Source: a virus
Taxonomy: Duplodnaviria; Caudoviricetes
Strand: one strand, 5' to 3'
IMG/VR virus record: IMGVR_UViG_3300007734_000738
Location: 1-61,230 of that record
DNA: 61,230 bases
Shown: positions 1 to 61,230 of the stretch, piece by piece
Layout of the letters: each line of letters begins with the position of its first letter
How positions within the stretch are numbered: position 1 is the stretch's first letter
Program-made: the position numbers and the translations under genes
Notes under the pieces: model-generated
Told to the model about the DNA's origin: nothing
Database searches by the model: none
The model's input: only the letters and a program-made list of their open reading frames with translations

Positions 1-519
1 CTCCGCCGCCTTCACAGCGCGATCCGTCCCGTCTACCCAGCCCTGAGCCCAGCTCAGGAAAGAGGGACTCCAGGAGACCGAGACCGCACAGGCTATCCCG
101 AATCGGATGCGTTGTTCCCGTGTGAGCATCGGGAGGTCCATCGGCTCACATATCCTCATCTCGGTATAGCCCACTTGCAGCCCATGGTCGTCGAGGTGTC
201 GTCCTCGACCTTCTCCTCGATAGAGGACGGGGTTGTGGAGATTCGCATGTATAGGATTGAGCAGCGCCGCGAGGAGGGGGTGCGTATAGCTGTGGAGCCA
301 GCCGGGTCCGCAGAGCCTGCCCTCTCCTGGCGTCTGTTTCCACTTCTTGAGGGTCCACGGGTAGCCTCCGTGAGAGGTGCGGTCAGGGTTGAGGAGTTTA
401 TAGATGACTACCGGATCAGACTGTGTAGTGCATCGGTCGCACAGTGGTTTTCCCGTGTTGGTTCGGCGTCCGTGGCTCACCCGTCGGCATTTTGACTCAC
501 TGCAATAGATGGTACTCAT
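1..519 (-). CDS. Phage hypothetical protein, N-terminal part (runs off the left end; continues at 61230)
   Basis: ATG at 519 after GAAAGGGCGAGAACAG; frame open to base 1: MSTIYCSESK...LCGPGWLHSYTHPLLAALLNPIHAN...TREQRIRFGIACA...WAQGWVDGTDRAVKAAE. Not in the ORF track because it has no stop in the window. Confidence 0.75.
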   Translation of the reverse strand, partial: MSTIYCSESKCRRVSHGRRTNTGKPLCDRCTTQSDPVVIYKLLNPDRTSHGGYPWTLKKWKQTPGEGRLCGPGWLHSYTHPLLAALLNPIHANLHNPVLYRGEGRGRHLDDHGLQVGYTEMRICEPMDLPMLTREQRIRFGIACAVSVSWSPSFLSWAQGWVDGTDRAVKAAE

Positions 520-829
520 CTGTTCTCGCCCTTTCGGACTCCCAGAGCCTCACGGCTCCGGGAGTCCTCCTGCCGGTTATGCGTACTGATTCACGGTTGT
601 CCGTGCGTCCACCTCGTCGAAGCGCGCGGTCAGATCGTCATGAATGAATCGAAGGGTGTCCTTCAACCTCTCGTCACCCTTCCGGGCGGCTTTTTCATAG
701 GCAATTACGATCTCCGTTGCGTTCGCATCGTGGGTCTGGTTATCTCCTCGCATGTGTCATCACCCCCTCTCACGTTATAGGATAGCATCGAGTGAGGGCT
801 CCCAGGGGAGCTGAGAGCCCCTCTTGAGG

Positions 830-1120
830 CTATACGAGATAGTTGGTCGCCGCCAGTTCCACGATCAAGACGGACTCCTGACCATTGAGCCCTTTGATAT
901 GGTGGGCGAGTTCGGCGGCCCACGTTCGTGTGTCCAGACATTGTTGTGGGTAGAAGTCCGTCCCGTTCGGGATCACGGCAATCTCTATGATGAGCGCGTG
1001 CTCAGGTTGACCCTTCCAGACGCCTTCCGCCGGGACGAGGGTATATCCCTCGAAGTAGGTGTCGATCAGTGGAATGAGGTCGGCTCGGTTTTTGTCTTCG
1101 GTGTAGAGTCTCAGAATCAT
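830..1120 (-). CDS. Putative SAM lyase (SAMase / DUF3574-like ferredoxin fold), anti-restriction candidate
   Basis: Pattern FEGYT-x4-EGVWKG-x2-EHALIIEI...LAHHIK...QESVLIV matches my recollection of small phage SAM lyases; RBS AAGGAGG. Confidence 0.6.
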   Translation of the reverse strand: MILRLYTEDKNRADLIPLIDTYFEGYTLVPAEGVWKGQPEHALIIEIAVIPNGTDFYPQQCLDTRTWAAELAHHIKGLNGQESVLIVELAATNYLV

Positions 1121-1144
1121 GATCTCGCCCTCCTTGTGTGTATG

Positions 1145-1207
1145 AACCCTGACGGGTAGCCAGACGCTCCCCGTTTCGCCGGACTCCCACCGGCTCGTCA
1201 GAGGGTT
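1145..1207 (-). ncRNA. Type I hammerhead ribozyme (copy 1)
   Basis: Minus strand: AACCCU-CUGACGA-GCCGG(UGGGAGU)CCGGC-GAAA-CGGG..CCCG-UC-AGGGUU. Full core, three stems, GUC triplet; predicted cut between 1151 and 1150. Confidence 0.9.
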
Positions 1208-1238
1208 ACTCTATGGTTTCATCTTCGAGGGCCTCCTC

Positions 1239-1298
1239 ACCCTGACGGGGGAACGGTCTCCCCCGTTTCGCCGGACTCCCACCTGCTCGTCAGAGGGT
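1239..1298 (-). ncRNA. Type I hammerhead ribozyme (copy 2)
   Basis: Minus strand: ACCCU-CUGACGA-GCAGG(UGGGAGU)CCGGC-GAAA-CGGGGGA(GACCGU)UCCCCCG-UC-AGGGU. One A-G mismatch in stem II; predicted cut between 1244 and 1243. Confidence 0.85.
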
Positions 1299-1462
1299 TA
1301 CGCCTGCCGGGACGTTATCCAGGCGGCTCGGTCTTCGAGATACTGGTCAATCATTCGGCAGAGGCCTTCTTTTGTCTGGCTACACATTGTCACCCCATAG
1401 CGGTCGGCTTCCCACCCCTTGCGCGTCGATTCCCATATTCTGAAACTTCGATAGCTGTTCAT
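1298..1462 (-). CDS. Small hypothetical protein (54 aa)
   Basis: MNSYRSFRIWESTRKGWEADRYGVTMC...SRQA*; AAGGAG upstream; its TAA overlaps the start of hammerhead copy 2. Confidence 0.6.
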   Translation of the reverse strand: MNSYRSFRIWESTRKGWEADRYGVTMCSQTKEGLCRMIDQYLEDRAAWITSRQA

Positions 1463-1463
1463 G

Positions 1464-2030
1464 TTAGTGCTCCTTCGGCCATGTCAGTTCGTTCGCCGCG
1501 TACTTGACGCCGCAGGTATATCGCTCTACCCGGCCCTGGAGTGCGCACCAGGCTCGCCGCACTTCTAGCACTTGCACGGCGATCCGGTCAAGCGTCGGGG
1601 AATTTTCATCGAGTAGACCGGCGCGTTCCTTGTTGCGTGACACTGCCGCCTCTCCGTGGCATTGACCCGAGTATTCAAATCCTTCCGCGTGGCTTTCACC
1701 GACCCCGTGCCCTTCATAGTGTTCATTGTTCGGTCGATAGCTGTCATGGTCAATATAAAATATCGCCCGTTCGTTGTAGGGTCTGACGGTGCGATGCCAG
1801 AGATGCAGCTCTCCGGGGTGTTTGTAGAAACAGACTGGCTCAGAGGGGAACAGCTTCGCCCCGTTGATGGCCAGAGTGAGTTTGTCCGTGAAGCGTTTGG
1901 TGAGCTTCTTTCCCTCGAAGGGTTTCAGGGTGTCCGCGATTATCAAGTGGATCTTGTGCATAAGAGCCTCTTCCTCGTGCTCCTTTTGGAGTGTCGTGCG
2001 AAGGCTCTTGAGAATCTGTGCCTTTGTCAT
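1464..2030 (-). CDS. Hypothetical early protein
   Basis: 188-aa ORF with GAAAGGA RBS; coupled to neighbouring genes. Confidence 0.7.
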   Translation of the reverse strand: MTKAQILKSLRTTLQKEHEEEALMHKIHLIIADTLKPFEGKKLTKRFTDKLTLAINGAKLFPSEPVCFYKHPGELHLWHRTVRPYNERAIFYIDHDSYRPNNEHYEGHGVGESHAEGFEYSGQCHGEAAVSRNKERAGLLDENSPTLDRIAVQVLEVRRAWCALQGRVERYTCGVKYAANELTWPKEH

Positions 2031-2263
2031 GATGTTCGTTTTCCTTTCAGTGCTCGCCGCGCGTGGCGTGTGATCTCGTAGACGCTACAGGATGCCAGTG
2101 GGCCACGTACTCCCGCGTTCGCGATCTCGGTTAATGCACCACGGAGACGGTGACGTTCTTCCAGTTTGTCGATCAAGTCGTTGATGAATGAATCGGGTAA
2201 GTTGTCAAACTCTTCATCCGAGATGTTATAGGCGGCTAGCAGTTCTTCATTGGTGATTGCCAT
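2027..2263 (-). CDS. Hypothetical early protein (acidic N-terminus)
   Basis: GAGAGGA RBS; ATGA overlap with the next gene. Confidence 0.6.
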   Translation of the reverse strand: MAITNEELLAAYNISDEEFDNLPDSFINDLIDKLEERHRLRGALTEIANAGVRGPLASCSVYEITRHARRALKGKRTS

Positions 2264-2658
2264 GATGGTATGTTCCTCTCTCCCGTCGGTTCAATGCAGA
2301 CTTGTTCGAGCACATGGATCAATTCGACGTGTACATCATCGGAGACTCCGTCGTCGCGAAGTTCCTTGACGTGTTTGTCAAAGTATTCGCGCGCGGCCAC
2401 TAGGGAGTTGAACGCGTCTACGTCCTCCTGGCTGTCCGCTACGGATTCGGTTCGGACTTGAAAGTCTCCCTTCGACGGACAGAGGATTGCTTCGAGCGTC
2501 TTCAGCAAGCCGGTTTGTGTTTTGGACCCCCCTCCGGTCTCTACCTGATCTGCACCTTTAACCTTCTTAAGGTATGGCCAGAGGAAGGTAATGATTCGTA
2601 CTTGTTGCTCCGTGGTGAGTGCCCCCTCATAGGGCGTACAGGTCTTTTTTCTGTTCAT
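2236..2658 (-). CDS. Hypothetical early protein
   Basis: Start reassigned to ATG 2658 (MNRKKT) behind GAAAGGA; ATGA overlap with the upstream gene. Confidence 0.6.
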   Translation of the reverse strand: MNRKKTCTPYEGALTTEQQVRIITFLWPYLKKVKGADQVETGGGSKTQTGLLKTLEAILCPSKGDFQVRTESVADSQEDVDAFNSLVAAREYFDKHVKELRDDGVSDDVHVELIHVLEQVCIEPTGERNIPSWQSPMKNC

Positions 2659-2915
2659 GATGGTGTTCCTTTCTTGGCTAAGCTGAAGCATACCGCTTCC
2701 GTATTGATCCTTTTCGTGAATTGTTCCGTGGCCGCGTGCTCCTTCGCGATTCGGTCGGCCTTGAAAAAGTCCAGATTCAGGATGAGGCACAGGTGCCGGA
2801 GGTCCGTGAGGCAGTCCACGACATTGTTAAAGTCTGCCCCTCGCCCCTCGTCATACGTCACCTTGAGCACTTTTCGCACGGCGCGTGCGCGTGCTCTTGG
2901 GGTGATGCCGTTCAT
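2655..2915 (-). CDS. Hypothetical early protein (VDCLTDLRHLC motif)
   Basis: AAGGAGGGCGAGATC leader; resembles a common small phage family with a D-LxDLxH motif. Confidence 0.7.
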   Translation of the reverse strand: MNGITPRARARAVRKVLKVTYDEGRGADFNNVVDCLTDLRHLCLILNLDFFKADRIAKEHAATEQFTKRINTEAVCFSLAKKGTPS

Positions 2916-2995
2916 GATCTCGCCCTCCTTTGTTGGTGTAACATCCTTCCAGACTCCCGGCCAGGTCTCACGCTCGCCGGGAGGTTGCAGGGATG

Positions 2996-3184
2996 TTAGC
3001 CCACCTTTGGAAACAGTTTCGAGGTCGGTTGTGGTTTCTCGTCTTCCTTATCTGTTCGCGTAAAGGTGTCTGTACTGAAGTCCGCGTGAATGCCCGCAAG
3101 CGCGTTGCAGAGTTTTGTGTAAGCTTCTTTCCCGTTCTTAGCACGAATGCCAATTCTTACGTTTTGGAATTCAAAATATCGCAT
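2996..3184 (-). CDS. Small hypothetical protein
   Basis: 62 aa, AGGGG RBS, follows the upstream stop directly. Confidence 0.55.
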   Translation of the reverse strand: MRYFEFQNVRIGIRAKNGKEAYTKLCNALAGIHADFSTDTFTRTDKEDEKPQPTSKLFPKVG

Positions 3185-3192
3185 AGATCCCC

Positions 3193-3798
3193 CTAGTTCC
3201 CCGTGAGTTGTAAGACTTCTTGCGCTTGCTGCCGTTGCACCCGTAGCCGTGTCGCTTCAGCCTTGCGTGCGTAGCCAATCGCGGACTTCGCCTCTCCGAT
3301 GCAATAGTCATACTTCCCGTTCTCTTCCGGCCAGAAACCCCAACACGAATCTTCCGAGAGAGGTCCTTCAATCTGGTACCCTACAGCTTCGCCGTTGAGG
3401 TATTGATTGAACACCTCAATCTCACCCGCAAGACAGGCTTTGGTTTGGTCCTGTACCGCTTTCGTACAGAGTTTTTTCCCCCATTCAAAGACCGCCTTTG
3501 CCTTGGTACACCAGATGATCCCGCATTGGCCGCTGTCCCATGGACAGGAAAACGGTCGAGTGGACAAGCTTGTTCCGCTGTGGATGTACGCATAGACCGG
3601 AAGATAGATTACGTCGTTGCGTTCGACGATGGCGTCAATCTCCTCTCGGTCCGCTCGCCGGTCTCCGAGACAGTACCGGCTTGACGTGTAGAGAATCTCC
3701 CCGACGTTATCCCATTCGCGCGGACTCTCCGCGTCCGTGTCTTGCAGCAACCGGATGATATGGCCTTTGTACTTAACAGTCTCGATTGCGTCATTCAT
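3193..3798 (-). CDS. Conserved phage hypothetical protein (ESPREWDN...DSGQCG...DSCWGF family)
   Basis: 201-aa ORF with the shared leader motif; motifs recur in phage early proteins. Confidence 0.75.
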   Translation of the reverse strand: MNDAIETVKYKGHIIRLLQDTDAESPREWDNVGEILYTSSRYCLGDRRADREEIDAIVERNDVIYLPVYAYIHSGTSLSTRPFSCPWDSGQCGIIWCTKAKAVFEWGKKLCTKAVQDQTKACLAGEIEVFNQYLNGEAVGYQIEGPLSEDSCWGFWPEENGKYDYCIGEAKSAIGYARKAEATRLRVQRQQAQEVLQLTGN

Positions 3799-3989
3799 GA
3801 TCTCGCCCTTTCTTGCGCGTTCAGCGCGTCTACAATCAGTTGACCCTCTTCCTCACGGTCGCAGCGAGCAATGGGGTCGGCCCCAAAGACTTTGGCCCCT
3901 CTGAATATGAGCCAGTAATTCGGTCCGTTGTTTTGGCACGCTTGAATGAGTTTGTAGCTGTTAGGTTTCATGGTCTCGCCCTTCCTTTC

Positions 3990-4265
3990 TCAGTCTTTTC
4001 TCGTGTACTCTCGTAATCCTCGTTCTAGCAAACTCTCTCGCCGTGGCGCGACCGTTCCATAGTAGCTCGCATGCGCCTGTTCCTCGTATCCGTCAAACCA
4101 CGGCCCATGCGCGTTCGTGTGGTTTGTCGCGTCTCCACTAGTCGCCGTTCGGCTTGAGCTTTCAGGATCGTTGCAGCGTTCTTCTGCCTCTTCCAACGTG
4201 AGGTTGGCCTCTTGCACTTCTCTCGCTCCGTTAAAGTAAAACCGGACAATTCTATATTTGCTCAT
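3990..4265 (-). CDS. Hypothetical protein, first gene of the leftward early unit
   Basis: ATG 4265 behind GGGAGGGCGAGATC; YRIVRFY...LTLEEAEERCNDPESSS...WFDGYEE. Confidence 0.7.
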   Translation of the reverse strand: MSKYRIVRFYFNGAREVQEANLTLEEAEERCNDPESSSRTATSGDATNHTNAHGPWFDGYEEQAHASYYGTVAPRRESLLERGLREYTRKD

Positions 4266-4429
4266 GATCTCGCCCTCCCGTTCGTTGTTTACTGTCTTGA
4301 AAAAGTGTATATGCTGGAATCGTGCCAAAGAAAAAGTTCAATGAAATCACGGGATGTATCCTTTTGTGGTGTGGCACAAATTACACACTTGTGTCCTGAG
4401 TCGTGGTAAAAATGAGACGAATGTGAGAT

Positions 4430-4540
4430 TGTACAAAAATGTACACTCCTAGTCTAAAAGTGTACAAAAATGTACACTCCTACTTAAAACGTGTACAAAA
4501 ATGTACACTCCTAGTTCAAAAGTGTACAAAAATGTACACT
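4430..4540. repeat. 31-bp tandem repeat (about 3.6 units) with internal palindrome TGTACA-AAAA-TGTACA
   Basis: TGTACAAAAATGTACACT starts at 4430, 4461, 4492 and 4523, in the AT-rich divergent intergenic region. Confidence 0.95.
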
Positions 4541-4644
4541 TGCAGCCATTCACATGTCTTTTGCAGGTTGTTGCAAGCAATTCACGGGAGTGTGATACAC
4601 TCATTTTTAACTTGTGTCAATAATTACAAGGAGAATACGCCGTT

Positions 4645-4965
4645 ATGATGCCAAACATGCCAGAAACCCCGGAAACACCCTCCGAATCTGTAGACACCCC
4701 CAGTCAAGAACTCAGTCGAGAGACGATACCAGACTTTGCACAGGGTTATGCAATCACCATCTGTGTCTATCCCGATGGCTTTGAAGTGGAAGGCCCGAAA
4801 CCCCTTCCCCAAGGGGAAGAATCGGACGAACCCTCCGCCGAACATGACGAAAAACTCCCAGATCTCACGACGGCCCTCAAGCACGTCATTGCGATCCACA
4901 AAGAGCATCCTGTCGATAGCGACCTAGAAGGACATTTTCAAGCAGGACTGGGAGAAGAGGCCTAG
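4645..4965 (+). CDS. Acidic hypothetical protein
   Basis: AAGGAG RBS; first gene of the rightward unit. Confidence 0.65.
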   Translation: MMPNMPETPETPSESVDTPSQELSRETIPDFAQGYAITICVYPDGFEVEGPKPLPQGEESDEPSAEHDEKLPDLTTALKHVIAIHKEHPVDSDLEGHFQAGLGEEA

Positions 4966-4968
4966 CAC

Positions 4969-5574
4969 ATGCGGCACGATCCCGATATGGTGACATACTT
5001 GACACCCACCGGGGAGCGAAAAGAGCTGATGGTCTATCTGGGCCATCCGTTGACCAAGAAGCGAGAGACGTTCTGTCAACTGGTCGCGTTTGGGGCCACG
5101 GCTGGAGACGCCCTCGTTGAGGCCTACGAGAAACGCGCCGATACCGTCGAGGACCGAAAGCAACGACAACACGAAGGTATGACGTTGTTGCTCGATACCG
5201 ATGTCCGAATCCGCGTGCAAGAGCTGAGACGCCCCATTCAGCGCAAGCTCCTGCGTAAGTGGGAGTATACCCTCGACAAGGCCCTCGAAGACTGTCAAGC
5301 CGCATGGGATGTCGCCTATGCCGATGGCGATAGCAAGGCCATGCAAAGTTGTGTCCGCTTGCGTGCGGAGTTGTGTAAGATGCTGAGTCACGATGTCAAC
5401 GTGACGCATAAGTATGGCGCGCTCGACGCGGAGACGACAGAGGTCTTGGTGGCATTGAAGGACGCGCTCAAGCGTAAGAAAGCCGGGGAGGTACGAATTG
5501 TGGGAGATTCGGTGGACGGGAATCGGGATCGGATCGGCGGACCCCCCAATGGCCCGCTTTCGATCGGGGGGTAG
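4969..5574 (+). CDS. terS: Terminase small subunit (probable)
   Basis: LTKKRETFCQLVA...ALVEAY...LLLDTDVRIRVQELR HTH pattern typical of TerS; upstream of TerL. Confidence 0.7.
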   Translation: MRHDPDMVTYLTPTGERKELMVYLGHPLTKKRETFCQLVAFGATAGDALVEAYEKRADTVEDRKQRQHEGMTLLLDTDVRIRVQELRRPIQRKLLRKWEYTLDKALEDCQAAWDVAYADGDSKAMQSCVRLRAELCKMLSHDVNVTHKYGALDAETTEVLVALKDALKRKKAGEVRIVGDSVDGNRDRIGGPPNGPLSIGG

Positions 5575-6050
5575 GGTCCCCTTCGACCACAGTAGGATTC
5601 ACAGGGAGTCCAAATTTTTATTTTTTTTTTTCTCTAAATAGTACCCCAGCCGCTCGTAAAATTTTTCGTGGGTAATTCTAATGTGTCACCCCTGTTTTCC
5701 GAGCATGTGGGAGTAAGACGATGTTGATGGCCTACTTTCTCCTCGTGATGATCAGCACGCAAGGGTGGCCGGACGTCCTCGGTCCCTACCTCCGAGACGA
5801 ATGGTAGGATGTGTTGGAATTCTTGATCGCCCGAGCGTATGAGACCGGCGGCTGCGAACTCCTCCCGCGTCCACAACCGGATGCAGTCTACGCCACCGTC
5901 CCGTTTATGCCATAGGAGATCGCATGAACGTCTATCGCAGTCCCAAACGACGAGCCTGCATCATGTGTAAACCGCACAAACGAGGGTACGAACCTTGTTG
6001 GACGCCACAAGAATTTGCCACCATCAGACGAATGGAACAGGAGGTACGTC

Positions 6051-6233
6051 ATGCCACGGACTAATCGCCATCTCCCACAAAGCGCCGCCATCCTCACCAT
6101 CAAATGTGCGGCAGATATGACCCCGCGTGGACGCAAGGCGATCGCCGCCTGGCTCCGGCAACAGGCGGATCATCTCCAGCAGGATGGAGCCGTCTACGGG
6201 CCACGATTCACTGCACGCTATCTCTACACCTAA
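6051..6233 (+). CDS. Small hypothetical protein
   Basis: GGAGG RBS before ATG 6051. Confidence 0.6.
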   Translation: MPRTNRHLPQSAAILTIKCAADMTPRGRKAIAAWLRQQADHLQQDGAVYGPRFTARYLYT

Positions 6234-6242
6234 GGAGACCCT

Positions 6243-6449
6243 ATGAACCAGTCGTGGACCACTTACCGGCGCACGGCCATCGCCAACATGCGCCCCGATA
6301 TTCCGGGGGAAGACCTCTCCGGCGTCTCCGTCAGCAAGGAAGACCACCCGCACACCGGCGGGATGATCGCGCGCAATCCTGATAACCACGACGATCAGTG
6401 GTATGTGAACGGTGAGTACTTCGCCAAAAATTTCGAACCCATCCCCTAA
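6243..6449 (+). CDS. Small conserved phage protein (YRR...GGMIARNPDNHDDQWYV..YF..NFE)
   Basis: AAGGAG RBS; recognisable small phage family of unknown function. Confidence 0.65.
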   Translation: MNQSWTTYRRTAIANMRPDIPGEDLSGVSVSKEDHPHTGGMIARNPDNHDDQWYVNGEYFAKNFEPIP

Positions 6450-6462
6450 AGGAGACCGCCTC

Positions 6463-6633
6463 ATGCATCAATGCTCGATCAATCTTGAAGATACCGACAC
6501 CGGCGAAATTGCCATGCGCGTGGTCCATGCCGACGGATACCAGCCCAATTCGCCCGCGCACAAACTCGCCAATCAAATCATCAAATGGCTCGACGAACAG
6601 GCGGCCTCCAAGAAGGATCTCGCCCATGAATAA
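6463..6633 (+). CDS. Small hypothetical protein
   Basis: AAGGAG RBS, operon-like packing. Confidence 0.55.
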   Translation: MHQCSINLEDTDTGEIAMRVVHADGYQPNSPAHKLANQIIKWLDEQAASKKDLAHE

Positions 6634-6868
6634 TCTCACCTTCGTGCCGACCGCTGATCTCCTCGACGCCCTGTTTGGCCGCTATGACAACGCGGTGTTT
6701 CACGGGACTCTAGCACGACCGGTCTCGGCCGACGACAAGAGCAAGCTCTACACCATTCGCACGACCGGCGATCAGTACTACGCCATGGGACTCGCCCAAG
6801 AAATCATCCTCTTCTGTCATGAAGAAACCGCGAAAACCCAATGTGATTTGGATCCCACCGATTTATGA
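6626..6868 (+). CDS. Small hypothetical protein
   Basis: AAGGA RBS; ATGA overlap with terL. Confidence 0.55.
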   Translation: MNNLTFVPTADLLDALFGRYDNAVFHGTLARPVSADDKSKLYTIRTTGDQYYAMGLAQEIILFCHEETAKTQCDLDPTDL

Positions 6869-9294
6869 GTCTCGTCGCCCCCACCTCAGAGGAAGCCATC
6901 GAACGCGCCCTCGCGCGCCGGCAATTGGAGTTCTACGAACCCTACCCCAAGCAGCGGGAATTTCACCGACTGGGCGGGGTACCGGGCGTCACAGACCGCC
7001 TGCTCATCGCGGCGAATCAATGTTTTCTTCCAAGTACTCCACTGGAAATGGCGGGGAAGACGCGCCTATGCCGAGAAGTGCTCGGCGAGGAAGGCTTTGC
7101 TGTGCGATCGTGGGATGGTGGATCGCGATGTGTCGAACCAGCCTCGCCTGTATTTCTAAAGGGCATTGCGCCAGGGTATCGGCTACAATTCGCCAACGGC
7201 CAGCACTTCGACTGTTCTGCAGCACATCACGTGCTGACCACAGAGGGCTGGATGACGGTATCCCGGCTTGTGCAGTCATCCTCCGGTGTGCTTTGTGCCG
7301 TCGATGGTCGCCAACGGCTTCTCGAAAATGCGTGGCATGATCCGGGTAAAGCACAAGATTATCGGGCCAATTATGCCACCCAATTCCATCGCGGTGATGG
7401 ACCTCTTCCTCTGCAGTTAGGTATCGTCCGAGCACCACGTCCATCACGAGACGATGTTCGGCAACTCGCCCGTTCCCGAGAACGGCACACGGATGCAGCG
7501 GTGCATAGACCATCACATACTCGTCATTCCCAAGCAACCGGCCCCCTTCCCATTCTGGATGACCCGTCCCAGATCGCGGCCCTGTGCGAGCGGTTTGAAG
7601 ACCCCATCCCGCAGCTCGACGTTCAATGGCCGATTTCGACACTCCGAGCATGGTCGCAATATGTGTCTGCGTATGGCCTTCGGCGAGCCGCGTTCGTAAC
7701 CGACCTTCGTCGACTTTCAACTTCCGCTTCTCGCGAGGCAGCCCTGCAATCTTTCGACGCTGCAGAAACGCTTGCACCATACAGCACGACAGACCGATCG
7801 TCTCGGCAATCTGCTTCCTGGTTTTCCCCTGGGCAAGTAAGGCTTGAATCGTTACGAGATGGTCTTCACACGGAGATCGTCGTCCCATATCGGACTCCTC
7901 AGTTAATAGGTGGAGGACGTATTATAGCCGTCATTCCTCTAGGAGTTCAGCCAATACTAGACTTCACGGTCCCCCGTACGCGCTGTTACGAATCTGGCGG
8001 TGTCCTGCATCACAATTCTGGGAAGACGTGGGCCGCCGGTGCCGAAACCGCCATGCACCTCACTGGACGCTATCCTGACTGGTGGGCCGGCCATCGGTTC
8101 CCCTCCGCCGTGGACTTTTGGGTCTCGTGTACCACGAGCCAATCCACTCGTGACGCCCCGCAACGGGTCCTCCTCGGAAAAGCTGACGACTGGGGTACCG
8201 GCGCGATCCCAGGGCGCTTCATCAAAGACATCAAGAAGGCCGTCCATGGGGTCTCCGACTCCGTCGAGACCGTGCTCGTGGAACACGCGAGCGGGAAGAC
8301 CTCACGTCTGGTCTTCAAGACGTACGATCAAGGGCGCCTCCGGTGGCAAGGAGAAACGCTCGACGGCATCTGGTTCGACGAAGAACCCCCGGCCGATATC
8401 TTCTCGGAAGGGAAGACCCGGCTGCAGGTCCGGCAAGGGATTCTCTATATCACCTTCACCCCGCTGTTGGGGATGACGGAGGTCGTGACACGCTTTTTGA
8501 AAGAAAAGCCCGCCGGTAGTGTCGTCGTTACCATGACGATTCACGACGCCCTCCACTACACGCCGGACCAACGACGACTGATTATTGCCGGGTATCCGGA
8601 GCATGAACGCAAAGCTCGATCAGAAGGCATCCCGATCATGGGATCGGGCCGGGTCTTCCCCATCGACGAAGAACATCTGAAAGAAGTGCCCATTCAAATC
8701 CCCGAGCACTGGCCACGTATCTGCGGCATGGACATCGGGTGGGATCACCCCACCGCCGCGGTCTGGCTCGCCTGGGACCGGGATACCGATACGGTGCATG
8801 TCTACGACGCCTATCGTGTCCGGGAACAAACGCCGATCGTGCATGGGGCCGCCATCAAAGCCCGCGGACCGTGGATCCCTGTGGCCTGGCCCCATGACGG
8901 CTTACAACATGACGCCGGCAGCGGGGCCGTCATCGCCAAACAATATCGCGAACAAGGCGTCAATATGCTGCGACTCAAGTCTACGCACCCCCCAGATAAG
9001 GGGAAGAAGGAAGGCACCGGCGGCTATGGCGTTGAAGCGGGCGTGATGGACATGCTCACCCGGATGCAGACGGGACGTTTTAGAGTCGCCAATCATCTCA
9101 ATGACTGGTTCGAAGAATTTCGCATGTACTATCGCCAAGATGGGTTGATTGCCAAGAAAGATGACGACCTCATGTCCGCCACCCGCATGGCCTGCATGAT
9201 GCTGCGACACGCGACCACGAAACGCGTCATCGCCGACGCGCCAGTCCTCAGCCGATGGGAACCGTCAGATCCCTCCATGGGGGCGTTGGGATAA
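6865..9294 (+). CDS. terL: Terminase large subunit (P22-like), intein-containing
   Basis: After intein removal: Walker A AANQ|SGKT, Walker B IWFDEEPP, TFTPLLGMTEVV, nuclease GMDIGWDHPTA and DDLMSATR. Confidence 0.95.
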   Translation: MSLVAPTSEEAIERALARRQLEFYEPYPKQREFHRLGGVPGVTDRLLIAANQCFLPSTPLEMAGKTRLCREVLGEEGFAVRSWDGGSRCVEPASPVFLKGIAPGYRLQFANGQHFDCSAAHHVLTTEGWMTVSRLVQSSSGVLCAVDGRQRLLENAWHDPGKAQDYRANYATQFHRGDGPLPLQLGIVRAPRPSRDDVRQLARSRERHTDAAVHRPSHTRHSQATGPLPILDDPSQIAALCERFEDPIPQLDVQWPISTLRAWSQYVSAYGLRRAAFVTDLRRLSTSASREAALQSFDAAETLAPYSTTDRSSRQSASWFSPGQVRLESLRDGLHTEIVVPYRTPQLIGGGRIIAVIPLGVQPILDFTVPRTRCYESGGVLHHNSGKTWAAGAETAMHLTGRYPDWWAGHRFPSAVDFWVSCTTSQSTRDAPQRVLLGKADDWGTGAIPGRFIKDIKKAVHGVSDSVETVLVEHASGKTSRLVFKTYDQGRLRWQGETLDGIWFDEEPPADIFSEGKTRLQVRQGILYITFTPLLGMTEVVTRFLKEKPAGSVVVTMTIHDALHYTPDQRRLIIAGYPEHERKARSEGIPIMGSGRVFPIDEEHLKEVPIQIPEHWPRICGMDIGWDHPTAAVWLAWDRDTDTVHVYDAYRVREQTPIVHGAAIKARGPWIPVAWPHDGLQHDAGSGAVIAKQYREQGVNMLRLKSTHPPDKGKKEGTGGYGVEAGVMDMLTRMQTGRFRVANHLNDWFEEFRMYYRQDGLIAKKDDDLMSATRMACMMLRHATTKRVIADAPVLSRWEPSDPSMGALG
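7004..7888 (-). CDS. HTH-HTH-HNH homing endonuclease encoded antisense within the TerL intein
   Basis: Two HTHs (GKTRKQIAETIGLS; GHTQTHIATMLGVSKSAI), HPEWEGGR, VAEHRLVM..VLGRYL..EEEVHHRDGIGWHNWPDNL; GAGGAG 6 nt before the ATG. Confidence 0.88.
   Translation of the reverse strand: MGRRSPCEDHLVTIQALLAQGKTRKQIAETIGLSCCMVQAFLQRRKIAGLPREKRKLKVDEGRLRTRLAEGHTQTHIATMLGVSKSAIERRAAGWGLQTARTGPRSGTGHPEWEGGRLLGNDEYVMVYAPLHPCAVLGNGRVAEHRLVMDVVLGRYLTAEEEVHHRDGIGWHNWPDNLVLYPDHATHFREAVGDHRRHKAHRRMTAQAGIPSSSPLWSARDVLQNSRSAGRWRIVADTLAQCPLEIQARLVRHIAIHHPTIAQQSLPRRALLGIGASSPPFPVEYLEENIDSPR
7021..8016 (+). mobile_element. Intein (332 aa) in the TerL P-loop, with no in-frame endonuclease
   Basis: Starts CFLPST; block B CSAAHHVLTTEGW; blocks F/G ILDFTVPRTRCYESGGVLHHN; +1 residue Ser. 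Confidence 0.92.
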
Positions 9295-9332
9295 CCGACG
9301 AGTGTGCTAGGATAATCAGAGTGGAGGGATGG

Positions 9333-9551
9333 ATGGGCTTGATCAACGAGATGCACCGCAAGCAGTTACCCGAATCGTCCTTTGGACTGCCGGGAGCGCG
9401 CAAGTACCCCATGCCAGACAAAACTCACGCCGCGAACGCGAAGGCGCGTGCAACGCAGATGGTCCACGCCGGGAAGTTGTCGCCGTCCGGTGCGGCAAAA
9501 ATCAACGCCAAAGCCAATAAAATTCTCGGTAAATCCCCCAACAAGAAATAA
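9333..9551 (+). CDS. DUF6582-like small basic protein
   Basis: RKQLPESSFGLPGARKYPMPDKTHAANAKAR motif. Confidence 0.65.
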   Translation: MGLINEMHRKQLPESSFGLPGARKYPMPDKTHAANAKARATQMVHAGKLSPSGAAKINAKANKILGKSPNKK

Positions 9552-9553
9552 CC

Positions 9554-9982
9554 ATGAGGTCATCTATGACACGTTTGCTTCGCACCGGTCTCCTGTTGCT
9601 TGTGCTCCTCGGTCTGATCATACCCCCCGTTGTCTCGGCCGACGCCACCGCCATTGTCGGTGGTCCGGTCAGTGTCACGACCGTCACGAGCGGTGTGACC
9701 ACCAACACCACCTCCGCGATCGCCTCGGTCCAAAATGGACGCAAAAGTATCTTCGGCGAAGTGGTCTGTAGCTCCGGCGCCTGTGTGCAAACGCAAGCCG
9801 TCTATGGGACGTTCTATCCCACCGCCGTCAACGGCATCCTCCTCTGTACGTTGACGCTTTCCGGCACCACGCGTGCACAAGACGCCTGCCCGGTGGCGAC
9901 ATTCGCCTTCCCCTATGTCTATGTCATCACGACAGCCACAAGTGGCACCGCGGCCACGGGAGCGGTCTATGTGGGCTATTAA
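9554..9982 (+). CDS. Hypothetical protein with signal-peptide-like N-terminus, Thr-rich
   Basis: Hydrophobic N-terminus ending VSA|D; beta-rich composition. Confidence 0.6.
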   Translation: MRSSMTRLLRTGLLLLVLLGLIIPPVVSADATAIVGGPVSVTTVTSGVTTNTTSAIASVQNGRKSIFGEVVCSSGACVQTQAVYGTFYPTAVNGILLCTLTLSGTTRAQDACPVATFAFPYVYVITTATSGTAATGAVYVGY

Positions 9983-10394
9983 ACGCCAACTCCTCCTACT
10001 CAGTCTCAACATCGCACTACTCGTCTCACCCGCCTGGGCTGATGGAACCTTAACGGCAGCCGCCGTGGAAACCATCACACATTCCAGTGCTGAGGTGGAC
10101 ACCTCGTTTAGCTACAACACCCCCACGACCGGAGCAACGATTACCCCGGCTGTGGGTGAACAACGTACCATCATCAACCCCGCAGGCACCATTGCCACCC
10201 TCACAATTAACACCCCTGCAAGCCCTGTCAATGGGCAAATCTGGGGCTATGCCTCCACACAAATTGTGACCGCGCTCACCATCACTGGCACAAGGGGCGC
10301 AACGGTGGTGGCCCCCCTCACCTCATTAGCCGTGGATGGAAATGCGCGTATGATCTATCGCACGACAGGGACATCCTGGTATCCGGCACCATAA
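9969..10394 (+). CDS. Hypothetical protein with signal-peptide-like N-terminus and tail-fibre-like beta domain
   Basis: AWA|D; INPAGTIATLTINTPASPVNGQ motif. Confidence 0.6.
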   Translation: MWAIKRQLLLLSLNIALLVSPAWADGTLTAAAVETITHSSAEVDTSFSYNTPTTGATITPAVGEQRTIINPAGTIATLTINTPASPVNGQIWGYASTQIVTALTITGTRGATVVAPLTSLAVDGNARMIYRTTGTSWYPAP

Positions 10395-10419
10395 TTTTTC
10401 ACCCAGTGTGGAGTTGATA

Positions 10420-10692
10420 ATGAAACACGTCATACTGGTCGCCATGCTAATGTTACTCATTGTCTCTCCCGCCTTCGCTGTGGATGTCACGATCACATTG
10501 ACGGCGGGACAAGCCACGAGATTCGCGGCTGTGTGTGGGGTAGCGAAACAGTTGGGTCGTGCCTGTACATTGATCGAATCAAAGGCATTCGTGATTGAGC
10601 GCTTACGACAGGTCGTTATCGATTATGAAGGATCTATGGCCAACAAAGCCGCCACGGATGCCGTCGTCATTCCGGCGTTTGATCCCTCCTAA
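10420..10692 (+). CDS. Hypothetical protein with signal-peptide-like N-terminus
   Basis: MKHVILVAMLMLLIVSPAFA|V. Confidence 0.6.
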   Translation: MKHVILVAMLMLLIVSPAFAVDVTITLTAGQATRFAAVCGVAKQLGRACTLIESKAFVIERLRQVVIDYEGSMANKAATDAVVIPAFDPS

Positions 10693-10698
10693 CGCACT

Positions 10699-11190
10699 AT
10701 GGGACTCACGATCGCACAACTCCATCTTGCCCCCTACGCCCGCATGGGCGCTGAATGGGCACTCGCACGCCACCCAGGCCTTGTGTTTACCTCGGGACGC
10801 CGTGACGTGCTCGATCAAGCGCGCGTGATGGCCCAGAACGTGGTGCGGCACGGTCGCCAGTGGGTGACACAGACGTATCAGCCCTCCCCGCTCATTACCA
10901 CCTTGCAGGAATGGCTCCATCGGCACGATGACATTCGCGAGACCAAACAAATCGCCGAGGGATTCTACGACTGCCTGCTAGCCTGTCATAGCGGGGAACT
11001 AACCCGGCTTTCACGGCATCTCACGGGAGACGCGTGGGATGCCGCCTGGCCGGGTGACGTGGAGGGTGCCTCGATCGTCGACGACATCGCCATCAATATG
11101 CCAGCGGAATACGGGTTTGACAAAGTTATCGATCGTGAAGGTGGACTCCGTGTGATTCATGTTCAATTTGCGCCAAGTGTGGAGACCTAA
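10699..11190 (+). CDS. Endolysin, peptidase M15-like
   Basis: TSGRR..QAR, SRHLTGDAWD and C-terminal HVQF zinc-peptidase pattern; next to holin and spanin candidates. Confidence 0.75.
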   Translation: MGLTIAQLHLAPYARMGAEWALARHPGLVFTSGRRDVLDQARVMAQNVVRHGRQWVTQTYQPSPLITTLQEWLHRHDDIRETKQIAEGFYDCLLACHSGELTRLSRHLTGDAWDAAWPGDVEGASIVDDIAINMPAEYGFDKVIDREGGLRVIHVQFAPSVET

Positions 11191-11454
11191 ATGACCATTC
11201 CAGAATGGGTAGCGATCATCTTTGCCACCGTCGTCTGTGCCGTGATTGGTTGGGGTGTAACACGTCTCGTGAAAGCCATCGACGATGCCATCGCCTCGCT
11301 GAAAGAAATTGACGAACGACTCGACGCCATCTCGATTAGTCACGGGAAGTCCGCGATGTGGATGACCATGCATGAGGATTCCGACAATCGCCGATTCGGC
11401 GAAGTGAAAGAGCGAATTGTTGACTTAGCAGAACGGGTGACGAACCGACACTAA
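11191..11454 (+). CDS. Single-TM holin/antiholin-like protein
   Basis: N-terminal TM helix plus coiled coil; lysis cassette position. Confidence 0.55.
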   Translation: MTIPEWVAIIFATVVCAVIGWGVTRLVKAIDDAIASLKEIDERLDAISISHGKSAMWMTMHEDSDNRRFGEVKERIVDLAERVTNRH

Positions 11455-11506
11455 ACGAGCACCTTTCCGAGAATTGCACGAACGCCAAATAACCAAGGAG
11501 ACTACG

Positions 11507-11782
11507 ATGCAGAATATCTTAGGGGCCTCATGGAAAACGACCGTCATCGGATTCATCGGTGCGGTACTGAATTACTTTGTCACTCTCGGGCCGAACTTGC
11601 CCGTCACGAGCGCGGACTGGGGGCATGCCGCCGTGTCAGCGATGATCTTTGCCTTTGGTACGATGACCAAAGACGCGAACGTCACAAATTCTCAGCATCC
11701 GGCAGAAGCCACCGCGGTCAGTCAAATTGCCGCTGTGACCCCGAACCCGGCCGCGATCACGCCGACGCCAGCCGAGAAGTAA
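11507..11782 (+). CDS. Holin (2 TM)
   Basis: SWKTTVIGFIGA...FGTMTKDANVT pattern with two TM segments. Confidence 0.7.
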   Translation: MQNILGASWKTTVIGFIGAVLNYFVTLGPNLPVTSADWGHAAVSAMIFAFGTMTKDANVTNSQHPAEATAVSQIAAVTPNPAAITPTPAEK

Positions 11783-11785
11783 TTC

Positions 11786-11968
11786 ATGTTCACGGCACTC
11801 TTCGCCTTTCTCACAGCGTTGCTGGCGGGATTGCCGCAATTACTCATGATGATCGAAGCGAGAACCGCCAAGAGGAATAATGAGACGCACGCACTCGCCC
11901 AGGTGGAAGTCAATGAGTTGGATGCTGCTATGCAGCGTGTGGATGATGAGCTGCGCCCACACCCCTGA
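11786..11968 (+). CDS. i-spanin-like membrane protein
   Basis: N-terminal TM; overlaps a lipoprotein-like ORF. Confidence 0.5.
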   Translation: MFTALFAFLTALLAGLPQLLMMIEARTAKRNNETHALAQVEVNELDAAMQRVDDELRPHP

Positions 11969-12104
11969 GCCGTTCTTCTGTTCCGTATCGATCGCCTACG
12001 ACGCGCAGGGGCAGGTGGATCCCACGATGTATCGTGTCGCACGCGGCTGTCTCAAGGGTTTGAGCGCGCGCGTGCGTGCGTGTTATAAGGACACCCCCCA
12101 ATGA
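11913..12104 (+). CDS. o-spanin-like lipoprotein
   Basis: MSWMLLCSVWMMS|CAH lipobox-like sequence, overlapping the previous gene in another frame; implies a Gram-negative host. Confidence 0.5.
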   Translation: MSWMLLCSVWMMSCAHTPEPFFCSVSIAYDAQGQVDPTMYRVARGCLKGLSARVRACYKDTPQ

Positions 12105-14566
12105 GTCGAGACATTTCGTCCGTACAATTACCCGATGAGATTCAGGCGCTACTGTCTTCGGATGCCCATCCAGACGACGAACTCTTGCAGAACATTGGTA
12201 TAGCCCTCGCCGCAAAACGAACCGATGCGATTGCCTTCCGCAAATCGAGTGGCATCGAAGAGACCTGGACGATGTGCGAGGAAGCCTACATCGGGATCGA
12301 TGACATGAACCGGAGTGAATACAACGCCGGGAAGTGGGTCAAGTCCCCGACGTTGAATGGGCCGATCACCGCGCCGAACGGCGTCGTACGATCCTCAAAT
12401 GACGATCCACGCTCGACCGCCTTTGTCCGGTTGACGGGTCGGTATGTCGACGCCGGTGCGGCCAAGATCGGCGAGATCCTCCTGCAGATTGACGATAAAC
12501 CATTCAGCTTTTCCCCCGATCCCGTGCAGGATCTTCGTGACGGATTGAAAGATCACACGCCGGTCCATCATGAGGGCGTGCCACTGCAACGTACCCTCTC
12601 TCCGCAGGACCCCATGGGCACGCAGGGCGCCACAAATCCCGCATCCCTCCCCCTGACCACGAAAGACCTCGCACAAGAAGCCATCGACAAACTCAAAGAT
12701 TCCGCCGATCTCGCCGAGAAGCGGGTCTATGGATGGATGCTCAACGGACAGCACCATCGGGAGATGCGCAAAGTCATCTTTGACGCGGCACGTATCGGTG
12801 TCGGCGTATTGAAAGGTCCGTATCCGGATTTACGACGTCGTGTGCGCATCGAGACCGACGCCAAGGGCGCACGAAATGTCACGACCGACTACCAGTTGGT
12901 CCCGACTGATTGTTGGGTCGATCCCTGGAATGTCTATCCCGATCCGGGGTGTGGAGAAAACATTCGCGACGGCTCCTATTTGTTCGAACGCGTGCGGGTA
13001 TCGGACAAACAAATTCGCGATCTCAAGGATCTTCCAGGCTATCTGAACGAGCAAATTAAGAAAGTGTTGGCGCACCGACCCTCGACCGCGAAAGCGGATG
13101 GGCAAAATCCCAACGAACACGACACGCGCGAACAATACGAGATGTGGCACTTTCACGGCACCCTTAAACGCAGTGAGTTTGCCTGCATCAATCAGCAAGC
13201 CTGCGAGGACGTCCCGGCCTCGAACGACCTCGTCTATGCGGTCGTCACGATGGTCGATGATATCGTCATTCGCGGCACCATCAACCCCTTAAACTCCGGG
13301 GAAATTCCTTACCATTCCGTCCCCTGGCAGCGCCGCACCGGGTATTGGGCTGGTATCGGCGTGGCGGAACAAATCTTTGTGCCCCAACGCATCACGAATG
13401 CGGCCACCCGCGCGCTTCTCAATAACGGTGGTCTCTCGGCCGGACCACAGATTGTGGTGACGCGCAGCGCCGTCACCCCGGCGAATGGGGACTGGCGTCT
13501 CACCCCCAATAAGATTTGGTACGCCGCGAACGATGGCGTGATTGATGATGTGCGAAAAGCGTTTCTCTCCTTCGACATTGGCAATGTCGGAGATGAGATG
13601 ATGCAGATCGTGAACTACGGGATGAAACTCGCCGAGGAATCCACGAGCATTCCCTTGATCACGCAGGGGCAATCGGGCAACAGTCAGCCCGAGACCTACG
13701 GGGCTACGCAACTCCAAAACAATAACGCCAATCAATTGCTGCGGAGTATCGGGTACGCCTTTGACTATTACATAACCGAGCCCCTGGTCCGGATGTATTA
13801 TGAGTATCTCCTCCTCGACCCGAACGTCCCGGAGAACGAGAAGGGTAATTTTGCGATCGACGCGCACGGATCCATTGCGATGATCGAACGATCCATCCAA
13901 GATCAGACCATCGCTCAGATGACGCCATTGGCGCAAAACCCCATGTTCGGCGTGGATCCGAAGAAGTGGTTCGCCGTCTTGGCCAAGAGTAAACGCCTCG
14001 ATCCGCGCATGTTTCAGTACACGAAAGAAGAACAAGAGAAATTGGATCAACAGCCCAAACCCGAAGCCCCGGTCGTGGCAGTGGCCAAGATCAAAGCCCA
14101 GACCGCGCAGATGCAAATGCAGTTGGATGCGAAACTCGCGCAGGAAGAAAATACGCTCAATTTGGAAATCGAACGGTTAAATATCCAGGCCGCGAAGGAA
14201 ACCGAACAGTTACGGAATACCACCGCCCAACTGCGCGTCAAGATGGACACCGATCGCGATACCGTCTACGTCGAGAGTGAGATGAAGAAGGCGCAAGCCA
14301 ACTTCCAATCGGAAATGGAAACGCTGCGTCTCAAGAAAGAGTTGGCGATGATTGATTTCTCGGCCAAACATAATTTGAATATCGAAAATGTCAAAGCGAA
14401 ACTCGCCGACACCACGATGCGATTGCAGGCACAGAAAGAGTTGGCGGCGATGGACAAGCATGTACGTTTGACAGAACACACCACGCCATCCGCATCAGAT
14501 ATTTTGAAACCTCCAGCACAGGCCCCCGGTAAAGCCCAGGCGGGTCGGGAATTCTCACAATTGTGA
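12101..14566 (+). CDS. Portal protein
   Basis: 821 aa; FDAARIGVGVLKGP, VDPWNVYPDP, long C-terminal coiled-coil barrel; genomic position. Confidence 0.88.
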   Translation: MSRDISSVQLPDEIQALLSSDAHPDDELLQNIGIALAAKRTDAIAFRKSSGIEETWTMCEEAYIGIDDMNRSEYNAGKWVKSPTLNGPITAPNGVVRSSNDDPRSTAFVRLTGRYVDAGAAKIGEILLQIDDKPFSFSPDPVQDLRDGLKDHTPVHHEGVPLQRTLSPQDPMGTQGATNPASLPLTTKDLAQEAIDKLKDSADLAEKRVYGWMLNGQHHREMRKVIFDAARIGVGVLKGPYPDLRRRVRIETDAKGARNVTTDYQLVPTDCWVDPWNVYPDPGCGENIRDGSYLFERVRVSDKQIRDLKDLPGYLNEQIKKVLAHRPSTAKADGQNPNEHDTREQYEMWHFHGTLKRSEFACINQQACEDVPASNDLVYAVVTMVDDIVIRGTINPLNSGEIPYHSVPWQRRTGYWAGIGVAEQIFVPQRITNAATRALLNNGGLSAGPQIVVTRSAVTPANGDWRLTPNKIWYAANDGVIDDVRKAFLSFDIGNVGDEMMQIVNYGMKLAEESTSIPLITQGQSGNSQPETYGATQLQNNNANQLLRSIGYAFDYYITEPLVRMYYEYLLLDPNVPENEKGNFAIDAHGSIAMIERSIQDQTIAQMTPLAQNPMFGVDPKKWFAVLAKSKRLDPRMFQYTKEEQEKLDQQPKPEAPVVAVAKIKAQTAQMQMQLDAKLAQEENTLNLEIERLNIQAAKETEQLRNTTAQLRVKMDTDRDTVYVESEMKKAQANFQSEMETLRLKKELAMIDFSAKHNLNIENVKAKLADTTMRLQAQKELAAMDKHVRLTEHTTPSASDILKPPAQAPGKAQAGREFSQL

Positions 14567-14577
14567 TAGGATAATTC

Positions 14578-14775
14578 ATGGATGTGATTACCAATAGCGA
14601 TCGCACCAGCCCCACCTGGGGGAAGATTCAACGGCTCTGTCAGACGCGCATTCTCGAAGCCCAACAGCAACTGGAATCCGCATTGCCGATCGAGTCGACC
14701 AACATTGTACGCGGACGGATCATTGCCTGGAGAGAACTCGAACGACTCGATCGTGACGAACCGATTGTGCCCTAA
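14578..14775 (+). CDS. Small conserved post-portal protein
   Basis: TWGKIQ...TNIVRGRIIAWREL pattern. Confidence 0.6.
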   Translation: MDVITNSDRTSPTWGKIQRLCQTRILEAQQQLESALPIESTNIVRGRIIAWRELERLDRDEPIVP

Positions 14776-14854
14776 CCCGTCGCCTGGGATCGTCCCACAC
14801 GACATTCTTGGAGGCTCATCTACGCCCCGGCGCCGATGAGGAAGGTGAGAGCGG

Positions 14855-15748
14855 ATGGAGATCACAGACCTGAAGGTGGAGACGAAGGAGCCAAGCGCCG
14901 AAGACGAAGCCGCGGCCTTTGCGTCGGGGTATGGAGAGACGATCGAAGAACCTACGGTGACGGCCTCGCCGGTTATCGAGACCGTCACCCAGACACCGGT
15001 CGTGCAGGAGACCGTGATTCCCGTTGACGCCCCGGCCACGATCTCAGACGCGCAGTTCAAAGAGTTACTCGCCAAGGTTGGATCGATTGATGAGATTCGA
15101 TCGGCTGTCGAGAAACTCCGCGGCGACGCATTTGGGAAAGTAGGTGGACTCGAACGGACCCTCAAATCCCTTCAGGACTCGACCCCGATTGGTCAACCGA
15201 TCGAGGTGTCCGCATCAGATCTCGCAGAGTTGGAAGCCGAATTTCCTGGGTTGAATCTCGGTCCCAGTTTAGCCAAAGGACTCACACGAGTCTTGAGCAA
15301 GATGAAAGGCGCCGGTGCCCCAAGTCTGACGCGCGACGAGATGGCGGCAGAACTGGATGCGCGGGCGCAACGCGATGACATCGCACGCCAAGAGGAACAC
15401 AAACAGATCGCGTTCGAACGACTGACCGATCTCCATGAAGATTGGCAAGAAGTGGTCGGTCCTGCCAACAGCACGACCGAGTTCCGCACCTGGCTCAAGA
15501 AGGAAGGTGCGGAGAAAGAAGCGGCGTTCTTGAATTCATGGGATCCTCGGCATATTGCGAAAGTGGTCACGAGTTTCAAGGAGCGTACACGCACACCGGC
15601 AGGAGGGAAGCCCCCCGTAGTAGCGGTGAATACCAGAAGTCAACGATTGGCGGAAGCCGTCCCGGCTAAAGGCGGGGGCATGGCTCCAGCCAAATCTAAA
15701 CAAAGCGAAGATGAAGCCGCCTTTGAAGCCGGCTTTGCCACACGATAA
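14855..15748 (+). CDS. Scaffolding protein (probable)
   Basis: Acidic and helical; AAFASGY and AAFEAGF motifs at the ends; immediately upstream of the MCP. Confidence 0.7.
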   Translation: MEITDLKVETKEPSAEDEAAAFASGYGETIEEPTVTASPVIETVTQTPVVQETVIPVDAPATISDAQFKELLAKVGSIDEIRSAVEKLRGDAFGKVGGLERTLKSLQDSTPIGQPIEVSASDLAELEAEFPGLNLGPSLAKGLTRVLSKMKGAGAPSLTRDEMAAELDARAQRDDIARQEEHKQIAFERLTDLHEDWQEVVGPANSTTEFRTWLKKEGAEKEAAFLNSWDPRHIAKVVTSFKERTRTPAGGKPPVVAVNTRSQRLAEAVPAKGGGMAPAKSKQSEDEAAFEAGFATR

Positions 15749-15765
15749 ACAAGGAGTCGTCTATC

Positions 15766-16824
15766 ATGCAGACTTTTTCACTCAGTACCGCCCGTATCGC
15801 CAAGTATAAAGGCGAGATTCTGGCTCATGCTGTCCCGATGGAAGTGCTTGGTCGCCAGGGCCGGCAGGTGCGTCGGATGCCCAAGAACGCCAGTGACACG
15901 TATGTGGCCCGTCGGTTTCTCCCCTACGGGGCGACCGCGGCGTCCCCGAACACCTTCTACGCGAACGGCACCGGCGATCGAGGGAACGTGATCGTGCAGG
16001 CCCATCAGACGCAGGACGGCGTCACGCCGAATCCGGATACGATCACCCCGCAGGATAGTCAGGTGGTCATTCAGCAGTATTCCTGCTTGTATGGTTTTAC
16101 CGATAAAACCTACAATCTCTACGAGGATGACATCCCCGAGGAGATGATCAAGCAGGTCGGCGAACGCGTCACGTTGGTCAACGAGTTGATCAACTGGGGT
16201 GTCTTGCGCAGTTGCACCAATCAGTATTACGGCGGCACGGGCACTACGTTGGCCACGGTCAACGGCGGGATTACGCTGGGATTCTTGCGGAAGATCGCGA
16301 AGAGTCTCCAGGCCAATCACGCGAAGCCGGTGAATTCTGTGTTGAAAGCGAGCGGCTCCTACGGGACGTCCCCGGTGCCGGCTGGCTTCACGATGTTCAT
16401 TCATACGGATGCGGAACCGGATGTGCGTGACGTGCCCGGCTTCATCCCCGCCGAGAAGTATGCCAGCGGCACGCCGATGGAACACGAGATCGGCATGATC
16501 GAACGCACGCGTATCATCACCTCCCCGGATCTGCCGTCCTTCCAGGATGGCGGCGCCGCGATCGGTGCCACGGGGTTGTACAGCACGACCGGCACGTCGA
16601 TCGACGTCTATCCGTTTGTGGTCATCGCGCAGGATGCCTGGAGTCAGATTGCCGTGCGCGGGATGGAATCCTTGGCCCCGACCTACTTGCCTCCGGGTCT
16701 GCCCAGCAAGTCGGATCCGTTCGGTCAGAGAGGGTACGCCGGCACCATTTGGTGGAAGGCGGCCATGGTTGAAAACAACGGTTGGATGGCAGTCGGCAAC
16801 GTCGGCCTGAAGACCCTGGCCTAA
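15766..16824 (+). CDS. Major capsid protein (N4-gp56-like family)
   Basis: DGVTP..D, IQQYSCLYGFTD, EKYASGTPMEHEIG, KSDPFGQRGYAGTIWW. Confidence 0.88.
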   Translation: MQTFSLSTARIAKYKGEILAHAVPMEVLGRQGRQVRRMPKNASDTYVARRFLPYGATAASPNTFYANGTGDRGNVIVQAHQTQDGVTPNPDTITPQDSQVVIQQYSCLYGFTDKTYNLYEDDIPEEMIKQVGERVTLVNELINWGVLRSCTNQYYGGTGTTLATVNGGITLGFLRKIAKSLQANHAKPVNSVLKASGSYGTSPVPAGFTMFIHTDAEPDVRDVPGFIPAEKYASGTPMEHEIGMIERTRIITSPDLPSFQDGGAAIGATGLYSTTGTSIDVYPFVVIAQDAWSQIAVRGMESLAPTYLPPGLPSKSDPFGQRGYAGTIWWKAAMVENNGWMAVGNVGLKTLA

Positions 16825-16858
16825 ACCCGACACGGATCGCCTGAAAGGAACGGTTTCC

Positions 16859-17359
16859 ATGATTGATACCATCACACGGTTTGTGCAAGCTCTCCCGGAC
16901 ATGCCGGGTAAGATGCACCTCATTACGCTGTTCAAAGCGTTGGGAGATCGTCTCTCTAGCCAGCCCCTCGCCACGGCGGGGCTGGTGATCAAGGCAGGTG
17001 GCGGGGTACTAACCAAGATTGGCGCCACCCCCTACTATGGCGTCGCCAATGGGAAGTTGGTCACCATCGCCGCCGCGACGGATATGCCGGCCCTGACGGG
17101 TCTAGTCATTACCGCCGCGTCGTTTAACGTCGCCTGTTTCTTTGTCGACTCGGCGTCGGTTGTGACCGTCGCGTTCGGCACGGAAGGCACGACACTCGGC
17201 AAGGTCGTGTTCCCGACATTCCCTGAAAACAAAGCGTTGGTGGGATTGCTCATCATCACGCACAGTTCCACATTCACGGGCGGAACGACCGCCTTGGATA
17301 CGGCGACCACCGTCTATGTTAGCCCGGTGGGGCCGTGTGATCCGACCGTGTTGATTTAA
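16859..17359 (+). CDS. Virion structural protein (capsid decoration-like)
   Basis: Follows the MCP; Ala/Thr/Val-rich. Confidence 0.6.
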   Translation: MIDTITRFVQALPDMPGKMHLITLFKALGDRLSSQPLATAGLVIKAGGGVLTKIGATPYYGVANGKLVTIAAATDMPALTGLVITAASFNVACFFVDSASVVTVAFGTEGTTLGKVVFPTFPENKALVGLLIITHSSTFTGGTTALDTATTVYVSPVGPCDPTVLI

Positions 17360-17387
17360 CACATTCGCATACGAAGGAGATCGAGAT

Positions 17388-17894
17388 ATGGATAATCTGA
17401 TGTTACGAGGGGCCGCCTTTACCACCACGAGTGGATTGCTGACGGCGACCGGTGCGGTCACGACCTATGACACGACCGCGACGATCAACTACGTCATCGA
17501 TGGCGTGATCTTGCAGAAGACCGCCATCACGACGGGTGCTACGGTGACGCTCGACTACATCACGGGGGTCGCATTCCCGGCCTTGGTCGGTGGCGCCAGC
17601 GTCGCCAACACACCGGGACACGGTTGCGTCGTGGTCTGGGGTCTCATCGGCGGGACCGTGAAGTGTATGATGGGTCCGCACGAGAGTTTGGATATGCAGG
17701 GCAACTTCGTGCGTGCTCCGCAGTTCCCGGCCGTTCCGGAAAACGTGGCCGTTTTCGCCTATCAGGTCCTCAAGGCCGGAGCCACCGCTTCCGCGACCGC
17801 GATCGTGTTCGGCACCGCGAACTGGAACGCCACGGGCTTTACGAACGCGATCAAGAATTGCGCGTATCTGCCGGCGCGTCCGCAGGTCGCCTAA
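17388..17894 (+). CDS. Virion structural protein
   Basis: Strong RBS; composition similar to the previous gene. Confidence 0.6.
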   Translation: MDNLMLRGAAFTTTSGLLTATGAVTTYDTTATINYVIDGVILQKTAITTGATVTLDYITGVAFPALVGGASVANTPGHGCVVVWGLIGGTVKCMMGPHESLDMQGNFVRAPQFPAVPENVAVFAYQVLKAGATASATAIVFGTANWNATGFTNAIKNCAYLPARPQVA

Positions 17895-17908
17895 CATCCC
17901 GTCTCACT

Positions 17909-17934
17909 GAGAGGGGCTCTTCGGAGCCCCTCTC
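17909..17934 (+). terminator. 11-bp hairpin with cUUCGg loop after the capsid genes (no U-tract; terminator or mRNA stabiliser)
   Basis: GAGAGGGGCTC-TTCG-GAGCCCCTCTC. Confidence 0.55.
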
Positions 17935-17956
17935 CTCATCCCCTACGGAGGTTTCT

Positions 17957-18532
17957 ATGTCCGAGACTGAAACGGTACCTGTCAGTGAACCCATCGTGCG
18001 TCGAGGTCGCCCCGCCGGGAAACTGAAACGCTTGTCCGAACTCGATAGTCGCAGCGTCGAGATTCCGAAGAAAGAAACCCTCGTCATGCCCCCGATTGAC
18101 GAAGCGGTGGAACGCGAGTCCCTTATCGTCACCTCGGAAACGCCCCTCCTCAACGATGAGTTGGAGAAGTTGGCGTTCGCCGAAGAGCCGGTCACCATCC
18201 TCATTCATCGTTCCGGGGAAAAGTTTGCCCCACGGTCGACCGACTATATCGCGGTCAACGGAAAGGGCGCCGAAATGCTTTTCAAGAACGGCTGGATCTC
18301 GATCGGGTATCTCCCGCGTGGACAGTCGTTGATCACGAAACGGAAATATGTGGAAGTCTTGGCGCGATCCAAAATGGATCATATCACGACTACCGTGATC
18401 GAACGGGACAACGAAGATCCCCAGAATCTGGTGGAATTTTCCACCGTCTCGACCGCGGCGTTCAGTATCATTCATGACGCGAATCCTCGTGGGGCGGAAT
18501 GGCTCGGGCAATTGCTCAGGCAGCAAGGCTAA
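17957..18532 (+). CDS. Conserved phage hypothetical protein
   Basis: GGAGG RBS before ATG 17957; LAFAEEPVTI..VNG..KRKYVEVLAR..D.NPRGAEWL. Confidence 0.7.
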   Translation: MSETETVPVSEPIVRRGRPAGKLKRLSELDSRSVEIPKKETLVMPPIDEAVERESLIVTSETPLLNDELEKLAFAEEPVTILIHRSGEKFAPRSTDYIAVNGKGAEMLFKNGWISIGYLPRGQSLITKRKYVEVLARSKMDHITTTVIERDNEDPQNLVEFSTVSTAAFSIIHDANPRGAEWLGQLLRQQG

Positions 18533-18535
18533 GGC

Positions 18536-19240
18536 GTGTCCATTCTCAACCCGTCCACGTTTCTGGAACTGACCCAGCGACTTTCGCAGGAATGCCAGAT
18601 CGCCGGGTCAGGTCCCACAACGGTCGTCAACGCCTCGGGTCAGGCGTTCGATCTGTTCGCGTGGATCAGTCAAGCATCGAAAGAAATCGACGAACTACAT
18701 GAAGACTGGGGGTATCTCCTCGTCCACCCCGGTGTCGCCTTTGCCACGATTGCGGGCCAACAACTCTATACCCCCGCCCAATGCGGGGTGACAGCCGGTG
18801 AGGTCGGACTCTGGAAACGGGATACCTTTCGCAATTATCTCTCGACGACCGGGTATGCGTCCGAAATCGAGATGGCCTATCACGATTACGATACCTGGCT
18901 GAGGACGGAGAAAATCGGCGTCCTTCGGACGACCCAAGTGCGTCCGATGGTCTTCACGATCGCGCCTGATAAATCGATCGGCCTTCAATGCCCACTCGCA
19001 GGTTACACGATTATCGGCGATTATTATCGTATTCCATTCGTGCTCGAACTCGACGCGGATGTCCCCCTGATTCCGCAACGCTACCGGATGGCCATCGTCT
19101 ATCGCGCGATGATGGCGTATGCCACGGAAGAAAACGCTCCGGAGATTTACAATGAAGGGGAACGGAACTACCAGAAGATCCTCGCGAATATGTTCCGGAC
19201 CCAACTGACACAAATTAGTAGCGGGGGAGCACTCGCCTAA
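18536..19240 (+). CDS. Head-tail adaptor / tail tubular protein A-like
   Basis: TFLELTQRL N-terminus, DADVPLIPQRYRMAIVYRA; genomic position. Confidence 0.7.
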   Translation: MSILNPSTFLELTQRLSQECQIAGSGPTTVVNASGQAFDLFAWISQASKEIDELHEDWGYLLVHPGVAFATIAGQQLYTPAQCGVTAGEVGLWKRDTFRNYLSTTGYASEIEMAYHDYDTWLRTEKIGVLRTTQVRPMVFTIAPDKSIGLQCPLAGYTIIGDYYRIPFVLELDADVPLIPQRYRMAIVYRAMMAYATEENAPEIYNEGERNYQKILANMFRTQLTQISSGGALA

Positions 19241-21318
19241 TGCCTGTCCCTGTCGGTCGTCATGTACGTCAGCCGGTTCACTACGACGTCGTGAAGATGC
19301 TCGGCGGATGGGATCAACTGACTCCGACCCTCTCACTTGGTCCTGGCGCGCTTCGTGACGTCACGAATTTTGAACTTTCCGCGCTCCCTGGAGGTGGTTA
19401 TAGCCGCATCGCCGGGTATGAGCGCGTTGACGGACGCCCTCGTCCGACCGATGCGTCGTACGGTGTCGTACAACTCGTCGCGTTTATCAACGTACCCACC
19501 ATCGGACAAACACTCACTGGATTTACCTCCGCCGCGACGGGCGTCATTATCGCACTCGGAGGTAACTATCTCGTGTTGTCGAAAGTCACGGGGACGTTTA
19601 CGTCAACCGAGGTCGTCAAAGTCGGCGCCACCACGATCGGAACCGCAACGCCGACTACTTCTATCTTTACACCAATTCAAGACGCGCAATATACTCAGGC
19701 TGCAGCCGATCTCTATCGAGCCGACATTGGCATCGTCCCCGGATCCGGCCCCGTACGAGGCGTGGTCGGACTCACCGTCTCGGGCGTTGAGAAGGTCTTT
19801 GCCTTTCGCAACAATGCGGGTGGGACCGCCGTCGATATCTACCAGGCCTCAACCGGTGGGTGGACGCTCGTCCCTCTGTTCTACGAAATTACTTTCACGG
19901 CGGGTGCTGCCGCGGTTCCTGCCGATGGCGCCACGCTGACACAAGGGGGTGTCACCGCAACGGTCAAACGCGTCTGTCTACAAGTCGGCGCTTGGACCGG
20001 TGCAGGCACGGGACGACTCGTGATCACCGCACCGAGCGGGGGAAATTTTGCTGCGGGAGCGGCGACCTTGACGGGTGGCGCGACCTGCACGCTCAGTGGG
20101 ATTCAAACCGCCATCACGATCGCCCCCGGAGGCACCTATGAGTTTGCCACCGGAAATCTTGTGGGGCAGGCAGAGACCGTCCGTATTTATGGATGCGACG
20201 GCATCAATCGGGGTTTCGAATTTGACGGTGTCACCTACGCGCCAATCACGACGGGCACCTCGACGGATGTGCCGTCTCATGTGGCCGTCCATCAAAAGCA
20301 AATCTTTTTCGCGTTTCGGAGTTCGGTGATTCATTGCGGCCCCGGTACGCCGTTCATCTGGACAGCCGGTGGTGGAGCCAGTGAAATCGCGGTTGGCAAT
20401 ACGATCACCAACTTCTTGACTCAACCTGGTTCGACCACCTCGGCTGCGCTTGGGATTACCACGCTCGACAATTATCATACGCTCTACGGAACAGGGGTCG
20501 CAAATTGGACGCTGGTGGGCCTGAACGCAGGCACCGGTGGCATTGCGCGTACGGCGCAATTGCTCAATCAAGGTTATTGGCTCGACGATCCTGGCGTGAT
20601 CAATCTGAGGACTACCCAGAATTTTGGTAACTTTACTACGTCGTCGATTACCCAACATTTGAATACGTTCGTCACGAGTCAACGATCACTGGTAAATAGT
20701 TCCACGGTGCATCATGGAAAAAGTCAATATCGTCTGTACTTCTCAGATGGGCAAGGACTCTACCTCACCGTCGCGAACGGTAAGTTCCTCGGGGCAACGA
20801 AAGTCGCCTTCCCTGACGCGCTCTATTGTACGCGATCGGTCGAACGATCGGACTTCTCCGAACGGATCTATGCAGGAGCCAATAGTTCAGGATACGTCTA
20901 TGAACTCGATCGAGGCTCCTCATTCGACGGCGCGGCGATTGAGGCGTCACTAGTATTCAATTGGAACGCGTCCCGTTCCCCTCGCATGGTGAAGCGGTAT
21001 CGAAAGTTGAGTCTCGAACTGCAAGGAAATTTTTACGCGTCGATCAGTGTCGGGTACAGTTTAGGATATACTACACCTGAGCGATTACAAGCCTCGCCGG
21101 CTGCCTACGATTCGGGATTCTCAGGTGTGCCGCGTTGGGATAGTTTTGTGTGGGATGCCTTTACGTGGGACGGGACGACCTTGTCACCAACCGAAATTGA
21201 ACTCCGTGGCAGCGCGGAAAACATTCAGCTCACCCTCTCCTGTGGCACGAATTATATTCAACCCTTTACTGTGAATTCGGCGATCTACAATCTCAGCGGT
21301 CGACGAGGAGTGCGTTAA
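19240..21318 (+). CDS. Tail tubular protein B / nozzle-like
   Basis: 692-aa beta-rich protein following the adaptor. Confidence 0.7.
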   Translation: MPVPVGRHVRQPVHYDVVKMLGGWDQLTPTLSLGPGALRDVTNFELSALPGGGYSRIAGYERVDGRPRPTDASYGVVQLVAFINVPTIGQTLTGFTSAATGVIIALGGNYLVLSKVTGTFTSTEVVKVGATTIGTATPTTSIFTPIQDAQYTQAAADLYRADIGIVPGSGPVRGVVGLTVSGVEKVFAFRNNAGGTAVDIYQASTGGWTLVPLFYEITFTAGAAAVPADGATLTQGGVTATVKRVCLQVGAWTGAGTGRLVITAPSGGNFAAGAATLTGGATCTLSGIQTAITIAPGGTYEFATGNLVGQAETVRIYGCDGINRGFEFDGVTYAPITTGTSTDVPSHVAVHQKQIFFAFRSSVIHCGPGTPFIWTAGGGASEIAVGNTITNFLTQPGSTTSAALGITTLDNYHTLYGTGVANWTLVGLNAGTGGIARTAQLLNQGYWLDDPGVINLRTTQNFGNFTTSSITQHLNTFVTSQRSLVNSSTVHHGKSQYRLYFSDGQGLYLTVANGKFLGATKVAFPDALYCTRSVERSDFSERIYAGANSSGYVYELDRGSSFDGAAIEASLVFNWNASRSPRMVKRYRKLSLELQGNFYASISVGYSLGYTTPERLQASPAAYDSGFSGVPRWDSFVWDAFTWDGTTLSPTEIELRGSAENIQLTLSCGTNYIQPFTVNSAIYNLSGRRGVR

Positions 21319-22770
21319 ATGAATAGTTATTACAATCACGGAGGGGTACCGGCCACGGGTGCAGCCGGGGCGTCTGCCACCATGCGCGCCGAATTTGACG
21401 CCATCGCGTCCGGATTTGCCTTACTCCCGACCTTGTCCGGATTCGGCAACAAAGCCGTCGTCGTGAACGCAGGAGGCACGGCCCTGACGGCCACGTTAGG
21501 CTCGTTGGCGTTGGGGGGAGATCTCACGGTCTCTGGTGCGTCTGCCCTCACCTTCACGACGACGGGTGTCACCAACGTCACATTCCCTACTACGGGGCTG
21601 CTCGCCACCACCTCGAATCATCTCGGCGCGTTCGCGGTCACGACGTCCTCCCAACTCGCGGGTGTGATCTCCGATGAAACGGGAAGCGGGGCACTCGTCT
21701 TTGCGACGAGCCCAACACTCGTCACGCCCATTCTTGGCACACCAACATCGGGCACGCTTACCAATTGCACCGGCCTTCCTGTGGCCGGAGTGATTGGAGC
21801 CGTTCCAAGCGCAGGCGGCAATCTCACGGGCGGACTCAACGAGGCGAAAACCACGGTGGCCTCGGCGACCACGCCGGACATTTTTGCGCTGACGGTTGGC
21901 AATTACGTGGACTACACCGGCACCGTGAGCTGCACGGGATTCGCAGCGGCACCGGCGGCTGGTGCAATGAGAGAGTTGCGGTGCGCGGGTGCGGCTCCGT
22001 TTGTCGCGGGCGCGAACATGCTGATTGACGGCTACGCCAGTGGGGAGACCTTCACGGCGACCGCTGATGATCGAGTAATCGTGCGGGCCGAAACCACGAC
22101 GCAGTTTCGATTGACGATCCGCAAGCGCAATGCGAAATCCATCAACGCCAGCTTGCCATTTGTGGTGGCAGGCGGGACGGCTGACGCGATCACGGCCAAT
22201 TTCACGCCAGACTTGGTTTTGGCAGACCAGCCGATCTTTGCCCTCGTCATGGGGGCGGCCAATGCCACGACCACACCGACCCTCGCCGTAGATGGTGGCA
22301 CGGCAAGAACCATTGTCAAAAAAGGTGGTTCTGCGCTGCTAGCAGGGGATATTCCTGGTGCATTGGCTGTGTGTATTTTTAAGTACAACCTCGCCAATAC
22401 ACGGTTTGAACTACTCAATCCAGCCGCAACCGTAAGCGGCACCCTCACGGCAGGCACGACGAATACGAAAAACCCCGTGGTGTTCAGCACTCAAACTACA
22501 GCGGCTCACGGTCTAGGTGCTACGCCGACCCATTACAATAAATACCTAGAATGTATTACGACAGAACATGGGTATGCTGTCGGGGATCGTATCGATATGC
22601 CAGGGCAAGATGCAAACGGCACCTATGGGATTAGCGTCAGCGCGAATGCGACGAACACCTACATCTCTATCGCGGGGGGGATTGTAGTTGTCCCTCTCGC
22701 AGGTGGCAGCCCCCAGGCGATTACCGCAGCAAATTGGAAGGCAGTTGTCGTGCCGTACAAGATTGCATAA
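21319..22770 (+). CDS. Tail fibre
   Basis: MRAEFDAIASGF anchor; SDETGSGALVFATSPTLVTPILGTPTSGTLTNCTGLP fibre motif. Confidence 0.75.
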   Translation: MNSYYNHGGVPATGAAGASATMRAEFDAIASGFALLPTLSGFGNKAVVVNAGGTALTATLGSLALGGDLTVSGASALTFTTTGVTNVTFPTTGLLATTSNHLGAFAVTTSSQLAGVISDETGSGALVFATSPTLVTPILGTPTSGTLTNCTGLPVAGVIGAVPSAGGNLTGGLNEAKTTVASATTPDIFALTVGNYVDYTGTVSCTGFAAAPAAGAMRELRCAGAAPFVAGANMLIDGYASGETFTATADDRVIVRAETTTQFRLTIRKRNAKSINASLPFVVAGGTADAITANFTPDLVLADQPIFALVMGAANATTTPTLAVDGGTARTIVKKGGSALLAGDIPGALAVCIFKYNLANTRFELLNPAATVSGTLTAGTTNTKNPVVFSTQTTAAHGLGATPTHYNKYLECITTEHGYAVGDRIDMPGQDANGTYGISVSANATNTYISIAGGIVVVPLAGGSPQAITAANWKAVVVPYKIA

Positions 22771-22778
22771 GGAGAATG

Positions 22779-23240
22779 ATGTATCGCACATATTTTGATG
22801 CCGTCACTGGCCAGTATCTCGGTAGTTGGAATTGGCCCGCAACTGATGAACAAACTAGCCATCCATCACTAGCAGGGCATCCGTGGCAAGACGGGCAGGT
22901 GGGCGGATCGGGGTATCGGCTCGATCTCTCGACGGGCAGCCTTGAACTAATTCCCGTCGTGCCCGCGCCGAACTGGGACCAATTCCTCACGGATGCCTAT
23001 ACCGGCTGCCTCGCGGTGGCCACAGGTACGCCGGAGGCACGGTTGATCGAGGTCTCTCGGCGCATGGATCAATACCCCTCATTCGTCACGGCGGCACAGC
23101 GCGAAAATTTGCCCCTGCTCCAGGTGGTGATTGGGCGGGCGCATGCGGACTACCTCGTTGATGCCTCGACCGGGATCTCGCCTGAGATGGAATCGGCCAT
23201 CCAGGCCGCGCTGGTGGCGAATCATCTGGTGCTGTCATAG
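22779..23240 (+). CDS. Tail fibre assembly-like protein
   Basis: YFDAVTGQYLGS N-terminus directly after the fibre gene. Confidence 0.5.
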   Translation: MYRTYFDAVTGQYLGSWNWPATDEQTSHPSLAGHPWQDGQVGGSGYRLDLSTGSLELIPVVPAPNWDQFLTDAYTGCLAVATGTPEARLIEVSRRMDQYPSFVTAAQRENLPLLQVVIGRAHADYLVDASTGISPEMESAIQAALVANHLVLS

Positions 23241-23249
23241 GAGCATCCC

Positions 23250-23423
23250 ATGGCCCAATGTAACGATTGTAAATTCTGGAAAGAACAGAGCGAACGTACC
23301 CTCCCCCATAGCGGCATCTGCCGACGGAATATCCCTACGGTGGTCCCGAACGAATCGGCACCGGGGCGCTATCCGGTCTGCCTTGAAGACTGGTGGTGCG
23401 GGGAATATCAAGTCTCCGTCTAG
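23250..23423 (+). CDS. Small Cys-rich protein (57 aa)
   Basis: AGGAG RBS; MAQCNDCKFW...GICRRNIP...YPVCLEDWWCGEY*; below the ORF-track cutoff. Confidence 0.6.
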   Translation: MAQCNDCKFWKEQSERTLPHSGICRRNIPTVVPNESAPGRYPVCLEDWWCGEYQVSV

Positions 23424-23466
23424 GTACGACACTATGCTACACTGAAACGACGGAGAGAACACGACG

Positions 23467-24414
23467 ATGCCGACCGATCCATTCACTGATCCCACGACGA
23501 CCACCAACCCGCCAGGTATTAGCGGCGGACTGGTCAATAACCCGCCGGTGGCCACACTTCAGCCGGCTCCGACTGCGCCGTCCTATAGCACCACACCGGC
23601 TGTGGCGACGGGCTATGCACCCACACCGTACGTCGTGCCGGATAACGGGACGGTGCAGGAACGTGTGAAGAACATCGTCGGAGAAGACTCCGCGCTCATG
23701 CAGCAGGCCAAGCAACGGTCGACGCAAGAGATGCAGCAACGCGGTCTGGTGAATTCGAGTCTCGCCGTCGGCGCTGGGGAGCAAGCGGTCATCGCACAGG
23801 CGCTGCCTATGGCCCAGCAAGACGCGCAGACCTACGCCAATGCGGCGACGAACACGGCGAACCAGCAAAACGCTGCATCACAGTTTACGGCCGGTGCACA
23901 GAACACCGTCGCTCTTACCAACGCGCAGCAGGCAAATGCCGCCAGTGCCAATAACCAGCAGGCTGCCGTCCAATTGACGAATACCCAGATGCAGCGTGAG
24001 GCTCAAGTGGCCCTCGCCAATCTTGATACACAGACCCGTTTGGCGCTCAGTACGATGGACACCCAAACGCGCCAACTGTTGCAAACGAATCAGGGTGCAT
24101 CCAATGCGTATGTACAGGCCGTCACCAATATCTCGAACATCACGACGAGTAACACGATGAGCCAGGAGGCGAAAGATCGTGCCGTCGCCAGTCAGGTCAA
24201 TCTTCTCCGCGAACAACTTCGAACATTGAGCGGAATTGCCACCACCTCACCGCCTGAGATCGCGGGATTGAATCTTGGCAGTTATTTTGATCAAGAAGTT
24301 CTCGCCCCGGTTGTGAATACCGTTGTAGGACCCTCCGGCACGATCACGTACACCGGCGCGGGCGGGGTTCAATATGCGACGCAGGAAGATGCCAATCGTT
24401 CGTTGGGTCAGTAA
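23467..24414 (+). CDS. Internal virion (ejection) protein
   Basis: Q/N/A-rich; RGLVNSSLAVGAGEQAVIAQALPMAQQDA motif. Confidence 0.7.
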   Translation: MPTDPFTDPTTTTNPPGISGGLVNNPPVATLQPAPTAPSYSTTPAVATGYAPTPYVVPDNGTVQERVKNIVGEDSALMQQAKQRSTQEMQQRGLVNSSLAVGAGEQAVIAQALPMAQQDAQTYANAATNTANQQNAASQFTAGAQNTVALTNAQQANAASANNQQAAVQLTNTQMQREAQVALANLDTQTRLALSTMDTQTRQLLQTNQGASNAYVQAVTNISNITTSNTMSQEAKDRAVASQVNLLREQLRTLSGIATTSPPEIAGLNLGSYFDQEVLAPVVNTVVGPSGTITYTGAGGVQYATQEDANRSLGQ

Positions 24415-24875
24415 TGACGACGATTCGCCCACTCAAACCGCATGAGATTCATTTGTGCGTCCCGTTTGGTGAACAGTTTCATCAGGAGTTGCAACTCGCG
24501 GGGCAGTTTCTCCCGCAGTGTTTTGTGGACAATTGGTTGCTCTTTCTCGCGAGTTATCCGTCCACGATCCTGGGCCTCTGGCAGGACGAGGTCTTGATTG
24601 GGGGATTGGGCGGGATGATTGCCCCGGATTTGTATGACGGCCGGCTCTACGCCCAGGAGTTTTTCTGGTTCATCGGGAAAGCGCATCGGCGAGGCACCGG
24701 GGCGTTACGACTTCTTCGCGCATTCGAGCAATGGGCCATCGACCGCCAGGCGACAGAACTCCGGATGGTGCATTTGGTCGGCGCGCAAGAGACCGCACTC
24801 GAAACGCTCTATGAGAAACTCGGCTATGTTAAAGTAGAAGTGTGCTACCGTAAACCGCTTGTGATGAAGGACTAA
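24414..24875 (+). CDS. GNAT-family acetyltransferase
   Basis: EFFWFIGKAHRRGTGALRLL..FEQWA...LYEKLGY. Confidence 0.8.
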   Translation: MTTIRPLKPHEIHLCVPFGEQFHQELQLAGQFLPQCFVDNWLLFLASYPSTILGLWQDEVLIGGLGGMIAPDLYDGRLYAQEFFWFIGKAHRRGTGALRLLRAFEQWAIDRQATELRMVHLVGAQETALETLYEKLGYVKVEVCYRKPLVMKD

Positions 24876-24879
24876 TTCT

Positions 24880-25797
24880 ATGGCCGTCTTTACTGCTGCT
24901 GCCTTAGCCATTGGCGCCGCGATTGCTACTACGACTGCCGCAACCGTCGCCGCCGCCGTGGTGACGACGTCGATCGCGATCGGTGTCGCAGGACTCGCGG
25001 TCACCGCGGTCGGGCTAGTGACGAAAAATCAAGATCTGCTCAAAGCGGGTAAGATCATGGGCTATGTAGGTCTCGCGGGCGGTCTCGCCGGCGGGGCGAT
25101 TGGTGGATTTGGGGCGCTCGCATCCGGGACTGAAGGTGGATTTGCGGCTGGAGCCGGCGATGCGTTTGCGGGAGCGAGCCAATTTCTCAAAGAAGGATGG
25201 GACACAGGGGTCGGCAGTCTCTTCTCGGGCGGCGAACAGGTGGCCGGAGCGGTACCTGGTGCGGCATCGGGCCAACAGCCCTTTGTTCCGAGTGAGGCCA
25301 ATCCGGGCATTAACGCTGCGGCTCCGAGCACGAGCATTGACCCGGCTGCGTCGTTACCTGGCCCTACAGCGACTAATGGAGTCAATCCGGCAAGCACCGC
25401 TCCGCAGACGGTGGCGGCCCATTCCCCCTCCATCCCAGTGCCCGCGTCGCCGCAGGATCCTCTCGATCCGTTCGCGCAACAGGTGAACGCGAACCTTAGT
25501 CAGGTTGGCCAAACCGGTCAGGGTAGTGTGTTGGCGCCGAGTGTGGTGATCCCCCCATCTGCTCCGGCCCCAACCGGCCTTGCTGCGATGCCCGAGTGGG
25601 CGAAGTACGCGGGGGTGACGACGGCGGGGCAAGGGGTATCCGGTCTCGCCTCGGGATATTTTACAGGACAGAGCGCCGAGGAAAATCTTCGACAGCAACA
25701 ACTCGTGAATCAACAGCAACAGACTCAACTCCAGTTGTTGAACAAACAAGGCAGTTACGCGCCCTTAATCCGATTCAACAAACCGGCGGGCGCCTAA
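24880..25797 (+). CDS. Internal virion / DNA transfer protein
   Basis: Gly/Ala-rich hydrophobic N-terminus; genomic position. Confidence 0.65.
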   Translation: MAVFTAAALAIGAAIATTTAATVAAAVVTTSIAIGVAGLAVTAVGLVTKNQDLLKAGKIMGYVGLAGGLAGGAIGGFGALASGTEGGFAAGAGDAFAGASQFLKEGWDTGVGSLFSGGEQVAGAVPGAASGQQPFVPSEANPGINAAAPSTSIDPAASLPGPTATNGVNPASTAPQTVAAHSPSIPVPASPQDPLDPFAQQVNANLSQVGQTGQGSVLAPSVVIPPSAPAPTGLAAMPEWAKYAGVTTAGQGVSGLASGYFTGQSAEENLRQQQLVNQQQQTQLQLLNKQGSYAPLIRFNKPAGA

Positions 25798-25813
25798 GTA
25801 GAGGGGATGTCGT

Positions 25814-26401
25814 ATGGCAGGGTTAGTCAATCAAGTCGATAATCGTCTCTTGACGCAGGCACAACAGAAGGCGGAAGCCTCGGTGCCAGCGCAATATCGT
25901 CGTGGCTATACTGCCATTGTGGCTGCCGGATTAAAGGCGATGTTCTCCGACAACACGTTCCCGCTCATGAAACAATATCTCGCGTCGATTAAAAGCCCAC
26001 AGGATATTCCGCACGTGGTCGCGCACGGGATTATGAAACTCCTCTCGATTCTCTACAATGAGAGTCGAGGGAAGTTGCAACTGGAAGCCTCAGGACCCGC
26101 ATCGATCGTCCTCATGACGCACGCACTCGATTATGTCGAAGACGTCATGAAGATCCCGATCACTCCGGAGATCTTGGCGCAGACCGCCCAATTGGTCAAC
26201 AAAGGTGTGATGAACTTTTTGAAGCAAGCCTCGCAACTGAGCGATGCTGATTTTGAACAGATCCTACAGGGGAAGGGGAAAGAACTGGCCGCCTCGAAGC
26301 AGGCGCAACAGGCCCCTCCCACCCAACCCGGCATACCCGCCGCGCAACCCGGTGTGCCTGCAGGCCAACCAATGGCCCCTCCGGCACAAGGAGCCGTCTA
26401 A
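25814..26401 (+). CDS. Hypothetical virion-associated protein
   Basis: Within the ejection-protein cluster. Confidence 0.6.
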   Translation: MAGLVNQVDNRLLTQAQQKAEASVPAQYRRGYTAIVAAGLKAMFSDNTFPLMKQYLASIKSPQDIPHVVAHGIMKLLSILYNESRGKLQLEASGPASIVLMTHALDYVEDVMKIPITPEILAQTAQLVNKGVMNFLKQASQLSDADFEQILQGKGKELAASKQAQQAPPTQPGIPAAQPGVPAGQPMAPPAQGAV

Positions 26402-27283
26402 ATGGGTAAACTCGCACTCGCCGGTGCTGTGAGCGGCATGGGGCAAGGATTGGAACGCGGTCTGCAACAGGTGCAGGGCGGACTGATTCAATACGGCCTG
26501 CAGGATGCCGATCGCCAATTCCAATCAGAGAAATTGAAACTTCAGATGGAGCATGCCGAACGACTCCAGCAGAGTTCGATTCAAGCCGCGGCCGGTGAAG
26601 CGCAGAAGGGTCGCGAATTGCAGACGACCTTGCATGGACAGGCCGAAGTGGGTGCGACCGAACGTCAAGCACAGCAGATTGAGGGGACGCTCAAGGCTGC
26701 AAATATCGGTGCCGAAGGGGCAAAAGAGGCGGCAAAGGCACACGCTGGTTCGGCGGAGAAGATTGCGGAGATGGCCAACAAGACCCATGAGAAGATGAAT
26801 CTCGCCACCGTGAATGCGTCGAAATACGCAGCGGACGAACACCTCACGGCCGCCTTGTTAGCGTCCTATTCGGAATCCCAGAAGGCGCTCGCCACCGACA
26901 TCAATCGGTTGGAGATCATCGCCACGGATTACAAACAGGACCCAAACAATCCCGCCTACAAAGCGGCACTTAAGGATCTCCAAACCCAACGGCAACGATC
27001 GGCGGATCTCTCCGCGGCGCGTGATATCATGCAACAGTCGATTGAGAAAGCGAAGGGGATTGAACGGCCCGCACCTCCGGCGCCGAAGAAGTTTGTGATC
27101 CCAGACAGGGGAGGCACAACCGGGGCGAGTGGAACGACCGCACCGGTTCCGGGTCCGCAGAGTGCTGTGACGCCTCCCGCAGTTGATCCCTATGCTGCGG
27201 TGCGACCGACTCCTGAACCCGAATCGCCCATGCAAGGGCTCGTGAATACCCTCGTGCCGAAAGGGAGTTTCCTTCGACCGTAG
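26402..27283 (+). CDS. Internal virion protein
   Basis: Coiled coil with a Gly-rich N-terminus. Confidence 0.6.
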   Translation: MGKLALAGAVSGMGQGLERGLQQVQGGLIQYGLQDADRQFQSEKLKLQMEHAERLQQSSIQAAAGEAQKGRELQTTLHGQAEVGATERQAQQIEGTLKAANIGAEGAKEAAKAHAGSAEKIAEMANKTHEKMNLATVNASKYAADEHLTAALLASYSESQKALATDINRLEIIATDYKQDPNNPAYKAALKDLQTQRQRSADLSAARDIMQQSIEKAKGIERPAPPAPKKFVIPDRGGTTGASGTTAPVPGPQSAVTPPAVDPYAAVRPTPEPESPMQGLVNTLVPKGSFLRP

Positions 27284-27310
27284 TACATTTCCGACCGTGT
27301 AAGGAGTGAC

Positions 27311-30300
27311 ATGGCTGATGCACCTCGGTTCTCTGTCTCAGGGGACCAGATCGTTGACACCTCGACGGGCAAACCCGTTTCTCCAGATCTCTTCAATCGC
27401 ACGTCGACCCCGCAAGAGAAAGCGCAAATCGGTCGTGATCTCGCGTCCCGCTCCTTGATGACGAATCAGGAGGGGGAAGGTGGATCGGCGACAGTTGATG
27501 AGGACCTCGCATCATCCTCCACAGAGGTCCCAGTAGAGGCTCCAGCGGGCGCGACTGCCCCAACACCGACCGTGACCCCCGAACCCGTTCCCGTGGCTCC
27601 CGAACGCGCGGGCGAATCCGTGCGCCCTGCCGGTGCGCCACCGTCCCTCAACGAGTTTCTCGCAGCCGCACGTCCGGAGAATCCTCAGTTCGACGACCGG
27701 GAGATTGCGATCGAATACCGACGCGTGTACCCCGAGGCGTCAAAGTTCTACCCGGCACCTGCCATGGAACCATGGATCGCCAAGGCGAAAGAGGCGAATC
27801 CGCAGTTTGACGAGGCGGAACTCAAGAGTTATTACACGGACATCTACGGGGAGCAGGAACCCAAAGTTGAACACGGCGATGTGGTACGAGGGTTCATCGA
27901 ATCGGTCAAGCAAGTTCCGCAATTGGCTTATGGATTGACGGCCGGGGCAGGAGCGGTCGGAGAAAAACTGTTCGGCGAAGGGGGCGGTGCAACGGCACTC
28001 AAACAGTTCGGCGTCGAGAACTATCAACGTATCGCGGCGGATCTCGCGAAGGATACGAAACTCACTGATTCGTTCAACCATTCCTATGAACAGGCGAAAC
28101 AGGGGGACTACGGCGCGCTGGTCGATTGGCTCCAACATGGGTTCGGGTATGTTGGCGGGCAAGCGATCCAACTCTTAGCGACGGGTGCCGTCGGGGGGAT
28201 AGCCGGCAAGGCGATGCTCCAATCCACGGCCGAGACCGTCGCAAAGAATATGATCGCGAAAGAAACGGCCGCACTGGCCGCACAGTCGGCGGGGCGACTC
28301 AGTGCCGAGGAACTGACCAAATTCGCCGTGACGAACGTCGCGAAAAACATGGGGCAGACGCTGGCTGTCGGGGCGACGGCATTGGGCATGGAAGGTGGCG
28401 AGATCTTTGGTGATCTCACCTCAGATGCCGCCCGACAGGGACGCCAACTGAGCGGGGCCGAACTCGCGAAAGCCGGCGTGATGACCGCCTTTGCGGGCGC
28501 GTTAGAATTCGCCGGCGATAAAATCGGACTCGATCTCATTCTCGGAAAATCTCCCATTACGAAGATGCTCGGCACGGCCACAGGCGTGGGCGGCCGATTG
28601 GTACGAGGGACCGAAGCCGCTGCCATTGCCGCGGCGCCGGAAGCTGCAACTGAATTTGGGCAGACGATCGCCGAAGAGTGGGGCAAAGGGCATGACGTCG
28701 TCGGGACCGTCAGCCCCGAGACGTTACGTCAAGCGCAAGATGCCGCGGCCATTGGTGCATTAGGCGGCGCCCTCGTGGGAGGGACGGCTGGCGCGTTACA
28801 GCCGGGTGCCGGAAAAGAACCGCCTCCTGCTGAGACTCCGCCTGTCGGAACGGTGCCGCCTTCTCCGATGGAGCGTGTTGCCCCGGTGTTGAAGGCGACC
28901 TCCGTCGATGAGGCGATCTCGACGGCAGCCAAGCTCGTCGAAACGGCACCCATTACGAGCGCACAACTGGATCAAGCGATCGGCGTACCACAGGCGGCCG
29001 CGCCGGCTCCCTATACGGAATCCCATCTGGCGGCCGATCAAGTCGCGTTCACGCGCATGCTCTCGGAAGGTGGCGTCGGGACTGTTACAACAGATGCCGC
29101 CACGGGGCAGGCGACCTATGACGGCTCACCCATTCGCGTGGTTGACCCCCGTACGCTGCCCGCGACGACTCCTCCCGAGGCGGGGTTGAGCCAAGAAAAA
29201 CTCGATGCGTTGAGTGTCATGGCCCAAGCCTTTGGCAAACGTATTGTCGTGTTTCAGACCGGCGAGAAACTTCCGAACGGTGTCTTCTGGCAATCTGGCG
29301 ATCCGTCGCGAATCTATTTGGCACAAGATACGACGCATGAAGATGCGTTTACGGTCTTCGCGCATGAAGCCATGCACACGATGCAGGGGACGCCCTTCTA
29401 TGAAGCGTACAAACGCACCATTTATGAATCCCGCACGCCAGAAGCCAAGGCGCTCCTGAAAGTTCGACATGGGGAACACCTCTCTGATGCCCAACTCCTC
29501 GAAGAGGCCGCGGCCGATATCGGCTCCACGGAACTCCAGAAGCCCGAAATGTGGGAAAAAGTGTTTGCGAATCTTCGCACGCAGGTTGGCGAGCAACAGG
29601 CGAAGGTTGAAGTCGTGTCCTTCATCGATTCGTTGAAGCAGATCATTCAACGCATCAAAGGGCTGATCAGCACCCGGTCACTCACGGTCAATCAAAAGAC
29701 GCTGACGGAACTCTACGTCAAGGATCTGGAGAAAGTCCAGGACGCACTGGCCGAAGCGGTCGGCAAGACACTCTACGATAAACGGTTCGCGACGCCTGAA
29801 CAAGCCAAAGCGGTCGGAAAGTTGACCCTCGCGAAACGTCCCACGCTTGATCGGACACTGCTCCCTAAGGATGTCGTGGAGACGTTCTCTTCGGTCGCAC
29901 AGGCCCAGCGAGGGGCTCCGGAAGCGGCCATGCGGGCCGTCCAGAAGACGACTGGTGGCGGGCTGCTGTCCTCGGCCGTGGAACGCACCGGCGATCTCCT
30001 GCATCGTATGGTAGAAGGGGCACGTACGGGCACCTCCGGTCGCATGGCTGTGAAAGAGAAAGTCGATGCGCTCCTGACGTCCCTGACGCATGCGTACGGG
30101 TTTGAGAAGGAACACGGAGAAAATCTCGTCGCAAATAAGGCCGATCAACAGGCGGTCGTCGAGGCGTTGAAAACCTACACCCAGACGCATCGCGCGCTTC
30201 CCGTCTACAATCGGGCGCAATGGCTCGCTCGCGCGGCGGCCGTAGCCGTTGGTGAGATGCGCATCAAGGACGCCGTCGCCCATCTCAGGGCATTGAAGAA

Positions 30301-33300
30301 CATGGTGGACTCGGCCGACTTCAGCAAAGAGGCCTTCGCCCATACGCGTCGCGCCGATCGGACGCTGCAACCGTATTTGCAACCCATCCCTGGCAAATTG
30401 ATTGGCATTCAGAAAACCGGTTCGGTGAAGATTCCTGACTTTGAGTTATACAATATCGAGGTCGACATCCCCGGGCACCCGAAAGACTCCACGGTCACCT
30501 CGCAAACGATGGCCGAAGAAGGGTACCGGATTGTCCCGAGTGATTTGGTCAGCGCGAAAGAACTGAAGGAAGAGAAACGGGCGACTGCGCAGAAGACGCT
30601 CGAAGCTGCGAAGAAGGATGAGAAGACCGAACCCGCGAAGGCGGGCGCCGTCCTCAACATCGGACTCAACGTCAACGACGGGTCGACGATCTCGGCGCAA
30701 ACCGCGCTCTCTGCGTTGAAGCTCGCGGGGGCAAAGGTACTCTCGCATACCGTTCGTACCAGTAACACGGAGCCGACCTTGATCGCAGAGATTGCAACCC
30801 CGCTCTCGCCTGAAAAGGCGACGGCGCTGAGTCGTACGTTGAAGCAAGATGCCATCGCGCAACGGTTAGCGGATGGTACCGGTGCGCTCTACGGTCCACA
30901 GGCCGAGAAGTGGGGTCCATTCAACCCTGAGTACTTCCTGGGTCCCGAGGCAAAGCCAACACTCAGCCCGAAACCCACCTCCGGCGATGCGCTCACACGG
31001 TTGGCGCAGGCGCTTCCGACCACGACGTCGCGGCAAGGGACCAAGTTTTTGTTGCCGGATGGTACACGATTGACGTGGAACCCGAAAGGGGGACCACGGG
31101 CGCATTTTTCCTTAGCAGAATCCGCCGGGGTCTGGCTCGATGAAGCGATTCGCGATGGGGCCATCCGCTATGTCTGGCCCGACGGCGTTGAACTGGGACG
31201 CCCCCTGACCACGAAACAGGCCGAAGCGATCGTCGACGATTGGGCCACCGCTGAGCGTGCACTCACCGTCGACATTCGAGACAATCTTGGATCGGTCGTC
31301 GTGTCCCATGACTTTGATGTGCTCGGGCAAGACGTGACACCCTCATTCTTACAAGACTGGGTGAACTTCAATCTGGAGAAAGGCGAAACGCCGCGATTCA
31401 GCCCGAAGTCCACCGCCAAACTTACACACTATAGCGCACAGAAAAACCTGACCGAGATCAGTCCGAAGTTCCACGGCACCGGGCAGATCGGCGCGGAAGC
31501 ACGACGGCAGATGAACGAGGGGAAGGCCTACATCCCGCGGTCCTTCTTCTATCGTGCGGGCACGAAGATCGAACCACGCTTCAAGGGGATGAGCAAGTAC
31601 ACGGTCGAGGTGCCTGAGTCGTCACTGGTCGATCTGTCCACCCTCACGGGTACGCCGACTGAGCGGGAACAGGCCGCGAAGAAGCAAGGCTACAAGGGGT
31701 TCTACAATTCTGAATCCTCGATGCCAAACGTCGTCGCGATGTTTGAACCGGTGAGTGTTTCCAAGCCAACCGGAACTATTACTCACGCATTCATGTTGAC
31801 TGGGGAGGGCCTTCCTTCTGTGACATTTGTCGCCGTGGAAGGACAACAGAATTGGCACAAAGAAGTCATTCCCCATTTGGAACGCATTGTTAAAAACCTT
31901 AGCAGAGAGGTTGCGCGATTCGCAGGATATCAATCGAACGGTCGGATGCAGGATCCGAAACATTTCATTCATGGCACCAACGGCGAACCTGTATCTGAGT
32001 TCACAGACGTTCATGCGAGAGGGAAATTTAATCGCATTATTCTTCACGATGCCCGCACCGAAACTATGTTCAAACCTGGCGAGATAGGAATCGTCGGAGA
32101 AGGGATGGGTCCTCGCTTCTCGCCGAAGGTCTGGTTTTCCGGATTGGGTAATATGCTGTCCGAGAAGATGCCCGCGAAGGCGAGCGTCGAACAGGTCCGC
32201 AATCTCCTGAAGTCACCGGGGGTGAAGCAGGATGAAGTGAAGTGGACGGGCATTCAGGATTATCTCGATAAGCAGACGGGACCGGTCGACAAGCACAACC
32301 TCCTTGCCTGGCTCGCGGCGCATAACGTCGAGATCGAGGAAGTGACAAAGCGAGAGTACACCGGCGAGAAGACGCGTTCGCAACTCCCCGACATGAGTAT
32401 CCAGGAATTTAGCGACGCCTGGAACGCGGACGGTACACATTCAGAATTCCCCGGCGTGCGTATCGTGTCGGTAGACGACGGGGACAACTATGAAGTGCGG
32501 GTTGGCGACCAATGGTTGGCCGGCGATCACGTCTCGCTTGATCAAGAAGCCTCTTCGACGAACGCATTCAATTCGTTCAACCACGCCTCTGAAGCGGCCT
32601 ATGAGTATCTGGTGGCCGAACCCATTCGTCGTGAAGCCGAACAGTACGCAGAGGAAGGCCCACAGACCCGATACGAAGGGTACAAAGAACCAGGCGGAAC
32701 GGACTATACCGAACTGTTGCTGACGTGGAAGAATCCTGCAAGTGGTCCGCGACCCAATGACAAGTTTGAACAGGCCGCTCAAGCACGATATAAGAAATCC
32801 TTCGATGCCCTGAACGAAGCCCAACAACTCGATATTGAAGGTGACTTGGGAGTCGAATCATTTAGCGGAGTGCGTCAAGACATTTTCAAGTCGCAGCACT
32901 TCGACGAACCCGATATCCTCGCCCATGTCCGATTCGATATGCGGACGGATGCGGAGGGAAAGAACGTCCTGTTCCTCGAAGAGGTCCAGAGCGATTGGCA
33001 TGAACAAGGGCGTGAGAAGGGGTACAAACTCTCCGAGAAAGAATCTGAAAGAATTGTCAAAGAAATCGCAGAACTTTCTGTGAAAATAAAATCGACCAAC
33101 TACCGCGACGAAGAAGCGAGCAATGAGGCCAGTCAGCTCATGGACCGTCGTTTGGACTTACAGCAAAAACTATATTCTGGAATTCCAGACGCCCCCTTCT
33201 CCAAGACCTGGCCGGAACTCGTGATGAAACGCATGCTTCGCTACGCGGCCGAGCACAACGTCGACCGGTTGGCCTGGACCACGGGGACGATGCAGAATGC

Positions 33301-36300
33301 GCGGTACTGGTTGTCGAAGCATATCGATCGGTTGATTGTGATGGAACAAGACCCCGGTCGCTACCTTGTGACTGCATTCAGAAATGGCAATTATTTGAAA
33401 CGAGTCGGCCGACAGTCAGTTTCCGACATGGAAGGTTTGATTGGGAAAGAACTGACACAAAAGGTATTGAACAAATTTACCACTAAAGATTTTTATGACG
33501 GTTTAGACAATGATCTTGGTCCGCAAGTTGAGCTTTCAGGTCTCGACCTCGAAATGGGCGGATCCGGCATGAAGTATTTCTACGACCAGATGCTGCCGAA
33601 GTTTCTAGAGAAGTACCTGAAACGATTCGGGACGAAGGTGGGGACGACGCAGATCGACGTGGGCGAATATATTAACTACGCCTACACAGGCCCTCACTAC
33701 AGCATTGAAGAACTCGTCGCAGGTCGGACGGCCATGCAGTCTGCGCGAGGCGATCTCTATCAGAGCCCTTTTACGCACAGGAGAATGAGTCATCCCATCA
33801 ATACCGTCACGGACGAAAGTACGTTGAAGAATGTCATCGTGGCCATGCGCGAAGGGATGTCATTTGAAGAGGCCTTTCGGCATCACGGTTCAATCGCGCT
33901 CGCAAAGATATTTGGCGGAGAACAAACTCGTATTGTAGAACGAGACCTTACGTCCGTGCATGCGATCGACATCACCGCGCCGATGAAAGACTCGGTGCTG
34001 CAGGGGCAACCGCTGTTCGCGCCGAAGCCGAAACCCGCACCGACCTTCACAGTCGACCAACCCGGCACGCTCGATCGCGTCATCCGCATCCTGCAGGATA
34101 AGGCGATCGACATCAAACGGGTCGTGGAATCGGTGCAGGCGGCCGGGCTCGCGCTACCGGACGAATTGAATCCGGTGCTCAAAGAAGAGATGTACATGAA
34201 GCGGTCGGAGCAACGCGCATCCGACTTCACGAACGACGAGCTACGTCCGCTGGTCAAACAGATGCAATTGTCGAAGATGACGCTCGAACGAGTGGATCAG
34301 TATGCGCTTGCGCGCCACATCATCACCGACAAAGTCAACGCCCATCTCCAGTCGATTAACCCCGATCTCGCAGGGGCGCCAGCCTACGATCGTCTCGCCG
34401 GGATGACCGATCAAGAGGCCCAGGCGATTCTCTCAGGCCCCGACGCGAAGGTGCTGGAGAGTCTGGCCAAGCGGATCGATGCCATGGTTGAGAAGACACG
34501 CGACCTCATGGTGGACTATGGGCTGGAGAAGCAGTCCACGATCGATGCGTGGCGGAAAACCTATCAGCATTACGTCCCCCTCCATCGCGAAGGCTTCGAG
34601 GAGGAAGGTCATCCAACCGGTACCGGTCGTTCGGTGCGCGGGTCGACCGTCAAAGGACGCACCGGGTCCGGGCTCGGGGTGACGAACGTCCTCGCCAACG
34701 TGGCACAAGCCCGTGATCAGATCATCACGCGTGGAGAAAAACAGCGCCCCGTCATCGCGATGGCCGGTCTGTTGATGCTCCATCCGAACCCGGAGATTGC
34801 CACACTCGATAAGCCGGCGCAGATTCAGATGACGGATCCCCAGACCGGTCTGATCACGACGGTCCCTGGCAACCTGACGAACTACACCGTCCCGACCGTG
34901 CGACGGTATGACCCGGTCGATCGGGTCGTCAAGACCTACCCGGACCCCATGTACAAAGGGCGCGACAATGTCGTGAACTTCCGCGTAGACGGGGTCGACT
35001 ACGCCATCGTCTTCAATGAACGGAATGAACGGGCGATGGAAGCCGCCAAAGCCTTTAAGGAATTAGAGACGCCGAAACTCAACGGGATCATGGCGGCCGT
35101 GGCCCCCTATACGCGCTACCTCGCCTCGATCAACACCCAGTACAATCCAGTGTTCGGTATCGTGAACTTCGTCCGCGATGCGCAGTTCGCGATGATTGCG
35201 TTGGACTCTACGCCACTTGCCGGGATGAAGGCGGAGGTGTTGAATACCGCCCGCAAATCCTTGGCGGGTATCTATCAAGACGCGCGCGCCGTGCGATTGG
35301 GACGGCACCCGAACTCGCAGACTGCACAGATGTGGGAGCGGTTTCAACACGTCGGTGGGCCAACCGGCTATCGGGATCTGTTCTTTTCCAGCACCGACCG
35401 CGGCGCGGAGATTGAACGCATGCTCAAGCCTAATGATCTCGGACTGATCACTGGCCCCCAAGCGTTGGGGAAACGGCTCGAAGAGACCTGGCTCCTCCAG
35501 ACCTTGTCGGATTACAACACGACGATGGAAAATTCCATTCGACTTGGGGTGTTCACGACGGCTGTGCAGCACGGGATGAGCGATATTCAAGCGGCGTCCT
35601 ATGCGAAAAATATCACCGTGAACTTTAACAAGAAAGGGCAGATCGGCGCCCAGATGGGTAGTCTGTTTGCCTTCTTCAACGCGAACGTCCAGGGGACGGC
35701 GCGCATTGCTGAGACGGTTTTTGAACGAACGCCAACCGGGGTGCAACTCAGCGCCATCGGGAAAAAGATTGTCGTGGGTGGCATGCTCGCGGGGATCCTT
35801 CAGACCTTTGTACTCGCGATCTCCGGATTCGGCGATGAGGAACCGCCAGAATACATCAAAGTGAGGAACCTCGTGATCCCGGTGCCAGGGACGAAGGCAG
35901 GGTATCTCCTCCTGCCGATGCCGCTTGGGTTCAATCTCCTGCCGAATATTGGTCGAGCTGCAGCTGAAGCCGTGCGCGCCGGTGTGGAGGGGAAGGATAT
36001 CAATCCGCTCAAACGCGGGACCAATCTGATCGGCGCGATCTATGGCACCTTCTCGCCCTTGGGCGGTACTGGCGGACCGATTCAGGAACTGCTCCCCACG
36101 GTGGCCGATCCGATTGCCGCGGTGGTGTCGAACAAAGATTGGACCGGGAAGTCGATCTCGAAAGAAGATGTCTCAACGCTGGATCCCACGCCCGGTCATA
36201 CCCGGACGCGCGATACGGCTAGTTTTTGGGCGACGTTCTTGTCGAAGGGGATCAACTGGGCGACGGGAGGGACGAAGTATACTCCCGGTGTGCTCAGTCC

Positions 36301-36769
36301 TAGCCCGGACGCGATTGACTATTTGATCGAACAGGTGACGGGAGGGATAGGACGCGAACTCTCGAAGGGGTCCCAAGTCTTGCAGGCGGCCATCACAGGA
36401 GAGGAAGTGCCCTTTCACAAGGTGCCACTCCTCGGTCGCTTCGCCGGTAGTGCGTCTGGGAGTACCGCCACACGGTCGACGTTCTATGACAACGTGAAGG
36501 CGGTCAATCTCGCCTACCGCGAGTTCGAAGGACGCGCGAAAGATCGGACGGGCGATGCCCACGAGTTCCTCCGTACGCATCCGGAGGGGCGCCTCCGTGA
36601 GGCCGCGATCAGCATTGAACGGACGATTGGGCAGTTGAACAAGGTCAAGAAGGATCTCGTCGAGAAGGGGGCGCCTCGCGCTGAGATTCGTCTGCGCGAG
36701 GCCCAAATCACGGGTCTAATGAATCGCTTTAATCAGACGGTGGAGATGCAACGGAAGGGGATGCCGTAG
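27311..36769 (+). CDS. Giant (3152 aa) polyvalent internal virion / ejection protein
   Basis: Membrane-like Gly/Ala region, HEAMH (HExxH) near 29363, several modules, LEEVQSDWH domain, LPD38-like C-terminus (NKDWTGKSI, SPDAIDYLIEQVTGGIG). Confidence 0.85.
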   Translation: MADAPRFSVSGDQIVDTSTGKPVSPDLFNRTSTPQEKAQIGRDLASRSLMTNQEGEGGSATVDEDLASSSTEVPVEAPAGATAPTPTVTPEPVPVAPERAGESVRPAGAPPSLNEFLAAARPENPQFDDREIAIEYRRVYPEASKFYPAPAMEPWIAKAKEANPQFDEAELKSYYTDIYGEQEPKVEHGDVVRGFIESVKQVPQLAYGLTAGAGAVGEKLFGEGGGATALKQFGVENYQRIAADLAKDTKLTDSFNHSYEQAKQGDYGALVDWLQHGFGYVGGQAIQLLATGAVGGIAGKAMLQSTAETVAKNMIAKETAALAAQSAGRLSAEELTKFAVTNVAKNMGQTLAVGATALGMEGGEIFGDLTSDAARQGRQLSGAELAKAGVMTAFAGALEFAGDKIGLDLILGKSPITKMLGTATGVGGRLVRGTEAAAIAAAPEAATEFGQTIAEEWGKGHDVVGTVSPETLRQAQDAAAIGALGGALVGGTAGALQPGAGKEPPPAETPPVGTVPPSPMERVAPVLKATSVDEAISTAAKLVETAPITSAQLDQAIGVPQAAAPAPYTESHLAADQVAFTRMLSEGGVGTVTTDAATGQATYDGSPIRVVDPRTLPATTPPEAGLSQEKLDALSVMAQAFGKRIVVFQTGEKLPNGVFWQSGDPSRIYLAQDTTHEDAFTVFAHEAMHTMQGTPFYEAYKRTIYESRTPEAKALLKVRHGEHLSDAQLLEEAAADIGSTELQKPEMWEKVFANLRTQVGEQQAKVEVVSFIDSLKQIIQRIKGLISTRSLTVNQKTLTELYVKDLEKVQDALAEAVGKTLYDKRFATPEQAKAVGKLTLAKRPTLDRTLLPKDVVETFSSVAQAQRGAPEAAMRAVQKTTGGGLLSSAVERTGDLLHRMVEGARTGTSGRMAVKEKVDALLTSLTHAYGFEKEHGENLVANKADQQAVVEALKTYTQTHRALPVYNRAQWLARAAAVAVGEMRIKDAVAHLRALKNMVDSADFSKEAFAHTRRADRTLQPYLQPIPGKLIGIQKTGSVKIPDFELYNIEVDIPGHPKDSTVTSQTMAEEGYRIVPSDLVSAKELKEEKRATAQKTLEAAKKDEKTEPAKAGAVLNIGLNVNDGSTISAQTALSALKLAGAKVLSHTVRTSNTEPTLIAEIATPLSPEKATALSRTLKQDAIAQRLADGTGALYGPQAEKWGPFNPEYFLGPEAKPTLSPKPTSGDALTRLAQALPTTTSRQGTKFLLPDGTRLTWNPKGGPRAHFSLAESAGVWLDEAIRDGAIRYVWPDGVELGRPLTTKQAEAIVDDWATAERALTVDIRDNLGSVVVSHDFDVLGQDVTPSFLQDWVNFNLEKGETPRFSPKSTAKLTHYSAQKNLTEISPKFHGTGQIGAEARRQMNEGKAYIPRSFFYRAGTKIEPRFKGMSKYTVEVPESSLVDLSTLTGTPTEREQAAKKQGYKGFYNSESSMPNVVAMFEPVSVSKPTGTITHAFMLTGEGLPSVTFVAVEGQQNWHKEVIPHLERIVKNLSREVARFAGYQSNGRMQDPKHFIHGTNGEPVSEFTDVHARGKFNRIILHDARTETMFKPGEIGIVGEGMGPRFSPKVWFSGLGNMLSEKMPAKASVEQVRNLLKSPGVKQDEVKWTGIQDYLDKQTGPVDKHNLLAWLAAHNVEIEEVTKREYTGEKTRSQLPDMSIQEFSDAWNADGTHSEFPGVRIVSVDDGDNYEVRVGDQWLAGDHVSLDQEASSTNAFNSFNHASEAAYEYLVAEPIRREAEQYAEEGPQTRYEGYKEPGGTDYTELLLTWKNPASGPRPNDKFEQAAQARYKKSFDALNEAQQLDIEGDLGVESFSGVRQDIFKSQHFDEPDILAHVRFDMRTDAEGKNVLFLEEVQSDWHEQGREKGYKLSEKESERIVKEIAELSVKIKSTNYRDEEASNEASQLMDRRLDLQQKLYSGIPDAPFSKTWPELVMKRMLRYAAEHNVDRLAWTTGTMQNARYWLSKHIDRLIVMEQDPGRYLVTAFRNGNYLKRVGRQSVSDMEGLIGKELTQKVLNKFTTKDFYDGLDNDLGPQVELSGLDLEMGGSGMKYFYDQMLPKFLEKYLKRFGTKVGTTQIDVGEYINYAYTGPHYSIEELVAGRTAMQSARGDLYQSPFTHRRMSHPINTVTDESTLKNVIVAMREGMSFEEAFRHHGSIALAKIFGGEQTRIVERDLTSVHAIDITAPMKDSVLQGQPLFAPKPKPAPTFTVDQPGTLDRVIRILQDKAIDIKRVVESVQAAGLALPDELNPVLKEEMYMKRSEQRASDFTNDELRPLVKQMQLSKMTLERVDQYALARHIITDKVNAHLQSINPDLAGAPAYDRLAGMTDQEAQAILSGPDAKVLESLAKRIDAMVEKTRDLMVDYGLEKQSTIDAWRKTYQHYVPLHREGFEEEGHPTGTGRSVRGSTVKGRTGSGLGVTNVLANVAQARDQIITRGEKQRPVIAMAGLLMLHPNPEIATLDKPAQIQMTDPQTGLITTVPGNLTNYTVPTVRRYDPVDRVVKTYPDPMYKGRDNVVNFRVDGVDYAIVFNERNERAMEAAKAFKELETPKLNGIMAAVAPYTRYLASINTQYNPVFGIVNFVRDAQFAMIALDSTPLAGMKAEVLNTARKSLAGIYQDARAVRLGRHPNSQTAQMWERFQHVGGPTGYRDLFFSSTDRGAEIERMLKPNDLGLITGPQALGKRLEETWLLQTLSDYNTTMENSIRLGVFTTAVQHGMSDIQAASYAKNITVNFNKKGQIGAQMGSLFAFFNANVQGTARIAETVFERTPTGVQLSAIGKKIVVGGMLAGILQTFVLAISGFGDEEPPEYIKVRNLVIPVPGTKAGYLLLPMPLGFNLLPNIGRAAAEAVRAGVEGKDINPLKRGTNLIGAIYGTFSPLGGTGGPIQELLPTVADPIAAVVSNKDWTGKSISKEDVSTLDPTPGHTRTRDTASFWATFLSKGINWATGGTKYTPGVLSPSPDAIDYLIEQVTGGIGRELSKGSQVLQAAITGEEVPFHKVPLLGRFAGSASGSTATRSTFYDNVKAVNLAYREFEGRAKDRTGDAHEFLRTHPEGRLREAAISIERTIGQLNKVKKDLVEKGAPRAEIRLREAQITGLMNRFNQTVEMQRKGMP

Positions 36770-36773
36770 TCCT

Positions 36774-39131
36774 CTAAAATTTCGTTCCTGGTTTTTCTAA
36801 TATAATTGGCCATCTTGCGGTGATCCCCCATTCAGGATGGAGGATGTACATCCACTGCTGTGGCAATTCGTAATCGAAGTTCTGCTGAAACGCCCATTCG
36901 TCCATTCCCTTCACACTGTTGGCCACCCCAACCCCGTTCGCGATATAACTATGGTCTTCGTCAACCGTGATGTTATACACCGGGGCTGCGTGAGGTTCGA
37001 TCCAGGCGTCAGTCACTTTTGCAAATACACTCCCGCCATGAACGAGCGATTTCCATTCGCCCCCTCGGCCTTTGCCTTTCATCCCCATTTCCATTCGTAC
37101 AGGATCATGAATGCTCGGCTGATATTCCTCAAGAATTTTTGCCAACCGTCGGGCCGTATCTCCTGAAAATATCAAAGAATAGGCGTCCGACATACGTCGT
37201 CTCGTAGGGCTGGCTCCGGCCAAAATGCGGTTCACCGAGCTGAAAAATCCACATCGGAGCGCAAGCACTCTCATCTGTTCGATCAGCGAACGAGAGATTG
37301 ATGTCCTGGACACGATGATCGATCGCTTGGCGTCAATCTCCCTTCCGAATTGTGTCGTATGTCCATCCCCGAGTAACCATCCTATGAGAATCTCTTGCTG
37401 GTATTTGGGGTCGAGGGTCATGAGATCTGGACGCAATCGTTTCTCACGAGCCCCTTTCCCGCATAACGCGACCATTCTGTCACACGCCTCTGAGGAATGT
37501 ACGACAACCGATCGGCTCGTCAGTCGTTTGGTCGAAAGAAAATGTTTTGCTTTTCCGAACGCCTTCACGCACTCTTGTGCGATGAAATTGGCGTGGGCCT
37601 CCTCATTACGATGTAATGAGAAGTTCATATGGTGCAGTTTTCCATTGGCTCCCGAAATACTGCCTTCTGCAAGATACCACCCCATCAACCGACAAAAACC
37701 CATAGAAAAAGCGTGATGCTCCACGATCGTCCGATCGCACGGCACTTCAATATAATCAGACGGGGACAGATCTTCCGCCGCAATCCATCGTGCGACGGGA
37801 GCATGCAGAGCTTGAATATGTTTACCACCGATGCTCACCAGGTGCCCCACACTCGAACCTTTAATTGCCCACACCCGGTGATTCGGCGTCAACCGCAACT
37901 CTGAGGCTTTGCTCCCGCACCGCAAGACCACGAGTTGATCCGCTCCATCCCGTGTCATGACGTCAGTCACCTGGCGCACACGTCCTTGCCGACTCACGAC
38001 GCGATCGTGAATCTCAACAGTCTCGATGGGTTTTGTCGTACCGTCCTCCATCGTCACTGGTGTCCCCGATGGGAAACACCCGTTCACGATAATACCCTTC
38101 GCCATCCACAACTGGTGCCAATGACCCATTTTGAGAAAGGTGAATGGCTGGTCGATCGCCATGGCTCGTTTTCGTTTGCGATGGTCCATGATCATCAGCG
38201 GAGACAACGCGCCGGCGATTCCGCTACCGCCTTTGGCCTGGTCCCCGTGTGTCAAACAGGTGATGGTGTCATACACTTTATAGAGCAGATCCGCGCCGTC
38301 CGCGATGTTGAAGTGCACGTCGCGGTTGCCTGCATAATACTTCGCAAGGAATTGGTACAAAATCCATTCGAAATTTTCATACACCCGGTCTTTCGCCACA
38401 GGTTTTTTGTCCCAACGGCCATGATTCCCTACCACGCAGTTCACGTTGATACGAGGAAAATGTTGAAGCAGCAAATCAATGCCGGCGACCAATTGATCCA
38501 TCAAGGCGAGAATGGACTGCGAGATTGGGCATTCGTTGGTCCGGCGCAGTTCTTCATGGATCAGTCCTGAAAAGTTATCTCCTCCGAAATCGAGTACAAA
38601 ATACTCATACTTCGGGTGGGCCATGTGATGAATCAATAGTTCAACGGTCTTTGCGAAGAGCGTCTGTAACCGAGTGTTGGCGATTTTGCGATTGTACGCG
38701 TTCACGCCGTTGATCTGATTAGCTTTGACGATCTCGTCGTAATGGACATCGCTCACGAATAGGCACGGCACACCAGTCGTTGAACCTTTGGTCCGTTTCG
38801 ACAACCATGTAGGGGGTATCACCGGTTTGTCACAGTCGTGAATTAAATTCTTGATCACATGCAGACTGTCGTCGTGCGCGTCGACTCGTTTCATCGCCGA
38901 TTTGAGGTCTCCCTCAAGCCGCGTAATCTGCCGGCGTAACAGATCGGGATTATGCACATCCTCGATCCCCTTCCCAGGCGTGTACCCTTGACGTTTCGCT
39001 TCGCGAATGCGGGCGTCCATCGTATTGCGTGGGACGTTCGCGGACAAGGCGGCCCCGGTGACGGATCCAATTGAGGCCTGGAGATTCACGGCTTCTTGCA
39101 ATAAGGCCGGTGCCGTCGGTTTGGCCGCCAT
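36774..39131 (-). CDS. Calcineurin-like metallophosphoesterase, intein-containing
   Basis: SDVHYDE, GGDNFSG.IHEEL, VVGNHGR, THGD, GHWH, VNG|SVKG. Confidence 0.85.
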   Translation of the reverse strand: MAAKPTAPALLQEAVNLQASIGSVTGAALSANVPRNTMDARIREAKRQGYTPGKGIEDVHNPDLLRRQITRLEGDLKSAMKRVDAHDDSLHVIKNLIHDCDKPVIPPTWLSKRTKGSTTGVPCLFVSDVHYDEIVKANQINGVNAYNRKIANTRLQTLFAKTVELLIHHMAHPKYEYFVLDFGGDNFSGLIHEELRRTNECPISQSILALMDQLVAGIDLLLQHFPRINVNCVVGNHGRWDKKPVAKDRVYENFEWILYQFLAKYYAGNRDVHFNIADGADLLYKVYDTITCLTHGDQAKGGSGIAGALSPLMIMDHRKRKRAMAIDQPFTFLKMGHWHQLWMAKGIIVNGCFPSGTPVTMEDGTTKPIETVEIHDRVVSRQGRVRQVTDVMTRDGADQLVVLRCGSKASELRLTPNHRVWAIKGSSVGHLVSIGGKHIQALHAPVARWIAAEDLSPSDYIEVPCDRTIVEHHAFSMGFCRLMGWYLAEGSISGANGKLHHMNFSLHRNEEAHANFIAQECVKAFGKAKHFLSTKRLTSRSVVVHSSEACDRMVALCGKGAREKRLRPDLMTLDPKYQQEILIGWLLGDGHTTQFGREIDAKRSIIVSRTSISRSLIEQMRVLALRCGFFSSVNRILAGASPTRRRMSDAYSLIFSGDTARRLAKILEEYQPSIHDPVRMEMGMKGKGRGGEWKSLVHGGSVFAKVTDAWIEPHAAPVYNITVDEDHSYIANGVGVANSVKGMDEWAFQQNFDYELPQQWMYILHPEWGITARWPIILEKPGTKF
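36918..38078 (-). mobile_element. LAGLIDADG intein (387 aa)
   Basis: CFPSGTPV start, LTPNHRV, LMGWYLAEGS and LIGWLLGDGH, end PVYNITVDEDHSYIANGVGVAN, +1 Ser. Confidence 0.92.
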
Positions 39132-40099
39132 CAGCGGGCCTTCTTTCGTGCGAGACGATTCGAGGTGGCACGCGCGAGCATCGTACGTACGCGGCGAGTG
39201 AACCCTACCTCGGTGTCGGCGACCGGTGCCATGTCTGGCTTGCGATAAATCGGCCGATCGTCATTATGTCTATTTGCCAAGTCAAACTGCATCATCGCCA
39301 ACGCGTGAAACACTACGGCTGCGAGATGATGCCCTCCGTCAGCGTCCCAATTTTCACCGGTCCAAAACAATTCAGCATGACGTCGAAGGGCGGCATAACT
39401 GAGCGACCACTTATATCCTTTTTCCCAATTCCTTTCAGCGTACAGTCGCGCGCCGAGGCCATAGAGGAGCGCGACTTCCGCCATCGCTTCGACCGGGATG
39501 AGATCGTACCTCAAGGGCTTTTGTCTCTTTTGCGCTCCGGTGTTCGGATCGACGCAAGTAGTCTGAGGCAGCGCGCAAGGTGCAGGACGATTCGGAGAAC
39601 CAGGTGAGTCCGAAATTACATCTAAAACAGAGGAGGCCTCGAACAGTGCCGACGCAGTGGGAGTGGTCAACATGGAGCGCAACTCGGCCGGGAAGTTTTT
39701 TGCAAATAGCACATCGCCCACTCTGCGAGTGGAGAATAACTCGGTATTCGGCGAGCGTGATCCCGAACCGTCGCTTGAGCGCGTCATTTCTTCTTCGGTC
39801 TTTGCATCCATAGCTTTCTCCTCGTTGTAGTAAGGGGCGTGCATGCAGTATTCTTGCCCGCCAGCACAGCATCCATCGCACCCATGCGTGCGATCCGTCG
39901 TCCGATCGTCCGGGTCAGGATGCCCTATTCCGTGCGGACAGATCCGCTCCATGATGCGACGGTCGGTTCGCCAATGGGTCGGGAACTCTCGCATCGTATG
40001 GTCGGACGGATTGTGGATCGGGCATGGTCCGGCGGTACATTGGCCGCGCTCATGCACGTAAATCTGTTGCCCGGTGCCGGTGTGATAGAGGTCGCTCAT
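39131..40099 (-). CDS. dATP/dGTP diphosphohydrolase (DUF5664-like) in frame with an upstream Cys/His-rich domain; internal start likely at 39811
   Basis: KPLRYDLIP...GARLYAERNWEKG..WS.SYAALRRH...GGHHLAAVVFHAL; N-terminal CPIHNPSDH...ERICPHGIGHPDPD; GAGGAG before ATG 39811. Confidence 0.75.
   Translation of the reverse strand: MSDLYHTGTGQQIYVHERGQCTAGPCPIHNPSDHTMREFPTHWRTDRRIMERICPHGIGHPDPDDRTTDRTHGCDGCCAGGQEYCMHAPYYNEEKAMDAKTEEEMTRSSDGSGSRSPNTELFSTRRVGDVLFAKNFPAELRSMLTTPTASALFEASSVLDVISDSPGSPNRPAPCALPQTTCVDPNTGAQKRQKPLRYDLIPVEAMAEVALLYGLGARLYAERNWEKGYKWSLSYAALRRHAELFWTGENWDADGGHHLAAVVFHALAMMQFDLANRHNDDRPIYRKPDMAPVADTEVGFTRRVRTMLARATSNRLARKKAR
39435..39800 (-). CDS. Endonuclease VII overprinted in the -1 frame of the diphosphohydrolase gene (start mechanism uncertain)
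   Basis: LKRRFGITLAEY..ILHSQSGRCAIC...LHVDHSH..GTVRGLLCFRCNFGL..F......LRAASDYL is a complete EndoVII signature. Confidence 0.85.
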   Translation of the reverse strand, partial: DRRRNDALKRRFGITLAEYRVILHSQSGRCAICKKLPGRVALHVDHSHCVGTVRGLLCFRCNFGLTWFSESSCTLRAASDYLRRSEHRSAKETKALEVRSHPGRSDGGSRAPLWPRRATVR

Positions 40100-40485
40100 A
40101 CGGCCGCCTTCTTTACATGCGCAAGTTCTTCTCGCCCGCAATAGTTGACGAGCAGATGACGCGCCACATAGTCGAGCAAACTACTGCAGTTCTTAATTCG
40201 ATCATCCCCCTGCACCGGTCCGCCGAGTTCGGCCTTGGTCCCGAGCCACATCTCCCCGATCTCCTCCAGTGGCGCCCCGCCTTGTAACAACTTCGACGCA
40301 AGACGGGCGATCTCGTCCATCATCCAGCGTCGTTCGGCCCCGGTCTTCGCCAACGCGATGAAGATTTCCCCCACGCGCGTCTTCTCGGCATCGTAGAAGC
40401 CGACTGTCAGATAGATCTTACAGGCCCCAATCTTGACGCGGTGCGTGACACTCTCGCGGCGATCCGGCAGTGGGGTTTCGCTCAT
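40096..40485 (-). CDS. Stand-alone TSCPD-like domain (class II RNR C-terminal / NrdJb-like)
   Basis: LPDRRESVTH..KIG..KIYLTVGFY...GEIFI...LLQGGAPLEEI...IKNCSSLLDYV. Confidence 0.7.
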   Translation of the reverse strand: MSETPLPDRRESVTHRVKIGACKIYLTVGFYDAEKTRVGEIFIALAKTGAERRWMMDEIARLASKLLQGGAPLEEIGEMWLGTKAELGGPVQGDDRIKNCSSLLDYVARHLLVNYCGREELAHVKKAAV

Positions 40486-40552
40486 CGCACAATCATCCGG
40501 ATGGCGTAGCCCACGAACACCAACGTTGCAACGGTTAAGATGACCTGCTCAC

Positions 40553-40780
40553 TCATGGATTCACCCCCGGATACACGAACGTCGGCATCGCTCCGGGGGT
40601 GATCACCGTCGCGGGCGCATAGGTGGATGGCGCCGGATGCACATAGATCGGCGCCGGCTGTCGTGATGCCACCATCGGGTCAGCCGGCCGTGGCTCCGCA
40701 TGCCCTGTCCCGCACGGCAGGAGTCCGAGCGCCAGTCCGATGAACCATCCGATTAACAAACCCCAATTGTCACGTTGCAT
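40553..40780 (-). CDS. Small membrane or secreted protein
   Basis: Shared leader motif; hydrophobic N-terminus. Confidence 0.55.
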   Translation of the reverse strand: MQRDNWGLLIGWFIGLALGLLPCGTGHAEPRPADPMVASRQPAPIYVHPAPSTYAPATVITPGAMPTFVYPGVNP

Positions 40781-40911
40781 GATCTCGCCCTCCTTAGTTG
40801 ATATGGCCGGTGCCGCAGAGGAGCACGCCGAGTGCGATGCCTGCCAGAAATGCGATGAGTGCGTGCGTCATGTCTCGCCCTCCATCGTGAGGGATGTATG
40901 ATAACAAACCG

Positions 40912-42351
40912 CTATGAAGATGTCAAGCGTCTTCGTAATCCGTCCATCAGACAATCCTGAACGGAACGTTTGCTTTCGTGACTCTCGTAGACGTCTTCGT
41001 CAATCGTCCCTCTAGCCACGATTCGATATTCAAAGACGTTTCGATTATAACCGGACTGGGCTTGGCGAACAGAACCGATTCTTTCGAGCATTTGATCAAA
41101 CTGTTCGCCGTTCCAGTCGCTTGAAAATCGAACCAGAATGTTCCCGCCATGCTGAAGCGATAACCCGTGACCGACACTCGCAGGATGGGCCACAAGCATG
41201 GGTATTTTTCCAACGTTCCATCGTTCAAGAATGCCACGTTCCTGGCTAAAATGGACCGCCTTGGGGAATCGTTTTAGAATTCGCGCGAGATCAGATTTGA
41301 ACGTATAGCCGACCAACAGAGGTGCACCACTTGACTCTTCTTGAATTTCCTGTAGCGCATCAAGTTTTTCCACATGCACGTCTGCCCATTTCCGAATACC
41401 AGGATCGTCAGGTCTACCGAGATACGCCGCCCCTGACGCCATCTGTAATAATTTTTGAGTTTTTGCCCCAGCGCTAAACACTTCAATCGGCGACGCCTGG
41501 ATCTCCGTATATAAATTCTTCTCTAATTCTCGGTATTGACGTCGTGCGTCAGGTGGAAGATCTACGTAGATCGTTCGTGTAATGGGCTTCTTCAGATCAA
41601 ACCAATCTTCCGACTTCAACGCCAAGCAGAGATCCTTCACCTGATTCTCAATGTCCTTCTGTGCGGTGTCGAGCGGTTCGCACCCGTACCCGTCGAGCGA
41701 CGGACGGAACCACCGGTTCTTGAACGCCTCAAAGACGCGGCCCAGTCGTGTGCCGAAATCAAGGTAAAAAATCTGACCCCACAAATCGATCAATCCGTTC
41801 GGCGCCGGGGTGCCGGTGAGTTCCACGAAGCGCTCGATCTTGTGTTCGAACATCGCTTTCAAGAGGGCTTTGGGACGGACGCCTCCTTGGCCCTGCACCC
41901 AACTCGTGCCGGTGTTGTTCGTGCGAATGCTTGCACGCAGGCTTTTGAGTTTCGTGGACTCGTCAATCACGACCATCCTGTAGGGCCAATACTCACCCCA
42001 GGTGTTGATCAACCAAATCAGGTTTTCGAAATTGATGGAGTAGATATCGGCCGGCAGACGCAAGGCCTCACGGCGTTGTGTCTCCGTCCCGACGATCGGG
42101 ACGACCGTCAGATCCGATAGATGCGACCACTCCTTCACTTCCGTCGGCCAGACATCTCTCGCGACTCGCAACGGCGCCACCACGAGCACCGGTTTGTCGA
42201 TGAGTCCGGCGAGCTTCATGCGATCGATCGCGGTGAGGGTGGCAACCGTCTTCCCTAATCCCATCCCGGCCCACAGGGCGCACTTCGGATGTGCGATAAT
42301 ATGATCGATCATGAGATGTTGGTACGGTCGCAAGTTTGATTCGTGCAGCAT
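40912..42351 (-). CDS. SNF2-family helicase
   Basis: GMGLGKT, VIDES, LTGTPAPNGLIDLWGQ, HPASVGHGLSLQHGG, RQAQSG. Confidence 0.92.
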   Translation of the reverse strand: MLHESNLRPYQHLMIDHIIAHPKCALWAGMGLGKTVATLTAIDRMKLAGLIDKPVLVVAPLRVARDVWPTEVKEWSHLSDLTVVPIVGTETQRREALRLPADIYSINFENLIWLINTWGEYWPYRMVVIDESTKLKSLRASIRTNNTGTSWVQGQGGVRPKALLKAMFEHKIERFVELTGTPAPNGLIDLWGQIFYLDFGTRLGRVFEAFKNRWFRPSLDGYGCEPLDTAQKDIENQVKDLCLALKSEDWFDLKKPITRTIYVDLPPDARRQYRELEKNLYTEIQASPIEVFSAGAKTQKLLQMASGAAYLGRPDDPGIRKWADVHVEKLDALQEIQEESSGAPLLVGYTFKSDLARILKRFPKAVHFSQERGILERWNVGKIPMLVAHPASVGHGLSLQHGGNILVRFSSDWNGEQFDQMLERIGSVRQAQSGYNRNVFEYRIVARGTIDEDVYESHESKRSVQDCLMDGLRRRLTSS

Positions 42352-42354
42352 GCG

Positions 42355-43011
42355 CTACCGCATCTTCTTCATGTTGTCAGACTGTTTCGCCTCCGGTTCG
42401 ATATCCTCGTAGAGCACCGGGATCTTCTCCTGAAATTCCTTCAACAAGGGGATCGTCACCTCACGCATCTGAGGATGGGCTTCCCGCGTCGTCCGCATGA
42501 GAAAGAAATGCCGCCAGTTCCGCAAATTGTAGGTGGTCACCAAGCGTGACGCGAGCGCATTCGGAAACACCGAACGCGCAATCTGCGGGGTGCATCCTCG
42601 CGCGATCATGCCTCGGTATCCGATCTCGGCTTCTTCAATCCCGATTCGCCATGGCTGGATTTGATCACTCGTCAATCCCGCGGGAAGAATGAACGAGGGC
42701 GGCATCTTTTTCTCATAGTTCACGAACCGCGTCGATTCTTGGGTATACGCCCCGATTCGGTGGCGCACCCATTCATGGGTGATACCCCGATCCACGACGG
42801 CATCGACCGTCACGCTCGCGTGTTCGGTGATCGACCAGTCACCGTGCCCGAGGACGACGGCCCGGAGAAACTTCTCCCAACTGTCCCCCGTCTGGGCGTC
42901 TTCCGATCGATGAGAGATGCGCCCCGCCCATTCAATCTTCTGCAACAAGGCAATGCCAGCGAACACCGAGTTGACGTCGAGCATCTTTGCGTATGGGTTT
43001 ACAAGTAGCAT
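42355..43011 (-). CDS. thyX: FAD-dependent thymidylate synthase
   Basis: HEWVRHRIGAYTQESTRF (RHRx7S), ARSVFPN, NLRNWRHFFLMR, AHPQMR. Confidence 0.92.
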   Translation of the reverse strand: MLLVNPYAKMLDVNSVFAGIALLQKIEWAGRISHRSEDAQTGDSWEKFLRAVVLGHGDWSITEHASVTVDAVVDRGITHEWVRHRIGAYTQESTRFVNYEKKMPPSFILPAGLTSDQIQPWRIGIEEAEIGYRGMIARGCTPQIARSVFPNALASRLVTTYNLRNWRHFFLMRTTREAHPQMREVTIPLLKEFQEKIPVLYEDIEPEAKQSDNMKKMR

Positions 43012-43020
43012 CTCGCCCTC

Positions 43021-43293
43021 CTAGACAACCGTAAAGTGTTCATCGATCAATTCGATCGAATTCAGTACCAACACGGTTTGTTGCATCTCCTGCAACTCCT
43101 GGTGTCGTCTGCGCTGCGCCGGCGAGACTTTCCCGTACCGGGCTTTCAGTTCGACCCAAATCACCCATCCCCTAGGGAGGAGCACGAGACGATCGGGCAT
43201 CCCAATCAGACCTGGCGAGGTGATCTTGATGCACAAACCCCCGAGCGTACGCACGCGTTGCACGAGGTAGCGTTCGATCGCGGACTCTCTCAT
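43021..43293 (-). CDS. VRR-NUC domain nuclease
   Basis: MRESAIERYL..V...GG.C.K..SPG..GMPDRLVLLP.G....VELK. Confidence 0.88.
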   Translation of the reverse strand: MRESAIERYLVQRVRTLGGLCIKITSPGLIGMPDRLVLLPRGWVIWVELKARYGKVSPAQRRRHQELQEMQQTVLVLNSIELIDEHFTVV

Positions 43294-43529
43294 GGTAATC
43301 CCACCATCGGCGCCACAACAGGAATCAACCGTGTGGCGCCCGTCTCTTGATCAAACTGCAGGGTATAGGCCCGCCCCTTCTCAATGCGAGGATGCGGTGT
43401 TTTGAAAGTAAGTTTGAATCCCCCCTTCGTGGTCAACGTGCTGAGTGACCCGGTGAAGTGCCCGACGAACAGTTCCCTCGTGATCATACGTACACTCCTT
43501 GGTTGTTCGATAAACGCATATTGCACCAC
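43290..43529 (-). CDS. Small hypothetical protein
   Basis: Fills the operon; ATGA overlap with VRR-NUC; exact start uncertain. Confidence 0.4.
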   Translation of the reverse strand: MVQYAFIEQPRSVRMITRELFVGHFTGSLSTLTTKGGFKLTFKTPHPRIEKGRAYTLQFDQETGATRLIPVVAPMVGLP

Positions 43530-43585
43530 GACGCCGAATGCCGCGAGTTCCGATCGATGGTCAACTGGATCGAATCAACGATATC

Positions 43586-43966
43586 TCATAGCCCGGCGGC
43601 TTTCAAACAGAATCGTTGCCACCAGTTCTTCGGTACGAGATGTCGAAGCGTACACTCGCTCACCATCATAATGCGTGGAGATATCTGAGACGAATGCAAC
43701 GCAAGTAAATGTTTCGTCTGCGCCTCGTGCGCACGAAGCAATTCAAGCGCCATGATGGCGTACAAATTGCCATCCCCTATGGGAACTTTCTCGTAGCGTT
43801 CGGCGTACCGCACCGACGTCCACACCGCACTCACGATCGGGCTGTGTAGTCGTGCGGCATGCAATCTCCCTTTGGCATCTTCGCCCAGGTCGAACATGTT
43901 GTTGAACGGCGCGGGACTTCGCTCTAAAATGCGTTTCAGTTCACCCTCACTATTCGGCCAACTCAT
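43586..43966 (-). CDS. Hypothetical protein
   Basis: ATG 43966 (MSWPNS) overlaps the PolB stop (ATGA). Confidence 0.55.
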   Translation of the reverse strand: MSWPNSEGELKRILERSPAPFNNMFDLGEDAKGRLHAARLHSPIVSAVWTSVRYAERYEKVPIGDGNLYAIMALELLRAHEAQTKHLLALHSSQISPRIMMVSECTLRHLVPKNWWQRFCLKAAGL

Positions 43967-44767
43967 AGTGTCACCCCCAAATCGTGTAACATTGATTCGG
44001 CCTCCTTGATGTACCATTCACGATTCAGATCGTCTGGAATCAACAACGGAAGCGTCATCAGTGGTTTGGCTCCCTCACTTTTGGGTACCGTATACCCATT
44101 GTTCTTCACGGTGAAGATCTCGGTCGAATCGGTGTAGTACCATCGAATCACTTTGCCGATCGGTTCGTCTCGATAGAGTGCCCCGCCCGTGATGCTGCGA
44201 ATACAGACGAACTCCCGTATGTCCTCGCAACACGCAATCGTGCCGCGGATCGAGGCCCCGAGTGTCAGATAATCGATGACCGCCCGCGAACAGATCGTCG
44301 CCACCGGATTCTTCTGCAAGGGTAACCCCTTCCCATAGACACCCTTCGTTTTCACATCCCCGTTCGTCAAGATTGCCACATAATTATTGACATCACGCGA
44401 GTAGAGTCCCTGGTAGTCCGTGCGTTCGGTCTCGAACCCGGTGGTGGTCTCCCATTCCTTCACCACGGCGAGCGCGTCGTCAACGGAACTCTGGTGGCAG
44501 CGGACGGTCACCCCATCGGTATTGGCCGAGACGACGGTGCAGTCAAGCACCTCCGAGAGCGACTCGATCAGCATGAGGAGTGCGAGTTGTCCCGTGAGGG
44601 TGACTTGCACCATCAACCCCGGCGCGTAGAGGACCGAGAACCGCGACCCGAGTTTACCGAAAGGAACCGTTAATCTGGATCTTACAACCCTCGTTAACCA
44701 CACTGACCCTTATCAGTTCGGACTCCAATTTAGCGAGTGTGCGCTTTAATGAATCGAGATCGGGCAT
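43963..44767 (-). CDS. Family B DNA polymerase, C-terminal half (own RBS and ATG at 44767; needs a +1 shift near 44660)
   Basis: GAGGAGGGAG-TCC-ATG; MPDLDSLKRTLAKLESELIRVSVVNEGCKIQINGSF, then +1 frame GKLGSRFSVLYAP...SANTDG...RDVNNY...KTKG (motifs B and C). Confidence 0.85.
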
Positions 44768-45425
44768 GGACTCCCTCCTCTATGGTTTTGAAATAACCGA
44801 CATAATGTCGTATTCCTCTAATTGTGCAACGAACGATATAACCGCGCCCATCAGCATGCGGGCACACCCCGCGTTGTTTTGTCTTCGCGTTGTTCCAGAC
44901 CACTTGGTCTTTGGGTACCAATAATGAAACGGCATGCTTCCGATTGTGGGCGAATAGCGTGGCAAATTGAGTGCGAGCAGTGATCGCTTCATCTTTCGTC
45001 AGATAACGGCCAAGACGGTACCGAATGCCGAGATAACAGAAACGAGCCTCCCATTGCGCAGTGGCGATTTTCACTACCCCTACATTTCCAGACGTGTTGG
45101 TCTTTAACAATCTGCGGTTTACGCACTGGTCGCTTCTTGTCGCCCACACACAATTGGATTTGCAGTATCCGGCGTTATTGTTTTTTCGTTCAATGGTCCA
45201 GTCAGACCCAGGTCGAATGCCCATATCTTTGGCAAAATGCCGGAAGTGATGCCATACCGGATCCACTTTGATTCCTCGTCCTCCATAATTTTTATAGACA
45301 GGCGTGAGTGGGTTGTAGCACCGAGCCATCATAGACGCCCACACCGAATAGATCGGATGGGCGCGGCATCGATAGCCGTCAACGAGTTGTCTACGCGGGT
45401 GATAGGTGCGATTGTGTTTTCTCAT
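44730..45425 (-). CDS. Free-standing HNH-AP2 homing endonuclease splitting the polymerase gene
   Basis: YSVWASMMARCYNP...YKNYGGRGIKV...TIERKNNNAGYCKSNCVWAT, NTSGNVGV, two AP2-like repeats (LGRY..KDEA; VGYFKTIEEG); AT-richer than its flanks. Confidence 0.88.
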   Translation of the reverse strand: MRKHNRTYHPRRQLVDGYRCRAHPIYSVWASMMARCYNPLTPVYKNYGGRGIKVDPVWHHFRHFAKDMGIRPGSDWTIERKNNNAGYCKSNCVWATRSDQCVNRRLLKTNTSGNVGVVKIATAQWEARFCYLGIRYRLGRYLTKDEAITARTQFATLFAHNRKHAVSLLVPKDQVVWNNAKTKQRGVCPHADGRGYIVRCTIRGIRHYVGYFKTIEEGVHARSRFIKAHTR

Positions 45426-46506
45426 TTTCCAAATTATATATTTCTTTTTTGATATTTGCAATCTCTTTTTTGAGTTCACTTGCCCGTCGTTTTGCCTTGA
45501 CTCGCTGGTTGAATAAATCCCGGTATACCTGCAAAAATGATGGACCAATGTGAGGAGGGCGCAATTCTTGGTTGAGAATAATCATTGGATAGTACGACGT
45601 CACGTCGAAATCCATCAACACATAGTCGTCGGTCGCCTCGACCACCTGGCATTCTTCTGTCGAATGCAATCCCCCAATGCCCATTTTGAACGTGGCGGTC
45701 CCTGTCGTGAGTGTTTTATTCGCGAGCGCTTTCGGCATAAGGACTGATCCTTTGTCGTTCACGACGAACTCGGACTGCCGAACCGCATCGAGGACATCGA
45801 ATCGGCGAAACGTCATCCAGTCTGGGATCGTATACTGGTATTTATTACCCGCAAGATCACCAGGTTTGAACACCCGTTCGCCCACAATCTTTTCACACTC
45901 GCTGCGAATCACAGCCTCGGCCACCTGGGCATCGGACTTGCTCCGGAGATCGATGCCGTAGGTCGCCGACATCTGTTCACGCAATTCGAGTTGTACCTTC
46001 AACGAGCGATAGAGATCGGTCGTCGTCTCTAAGTCGTTCGAACAATACTCCGTAAGAATCGCGATCTGCTCCGGCGTGACGTGGGTGTCGTGCTGAATGG
46101 GCAATTCCTGAATGAACCGCGAGTGCATCCTGCCGCCATAGAGTTTCAGACTGCCCGCCATCGGCGCCACGTCCATCAGGTCGACGTGATCGAGCCCCGT
46201 CGGGTTCAACTTCACGTTGAATTCTTTCTCGAAGTGCCACGGTTTCAGATGATGCACAATGATCCGGTTGCTGGCCTTCTTGATCTCCTCCGCCGTGGCG
46301 CCCTTCAATGCGAGCATCAGGATAGGGATGTCATACCCCTGGCCGTTAAACGTGATCAACCGATGTTCTCGGATGACCTTCCGAAGCGCCGGTAGATCCA
46401 TCGGATGTTCGAACTTGAATTCTTCGCGCGTCTCAACATTCCGGAAATAAAACAGGGTCCAATTCCAGAAGACTTCACTGTCAAAGACGAGGACCGGTCG
46501 AGTCAT
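45391..46506 (-). CDS. Family B DNA polymerase, N-terminal half (exonuclease plus motif A)
   Basis: VFDSE, TFNGQGYDIP, YCSNDL, DFDVTSYYP, then RVKAKR and a heptad-like tail ending at TAG. Confidence 0.9.
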   Translation of the reverse strand: MTRPVLVFDSEVFWNWTLFYFRNVETREEFKFEHPMDLPALRKVIREHRLITFNGQGYDIPILMLALKGATAEEIKKASNRIIVHHLKPWHFEKEFNVKLNPTGLDHVDLMDVAPMAGSLKLYGGRMHSRFIQELPIQHDTHVTPEQIAILTEYCSNDLETTTDLYRSLKVQLELREQMSATYGIDLRSKSDAQVAEAVIRSECEKIVGERVFKPGDLAGNKYQYTIPDWMTFRRFDVLDAVRQSEFVVNDKGSVLMPKALANKTLTTGTATFKMGIGGLHSTEECQVVEATDDYVLMDFDVTSYYPMIILNQELRPPHIGPSFLQVYRDLFNQRVKAKRRASELKKEIANIKKEIYNLENEKTQSHLSPA

Positions 46507-46895
46507 CGGAATCGCGCCCATTGGCTGAGTAACCATGGCGACATACGTTCGGTCAGGTGATGATCTGCGAGATACACCGTATCCTTACTAGCTCCTCGTA
46601 CACCCGGGTCATGGTGCAGATTCCCTCGTTCGGTTGCGACGGATGCGGCATACACGAGAATCGAACCGTTCTCTTCTTTGCCAACATAGACCTGTTGACC
46701 CCATGAAACTGTGCGCACACGCAGTTTCATTCCCTCAACGACTGAGGTGAAAATTGTTCGGACAATCTGATCAACGTTACGTCGTGTGTCGCACCAGATC
46801 ACTACCGTGGCGTGTTCCTTCGTGACGACACGCAAGGCTTCCTGTACCATGCGTGTCGTGCGGCCGGTGCCTCGGAGATGTTTGAACGGATCCAC
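46503..46895 (-). CDS. Hypothetical protein with P-loop-like RGTGRTT
   Basis: GTG start near 46895; ATGA overlap with PolB. Confidence 0.5.
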   Translation of the reverse strand: MDPFKHLRGTGRTTRMVQEALRVVTKEHATVVIWCDTRRNVDQIVRTIFTSVVEGMKLRVRTVSWGQQVYVGKEENGSILVYAASVATERGNLHHDPGVRGASKDTVYLADHHLTERMSPWLLSQWARFR

Positions 46896-46896
46896 C

Positions 46897-47532
46897 TCAG
46901 TGCTCCTGCCCGTTCTTACTGATCTCGACATCCTCCGACACGAGTTCAACCTTCGGCCACGCCGGCTGCGGCGCGTACGGCATTTTCCGCACGAGCACCG
47001 AGATCGTCTCATGTGCCTGCGCATTGTACTGTTGCTGCTGGAACAGTGCCTGCTCCAGCATTTGTACTTCGAGACGTTTCTCCTGGAGGGTCTTCGCCAG
47101 ATGGCGATTCTCGCTGGTGAGCGAGATCATCGCCGCGGTCTGATTGCTGAGTCCCTCACGGAGATCGTAAATCTCTCGTTCCGAATCCGCGATCGTGACC
47201 GCGTGCTTCTTCATGGGATGTCCTTCCTCCTGACTCCGGTCGTGTTCGGCCGGTTGGTCCGGATTCTTCGGAATGATAAATGTGCGCGACTGGTTCTTCT
47301 TGAGTTTCGCCATGAGCATCTTCACGATGTCGGCGGCATTATAGCCGGCTCGCCACGCGCCGTCAAGTGCTAAAATGATGACGTCGATCCATTCTTCGAG
47401 ATCGGTCGGCTTGGCGAAGAGTTCGTCCAGTTCTTTCCGAATGTGATTGACCGGCCGCGTGGAGAAGGCTCCCTCACCGAACGTCTTTTGGCTCCATCGA
47501 ATGTGCTCTCGGATGTAGGTACGTAAATTCAT
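46897..47532 (-). CDS. dATP/dGTP pyrophosphohydrolase (DUF550, MazG-like) with a coiled-coil C-terminal extension
   Basis: WSQKTFG...VNHIRKELDEL...PTDLEEWIDVIILALDGAWRAG. Confidence 0.8.
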   Translation of the reverse strand: MNLRTYIREHIRWSQKTFGEGAFSTRPVNHIRKELDELFAKPTDLEEWIDVIILALDGAWRAGYNAADIVKMLMAKLKKNQSRTFIIPKNPDQPAEHDRSQEEGHPMKKHAVTIADSEREIYDLREGLSNQTAAMISLTSENRHLAKTLQEKRLEVQMLEQALFQQQQYNAQAHETISVLVRKMPYAPQPAWPKVELVSEDVEISKNGQEH

Positions 47533-47726
47533 AGCGCCTCAAATCCTTCTGTGTCAGGTTTACAAACATGACGCGCACGTTCTTCAGTGTAGAGACAACT
47601 GGTCCCATCGTTGAACGCCTCCCAATGCAGATCGTCTTCTCCGCACCGATTGCAGGTGATCAGTTTCGCGGTGGGACATTCCCATTCCGCATCATCATGA
47701 AATAACGCGTCAGCCATCTCACCCAT
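47529..47726 (-). CDS. Small Zn-finger-like protein
   Basis: MGEMAD...TCNRCGEDDLHW...HVC. Confidence 0.6.
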   Translation of the reverse strand: MGEMADALFHDDAEWECPTAKLITCNRCGEDDLHWEAFNDGTSCLYTEERARHVCKPDTEGFEAL

Positions 47727-47744
47727 ACAACACCTCTCCTTATT

Positions 47745-47937
47745 GGCTCGGGTGCGGTCTTGCTCACGCTGTAGTTAGCTCGTACGGTTCGCGAAACCCC
47801 CGGCTTGTAGGGGTCACTTCATGCGTCCGACCTTGTTGCGCTTTTTCCCGACCGCCCCGTGCTCTCGGCATAGTCCCCCAATTGCTGACGGGTTTGAACC
47901 GCCACCGAAAGTTACCGCGCTGGGTTTGACCCGAGCC
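47745..47937 (-). ncRNA. Candidate structured ncRNA (193 nt), family unknown
   Basis: Closing stem GGCUCGGGU/ACCCGAGCC, T-arm-like UGGCGG-UUCAAAC-CCGUCA, internal GCGGUC/GACCGC; fills an ORF-free gap. Confidence 0.55.
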
Positions 47938-48016
47938 TCTAGAGGGTTACGGAGGACGCATCTGCAGGTGTGGGGCTCTTAACCTTACCTCCGGGGGATG
48001 CGTCCTCCGAGGTCGC

Positions 48017-48412
48017 CTATTCGACGACCAGCGGTCCGAGGAGTTTGAACTCCAATGCTTCGAGTCCCTTTTCACCATCCCCAAACGAGGTCAACGTGAT
48101 CGGTGCCACGTTGACCTCCTGGGTCTGTTCACAGTAGGCTTCCCATTCCTTCGCAAACTCCTTGTAGGCCGGCGTGTTCTCCCCGAGTTGCCATCCTACC
48201 GAAATCGTATTTGCTTCGTCGGTGAACTGCTCGCTGCCATACTTTTGCACCAATTCAATTCGATGTTCTTCGATCGGCGTAAACGCCTTTTCCAAGGCGT
48301 CGTGGAGACGTGCAATCTTGAACTTCGCCGTCATCGGGATCTCTCGCTTGCCACCCATCAGCATGTTGGCGCCACGATAGCCGCAATGAATTTGTCCGTA
48401 GGTGAGGATCAT
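48017..48412 (-). CDS. Hypothetical protein
   Basis: 131 aa; RIELVQKYG pattern; RBS. Confidence 0.65.
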   Translation of the reverse strand: MILTYGQIHCGYRGANMLMGGKREIPMTAKFKIARLHDALEKAFTPIEEHRIELVQKYGSEQFTDEANTISVGWQLGENTPAYKEFAKEWEAYCEQTQEVNVAPITLTSFGDGEKGLEALEFKLLGPLVVE

Positions 48413-48591
48413 ATTAAGTCGTCTCCTTCTTTCGTGTAGTGAGATTTAGGTGCCACATAGACCGCCGATCCCATGGTGCCGTCTGCGTACCGAAGAATAC
48501 AGAGAAAATGTTCCTCCAATTCCTCAATCGCGATCGGCCATCGGTGTGTCTCTCGCAGTGCCGGATCGACGGCTATGAGTTTGATCTGCAT
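48409..48591 (-). CDS. Small hypothetical protein
   Basis: MQIKLIAVDP...; overlaps the next start. Confidence 0.45.
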   Translation of the reverse strand: MQIKLIAVDPALRETHRWPIAIEELEEHFLCILRYADGTMGSAVYVAPKSHYTKEGDDLI

Positions 48592-48622
48592 GGTCTTACT
48601 CTGCGGTTGCCAGATCCGTGGT

Positions 48623-48680
48623 CGGCGCTTCGACGACGGGCGCTTCGACGACGGGCGCTTCGACGACGGGCGCTTCGACG
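48623..48680. repeat. 15-bp tandem repeat (GGCGCTTCGACGACG, about 4 units; VVEAP in the minus frame)
   Basis: Directly visible in the sequence. Confidence 0.9.
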
Positions 48681-48685
48681 GCATC

Positions 48686-49192
48686 CTACTCGACGGCCGG
48701 GGGCTCAACCTCCTGTGCCGGCACACCGGCGTCGAGTAGGATGCCGTCGATTGGGGCCTCGATCGGCGTCGCCGAAATCTCCGGTGCGGTCTCAACGACC
48801 GAGGGGAGGCCCAGCGCACAGGGACCAGCACACAGGTCGTAGCGGTCTTGAATCGCCACCAATCCGCGCACGATCCCGATCGAGATCGCGTAGGCGTCTT
48901 GCTGTGACGCGGTCAGATCTTCAAAGGGCGCGAGATTGGGATGGCGTTTCCCGACGACATCCAACTCTCCGTACTGCCACCCTTCCAGGTGGATCATCTC
49001 GCTCATCCAGGCGTTGTGGAGCGACTTGGGCGTCGACGCCGGTTCGGCGAGCAGGACGTTGACCAGAAACACCGACAACTTTCGTTGCCGATCTGTCAGG
49101 TCGTCCCAGTGCACACCCGGATTGCCGATTTGTTCCGCGTGTGCGGCCATTGCTTCTCTGCAGACCTGTGCCATATGTCGTACCTTAATCAT
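48686..49192 (-). CDS. RyR-domain phage protein
   Basis: TPKSLHNAWM......GWQYG..D...KRHPNLAPFEDL..SQQ. Confidence 0.75.
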   Translation of the reverse strand: MIKVRHMAQVCREAMAAHAEQIGNPGVHWDDLTDRQRKLSVFLVNVLLAEPASTPKSLHNAWMSEMIHLEGWQYGELDVVGKRHPNLAPFEDLTASQQDAYAISIGIVRGLVAIQDRYDLCAGPCALGLPSVVETAPEISATPIEAPIDGILLDAGVPAQEVEPPAVE

Positions 49193-49212
49193 GTGTGCAT
49201 CTCCTTGTTGGT

Positions 49213-49311
49213 TGGTGGAGCCGGCGGAGTCCAACCGCTCTTCTCCGTCCTGTCACGGGGATCGCCCATGATCCAGTTGACGGAGCGTGCTCGCGTTACA
49301 CGAATGGCCCC
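49213..49311 (-). ncRNA. tRNA-like RNA with Ala-type acceptor (G3-U) and encoded CCA, no anticodon loop
   Basis: GGGGCC...GGCUCC-ACCA; D-like arm CGUG/CACG; extended bulged arm CUCCGUC/GACGGAG; T-like arm GCGG-UUGGACU-CCGC. Confidence 0.72.
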
Positions 49312-49316
49312 GTGAA

Positions 49317-49540
49317 TTAAAAGGACTCGGGCTTCGCGATGCTGCGCGTCAACCCCATGAATCCCGTCTGCAAATTCGTCGCGCCGAGTGAGACCCAACG
49401 CTTGTCGGTGTCTGGTAACAGCTTCAACTCCCCACCAAGCTTCCCACTTCAGCGCCGAGCATCTTGATCGTGTTCATGATCGCGATTTCATGCTCGGTGA
49501 GTTCGCGATAACCCTTGATCTTCCGATGCTGGTTGTCCAC
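49317..49540 (-). CDS. acb2: Acb2-like anti-CBASS nucleotide sponge, 1-nt frameshift in a G4 run (49430-49433)
   Basis: AAGGAGG-GTG; MDNQHRKIKGYRELTEHEIAIMNTIKMLG..., then -1 frame DKRWVSLGATNLQTGFMGLTRSIAKPESF*; both halves match Acb2 as I recall it. Confidence 0.8.
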
Positions 49541-49652
49541 AACGTCCTCCTTGAATAGTGGGATGCGCGAGCCCCTTGATGACGTGACCACCTCGGTGTA
49601 TGCCGAGGATCACGGCGGAGTCGCCGCCACCACTCCACGCATCCCGGTTTCT

Positions 49653-50234
49653 TTACACCAAATCGTCGGCTTCTGATTCGAGCGCTTCCATCCCCTCTGC
49701 GTTGGCCGGTCCGCTTCCGCTGAAGCTGTCCCCGTCCTTCACGAACTGCACGGTGACCAAGGTAGCGCGAATGGCCTTGCCAAACTGGTTGTCCTGCGCC
49801 CACAGTTGCACCTTCGCGTTCACGAAGCAACCTCCGTACGGCTTCCCGGAATCGGAGGCCAGTTCGCTGAGATCGCGGTCGAGAAGTTTCGGCGCCCCGT
49901 CATCTTTACCACGACCGGCGGACAGCGCCATGTTGCCGGCGAAGCCGTCATAGGCCTTCGTGTTGCCGTCGACGTAGCAGAACTTCCCGCTGCCCGAGGC
50001 CTTGGCCTGCGCCACGATCGGGGCGGCCTTCTCGCCCCACTTGTTCTTGCCGGCCTTCTCGATGGCCGTCAGAATGGCCTTGTCGGCCTCACTCCCTGGC
50101 GTGACCAAGAACACCGCCTTGTAGTTGAACGGTCCCTTCCCGTCGAACTGCACCGCTTCGCGCAGATCGGGGAACGCCAACCGGACGTTTTTGATAATGA
50201 TCGTGGTATCGGAACCTTTGACAGCCTCTGACAT
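49653..50234 (-). CDS. Single-stranded DNA-binding protein (DUF2815)
   Basis: NVRLAFPDL, PYGGCFVNA...WAQDNQFGKAIRATL..VQFVKDGDSFSG, acidic tail. Confidence 0.88.
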   Translation of the reverse strand: MSEAVKGSDTTIIIKNVRLAFPDLREAVQFDGKGPFNYKAVFLVTPGSEADKAILTAIEKAGKNKWGEKAAPIVAQAKASGSGKFCYVDGNTKAYDGFAGNMALSAGRGKDDGAPKLLDRDLSELASDSGKPYGGCFVNAKVQLWAQDNQFGKAIRATLVTVQFVKDGDSFSGSGPANAEGMEALESEADDLV

Positions 50235-50262
50235 AATACAATCCTCCTTGGTGATGAATGAA

Positions 50263-50523
50263 TTAAAACGTCTTGGACTCGAACTTCTTGATGGCCGCGA
50301 GCGCGACGTCGTAATCGCCTTGAAACAGCACGTCCGTGACGTCGACAGACACGCGCTTTCGCCGATCCTCTCGGGCACACTGCAGGCGATACGCGCGGAG
50401 GTCATACGCCTTCAGCTTCTTCCGCAACGCCCGAATTGCTTGTGGATCTTTCGGAGTTGGGATTTCCCGGAATCGCACGGCACGTATTCGCTCTTGCAGA
50501 TACTTGAATGCTTGCGGTGTCAT
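50263..50523 (-). CDS. Hypothetical protein
   Basis: GGGGGAGG RBS; ATGA overlap. Confidence 0.55.
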   Translation of the reverse strand: MTPQAFKYLQERIRAVRFREIPTPKDPQAIRALRKKLKAYDLRAYRLQCAREDRRKRVSVDVTDVLFQGDYDVALAAIKKFESKTF

Positions 50524-51887
50524 ATGAGATCCTCCCCCGTGTCGACGACCTCGCGTGTGACACTCGACACGTTGGCGACAGTCCCAATCGCTGCGAGATC
50601 TGCCACGGCCTCTGCGAAGGCCGTGTCATGCGCATCAATCACGGCCTCAAATCCCTCTTCCGCCTTCTCTAGCATGTATTCCGCGCGCTTGTCGCTAACC
50701 GGTGCGACGTGAATCGATCCCTCCGCCTGTGCGTAGAGTGCCTTCAACGTCTCCCACCGACCGGGGCTCTTCTTCGCTAGGAGTTTCTCGGCATCCGTCG
50801 GGCTGATGATCGCATAGTTGTACATCTCGTCTTTCTTAAGACGAAAGACTTTCATCTGCGCTTCCACCGCCGTCTTGTCCGTCCACTGCCGGTTGCCCTT
50901 CTTGCCCTGCACCAACTTGAACCCGGTGACGGGGCGACCGGCGAGGAGTTCCACTTCGGTGGCACCGCGGACCCCTTTGATCCACAGTTCGGCGAGATCT
51001 GCGATCTCCATGAACCGCCCCAAACGATCGGGCGTGGGGAGTTCCGATACCCCATCAACCTTGGTGATAAATCCGGTCGCGGTGAACGGCGCCGGATCGA
51101 GCATGCCGAACCCTGACGTCATATAGTTCACCACCAGATCCGTCAAGGCCGGACACGTCGACTTGGCTTTACAGAACCGACAGGCCTTCTCACTGGGCGT
51201 ACGTGGAAGCCCTTTCGTGAGCGTCCAGACCCCGGTGGTGGGATCAATATAGGACACCCGTTTCGCCGTGGTCTTGACGACCTCCCCAAACGCGAGCAGC
51301 TCCACCATCGGCACCACCCAGTCGGAGTTACCGCCGTTGCGCGGTTGCGAGATCGCAATGCGCACCGTGTCGTAGTCGTCCTGCACTTGATGCTTCTCGA
51401 TGACACCCAAGGCGTACATCATGGCCTGCCGGTTCTGCTCCGGCGAGACGACGACCCCGCGCCCGAACTTCAGATCCCCCACAAACAGTTCCCGATCGGT
51501 GCGCAGCACCACCGCGTCGCTGGTCCCGATCGCATCCGGTTCGCCGGTGAGATGGGTGAGCGGCACCTCTTCTTCTGCGAGTAGAATCCCATCTTCGTCC
51601 CGATGGGACCGGACAAAGTCCACATAATTCTGGACGAAGGCGGCGTTCTCCTCCGTCAGAATCGCCCCGCTCAACATGGGGCGCCCCACGAGGTCCTCGG
51701 CGTGGAGGTTTTCCTCCAGGCATACCGCCGCGACTTCGTGATGGTCCGTGCCCTCCTCCGCATACGCCGACGTGACGTTCGGGAGGCCGGCTTGGGCCTC
51801 GGTCGATCCGAGACAGGTCATCCAGGTATCGGCCTTGGAGGGGCCGAGTACTGCGTGCTTGCTTTTTTCTGGTACGTCGAGCATCAC
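50520..51887 (-). CDS. DUF2800 / Cas4-like PD-(D/E)xK exonuclease
   Basis: HAVLGPS..W..C.GS, AEEGTDHH, GTSDAV, DLKFGRG, QAMMYALG, QPR, CRFCKAKSTC. Confidence 0.88.
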   Translation of the reverse strand: MMLDVPEKSKHAVLGPSKADTWMTCLGSTEAQAGLPNVTSAYAEEGTDHHEVAAVCLEENLHAEDLVGRPMLSGAILTEENAAFVQNYVDFVRSHRDEDGILLAEEEVPLTHLTGEPDAIGTSDAVVLRTDRELFVGDLKFGRGVVVSPEQNRQAMMYALGVIEKHQVQDDYDTVRIAISQPRNGGNSDWVVPMVELLAFGEVVKTTAKRVSYIDPTTGVWTLTKGLPRTPSEKACRFCKAKSTCPALTDLVVNYMTSGFGMLDPAPFTATGFITKVDGVSELPTPDRLGRFMEIADLAELWIKGVRGATEVELLAGRPVTGFKLVQGKKGNRQWTDKTAVEAQMKVFRLKKDEMYNYAIISPTDAEKLLAKKSPGRWETLKALYAQAEGSIHVAPVSDKRAEYMLEKAEEGFEAVIDAHDTAFAEAVADLAAIGTVANVSSVTREVVDTGEDLI

Positions 51888-51893
51888 GCCTCC

Positions 51894-52259
51894 TTATACG
51901 AGCGGCAATTCCGCGTTGGCTTTGGTCACGAACTCACCATACTGTGCCGCCTGCAGTTCTTTGCCGTTCTTGACGCCGAACGTCCCGAGCAGCGCCACGA
52001 CTTTCGGCTTGCCGTGCTTGCTCACTAATTTCGGAATGAGATCGGCGATCGTGGCGTAGGGGATCACACCCTCGACGGGCTTCTCGGCGGCTGCCGATGC
52101 CGCAGGGGTGGTGACTGTTGTCGGTTCGGTGGGTGCCGTCTTCTTCGACGCCTTCGGTTCGACGGCCGCTTCACTCGGGCTCGTCTTCCCACCAAGAAAC
52201 TCACGCATGGTCGCGTGAATATCACTCACCGTTGCCGCACTAAATGAGACTTCAATCAT
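51894..52259 (-). CDS. Conserved hypothetical protein preceding DUF2800
   Basis: GAGGAGG RBS; C-terminal LLGTFGVKNGKEL...YGEF. Confidence 0.7.
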   Translation of the reverse strand: MIEVSFSAATVSDIHATMREFLGGKTSPSEAAVEPKASKKTAPTEPTTVTTPAASAAAEKPVEGVIPYATIADLIPKLVSKHGKPKVVALLGTFGVKNGKELQAAQYGEFVTKANAELPLV

Positions 52260-52314
52260 GGAATCCTCCTCGGGTGATGTAATTAAGAGATCGCTCGCCA
52301 CGTCAACGGGGCGA

Positions 52315-52388
52315 AGTTTACAGGATGTGAATATCGGTTGTCAAGCGTTATTTTCTCCTTGACACGGATGTGATCGTCTTGTTATGCT
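52315..52388. promoter_or_regulatory. Back-to-back sigma70-like promoters
   Basis: Rightward TTGACA(52359)-18-TATGCT with TG extension; leftward TTGACA(52344)-18-TAAACT; at the strand switch. Confidence 0.7.
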
Positions 52389-52417
52389 ATGCGCCTTACA
52401 ATATGGAGGGCGAGATC

Positions 52418-52669
52418 ATGACGTACTTATTGTGGATCTATCTACTCGGGGTCGTCCCGTCCGGTGTGCTGGTAGCGGGATGGCTGGTCGCCTATACGCA
52501 AGGTGTGTTTCCATCCCTCGCACAGAAGGCGTATACCTCAGATATGGCCCACGCGATTCTCATAGGGGTCGCCGGGGGATTCCTCTGGCCGATCCTCCTT
52601 CCGGTCGTGTATAGTCTGACCGAGCGCGCGCAATGTGGATGGTCGCTTCAGAGAGGGGGCGCCCGATGA
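52418..52669 (+). CDS. Small 2-TM membrane protein
   Basis: GGAGGGCGAGATC leader; two hydrophobic segments. Confidence 0.6.
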   Translation: MTYLLWIYLLGVVPSGVLVAGWLVAYTQGVFPSLAQKAYTSDMAHAILIGVAGGFLWPILLPVVYSLTERAQCGWSLQRGGAR

Positions 52670-53025
52670 GTATGACGGTGCGACATCGCTACTGCATCCA
52701 CGACAGTTCGCCTGCGGGCTTGCTTCGATTCGCGCGACGGGCTGCGGATCGGGCCGTGGAATGTCTTGGCAATTTTGAGTTCGGTCAGGCGCGTCGCCAT
52801 TTGGCGAGCATCATCGAACTGCTGGCCGCGCTTGCAGAGGAACTGGAGCCACCCCATGTCTCCTAAGAAATCTTTTGTCCTGTTTCCTCGTACCACGCCC
52901 CGTCGCACCAAGGCGGGCGTCGCGATGAAAGTCGCACGATTGGTGACACACAGTGCGCACTTGTTCCCTGGCGTGCCGGCGCCGGTGGTAGTACCGAAAC
53001 GGGCGTATCGTCGAAAGGACAAGTC

Positions 53026-53250
53026 GTGACACTGATACTCGCGTGGATTCCGGTGGTGGTAGTATTGGGTACGCTGGTGTGGGGGCTCAGTTGGTTGCTG
53101 TATGACGCCGTGATGCGGGATGTACGGGCAAACGGCTGTCGTCGAGTAGGACAAGATTGGTTTTACGGTGTGCTCGCTATGCTGGTTTTGGGATATATCG
53201 TTTGGGGATTCGGTGTGGTCCTTGAATGGCTGGTACAGGTGACACGATGA
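53026..53250 (+). CDS. Small 2-TM membrane protein
   Basis: Two hydrophobic segments; GTGA overlap. Confidence 0.5.
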   Translation: MTLILAWIPVVVVLGTLVWGLSWLLYDAVMRDVRANGCRRVGQDWFYGVLAMLVLGYIVWGFGVVLEWLVQVTR

Positions 53251-53570
53251 CCAACACGCAACTGAATCAGCGCGTGGCAGTGTTGCTGGGGTGGAAGGTG
53301 GAATACCCATCGGCAGTTGGCTATAAGGAAGTTACGATGTTATGGATGCCAGATGGTCGTCAGTGGTCCCCCTCCACCAACCTCGCCCAGGCGATGGAGT
53401 TGTGGGCGGAGCATCGTCCAGCCAATAAACCATTTGAAATGCAACTTGGCAGTAGTGGCAAATGGGCCGTATGGGGCTCAGATGAGGTAGGCCAAGTTGT
53501 CTCATACACTGACCTTCCCCGCGCCATTACTGAGGCGTGGTGTGAGGCGAAGGAACAGGAGGGGAAGTAA
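53247..53570 (+). CDS. Phage hypothetical protein (NinX / ABA-sandwich-like)
   Basis: LNQRVAVLLGW...WSPSTNLAQAMEL...LPRAITEA. Confidence 0.6.
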   Translation: MTNTQLNQRVAVLLGWKVEYPSAVGYKEVTMLWMPDGRQWSPSTNLAQAMELWAEHRPANKPFEMQLGSSGKWAVWGSDEVGQVVSYTDLPRAITEAWCEAKEQEGK

Positions 53571-53851
53571 TGAACTATCGCAAGAAGCCAGTAGTGATTG
53601 AGGCTATACAGTTGCAGCGTGGCAACCTAAAAGATGTTGAGACCTTTTTATTCGGCAGGGTGATGCCTGAATCGTATCTTCCTTCTGAACAGTTCTCGAT
53701 CAATTGGGGGAATAGCGAAGTACATATCTACACGCTTGAAGGAACGATGCGGGCGACTCCTGGTGATTGGATCATCCGAGGCGTAAAGGGAGAGCTTTAT
53801 CCTTGTAAGCCTGACATTTTCACGGTGACTTACGAGCAGGTGAACCCATGA
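53570..53851 (+). CDS. Conserved phage protein (YRKKPVVIEA...TLEG...GDWII.GVKGELYPCKPDIF..TYE family)
   Basis: Strongly recognisable motif set. Confidence 0.8.
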   Translation: MNYRKKPVVIEAIQLQRGNLKDVETFLFGRVMPESYLPSEQFSINWGNSEVHIYTLEGTMRATPGDWIIRGVKGELYPCKPDIFTVTYEQVNP

Positions 53852-54192
53852 CCCCCACTGAGGCACAGGAGATGAAACTACAGACGGCGAAACTATGGGA
53901 GCATCTCATTACGTATACGCCAGAGCATCCGATCCTCACAGATGCGGAATCTAAGGCCGCGATCCTGGCTGCCCTCACCGAGGCTTACGAACGAGGGAGG
54001 CGGGATCAGATGGACGTGGATATGCGCACGGTGCAATCTCTCTGCAATGAGGAATGCAAAGCGTACAAGCAGGATAAATCAGGATGCAATCATCCTGATG
54101 GTGAGTCTGTGCATAACGGCAATGTGGTACGAGTGGCTGACAATTTTCGCATCTGGTACATCAGCGAAGTGGCCACCAAGGAGGGAAAGTGA
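53848..54192 (+). CDS. Hypothetical protein
   Basis: Coupled ATGA and GTGA overlaps. Confidence 0.55.
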   Translation: MTPTEAQEMKLQTAKLWEHLITYTPEHPILTDAESKAAILAALTEAYERGRRDQMDVDMRTVQSLCNEECKAYKQDKSGCNHPDGESVHNGNVVRVADNFRIWYISEVATKEGK

Positions 54193-54437
54193 AGAAGCCT
54201 ATCAAGGTGTTCTATAGCGAACTCTCAGGCCGTTTCTACGCGAGCCAACGGTACAAGGTGTGGCCGAGTGGTCTTGTGGAAATTACAGGTGAGAAGTTCG
54301 ACGTGACCAACGACATTGGCGTGGTCATTGAGAAGTATGCCCTTGAATTTACCGTGAGGAAGAAGTGGGGCAGCCAAAGGTTGGAGATTGGGTGCTGTAC
54401 AAGCACGAATCGGGGCAAGAGATTATGGGTATTGTGA
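54189..54437 (+). CDS. Hypothetical protein
   Basis: SELSGRFYA...GEKFDVT pattern; RBS. Confidence 0.55.
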   Translation: MKKPIKVFYSELSGRFYASQRYKVWPSGLVEITGEKFDVTNDIGVVIEKYALEFTVRKKWGSQRLEIGCCTSTNRGKRLWVL

Positions 54438-55131
54438 GGCAGAAGAAGGGGACGGTGTACACGATCAAAGATTGGCTCACAGACGAGGTAGTGGAGCAAC
54501 GGCAGGTCCTCGAAGTCCGGCCACCCACCAAGGAGGGCGCGTGATCTTCAGATGGTATCACCGAACTTGGCCGACGTGCTGGTGGCACGCGCTCTGGCCG
54601 TGGCGAGAGATAATCGCCTTACAGATGAAGTTGCATACGATTAGGGATATAGATTTACCGCAAGAGCGGCGAGTCATGAGCATGATATTCCAAGTCGAGT
54701 TGGTGAAGTTGCAGCGTGAATTGTCGAATTGTCATGCCGCGTTGAGGCGCAAGGGGAAGGCCCTCAAGCAGTTACATAAGCGGGTGCAGTACCACAAGGA
54801 GAAGCGACCATGACGCGCAACAAGGGCTGGTATCGGTTTAGGTTGCCTGCGTTTCGGTACCGACCCACAAAGCGATGGACACAGGCTGAGATTGACTACT
54901 GCGAGCGGAAAGCGATGTGGATCATGAGAACCTGGGCGAACGACTAACGAGACAGGGGCAGGCGGCGGGGATGAACCCGACCGTGTAGCAAGAGACGCAA
55001 GTAGGGTGAGTGGCGAAGCGCGACGAACTACCAGCCCTTCCTCGATATACTGAGGCGTCAGTCAGTACACGGCTCATACGTAGGAGGTGCCGGTATCCAG
55101 TCCGGCCCTGCCCCACAAACGGAGGAATGAG

Positions 55132-55842
55132 ATGGAACTAACGAGAGAACAGGTGGAGACAATGTTTGGCGTGAGTGGAGGGAGAGAGCTTTCCGGCTTT
55201 CCGTATGAGCTGCAACCTAGTACCGTTAACATGTTGCTGGCCCACGACGCCGCGCTACGGCTGCGCTGTGAGGAGGCGGAGCGGATGCAAGCGCGGTGGA
55301 AGGTGCTGGCTTCGATGACGAAAGAATGTGCCTGTGTGTGGGGGATCAATGAGACGCCAGACGATCAATACTGTGGCGGGGAACATAACGATACGATTGA
55401 ACAGCTTTGTCTGGCACATCAGAAAATGTTTGATAAGCAACTGGCCGACCTGACCGAGAAGTTAGCGGAGATGACGGAGGAGCTGGAGAACTACCGATCC
55501 ATTGCCGAACGCGAAGGGGCAACGATTGCGGTGAGTGAGTTGGTGGTACTAAAAACCCAACTCCAGGCGATGACGAAGGAGCGGGACGAATACGAGGCCT
55601 ACAGTCACCTTGCCAATAGGACATTGGATGATGTGACCGCCCCCCTCAAACAGCAACTCGCCACAGCCCAGGCTGAGAATGTGCGGTTGCGGAAGGCGCT
55701 AGGACACTTTAATCGTACAGCCTTTGAGAAGGCACCTTGTTATATCTGTGGATATAACGGGATAGAGTATTATCAACCCTCTACCCATCCGTGCGCGAAA
55801 CTGTTTCACGAGCAAGCCCTCAACACACAGGAGCCCACATGA
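55132..55842 (+). CDS. Coiled-coil hypothetical protein with Cys motifs
   Basis: GGAGG RBS; CYICGYNG..YYQPSTHPC C-terminus. Confidence 0.6.
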   Translation: MELTREQVETMFGVSGGRELSGFPYELQPSTVNMLLAHDAALRLRCEEAERMQARWKVLASMTKECACVWGINETPDDQYCGGEHNDTIEQLCLAHQKMFDKQLADLTEKLAEMTEELENYRSIAEREGATIAVSELVVLKTQLQAMTKERDEYEAYSHLANRTLDDVTAPLKQQLATAQAENVRLRKALGHFNRTAFEKAPCYICGYNGIEYYQPSTHPCAKLFHEQALNTQEPT

Positions 55843-56059
55843 GCCAGGAGACGGTGCAGGCCATCTTCCAGCGTGAGATGATGCCGATTCTAGAGGCGCG
55901 TAATCAGTGCTTTGCGGACAGGAACCTCAAGAATCCTACACGGCCATTTCCAAAAGGGATGCAATGCTGGTGTGGGCACCATAGAATGCAGGAGTCCACG
56001 TGAATAGACAAACACTCCACTCACATAATCGAGTCGACTCTTACGCCAGAGGAGTACCT

Positions 56060-56299
56060 ATGAGCACACACATCCGTCCCCCGATGACCCTGCGTCTCTA
56101 TCTCCATGCCGAACGCGGGCGTGCCGCGCGGCTGGCCGAGGCCTTGCGCGTCCCAGCGACCTTGATCTCACTCTGGGCACGCGAGTCGCGTCAAGTGCCG
56201 GCTGGGCGGTGTTTGCCGATTGAGTGGTACACGCGTGGCGCCGTGCGCGCGGAAACCTTACGACCGGATCTCTCATTCAAACGTCACCCGAGGAGGTAA
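56060..56299 (+). CDS. Cro/YdaS-like HTH transcriptional regulator
   Basis: RGRAARLAEAL.V....ISLW....RQVP..RC..IE..TRGAV..ETLRPD. Confidence 0.8.
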   Translation: MSTHIRPPMTLRLYLHAERGRAARLAEALRVPATLISLWARESRQVPAGRCLPIEWYTRGAVRAETLRPDLSFKRHPRR

Positions 56300-56301
56300 G
56301 T

Positions 56302-56637
56302 ATGTGGATTTGGCACAAGGAAGCGAAGAGTAAGAAATTTGAGGTTGAGGTACCGAGGGTTCCTGAGCGGCATTACTACTCTCGCGATACAATTCGAACA
56401 GCCTATCCCGTGTCGGAATACGAATCGTGTCCTGCGCCTGAGCCGGAGAAGAGGTGGCGAGACATCACCGATCAGGTCGTTGTGAACCACGAGGGGGTGA
56501 TATTGTTGGATAATCACCTGTGTTTTATGGGTCCAGGTTCCTTGTTCCCATCTCCGTCTCGTCGTCTGGTACGATACACCATCGGCACGCAGGGCATTCA
56601 GACCCAACAGGTGCTCCGACTCGAAGAATTCTCTTGA
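56302..56637 (+). CDS. Hypothetical protein
   Basis: GAGGAGG RBS before ATG 56302. Confidence 0.55.
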   Translation: MWIWHKEAKSKKFEVEVPRVPERHYYSRDTIRTAYPVSEYESCPAPEPEKRWRDITDQVVVNHEGVILLDNHLCFMGPGSLFPSPSRRLVRYTIGTQGIQTQQVLRLEEFS

Positions 56638-56662
56638 CGCGCGCGTGAGAATTGTGTACACT
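56634..56662 (+). promoter_or_regulatory. Sigma70-like promoter upstream of the primase cluster
   Basis: TTGACG-17-TACACT. Confidence 0.6.
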
Positions 56663-57419
56663 TCGGCCGTCTAGTGCTTCCACCGACGCCCCCTTCGTGC
56701 AGTCCTCCCGGTCCTCTCTGCTCGCCCGGAGAGCATGTTCCTCTCCCCGAGGATCTGATCGCGAGGGCTGCACGAAGGGGGCGTCACTGTTTATCCTTCG
56801 CGAGAGGTGAGTATGACGTCCTGGTTCCCACGAATTTCTACGGATTCGACTGCCCTGCTGAGCCCCGATCCGACTGTCGCAAGATTGGCTGGTAAATTGT
56901 GGGCGTTTCACGTGCGCTGTCTGCTTCCTCGACCCTATCAGCGTCCGGCGTGGCGTCCTCGTCCGTCACGTGCGGTCCCACTCGATCCACAGTGCGCGCT
57001 ATCAGAGGAGGACCGTCTTCAGTATCATGCGGAACAGTTTCTTAAGACGTGGTTGCAACGGTCGCGCTAAGTTTCACTTTTACCTGGCGAGAGGAGTCTG
57101 TGATGAACCCCACACCTATTCGGCGTGTTGGCTTGTCGTTGCGAGAGAATGACCCGCGTGCCCTCACACCCTTGGGGCGCCAGATCAGTGCCTTAGAGAG
57201 TGCCCTCCATCGATTGGAACGACGGCTCAATGTATTGGAACGCGTCGTCGTGCGTAATCCGATTTAACCTGGCGAGAGGATGCTGAGTATGAATTATCTC
57301 GTGTATCTCCCGTATGCTGCGGTGACGGCGTGCGCGTTCGGACTCTGGCAATCGAATGGGGCCGCCGGCGTGTTTGTCTTTTTTCTCCTTCTGACTCTCT
57401 GTGTCATGGTGCATTTTCG

Positions 57420-59711
57420 ATGAGCGCCGGTGCGACCCCTGATGCGTGGGCGCACTGGGACATGGTCCTTGGGCTCTCTGAGGATCTGCTTCCGGTCGTG
57501 TGTGAGCCGGGGCTCACGATTTCCCCCACCTCCAAACTCGTCTCCTACGGGAAGGTGCCGTCTCGCTTCGATCGACACGGTCATGTGGTCGGCTTCCCAA
57601 AGTGGACCGAACACCGGACGACGGATGCGGAGATCGCGACCTGGTCCTCCAACCCGCGTCTCGGCATCTGTCTCCAGACACGCCGCGTGCGGGCGATCGA
57701 CGTGGATGTGGAGGACGCCGGGTTGGCCGCTCATATCCTCCGCTCCCTCCAACGTGCGGTCCCGCACATTCCGCTTCGACGCCGTGCGAACTCTGCGAAG
57801 TTTCTCGGTCTCATCGAGGTGGCGGGCGACTACCCGAAACAGACCCTTCCCACCACGCATGGAATGATTGAGTTTCTCGGGGACGGGCAACAGTGTCTTG
57901 TGGCGGGGACGCATCCGTCCGGCGTGCCGTATACCTGGGATGGAGGACTGCCCGCTGCAATCCCCGTGGTGACCCCCGAGGCGCTGGCCGACCTCCTCTC
58001 CCATCTCCAACGCGCGTATGCCCTTTCCGGCGCTGACTGGTCGACCCCGCGCGCCACGCGGAAAGCTGCGGCGTCCGACCTCGGGATTCCCCAAGCGGAT
58101 CTCGACGCGTTCGCGGCGGAGTGCCTGGCGAACGACCCGGTGGCGCTGTGGCTCACGCAGTATCAGTGGGTGGTGGCGCACGATCGGGTGAATCTCGCGC
58201 TCCATATTACATGTCCGTGGCGTGAGTCGCATACGTCCGATAACGGTGATCCGACGGCCACGTCCTACTTCCTGGCCGATACTGGGGGATTTGCGAAAGG
58301 GCATTATCGTTGCCTCCATGCCCATTGTACGCAGCGGACGGACGCCGACTTCCTCGACGCGATCGGGTATGCGGACCACCTCTTTCTTGACGGCTTTGCC
58401 CCCTTGGAGGACGATTATGAGACGCTCTTTTATGAAGCTGACGCGCATTCTGTGGCCCGAACCAGCGGGGTCGATTCTCCTCTCGCAGGGCCTGCCTTCA
58501 ACCGTGATATTAGGTCCGGCACTATTAAGCCACTCTTGCAAAACGTCGTCCTGGCCCTTGGCGACCCCGAGTTCTGTGGCCACCGGATCAGCCGGGACGA
58601 GTTTCGGGATGTCCTCCTCCTCGACGACCGACCCTTCAAAGACTCCGACTACACCCAGCTGACCCTGAACCTGGTCAATCGGAAGCAAGGGTTTGGCCCC
58701 ATCTCCTCCGAGATGATGAAGCAGGCGGTCAACTACGTCTCGGAGCAGCATGCGTTTGACTCGGCGATTCAATGGCTCCGGGGGCTCCCGGCGTGGGACG
58801 GCGTCGAGCGGGTGACGACGTTCTGCTCGACGTACCTGGGGGTGACCCCGTCCGCCTACGCGCAGGCGGTCAGTCGCTACTGGTGGACGGCACACGCCGG
58901 GCGCGTCCTGGTCCCCGGTGTGCAGGCCGATATCGCGATCATCCTGATCTCCTCGCAGGGCACCGGCAAGACCTCCTCCATTAAGGCGATGGTGCCGCAT
59001 CCTGACGAGTATGTGGAACTCTCCCTGCTCGACCGGGACGAGGACCTCAGCCGGGCCATGCGGGGGAAGTTGATCGGGGAGATGGCGGAGCTTCGGGGGC
59101 TCAATAGCCGGGACTTGGAGTCCATCAAGGCCTGGATCAGCCGGCAGCGGGAGGAGTGGGTGCCGAAGTACTTGGAGTTCAGCCGGACCTTCCCCCGGCG
59201 CCTCGTCCTCGTGGGGACCTCCAACCAGGAAGAGTTCCTTGCGGACGAGACCGGGAATCGACGCTTCGCCCCCCTGCTCGTTGGCGAGCGACAGGATCGG
59301 GATGGGATTGCCCGCGATCGCGATCAACTCTGGGCAGAGGCGACCGTCTTGTTTGAACAGTCGGGTGTCCTCTGGCAGGATGCCGAGACGCTCGCCAAGG
59401 CGGAGCACAGTCGGTTTGAAATTCATGACGCGTGGTTGGAAACGGTGCGCGAATGGCTGGCGGAGCCTGGCGTGCAGGCCGAGGCGCCTGGCGCATGCGA
59501 TTTTTTACGGATGGATGATGTCTTAAAAGGGGCGTTGCACTTGGATGTAAAATTTTGCAAGCCGTACGAACAGCTTCGACTTGGTAAAATTTTACACCAG
59601 TTAGGGTATCGTCGAGGGACGAAACGGGTGCAAGGTACCCCACGTAAGGTCTGGTACAAAGCTGTTACCCCCTTGTTACCTCGGACGGAGGATGACGGGG
59701 TAACGTTTTGA
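57420..59711 (+). CDS. Bifunctional primase-polymerase / VapE-like SF3 helicase
   Basis: AIDVD, AGTHPSG..Y.W, CPWRESH..CLHAHC Zn finger, SSQGTGKTS, VGTSN..EFLADETGNRRF. Confidence 0.9.
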   Translation: MSAGATPDAWAHWDMVLGLSEDLLPVVCEPGLTISPTSKLVSYGKVPSRFDRHGHVVGFPKWTEHRTTDAEIATWSSNPRLGICLQTRRVRAIDVDVEDAGLAAHILRSLQRAVPHIPLRRRANSAKFLGLIEVAGDYPKQTLPTTHGMIEFLGDGQQCLVAGTHPSGVPYTWDGGLPAAIPVVTPEALADLLSHLQRAYALSGADWSTPRATRKAAASDLGIPQADLDAFAAECLANDPVALWLTQYQWVVAHDRVNLALHITCPWRESHTSDNGDPTATSYFLADTGGFAKGHYRCLHAHCTQRTDADFLDAIGYADHLFLDGFAPLEDDYETLFYEADAHSVARTSGVDSPLAGPAFNRDIRSGTIKPLLQNVVLALGDPEFCGHRISRDEFRDVLLLDDRPFKDSDYTQLTLNLVNRKQGFGPISSEMMKQAVNYVSEQHAFDSAIQWLRGLPAWDGVERVTTFCSTYLGVTPSAYAQAVSRYWWTAHAGRVLVPGVQADIAIILISSQGTGKTSSIKAMVPHPDEYVELSLLDRDEDLSRAMRGKLIGEMAELRGLNSRDLESIKAWISRQREEWVPKYLEFSRTFPRRLVLVGTSNQEEFLADETGNRRFAPLLVGERQDRDGIARDRDQLWAEATVLFEQSGVLWQDAETLAKAEHSRFEIHDAWLETVREWLAEPGVQAEAPGACDFLRMDDVLKGALHLDVKFCKPYEQLRLGKILHQLGYRRGTKRVQGTPRKVWYKAVTPLLPRTEDDGVTF

Positions 59712-59947
59712 GCCTAAAAACTTCTATGTTTTCGCGAGGTTAAAAAATGTTACCCCGACCCCGCAGAAAAGAGTGGGCTCGTACTAAAAAAAAAATCCTC
59801 TATATCCCAAAGCAGAACACGAGAAACGGGGTAGGGGGGAGGGGGAGGGAGGGAGCCGAGGTAACGGAGAAACGGGGGGATCAAGCAATTCACCCCTATA
59901 TAAATCAATACGTTAAGTGTAACCCTAGGGTTACATTTCGAGGTAAC
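59664..59947. repeat. Cluster of GTTAC/GTAAC motifs, an 18-bp palindrome and a G-tract; candidate replication origin
   Basis: GTTACC at 59664, 59675, 59749; GGTAAC at 59699, 59860, 59942; TGTAACCCTAGGGTTACA at 59918-59935. Confidence 0.55.
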
Positions 59948-60006
59948 ACGCTCCCGCACCGGGGTTGTCATGTTTTGCATGTAAAATTTTGCAGAAAGGA
60001 GCCGCT

Positions 60007-60318
60007 ATGAAGACTCGCATGAAGACGTGTGAAGAAATGATTGAAGCTACGTATGCGCGGAGGAGACGCACTCAACGTTCGAACAGGATTGTGTCATCGG
60101 GGACACGAGCCGCGCTGTATTTAGGTTCAGGAGGATTGTGTGAATGGTGCGGCACCCGCCTGACGGACGGGTGGCACGTCGATCACCTGGTCGCCGCGAT
60201 ACGAGGAGGTGGAGACGAGATGCACAATCTACGTGCGTCCTGTATGACCTGCACTCGTCAAAAGGGGATGCAATCCCCAGAGGTCTTTGGTATGTTTGTA
60301 TCTCAGGACCTCATTTAA
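60007..60318 (+). CDS. HNH endonuclease
   Basis: CEWCG...WHVDHLVAAIRGGGDEMHNLRASCMTC. Confidence 0.8.
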   Translation: MKTRMKTCEEMIEATYARRRRTQRSNRIVSSGTRAALYLGSGGLCEWCGTRLTDGWHVDHLVAAIRGGGDEMHNLRASCMTCTRQKGMQSPEVFGMFVSQDLI

Positions 60319-60568
60319 CCTTTACCCGACTCTGGAGACCACCCGATGTCCTCACAACCCGAACCGTCCGTCCATCGCCGTCCCTATGCCGCTCGCACTG
60401 TCCCGCCCCCGACCGTGCGCCCGCCGGCCCTCCTGTTGACTCCGGGCACGCCCTGCCCCCGGTGTCACGGGCTCGTGGTCGTCCGGGCCGTGGTGACCCC
60501 GGAAGGGGCCTTAACGGAGCATTTTTGTGTGGGGTGTAGTCGCAGCTCGCACGCGACGCCGGAGACGC

Positions 60569-60850
60569 CTATGGGGGCGCCCCGGCTCCGCCTGACCCCG
60601 TCCTGCGAGGCGGCCCTAGACCGAGCCTGCGCCGAGCGAGGGTGTCGGTCGGCGTCCGAGGGAGTTGACGACACGTCGGGCATCGTTGTGTCTCGTAGTG
60701 TGCTCGACGCCGCAGAGATACGGTCAATGTTTGTGGACGAATGCCTGCCAGACGCGCACAGGCCGCCACGCTAAGTGGCGGCTCGCTGGTATCGAAGAGC
60801 CGCACGGCAAAGGCCGTGCGGGATTCGATCATGGGGGTCGGTTTCGGCAT
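60569..60850 (-). CDS. Small HTH plus Zn-knuckle protein
   Basis: SVAACARLAGIRPQTL; CPTC. Confidence 0.45.
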   Translation of the reverse strand: MPKPTPMIESRTAFAVRLFDTSEPPLSVAACARLAGIRPQTLTVSLRRRAHYETQRCPTCRQLPRTPTDTLARRRLGLGPPRRTGSGGAGAPP

Positions 60851-61114
60851 ACCGTTATCTCCCGACCGTCCAGAGGAATCGAGCCACTCCTTCCAGGAGG
60901 ATGAGGAGCAGCATGATCGCCCCCAGCAGGGTCAGCCCCACGAACAGATTATTCTTGCTCTTCAAATGGGACATAGTGGTCCTCACATCCTGAGCAGAGC
61001 CCGCTCACGTTGTCGTCGGGGATCTCGTCGTGACATGCTTCGCAGCGGTCTCGCATGGCTGCGCCTCCGCGTGTGTTAAAGAGATTCGTGCGTATCATGA
61101 TGTTCGTTCCTTTC

Positions 61115-61230
61115 TCAGGTTGGGAGTGTGGTTGACTCCGAGACCGCCCATTCCGCACAGGCGATGAGGTCGAGTGGCACCGCCGCCGCCCGCGCCGCCG
61201 CCCACGCCGCTTCCGCCGCCGCCCGCGCCG
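61115..61230 (-). CDS. C-terminal part of the Ala-rich protein that begins at 519
   Basis: ARAAAEAAWAAARAAAVPLDLIACAEWAVSESTTLPT*. Confidence 0.65.
   Translation of the reverse strand, partial: ARAAAEAAWAAARAAAVPLDLIACAEWAVSESTTLPT

What the first reader, a model, noticed from the sequence alone, without database searches (positions are those of the whole stretch)
49213..49311. Anticodon-less tRNA-like RNA with an alanine identity element
Seen (99 nt, minus): acceptor GGGGCC/GGCUCC with G3-U, discriminator A and encoded CCA; a 4-bp D-like arm; T-like arm GCGG-UUGGACU-CCGC. In place of the anticodon arm is a 17-bp stem with two 2-nt bulges (CUCCGUC/GACGGAG, CUG/CAG, UCAUGGG/CCCGUGA) and a 5-nt loop. 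The acceptor-T stack is about one pair short. It starts 5 nt after the acb2 stop and ends just before the next RBS. Established: G3-U70 specifies AlaRS charging in tRNA-Ala and tmRNA. Inference: a tmRNA-like domain with no message, a decoy immune to anticodon nucleases, or an RNase P punctuation signal.
Basis: partly seen in the sequence, partly recalled or inferred. Interest (0 to 1): 0.75.

Follow-up and report, generated by a model that had tools for sequence, protein, structure and literature searches.

The report
Conserved anticodon-less tRNA-like phage RNA
A lake-water phage and three relatives carry, between an anti-CBASS gene and the next gene, a conserved tRNA-shaped RNA whose anticodon arm is replaced by a long bulged hairpin; it cannot decode, its alanine mark is not conserved, and its role is unknown.

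Summary
The described 99-nt fold is at window 49311..49213 (-), exactly as written. It is not a chance fold. Three homologs from metagenome contigs lie in the same slot (Enc34-type SSB, acb2, element, RyR-domain gene). Of 32 base pairs, 13 keep pairing through changes on both sides: 4 of 6 in the acceptor stem and 9 of 17 in the long stem. Of 35 unpaired positions, 30 are invariant, although the flanking genes are only 62-66% identical. ARAGORN (introns allowed, lowered thresholds, tmRNA mode) and Rfam 15 call nothing.

The D arm, T arm, U8, A14, G18, U54-U55, A58, discriminator A and encoded CCA are tRNA-like. The anticodon arm is a 17-bp helix with invariant AA and GA bulges and an invariant CGAUC loop.

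The G3-U70 pair is present only in the window copy (1 of 4), so alanine identity is not a family trait. The tmRNA-like reading also fails.

Best reading, inferred rather than shown: a natural "tRNA scaffold". Host tRNA-processing enzymes cut the RNA out of the operon transcript and keep it stable, and the long arm binds an unknown partner. A role as mRNA punctuation only is the main rival. No RNA data were available. It is a new variant of the virus-encoded tRNA-like RNAs.

The parts
49213..49311 (-). Whole tRNA-like RNA (99 nt; RNA position i = 49312 - i)
   Evidence: Sequence. MFE cloverleaf. Model R2 scores it 116.4 bits, and three homologs score 107.8-115.9 bits.
49306..49311 (-). Acceptor stem, 5' strand (GGGGCC)
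   Evidence: 4 of 6 acceptor pairs change on both sides in homologs. G1-C72 and G2-C71 are invariant.
49217..49222 (-). Acceptor stem, 3' strand (GGCUCC; U at 49219 makes the G3-U pair)
   Evidence: The G-U at pair 3 occurs only in the window copy.
49213..49216 (-). Discriminator A plus encoded CCA
   Evidence: Invariant in 4 of 4 sequences.
49286..49302 (-). D-like arm (C-GUGU / AACGCGA / GCAC-G)
   Evidence: 8 of 10 stem positions and 5 of 7 loop positions are invariant. There is no covariation, and 2 pairs are broken in L088. The motif GUGUAACGGUAGCAC is the D arm of canonical phage tRNA-Gln and tRNA-Trp.
49243..49285 (-). Long arm replacing the anticodon arm: 17 bp, AA bulge (49278-49277), GA bulge (49273-49272), apical loop CGAUC (49264-49260)
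   Evidence: 9 of 17 pairs change on both sides and 97.1% of cells are paired. All 4 bulge positions and all 5 loop positions are invariant.
49239..49242 (-). Variable-loop-like AAGA
   Evidence: 4 of 4 positions invariant. The same AAGA+GCGG junction occurs in canonical phage tRNA-Glu(UUC).
49224..49238 (-). T-like arm GCGG / UUGGACU / CCGC
   Evidence: 7 of 8 stem positions and 6 of 7 loop positions are invariant. Only the third loop base varies: G, A, A, C.
49317..49540 (-). Upstream acb2-like gene, split by a frameshift in this record (first frame stops at 49426-49424; second frame ends at TAA 49319-49317)
   Evidence: Translations. Pfam PF24729 matches both halves. The gene is an intact 74-aa ORF in L155 and L082, and an intact ORF whose C-terminal part matches it in L088. 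A contig of run X14 covers 49279-49686 with 0 differences.
48686..49192 (-). Downstream gene, RyR-domain protein (168 aa); RBS AAGGAG at 49206-49201
   Evidence: Pfam PF02026 E 3.3e-6. phrog_5154, unknown function. Orthologs follow the element in all three relatives.
49653..50237 (-). Enc34-type ssDNA-binding protein gene, used as the anchor to find relatives
   Evidence: Pfam PF10991 E 9.2e-25. Related loci.

Best explanation
It is a real, selectively maintained, phage-encoded RNA of about 96-99 nt that derives from a tRNA. The acceptor stem with encoded ACCA, the D arm and the T arm are kept. The anticodon arm is replaced by a 17-bp helix with two invariant 2-nt bulges and an invariant 5-nt loop.

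Shown: the fold, its conservation, and its fixed place between acb2 and the RyR-domain gene, with no promoter-like or terminator-like site of its own.

Inferred: it is transcribed as part of the replication/early operon. Its tRNA-shaped module recruits the host's tRNA-maturation enzymes, with RNase P cutting at G1 and 3' trimming back to the CCA. The RNA is therefore cut out of the polycistronic transcript and persists as a stable small RNA. This makes it a natural counterpart of the engineered 'tRNA scaffold'. The long arm is the working part and binds a specific, still unknown partner, most likely a protein.

It cannot decode codons. Alanine charging is at most a peculiarity of the window copy and is not the family's function.
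For: 1. Homologs. Model R1 or R2 finds three relatives: L155:664-761, L082:4057-4153 and L088:4298-4396, at 83-116 bits. About 1.86 Mb of other phage and metagenome DNA was searched, and nothing else exceeds 41.9 bits.

2. Covariation. 96.1% of cells are paired and 13 of 32 pairs change on both sides. 0 of 500 shuffles reach this, and slid partners give 1-3 such pairs. A MAFFT alignment not fitted to the model gives the same 13 pairs.

3. Loops conserved, stems free to vary. 30 of 35 unpaired positions are invariant against 33 of 64 paired positions. Across the three lineages the element is 76-81% identical. acb2 is 62-66% identical and the first 360 nt of the RyR gene 63-65%.

4. Same spacing in all four: TAA, 5 nt, G1 ... 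ACCA, then the RBS. Between 48600 and 50600 there is no promoter-like site and no terminator-like site at the element.

5. tRNA ancestry. The D-arm motif belongs to canonical phage tRNA-Gln and tRNA-Trp (73 of 80 occurrences). The AAGA plus T arm matches phage tRNA-Glu. In 3 of 160 more distant SSB loci a real tRNA lies downstream of the SSB gene on the same strand.

6. Engineered chimeras of this architecture are described as recognised by the E. coli machinery, precisely processed and protected. They keep the acceptor, T and D arms, and the anticodon stem-loop is replaced by a hairpin insert (PMC3753655, passages read).
Against: There is no RNA evidence of any kind, so expression, ends, stability and partner are all inferred.

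Only 4 sequences from 3 lineages are known. L155 and L082 are 95.9% identical.

The D and T arms show no covariation. L088 breaks 2 D-stem pairs and L082 breaks 1 T-stem pair. The L082 copy does not fold better than shuffles (z = 0.10).

The acceptor/T stack is one layer short. The outer elbow pair 19:56 is not kept: C-G, A/A, A/A, U/C. Both features could weaken recognition by RNase P and other enzymes that measure or stack on the tRNA elbow.

The strong conservation of the tRNA module would also fit a purely cis-acting processing signal.
Confidence: 0.55

Rival explanations
1. Cis-acting mRNA punctuation only. The tRNA-like fold is an RNase P (and 3' processing) signal that separates the acb2 and RyR cistrons and sets their stabilities. 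The excised piece has no function of its own.
For: It is packed tightly between a stop codon (5 nt upstream) and an RBS (6 nt downstream) in all four loci, and it has no promoter or terminator of its own. A similar tRNA-like element lies 5 nt after one ORF and 4 nt before the next, between terminase genes, in L260. The encoded CCA and discriminator are invariant.
Against: A processing signal does not need an invariant 5-nt apical loop and two invariant bulges 30-40 nt from the cleavage site, yet all 9 of those positions are invariant. Real tRNAs, or simple hairpins, would serve as punctuation.
Confidence: 0.2
2. RNA counter-defence factor. This is a special case of the best explanation. The scaffolded hairpin or the tRNA-like module is a decoy or sponge for a host immune protein. 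Candidates are an enzyme that attacks tRNA acceptor ends or elbows, or an RNA-sensing cyclase of CBASS type. It is co-expressed with the Acb2 sponge.
For: It lies immediately after acb2 in 4 of 4 loci. Phage tRNAs are reported to evade tRNA-cleaving defences (PMC11555353 and PMC13096335, abstracts seen). A structured phage RNA is reported as the trigger of a staphylococcal CBASS cyclase (PMC10686824, listing and start of abstract).
Against: Adjacency within one lineage is weak evidence, because all four loci share ancestry. No defence target is known. An RNA without an anticodon cannot replace a cleaved tRNA or serve as bait for an anticodon nuclease.
Confidence: 0.12
3. An aminoacylated tRNA-like RNA. 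It would be charged with alanine through G3-U70, or by another synthetase that ignores the anticodon, and act as a non-ribosomal amino-acid donor or as a tmRNA-like module.
For: The window copy has G1-C72, G2-C71, G3-U70, G4-C69 and A73. From recalled knowledge, this is the acceptor set that lets AlaRS charge even minihelices. A73, G1-C72, G2-C71 and CCA are invariant in all four.
Against: G3-U70 occurs in 1 of 4 members. No tmRNA call, no message domain, and a real D stem. No SmpB gene in the window. The acceptor/T stack is one layer short, and the 19:56 pair is not kept.
Confidence: 0.08
4. A decaying tRNA pseudogene, a chance GC-rich fold, or a DNA-level hairpin.
For: The single-sequence z-score is only -2.34. 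The L082 copy carries disruptive changes and has z = 0.10. About 5% of elements bearing the same D arm (4 of 80) are odd tRNA-like sequences that could be pseudogenes.
Against: 13 of 32 pairs show compensatory changes. The loops are more conserved than the stems, and the element is more conserved than its flanking genes. The invariant U-G pairs (D stem, and columns 44:56 of the long stem) pair only on the transcribed strand.
Confidence: 0.03

Closest known systems
Engineered 'tRNA scaffold' for recombinant RNA (Ponchon and Dardel; PMC3753655, passages read)
   Same: Same architecture. The acceptor stem, D arm and T arm are kept, and the anticodon stem-loop is replaced by an inserted hairpin that continues the anticodon stem.
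   Different: The scaffold is man-made. Here the design is natural, sits inside a phage operon, has a stack one layer short and a non-canonical 19:56 pair, and its processing is untested.
Phage T4 RNAC and RNAD (small RNAs from the tRNA region)
   Same: They are phage-encoded small non-tRNA RNAs linked to tRNA genes, with biological roles stated as unknown (PMC3014915 and PMC9697503, passages read).
   Different: blastn of the element region (271 nt, window 49150-49420) against 50,697 phage records found no match. The element here lies in a replication/anti-defence operon of a phage with no tRNA genes. That RNAC and RNAD are tRNA-like and cut by RNase P is my recollection only.
tmRNA tRNA-like domain
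   Same: Acceptor stem with ACCA, a T arm, and a long helix leaving from the anticodon side. The window copy even shares the GGGGC...GCUCCACCA ends and G3-U70.
   Different: It has a true D stem, no mRNA-like domain or pseudoknots, and G3-U70 in only 1 of 4 members. ARAGORN in tmRNA mode and Rfam find nothing.
Bacterial Y RNA-like YrlA
   Same: A tRNA-like module joined to a long protein-binding stem. This comparison is from recall.
   Different: The topology is opposite. In YrlA the 5' and 3' ends form the Ro-binding stem, whereas here they form the acceptor stem. There is no Rfam hit and no TROVE/Rsr gene in the window.
Canonical phage tRNAs (Gln/Trp D arm, Glu T arm)
   Same: The D-arm motif, U8, A14, G18, A21, U54, U55, A58, the 4-nt variable region and the encoded CCA.
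   Different: There is no 5-bp/7-nt anticodon arm. G19-C56 is replaced, and there is one nucleotide fewer on the 3' strand. ARAGORN and Rfam RF00005 do not call it.

Membership tests
Canonical tRNA (Rfam RF00005 / ARAGORN) | Recognised by the tRNA covariance model or ARAGORN | tested here: not met
   0 ARAGORN genes in the window. 0 in all four family members with introns allowed and lowered thresholds. 0 Rfam hits at gathering score or at E<=10.
Canonical tRNA (Rfam RF00005 / ARAGORN) | 5-bp anticodon stem with a 7-nt loop presenting an anticodon | tested here: not met
   A 17-bp bulged helix with a 5-nt loop is conserved in 4 of 4.
Canonical tRNA (Rfam RF00005 / ARAGORN) | Acceptor stem, discriminator, CCA, D arm and T arm with U8, A14, G18, U54-U55, A58 | tested here: met
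   All are present and invariant. The acceptor is 6 bp plus a mismatch layer, and the 3' strand is one nucleotide short.
Canonical tRNA (Rfam RF00005 / ARAGORN) | G19-C56 elbow pair | tested here: not met
   The positions read C/G (window), A/A (L155 and L082) and U/C (L088).
tRNA-Ala-type AlaRS substrate | G3-U70 wobble pair conserved | tested here: not met
   Present in 1 of 4, the window only. L155 has G4-U69 instead, L082 has all G-C, and L088 has C3-G70.
tRNA-Ala-type AlaRS substrate | Actual alanylation | not testable with these tools
   Needs a charging assay. The window copy alone has the full acceptor set.
tmRNA (tRNA-like domain plus message) | mRNA-like domain with a tag reading frame and pseudoknots | tested here: not met
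   The RNA is 99 nt and is bounded by a stop codon and an RBS. ARAGORN tmRNA mode finds 0 in 4 sequences, and there is no Rfam tmRNA hit.
tmRNA (tRNA-like domain plus message) | D loop without a D stem; SmpB partner | tested here: not met
   A D stem of 4-5 bp is present. No SmpB (PF01668) is encoded in the window. Host SmpB cannot be assessed.
YrlA / Y RNA | Ro-binding stem formed by the RNA's own ends; Rsr (TROVE) partner | tested here: not met
   The ends form the acceptor stem. No Rfam hit. No TROVE domain in the window.
Natural 'tRNA-scaffolded' hairpin RNA (works-like class, not a curated family) | Acceptor, D and T arms kept; anticodon stem-loop replaced by a hairpin continuing the stem | tested here: met
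   The engineered design is described in PMC3753655.
Natural 'tRNA-scaffolded' hairpin RNA (works-like class, not a curated family) | Excision by RNase P and 3' processing, and accumulation as a stable RNA | not testable with these tools
   No usable RNA data were available (see Tried and rejected).

The most novel reading that the evidence does not exclude
Phages use a natural tRNA scaffold to express an RNA-based counter-defence factor. Host tRNA enzymes cut the tRNA-shaped module out of the acb2 operon transcript and stabilise it. The invariant bulged hairpin, a 17-bp imperfect duplex, acts as a decoy that occupies a host immune sensor or nuclease without activating it. The target could be, for example, an RNA-sensing CBASS cyclase. 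The RNA would then complement the Acb2 nucleotide sponge encoded 5 nt upstream, as a bacterial-virus analogue of the small decoy RNAs of animal viruses.
Probability: 0.12. Interest if true: 0.85.

Novelty: new variant of a known kind. Interest (0 to 1): 0.6.

Why it matters
Virus-encoded tRNA-like RNAs are known, but conserved phage RNAs that keep the whole tRNA body and swap the anticodon arm for a conserved structured insert are not in Rfam 15. I also did not find them in five literature searches.

If the RNA is processed and stable, it is a natural precedent for the tRNA-scaffold trick used in biotechnology. It would also be a new class of phage small RNA to screen for function. Its fixed position beside acb2 makes an RNA-based anti-defence role directly testable.

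The result also corrects an attractive but wrong reading. The alanine identity pair is a feature of one copy only.

Tried and rejected
**Searches for homologs that found none**
- blastn of window 49150-49420 (distant mode) and megablast of 44000-56000 against 50,697 phage records gave no match.
- An exact 26-nt stretch of the element gave 0 hits in viral contigs.
- The search for related loci with the RyR protein in viral contigs gave 0 confirmed relatives.
- 80 viral-contig loci found through the SSB (<=51% identity) held no homolog by R1 or R2.
- The narrow-family hairpin motif gave 5 viral hits, none confirmed by R2.
- The one-layer-short T-arm/acceptor motif gave 0 viral hits.
- The 23-nt hairpin motif in genome contigs gave 1 hit, in an actinomycete MAG (L257). 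Only the hairpin matches, so I rejected it as chance.
- blastn of two outgroup elements against the phage records gave no match.

**A lead that I withdrew**
- In loci L001-L262 the D-arm motif GUGUAACG..GCAC occurred only in elements that ARAGORN does not call (11 distinct occurrences against 967 called tRNAs). This suggested a signature of a separate family.
- An unbiased scan refuted it. One each was called Phe, 'Pyl'(cta) and undetermined, and 4 were not called.

**Readings rejected**
- Intron-containing tRNA: ARAGORN -i finds nothing, and the two bulges lie on one strand, unlike a bulge-helix-bulge splice motif.
- D-armless tRNA in which the 5-bp/7-nt hairpin serves as the anticodon arm: that hairpin is homologous to real D arms.
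- attP or integration remnant: the fold is complete, and I saw no integrase among the proteins scanned. Not every ORF was scanned.
- Terminator: none was predicted at the element.
- No shared neighbour gene among the outgroup tRNA-like elements.

**Sequencing runs**
- No RNA holder was listed.
- The four runs laid (X14-X17) held only short identical contigs. They gave no variants and no evidence on expression or ends, and parts without cover mean nothing.

- Paper supplements were not consulted.

Full report
**Observation.**
- The acceptor is GGGGCC/GGCUCC with G3-U, followed by discriminator A and CCA.
- A small D-like hairpin (GUGU-AACGCGA-GCAC) follows, and the MFE fold adds a flanking C-G pair.
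- The long arm has 17 bp in three segments, with AA and GA bulges on the 5' strand and a CGAUC loop.
- AAGA follows, then the T-like arm GCGG-UUGGACU-CCGC and one unpaired C.
- G1 lies 5 nt after the TAA of the upstream gene. The CCA ends 6 nt before AAGGAG, and the ATG is at 49192.

RNAfold returns this cloverleaf as the minimum-energy structure: -44.1 kcal/mol, z = -2.34, 3 of 200 shuffles as good. On its own that is only modest support.

**Detectors.** ARAGORN finds no tRNA or tmRNA in the 61-kb window. It also finds none in the four family members with introns allowed, thresholds lowered or tmRNA mode. Rfam 15 gives no hit at gathering score for the window and none at E<=10 for 49100-49450.

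**Context.** The window is a whole IMG/VR virus record.
- It carries a T4-type terminase, an SU10-type portal, a 3152-aa protein with an LPD38 domain, a DUF2800 nuclease, a primase-polymerase/VapE protein and a DNA polymerase.
- The element lies in a minus-strand block: DUF2800 nuclease, Enc34-type SSB, acb2, element, RyR-domain gene, and further on the DNA polymerase.
- The upstream gene is acb2-like, with Pfam PF24729 matching both halves. In this record it is split by a frameshift.
- No promoter-like site lies between 48600 and 50600, and no terminator-like site lies at the element. The element is therefore most simply part of the operon transcript.

**Homologs.**
- I built a covariance model from the window sequence (R1). 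It found nothing in 80 viral loci whose SSB is at most 51% identical.
- Among 80 metagenome loci found with the SSB, the three with SSB identity of 76-80% each hold one strong match: L155:664-761, L082:4057-4153 and L088:4298-4396 (83-102 bits with R1; 108-116 bits with R2).
- Every other hit in about 1.86 Mb searched scores 41.9 bits or less.
- In all three relatives the order is SSB, acb2 (intact), element, RyR-domain gene. L088 has an extra ORF between SSB and acb2.
- All share the same spacing: TAA, 5 nt, G1 ... ACCA, RBS.

**Selection.**
- On the model-fitted alignment, 96.1% of cells pair and 13 of 32 pairs change on both sides. That is 4 of 6 in the acceptor stem, 9 of 17 in the long stem, 0 of 5 in the D arm and 0 of 4 in the T arm.
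- 0 of 500 shuffles reach these values, and sliding the partners gives only 1-3 such pairs. A plain MAFFT alignment gives the same 13 pairs.
- Unpaired positions are invariant in 30 of 35 cases, against 33 of 64 paired positions. All 4 bulge bases, all 5 apical-loop bases, AAGA and ACCA are invariant.
- Across the three lineages the element is 76-81% identical. acb2 is 62-66% and the RyR gene 63-65%.
- This is the signature of a functional structured RNA, not of a decaying pseudogene.
- Limits: there are four sequences from three lineages, and L155 and L082 are 95.9% alike. The L082 copy carries disruptive changes and does not fold better than shuffles. The D and T arms are supported by conservation only.

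**What is not conserved.**
- G3-U70 is present in the window only. L155 has G3-C70 and G4-U69, L082 has G-C pairs, and L088 has an entirely different acceptor, GGCCUG/CAGGCC.
- G1-C72, G2-C71, A73 and CCA are invariant.
- The window copy alone carries the complete acceptor set that, from recalled knowledge, lets AlaRS charge minihelices. Alanine identity is therefore not a family property.

**Relation to real tRNAs.**
- With tRNA numbering the family keeps U8, A14, G18, A21, U54, U55 and A58.
- The outer elbow pair 19:56 reads C/G, A/A, A/A and U/C.
- The 3' strand has one nucleotide fewer than a tRNA, so the acceptor/T stack is one layer short.
- The D-arm motif GUGUAACGGUAGCAC belongs to canonical phage tRNA-Gln (55) and tRNA-Trp (18) among 80 occurrences examined.
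- The AAGA plus T arm matches phage tRNA-Glu(UUC). That sample was drawn with a T-arm pattern and is biased.
- In 3 of 160 more distant SSB loci a real tRNA (Thr, Ile or Met) lies downstream of the SSB gene on the same strand.
- The element is thus tRNA-derived, and it sits in a slot that some relatives use for tRNA genes.

**Other odd tRNA-like elements.**
- Pattern scans turned up tRNA-shaped elements with the same D arm and an AGAGCGGUUCRAYUCCGC T arm, but with abnormal central arms.
- ARAGORN called none of them. Rfam, which I ran only on L174, L183 and L184, called none of those there.
- They are L184:11133-11238 (106 nt, ACCA end, 41.9 bits), two tandem copies in L183, L174:2934-3003, L184:7677-7751, L258/L259/L261 (100 nt, directly after tRNA-Pro), L260 (between terminase genes), L262, L308 and L313.
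- Their central arms are unrelated to each other and they share no neighbour gene. I cannot say whether they are functional.
- They show that the window's family is one conserved case of a recurrent theme.
- My earlier idea that the D arm marks a separate family was wrong (corrected).

**Mechanism.**
- Shown: a conserved tRNA-like body, a conserved non-decoding arm, and a fixed place inside an operon.
- Inferred: the body recruits RNase P and 3' trimming, so the RNA is excised and stable. Engineered chimeras of this architecture are described as recognised, precisely processed and protected in E. coli (PMC3753655, passages read).
- The invariance of the bulges and loop, 30-40 nt from any processing site, argues that the arm binds something specific. 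I put this reading at 0.55.
- The main rival is punctuation only (0.2).
- A counter-defence decoy is a bolder special case (0.12). Only the adjacency to acb2 and the literature on phage tRNAs and phage RNAs in defence suggest it (PMC11555353, PMC13096335 and PMC10686824; abstracts or listings seen).
- A charged tRNA-like or tmRNA-like role is unlikely (0.08), and a pseudogene or chance fold very unlikely (0.03).

**Comparison and novelty.**
- The element works like a tRNA scaffold.
- It fails the membership tests for canonical tRNA, tmRNA and YrlA.
- The nearest natural analogues are T4 RNAC and RNAD, whose roles are stated as unknown (PMC3014915 and PMC9697503, passages read).
- Five literature searches and Rfam 15 gave no description of this RNA. 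Subscription journals and supplements were not covered.
- I rate it a new variant of a known kind, with interest 0.6.

Noticed in passing
window 49317-49540 (-): The acb2-like gene is split by a frameshift. The first frame stops at 49426-49424, and the C-terminal half continues in another frame to the TAA at 49319-49317. The three relatives have intact acb2 ORFs. A contig from an independent run (X14) covers 49279-49686 with no difference, so the break is reproducible in assemblies. It could be a pseudogene, programmed frameshifting or a shared assembly artefact.
   Followed up: partly
window 45394-46536 (-) and 43966-44703 (-): The DNA polymerase (phrog_1252) is encoded in two ORFs that match profile positions 48-404 and 411-653. 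About 690 nt separate them, and this gap holds a small ORF (44780-44992). The gene may be split or may carry an intron or a homing-endonuclease insertion.
   Followed up: no
window 36777-39131 (-): A 785-aa ORF has Hint and LAGLIDADG matches, some below Pfam's cut-off. It looks like an intein with a homing endonuclease inside an unidentified host protein.
   Followed up: no
window 27311-36766 (+): A 3152-aa ORF whose only Pfam match is the LPD38 domain near its C-terminus (large polyvalent protein type).
   Followed up: no
L087:1071-1144, L107:1530-1601, L158:3757-3834: In 3 of 160 loci related through the SSB, a canonical tRNA lies downstream of the SSB gene on the same strand: Thr-CGU, Ile-GAU and Met-CAU. 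This is roughly the slot the tRNA-like RNA occupies in the window.
   Followed up: partly
L183:6100-6272 (-): Two tandem tRNA-like elements share the acceptor, D arm and T arm. One has a very short central region and the other a long one. They lie inside a 25-tRNA array, and neither ARAGORN nor Rfam calls them.
   Followed up: partly
L184:7763-7859 (+) and L174:2934-3003 (+): ARAGORN calls a 97-nt tRNA with anticodon CUA and a long extra arm, labelled 'Pyl'. Separately, an uncalled tRNA-like element has CUA in a very small loop. These may be amber-suppressor-type tRNAs in phages with tRNA arrays.
   Followed up: no
L174:332-406 (+): A Pistol ribozyme (Rfam RF02679, 53.5 bits) lies directly upstream of a tRNA-Arg gene (410-486) in a phage tRNA array.
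   Followed up: no
L088:3595-4110 (+): A 171-aa ORF is inserted between SSB and acb2 in this relative only. By eye it has Cys pairs and an H-N-H-like motif typical of HNH homing endonucleases. I did not check it against Pfam.
   Followed up: no
L155 versus L082: The acb2 genes are 100% identical. The element is 95.9% identical and the downstream gene 88.6%. All the element's differences lie in the 3' third plus one stem base. This suggests a recombination breakpoint inside or next to the element.
   Followed up: partly
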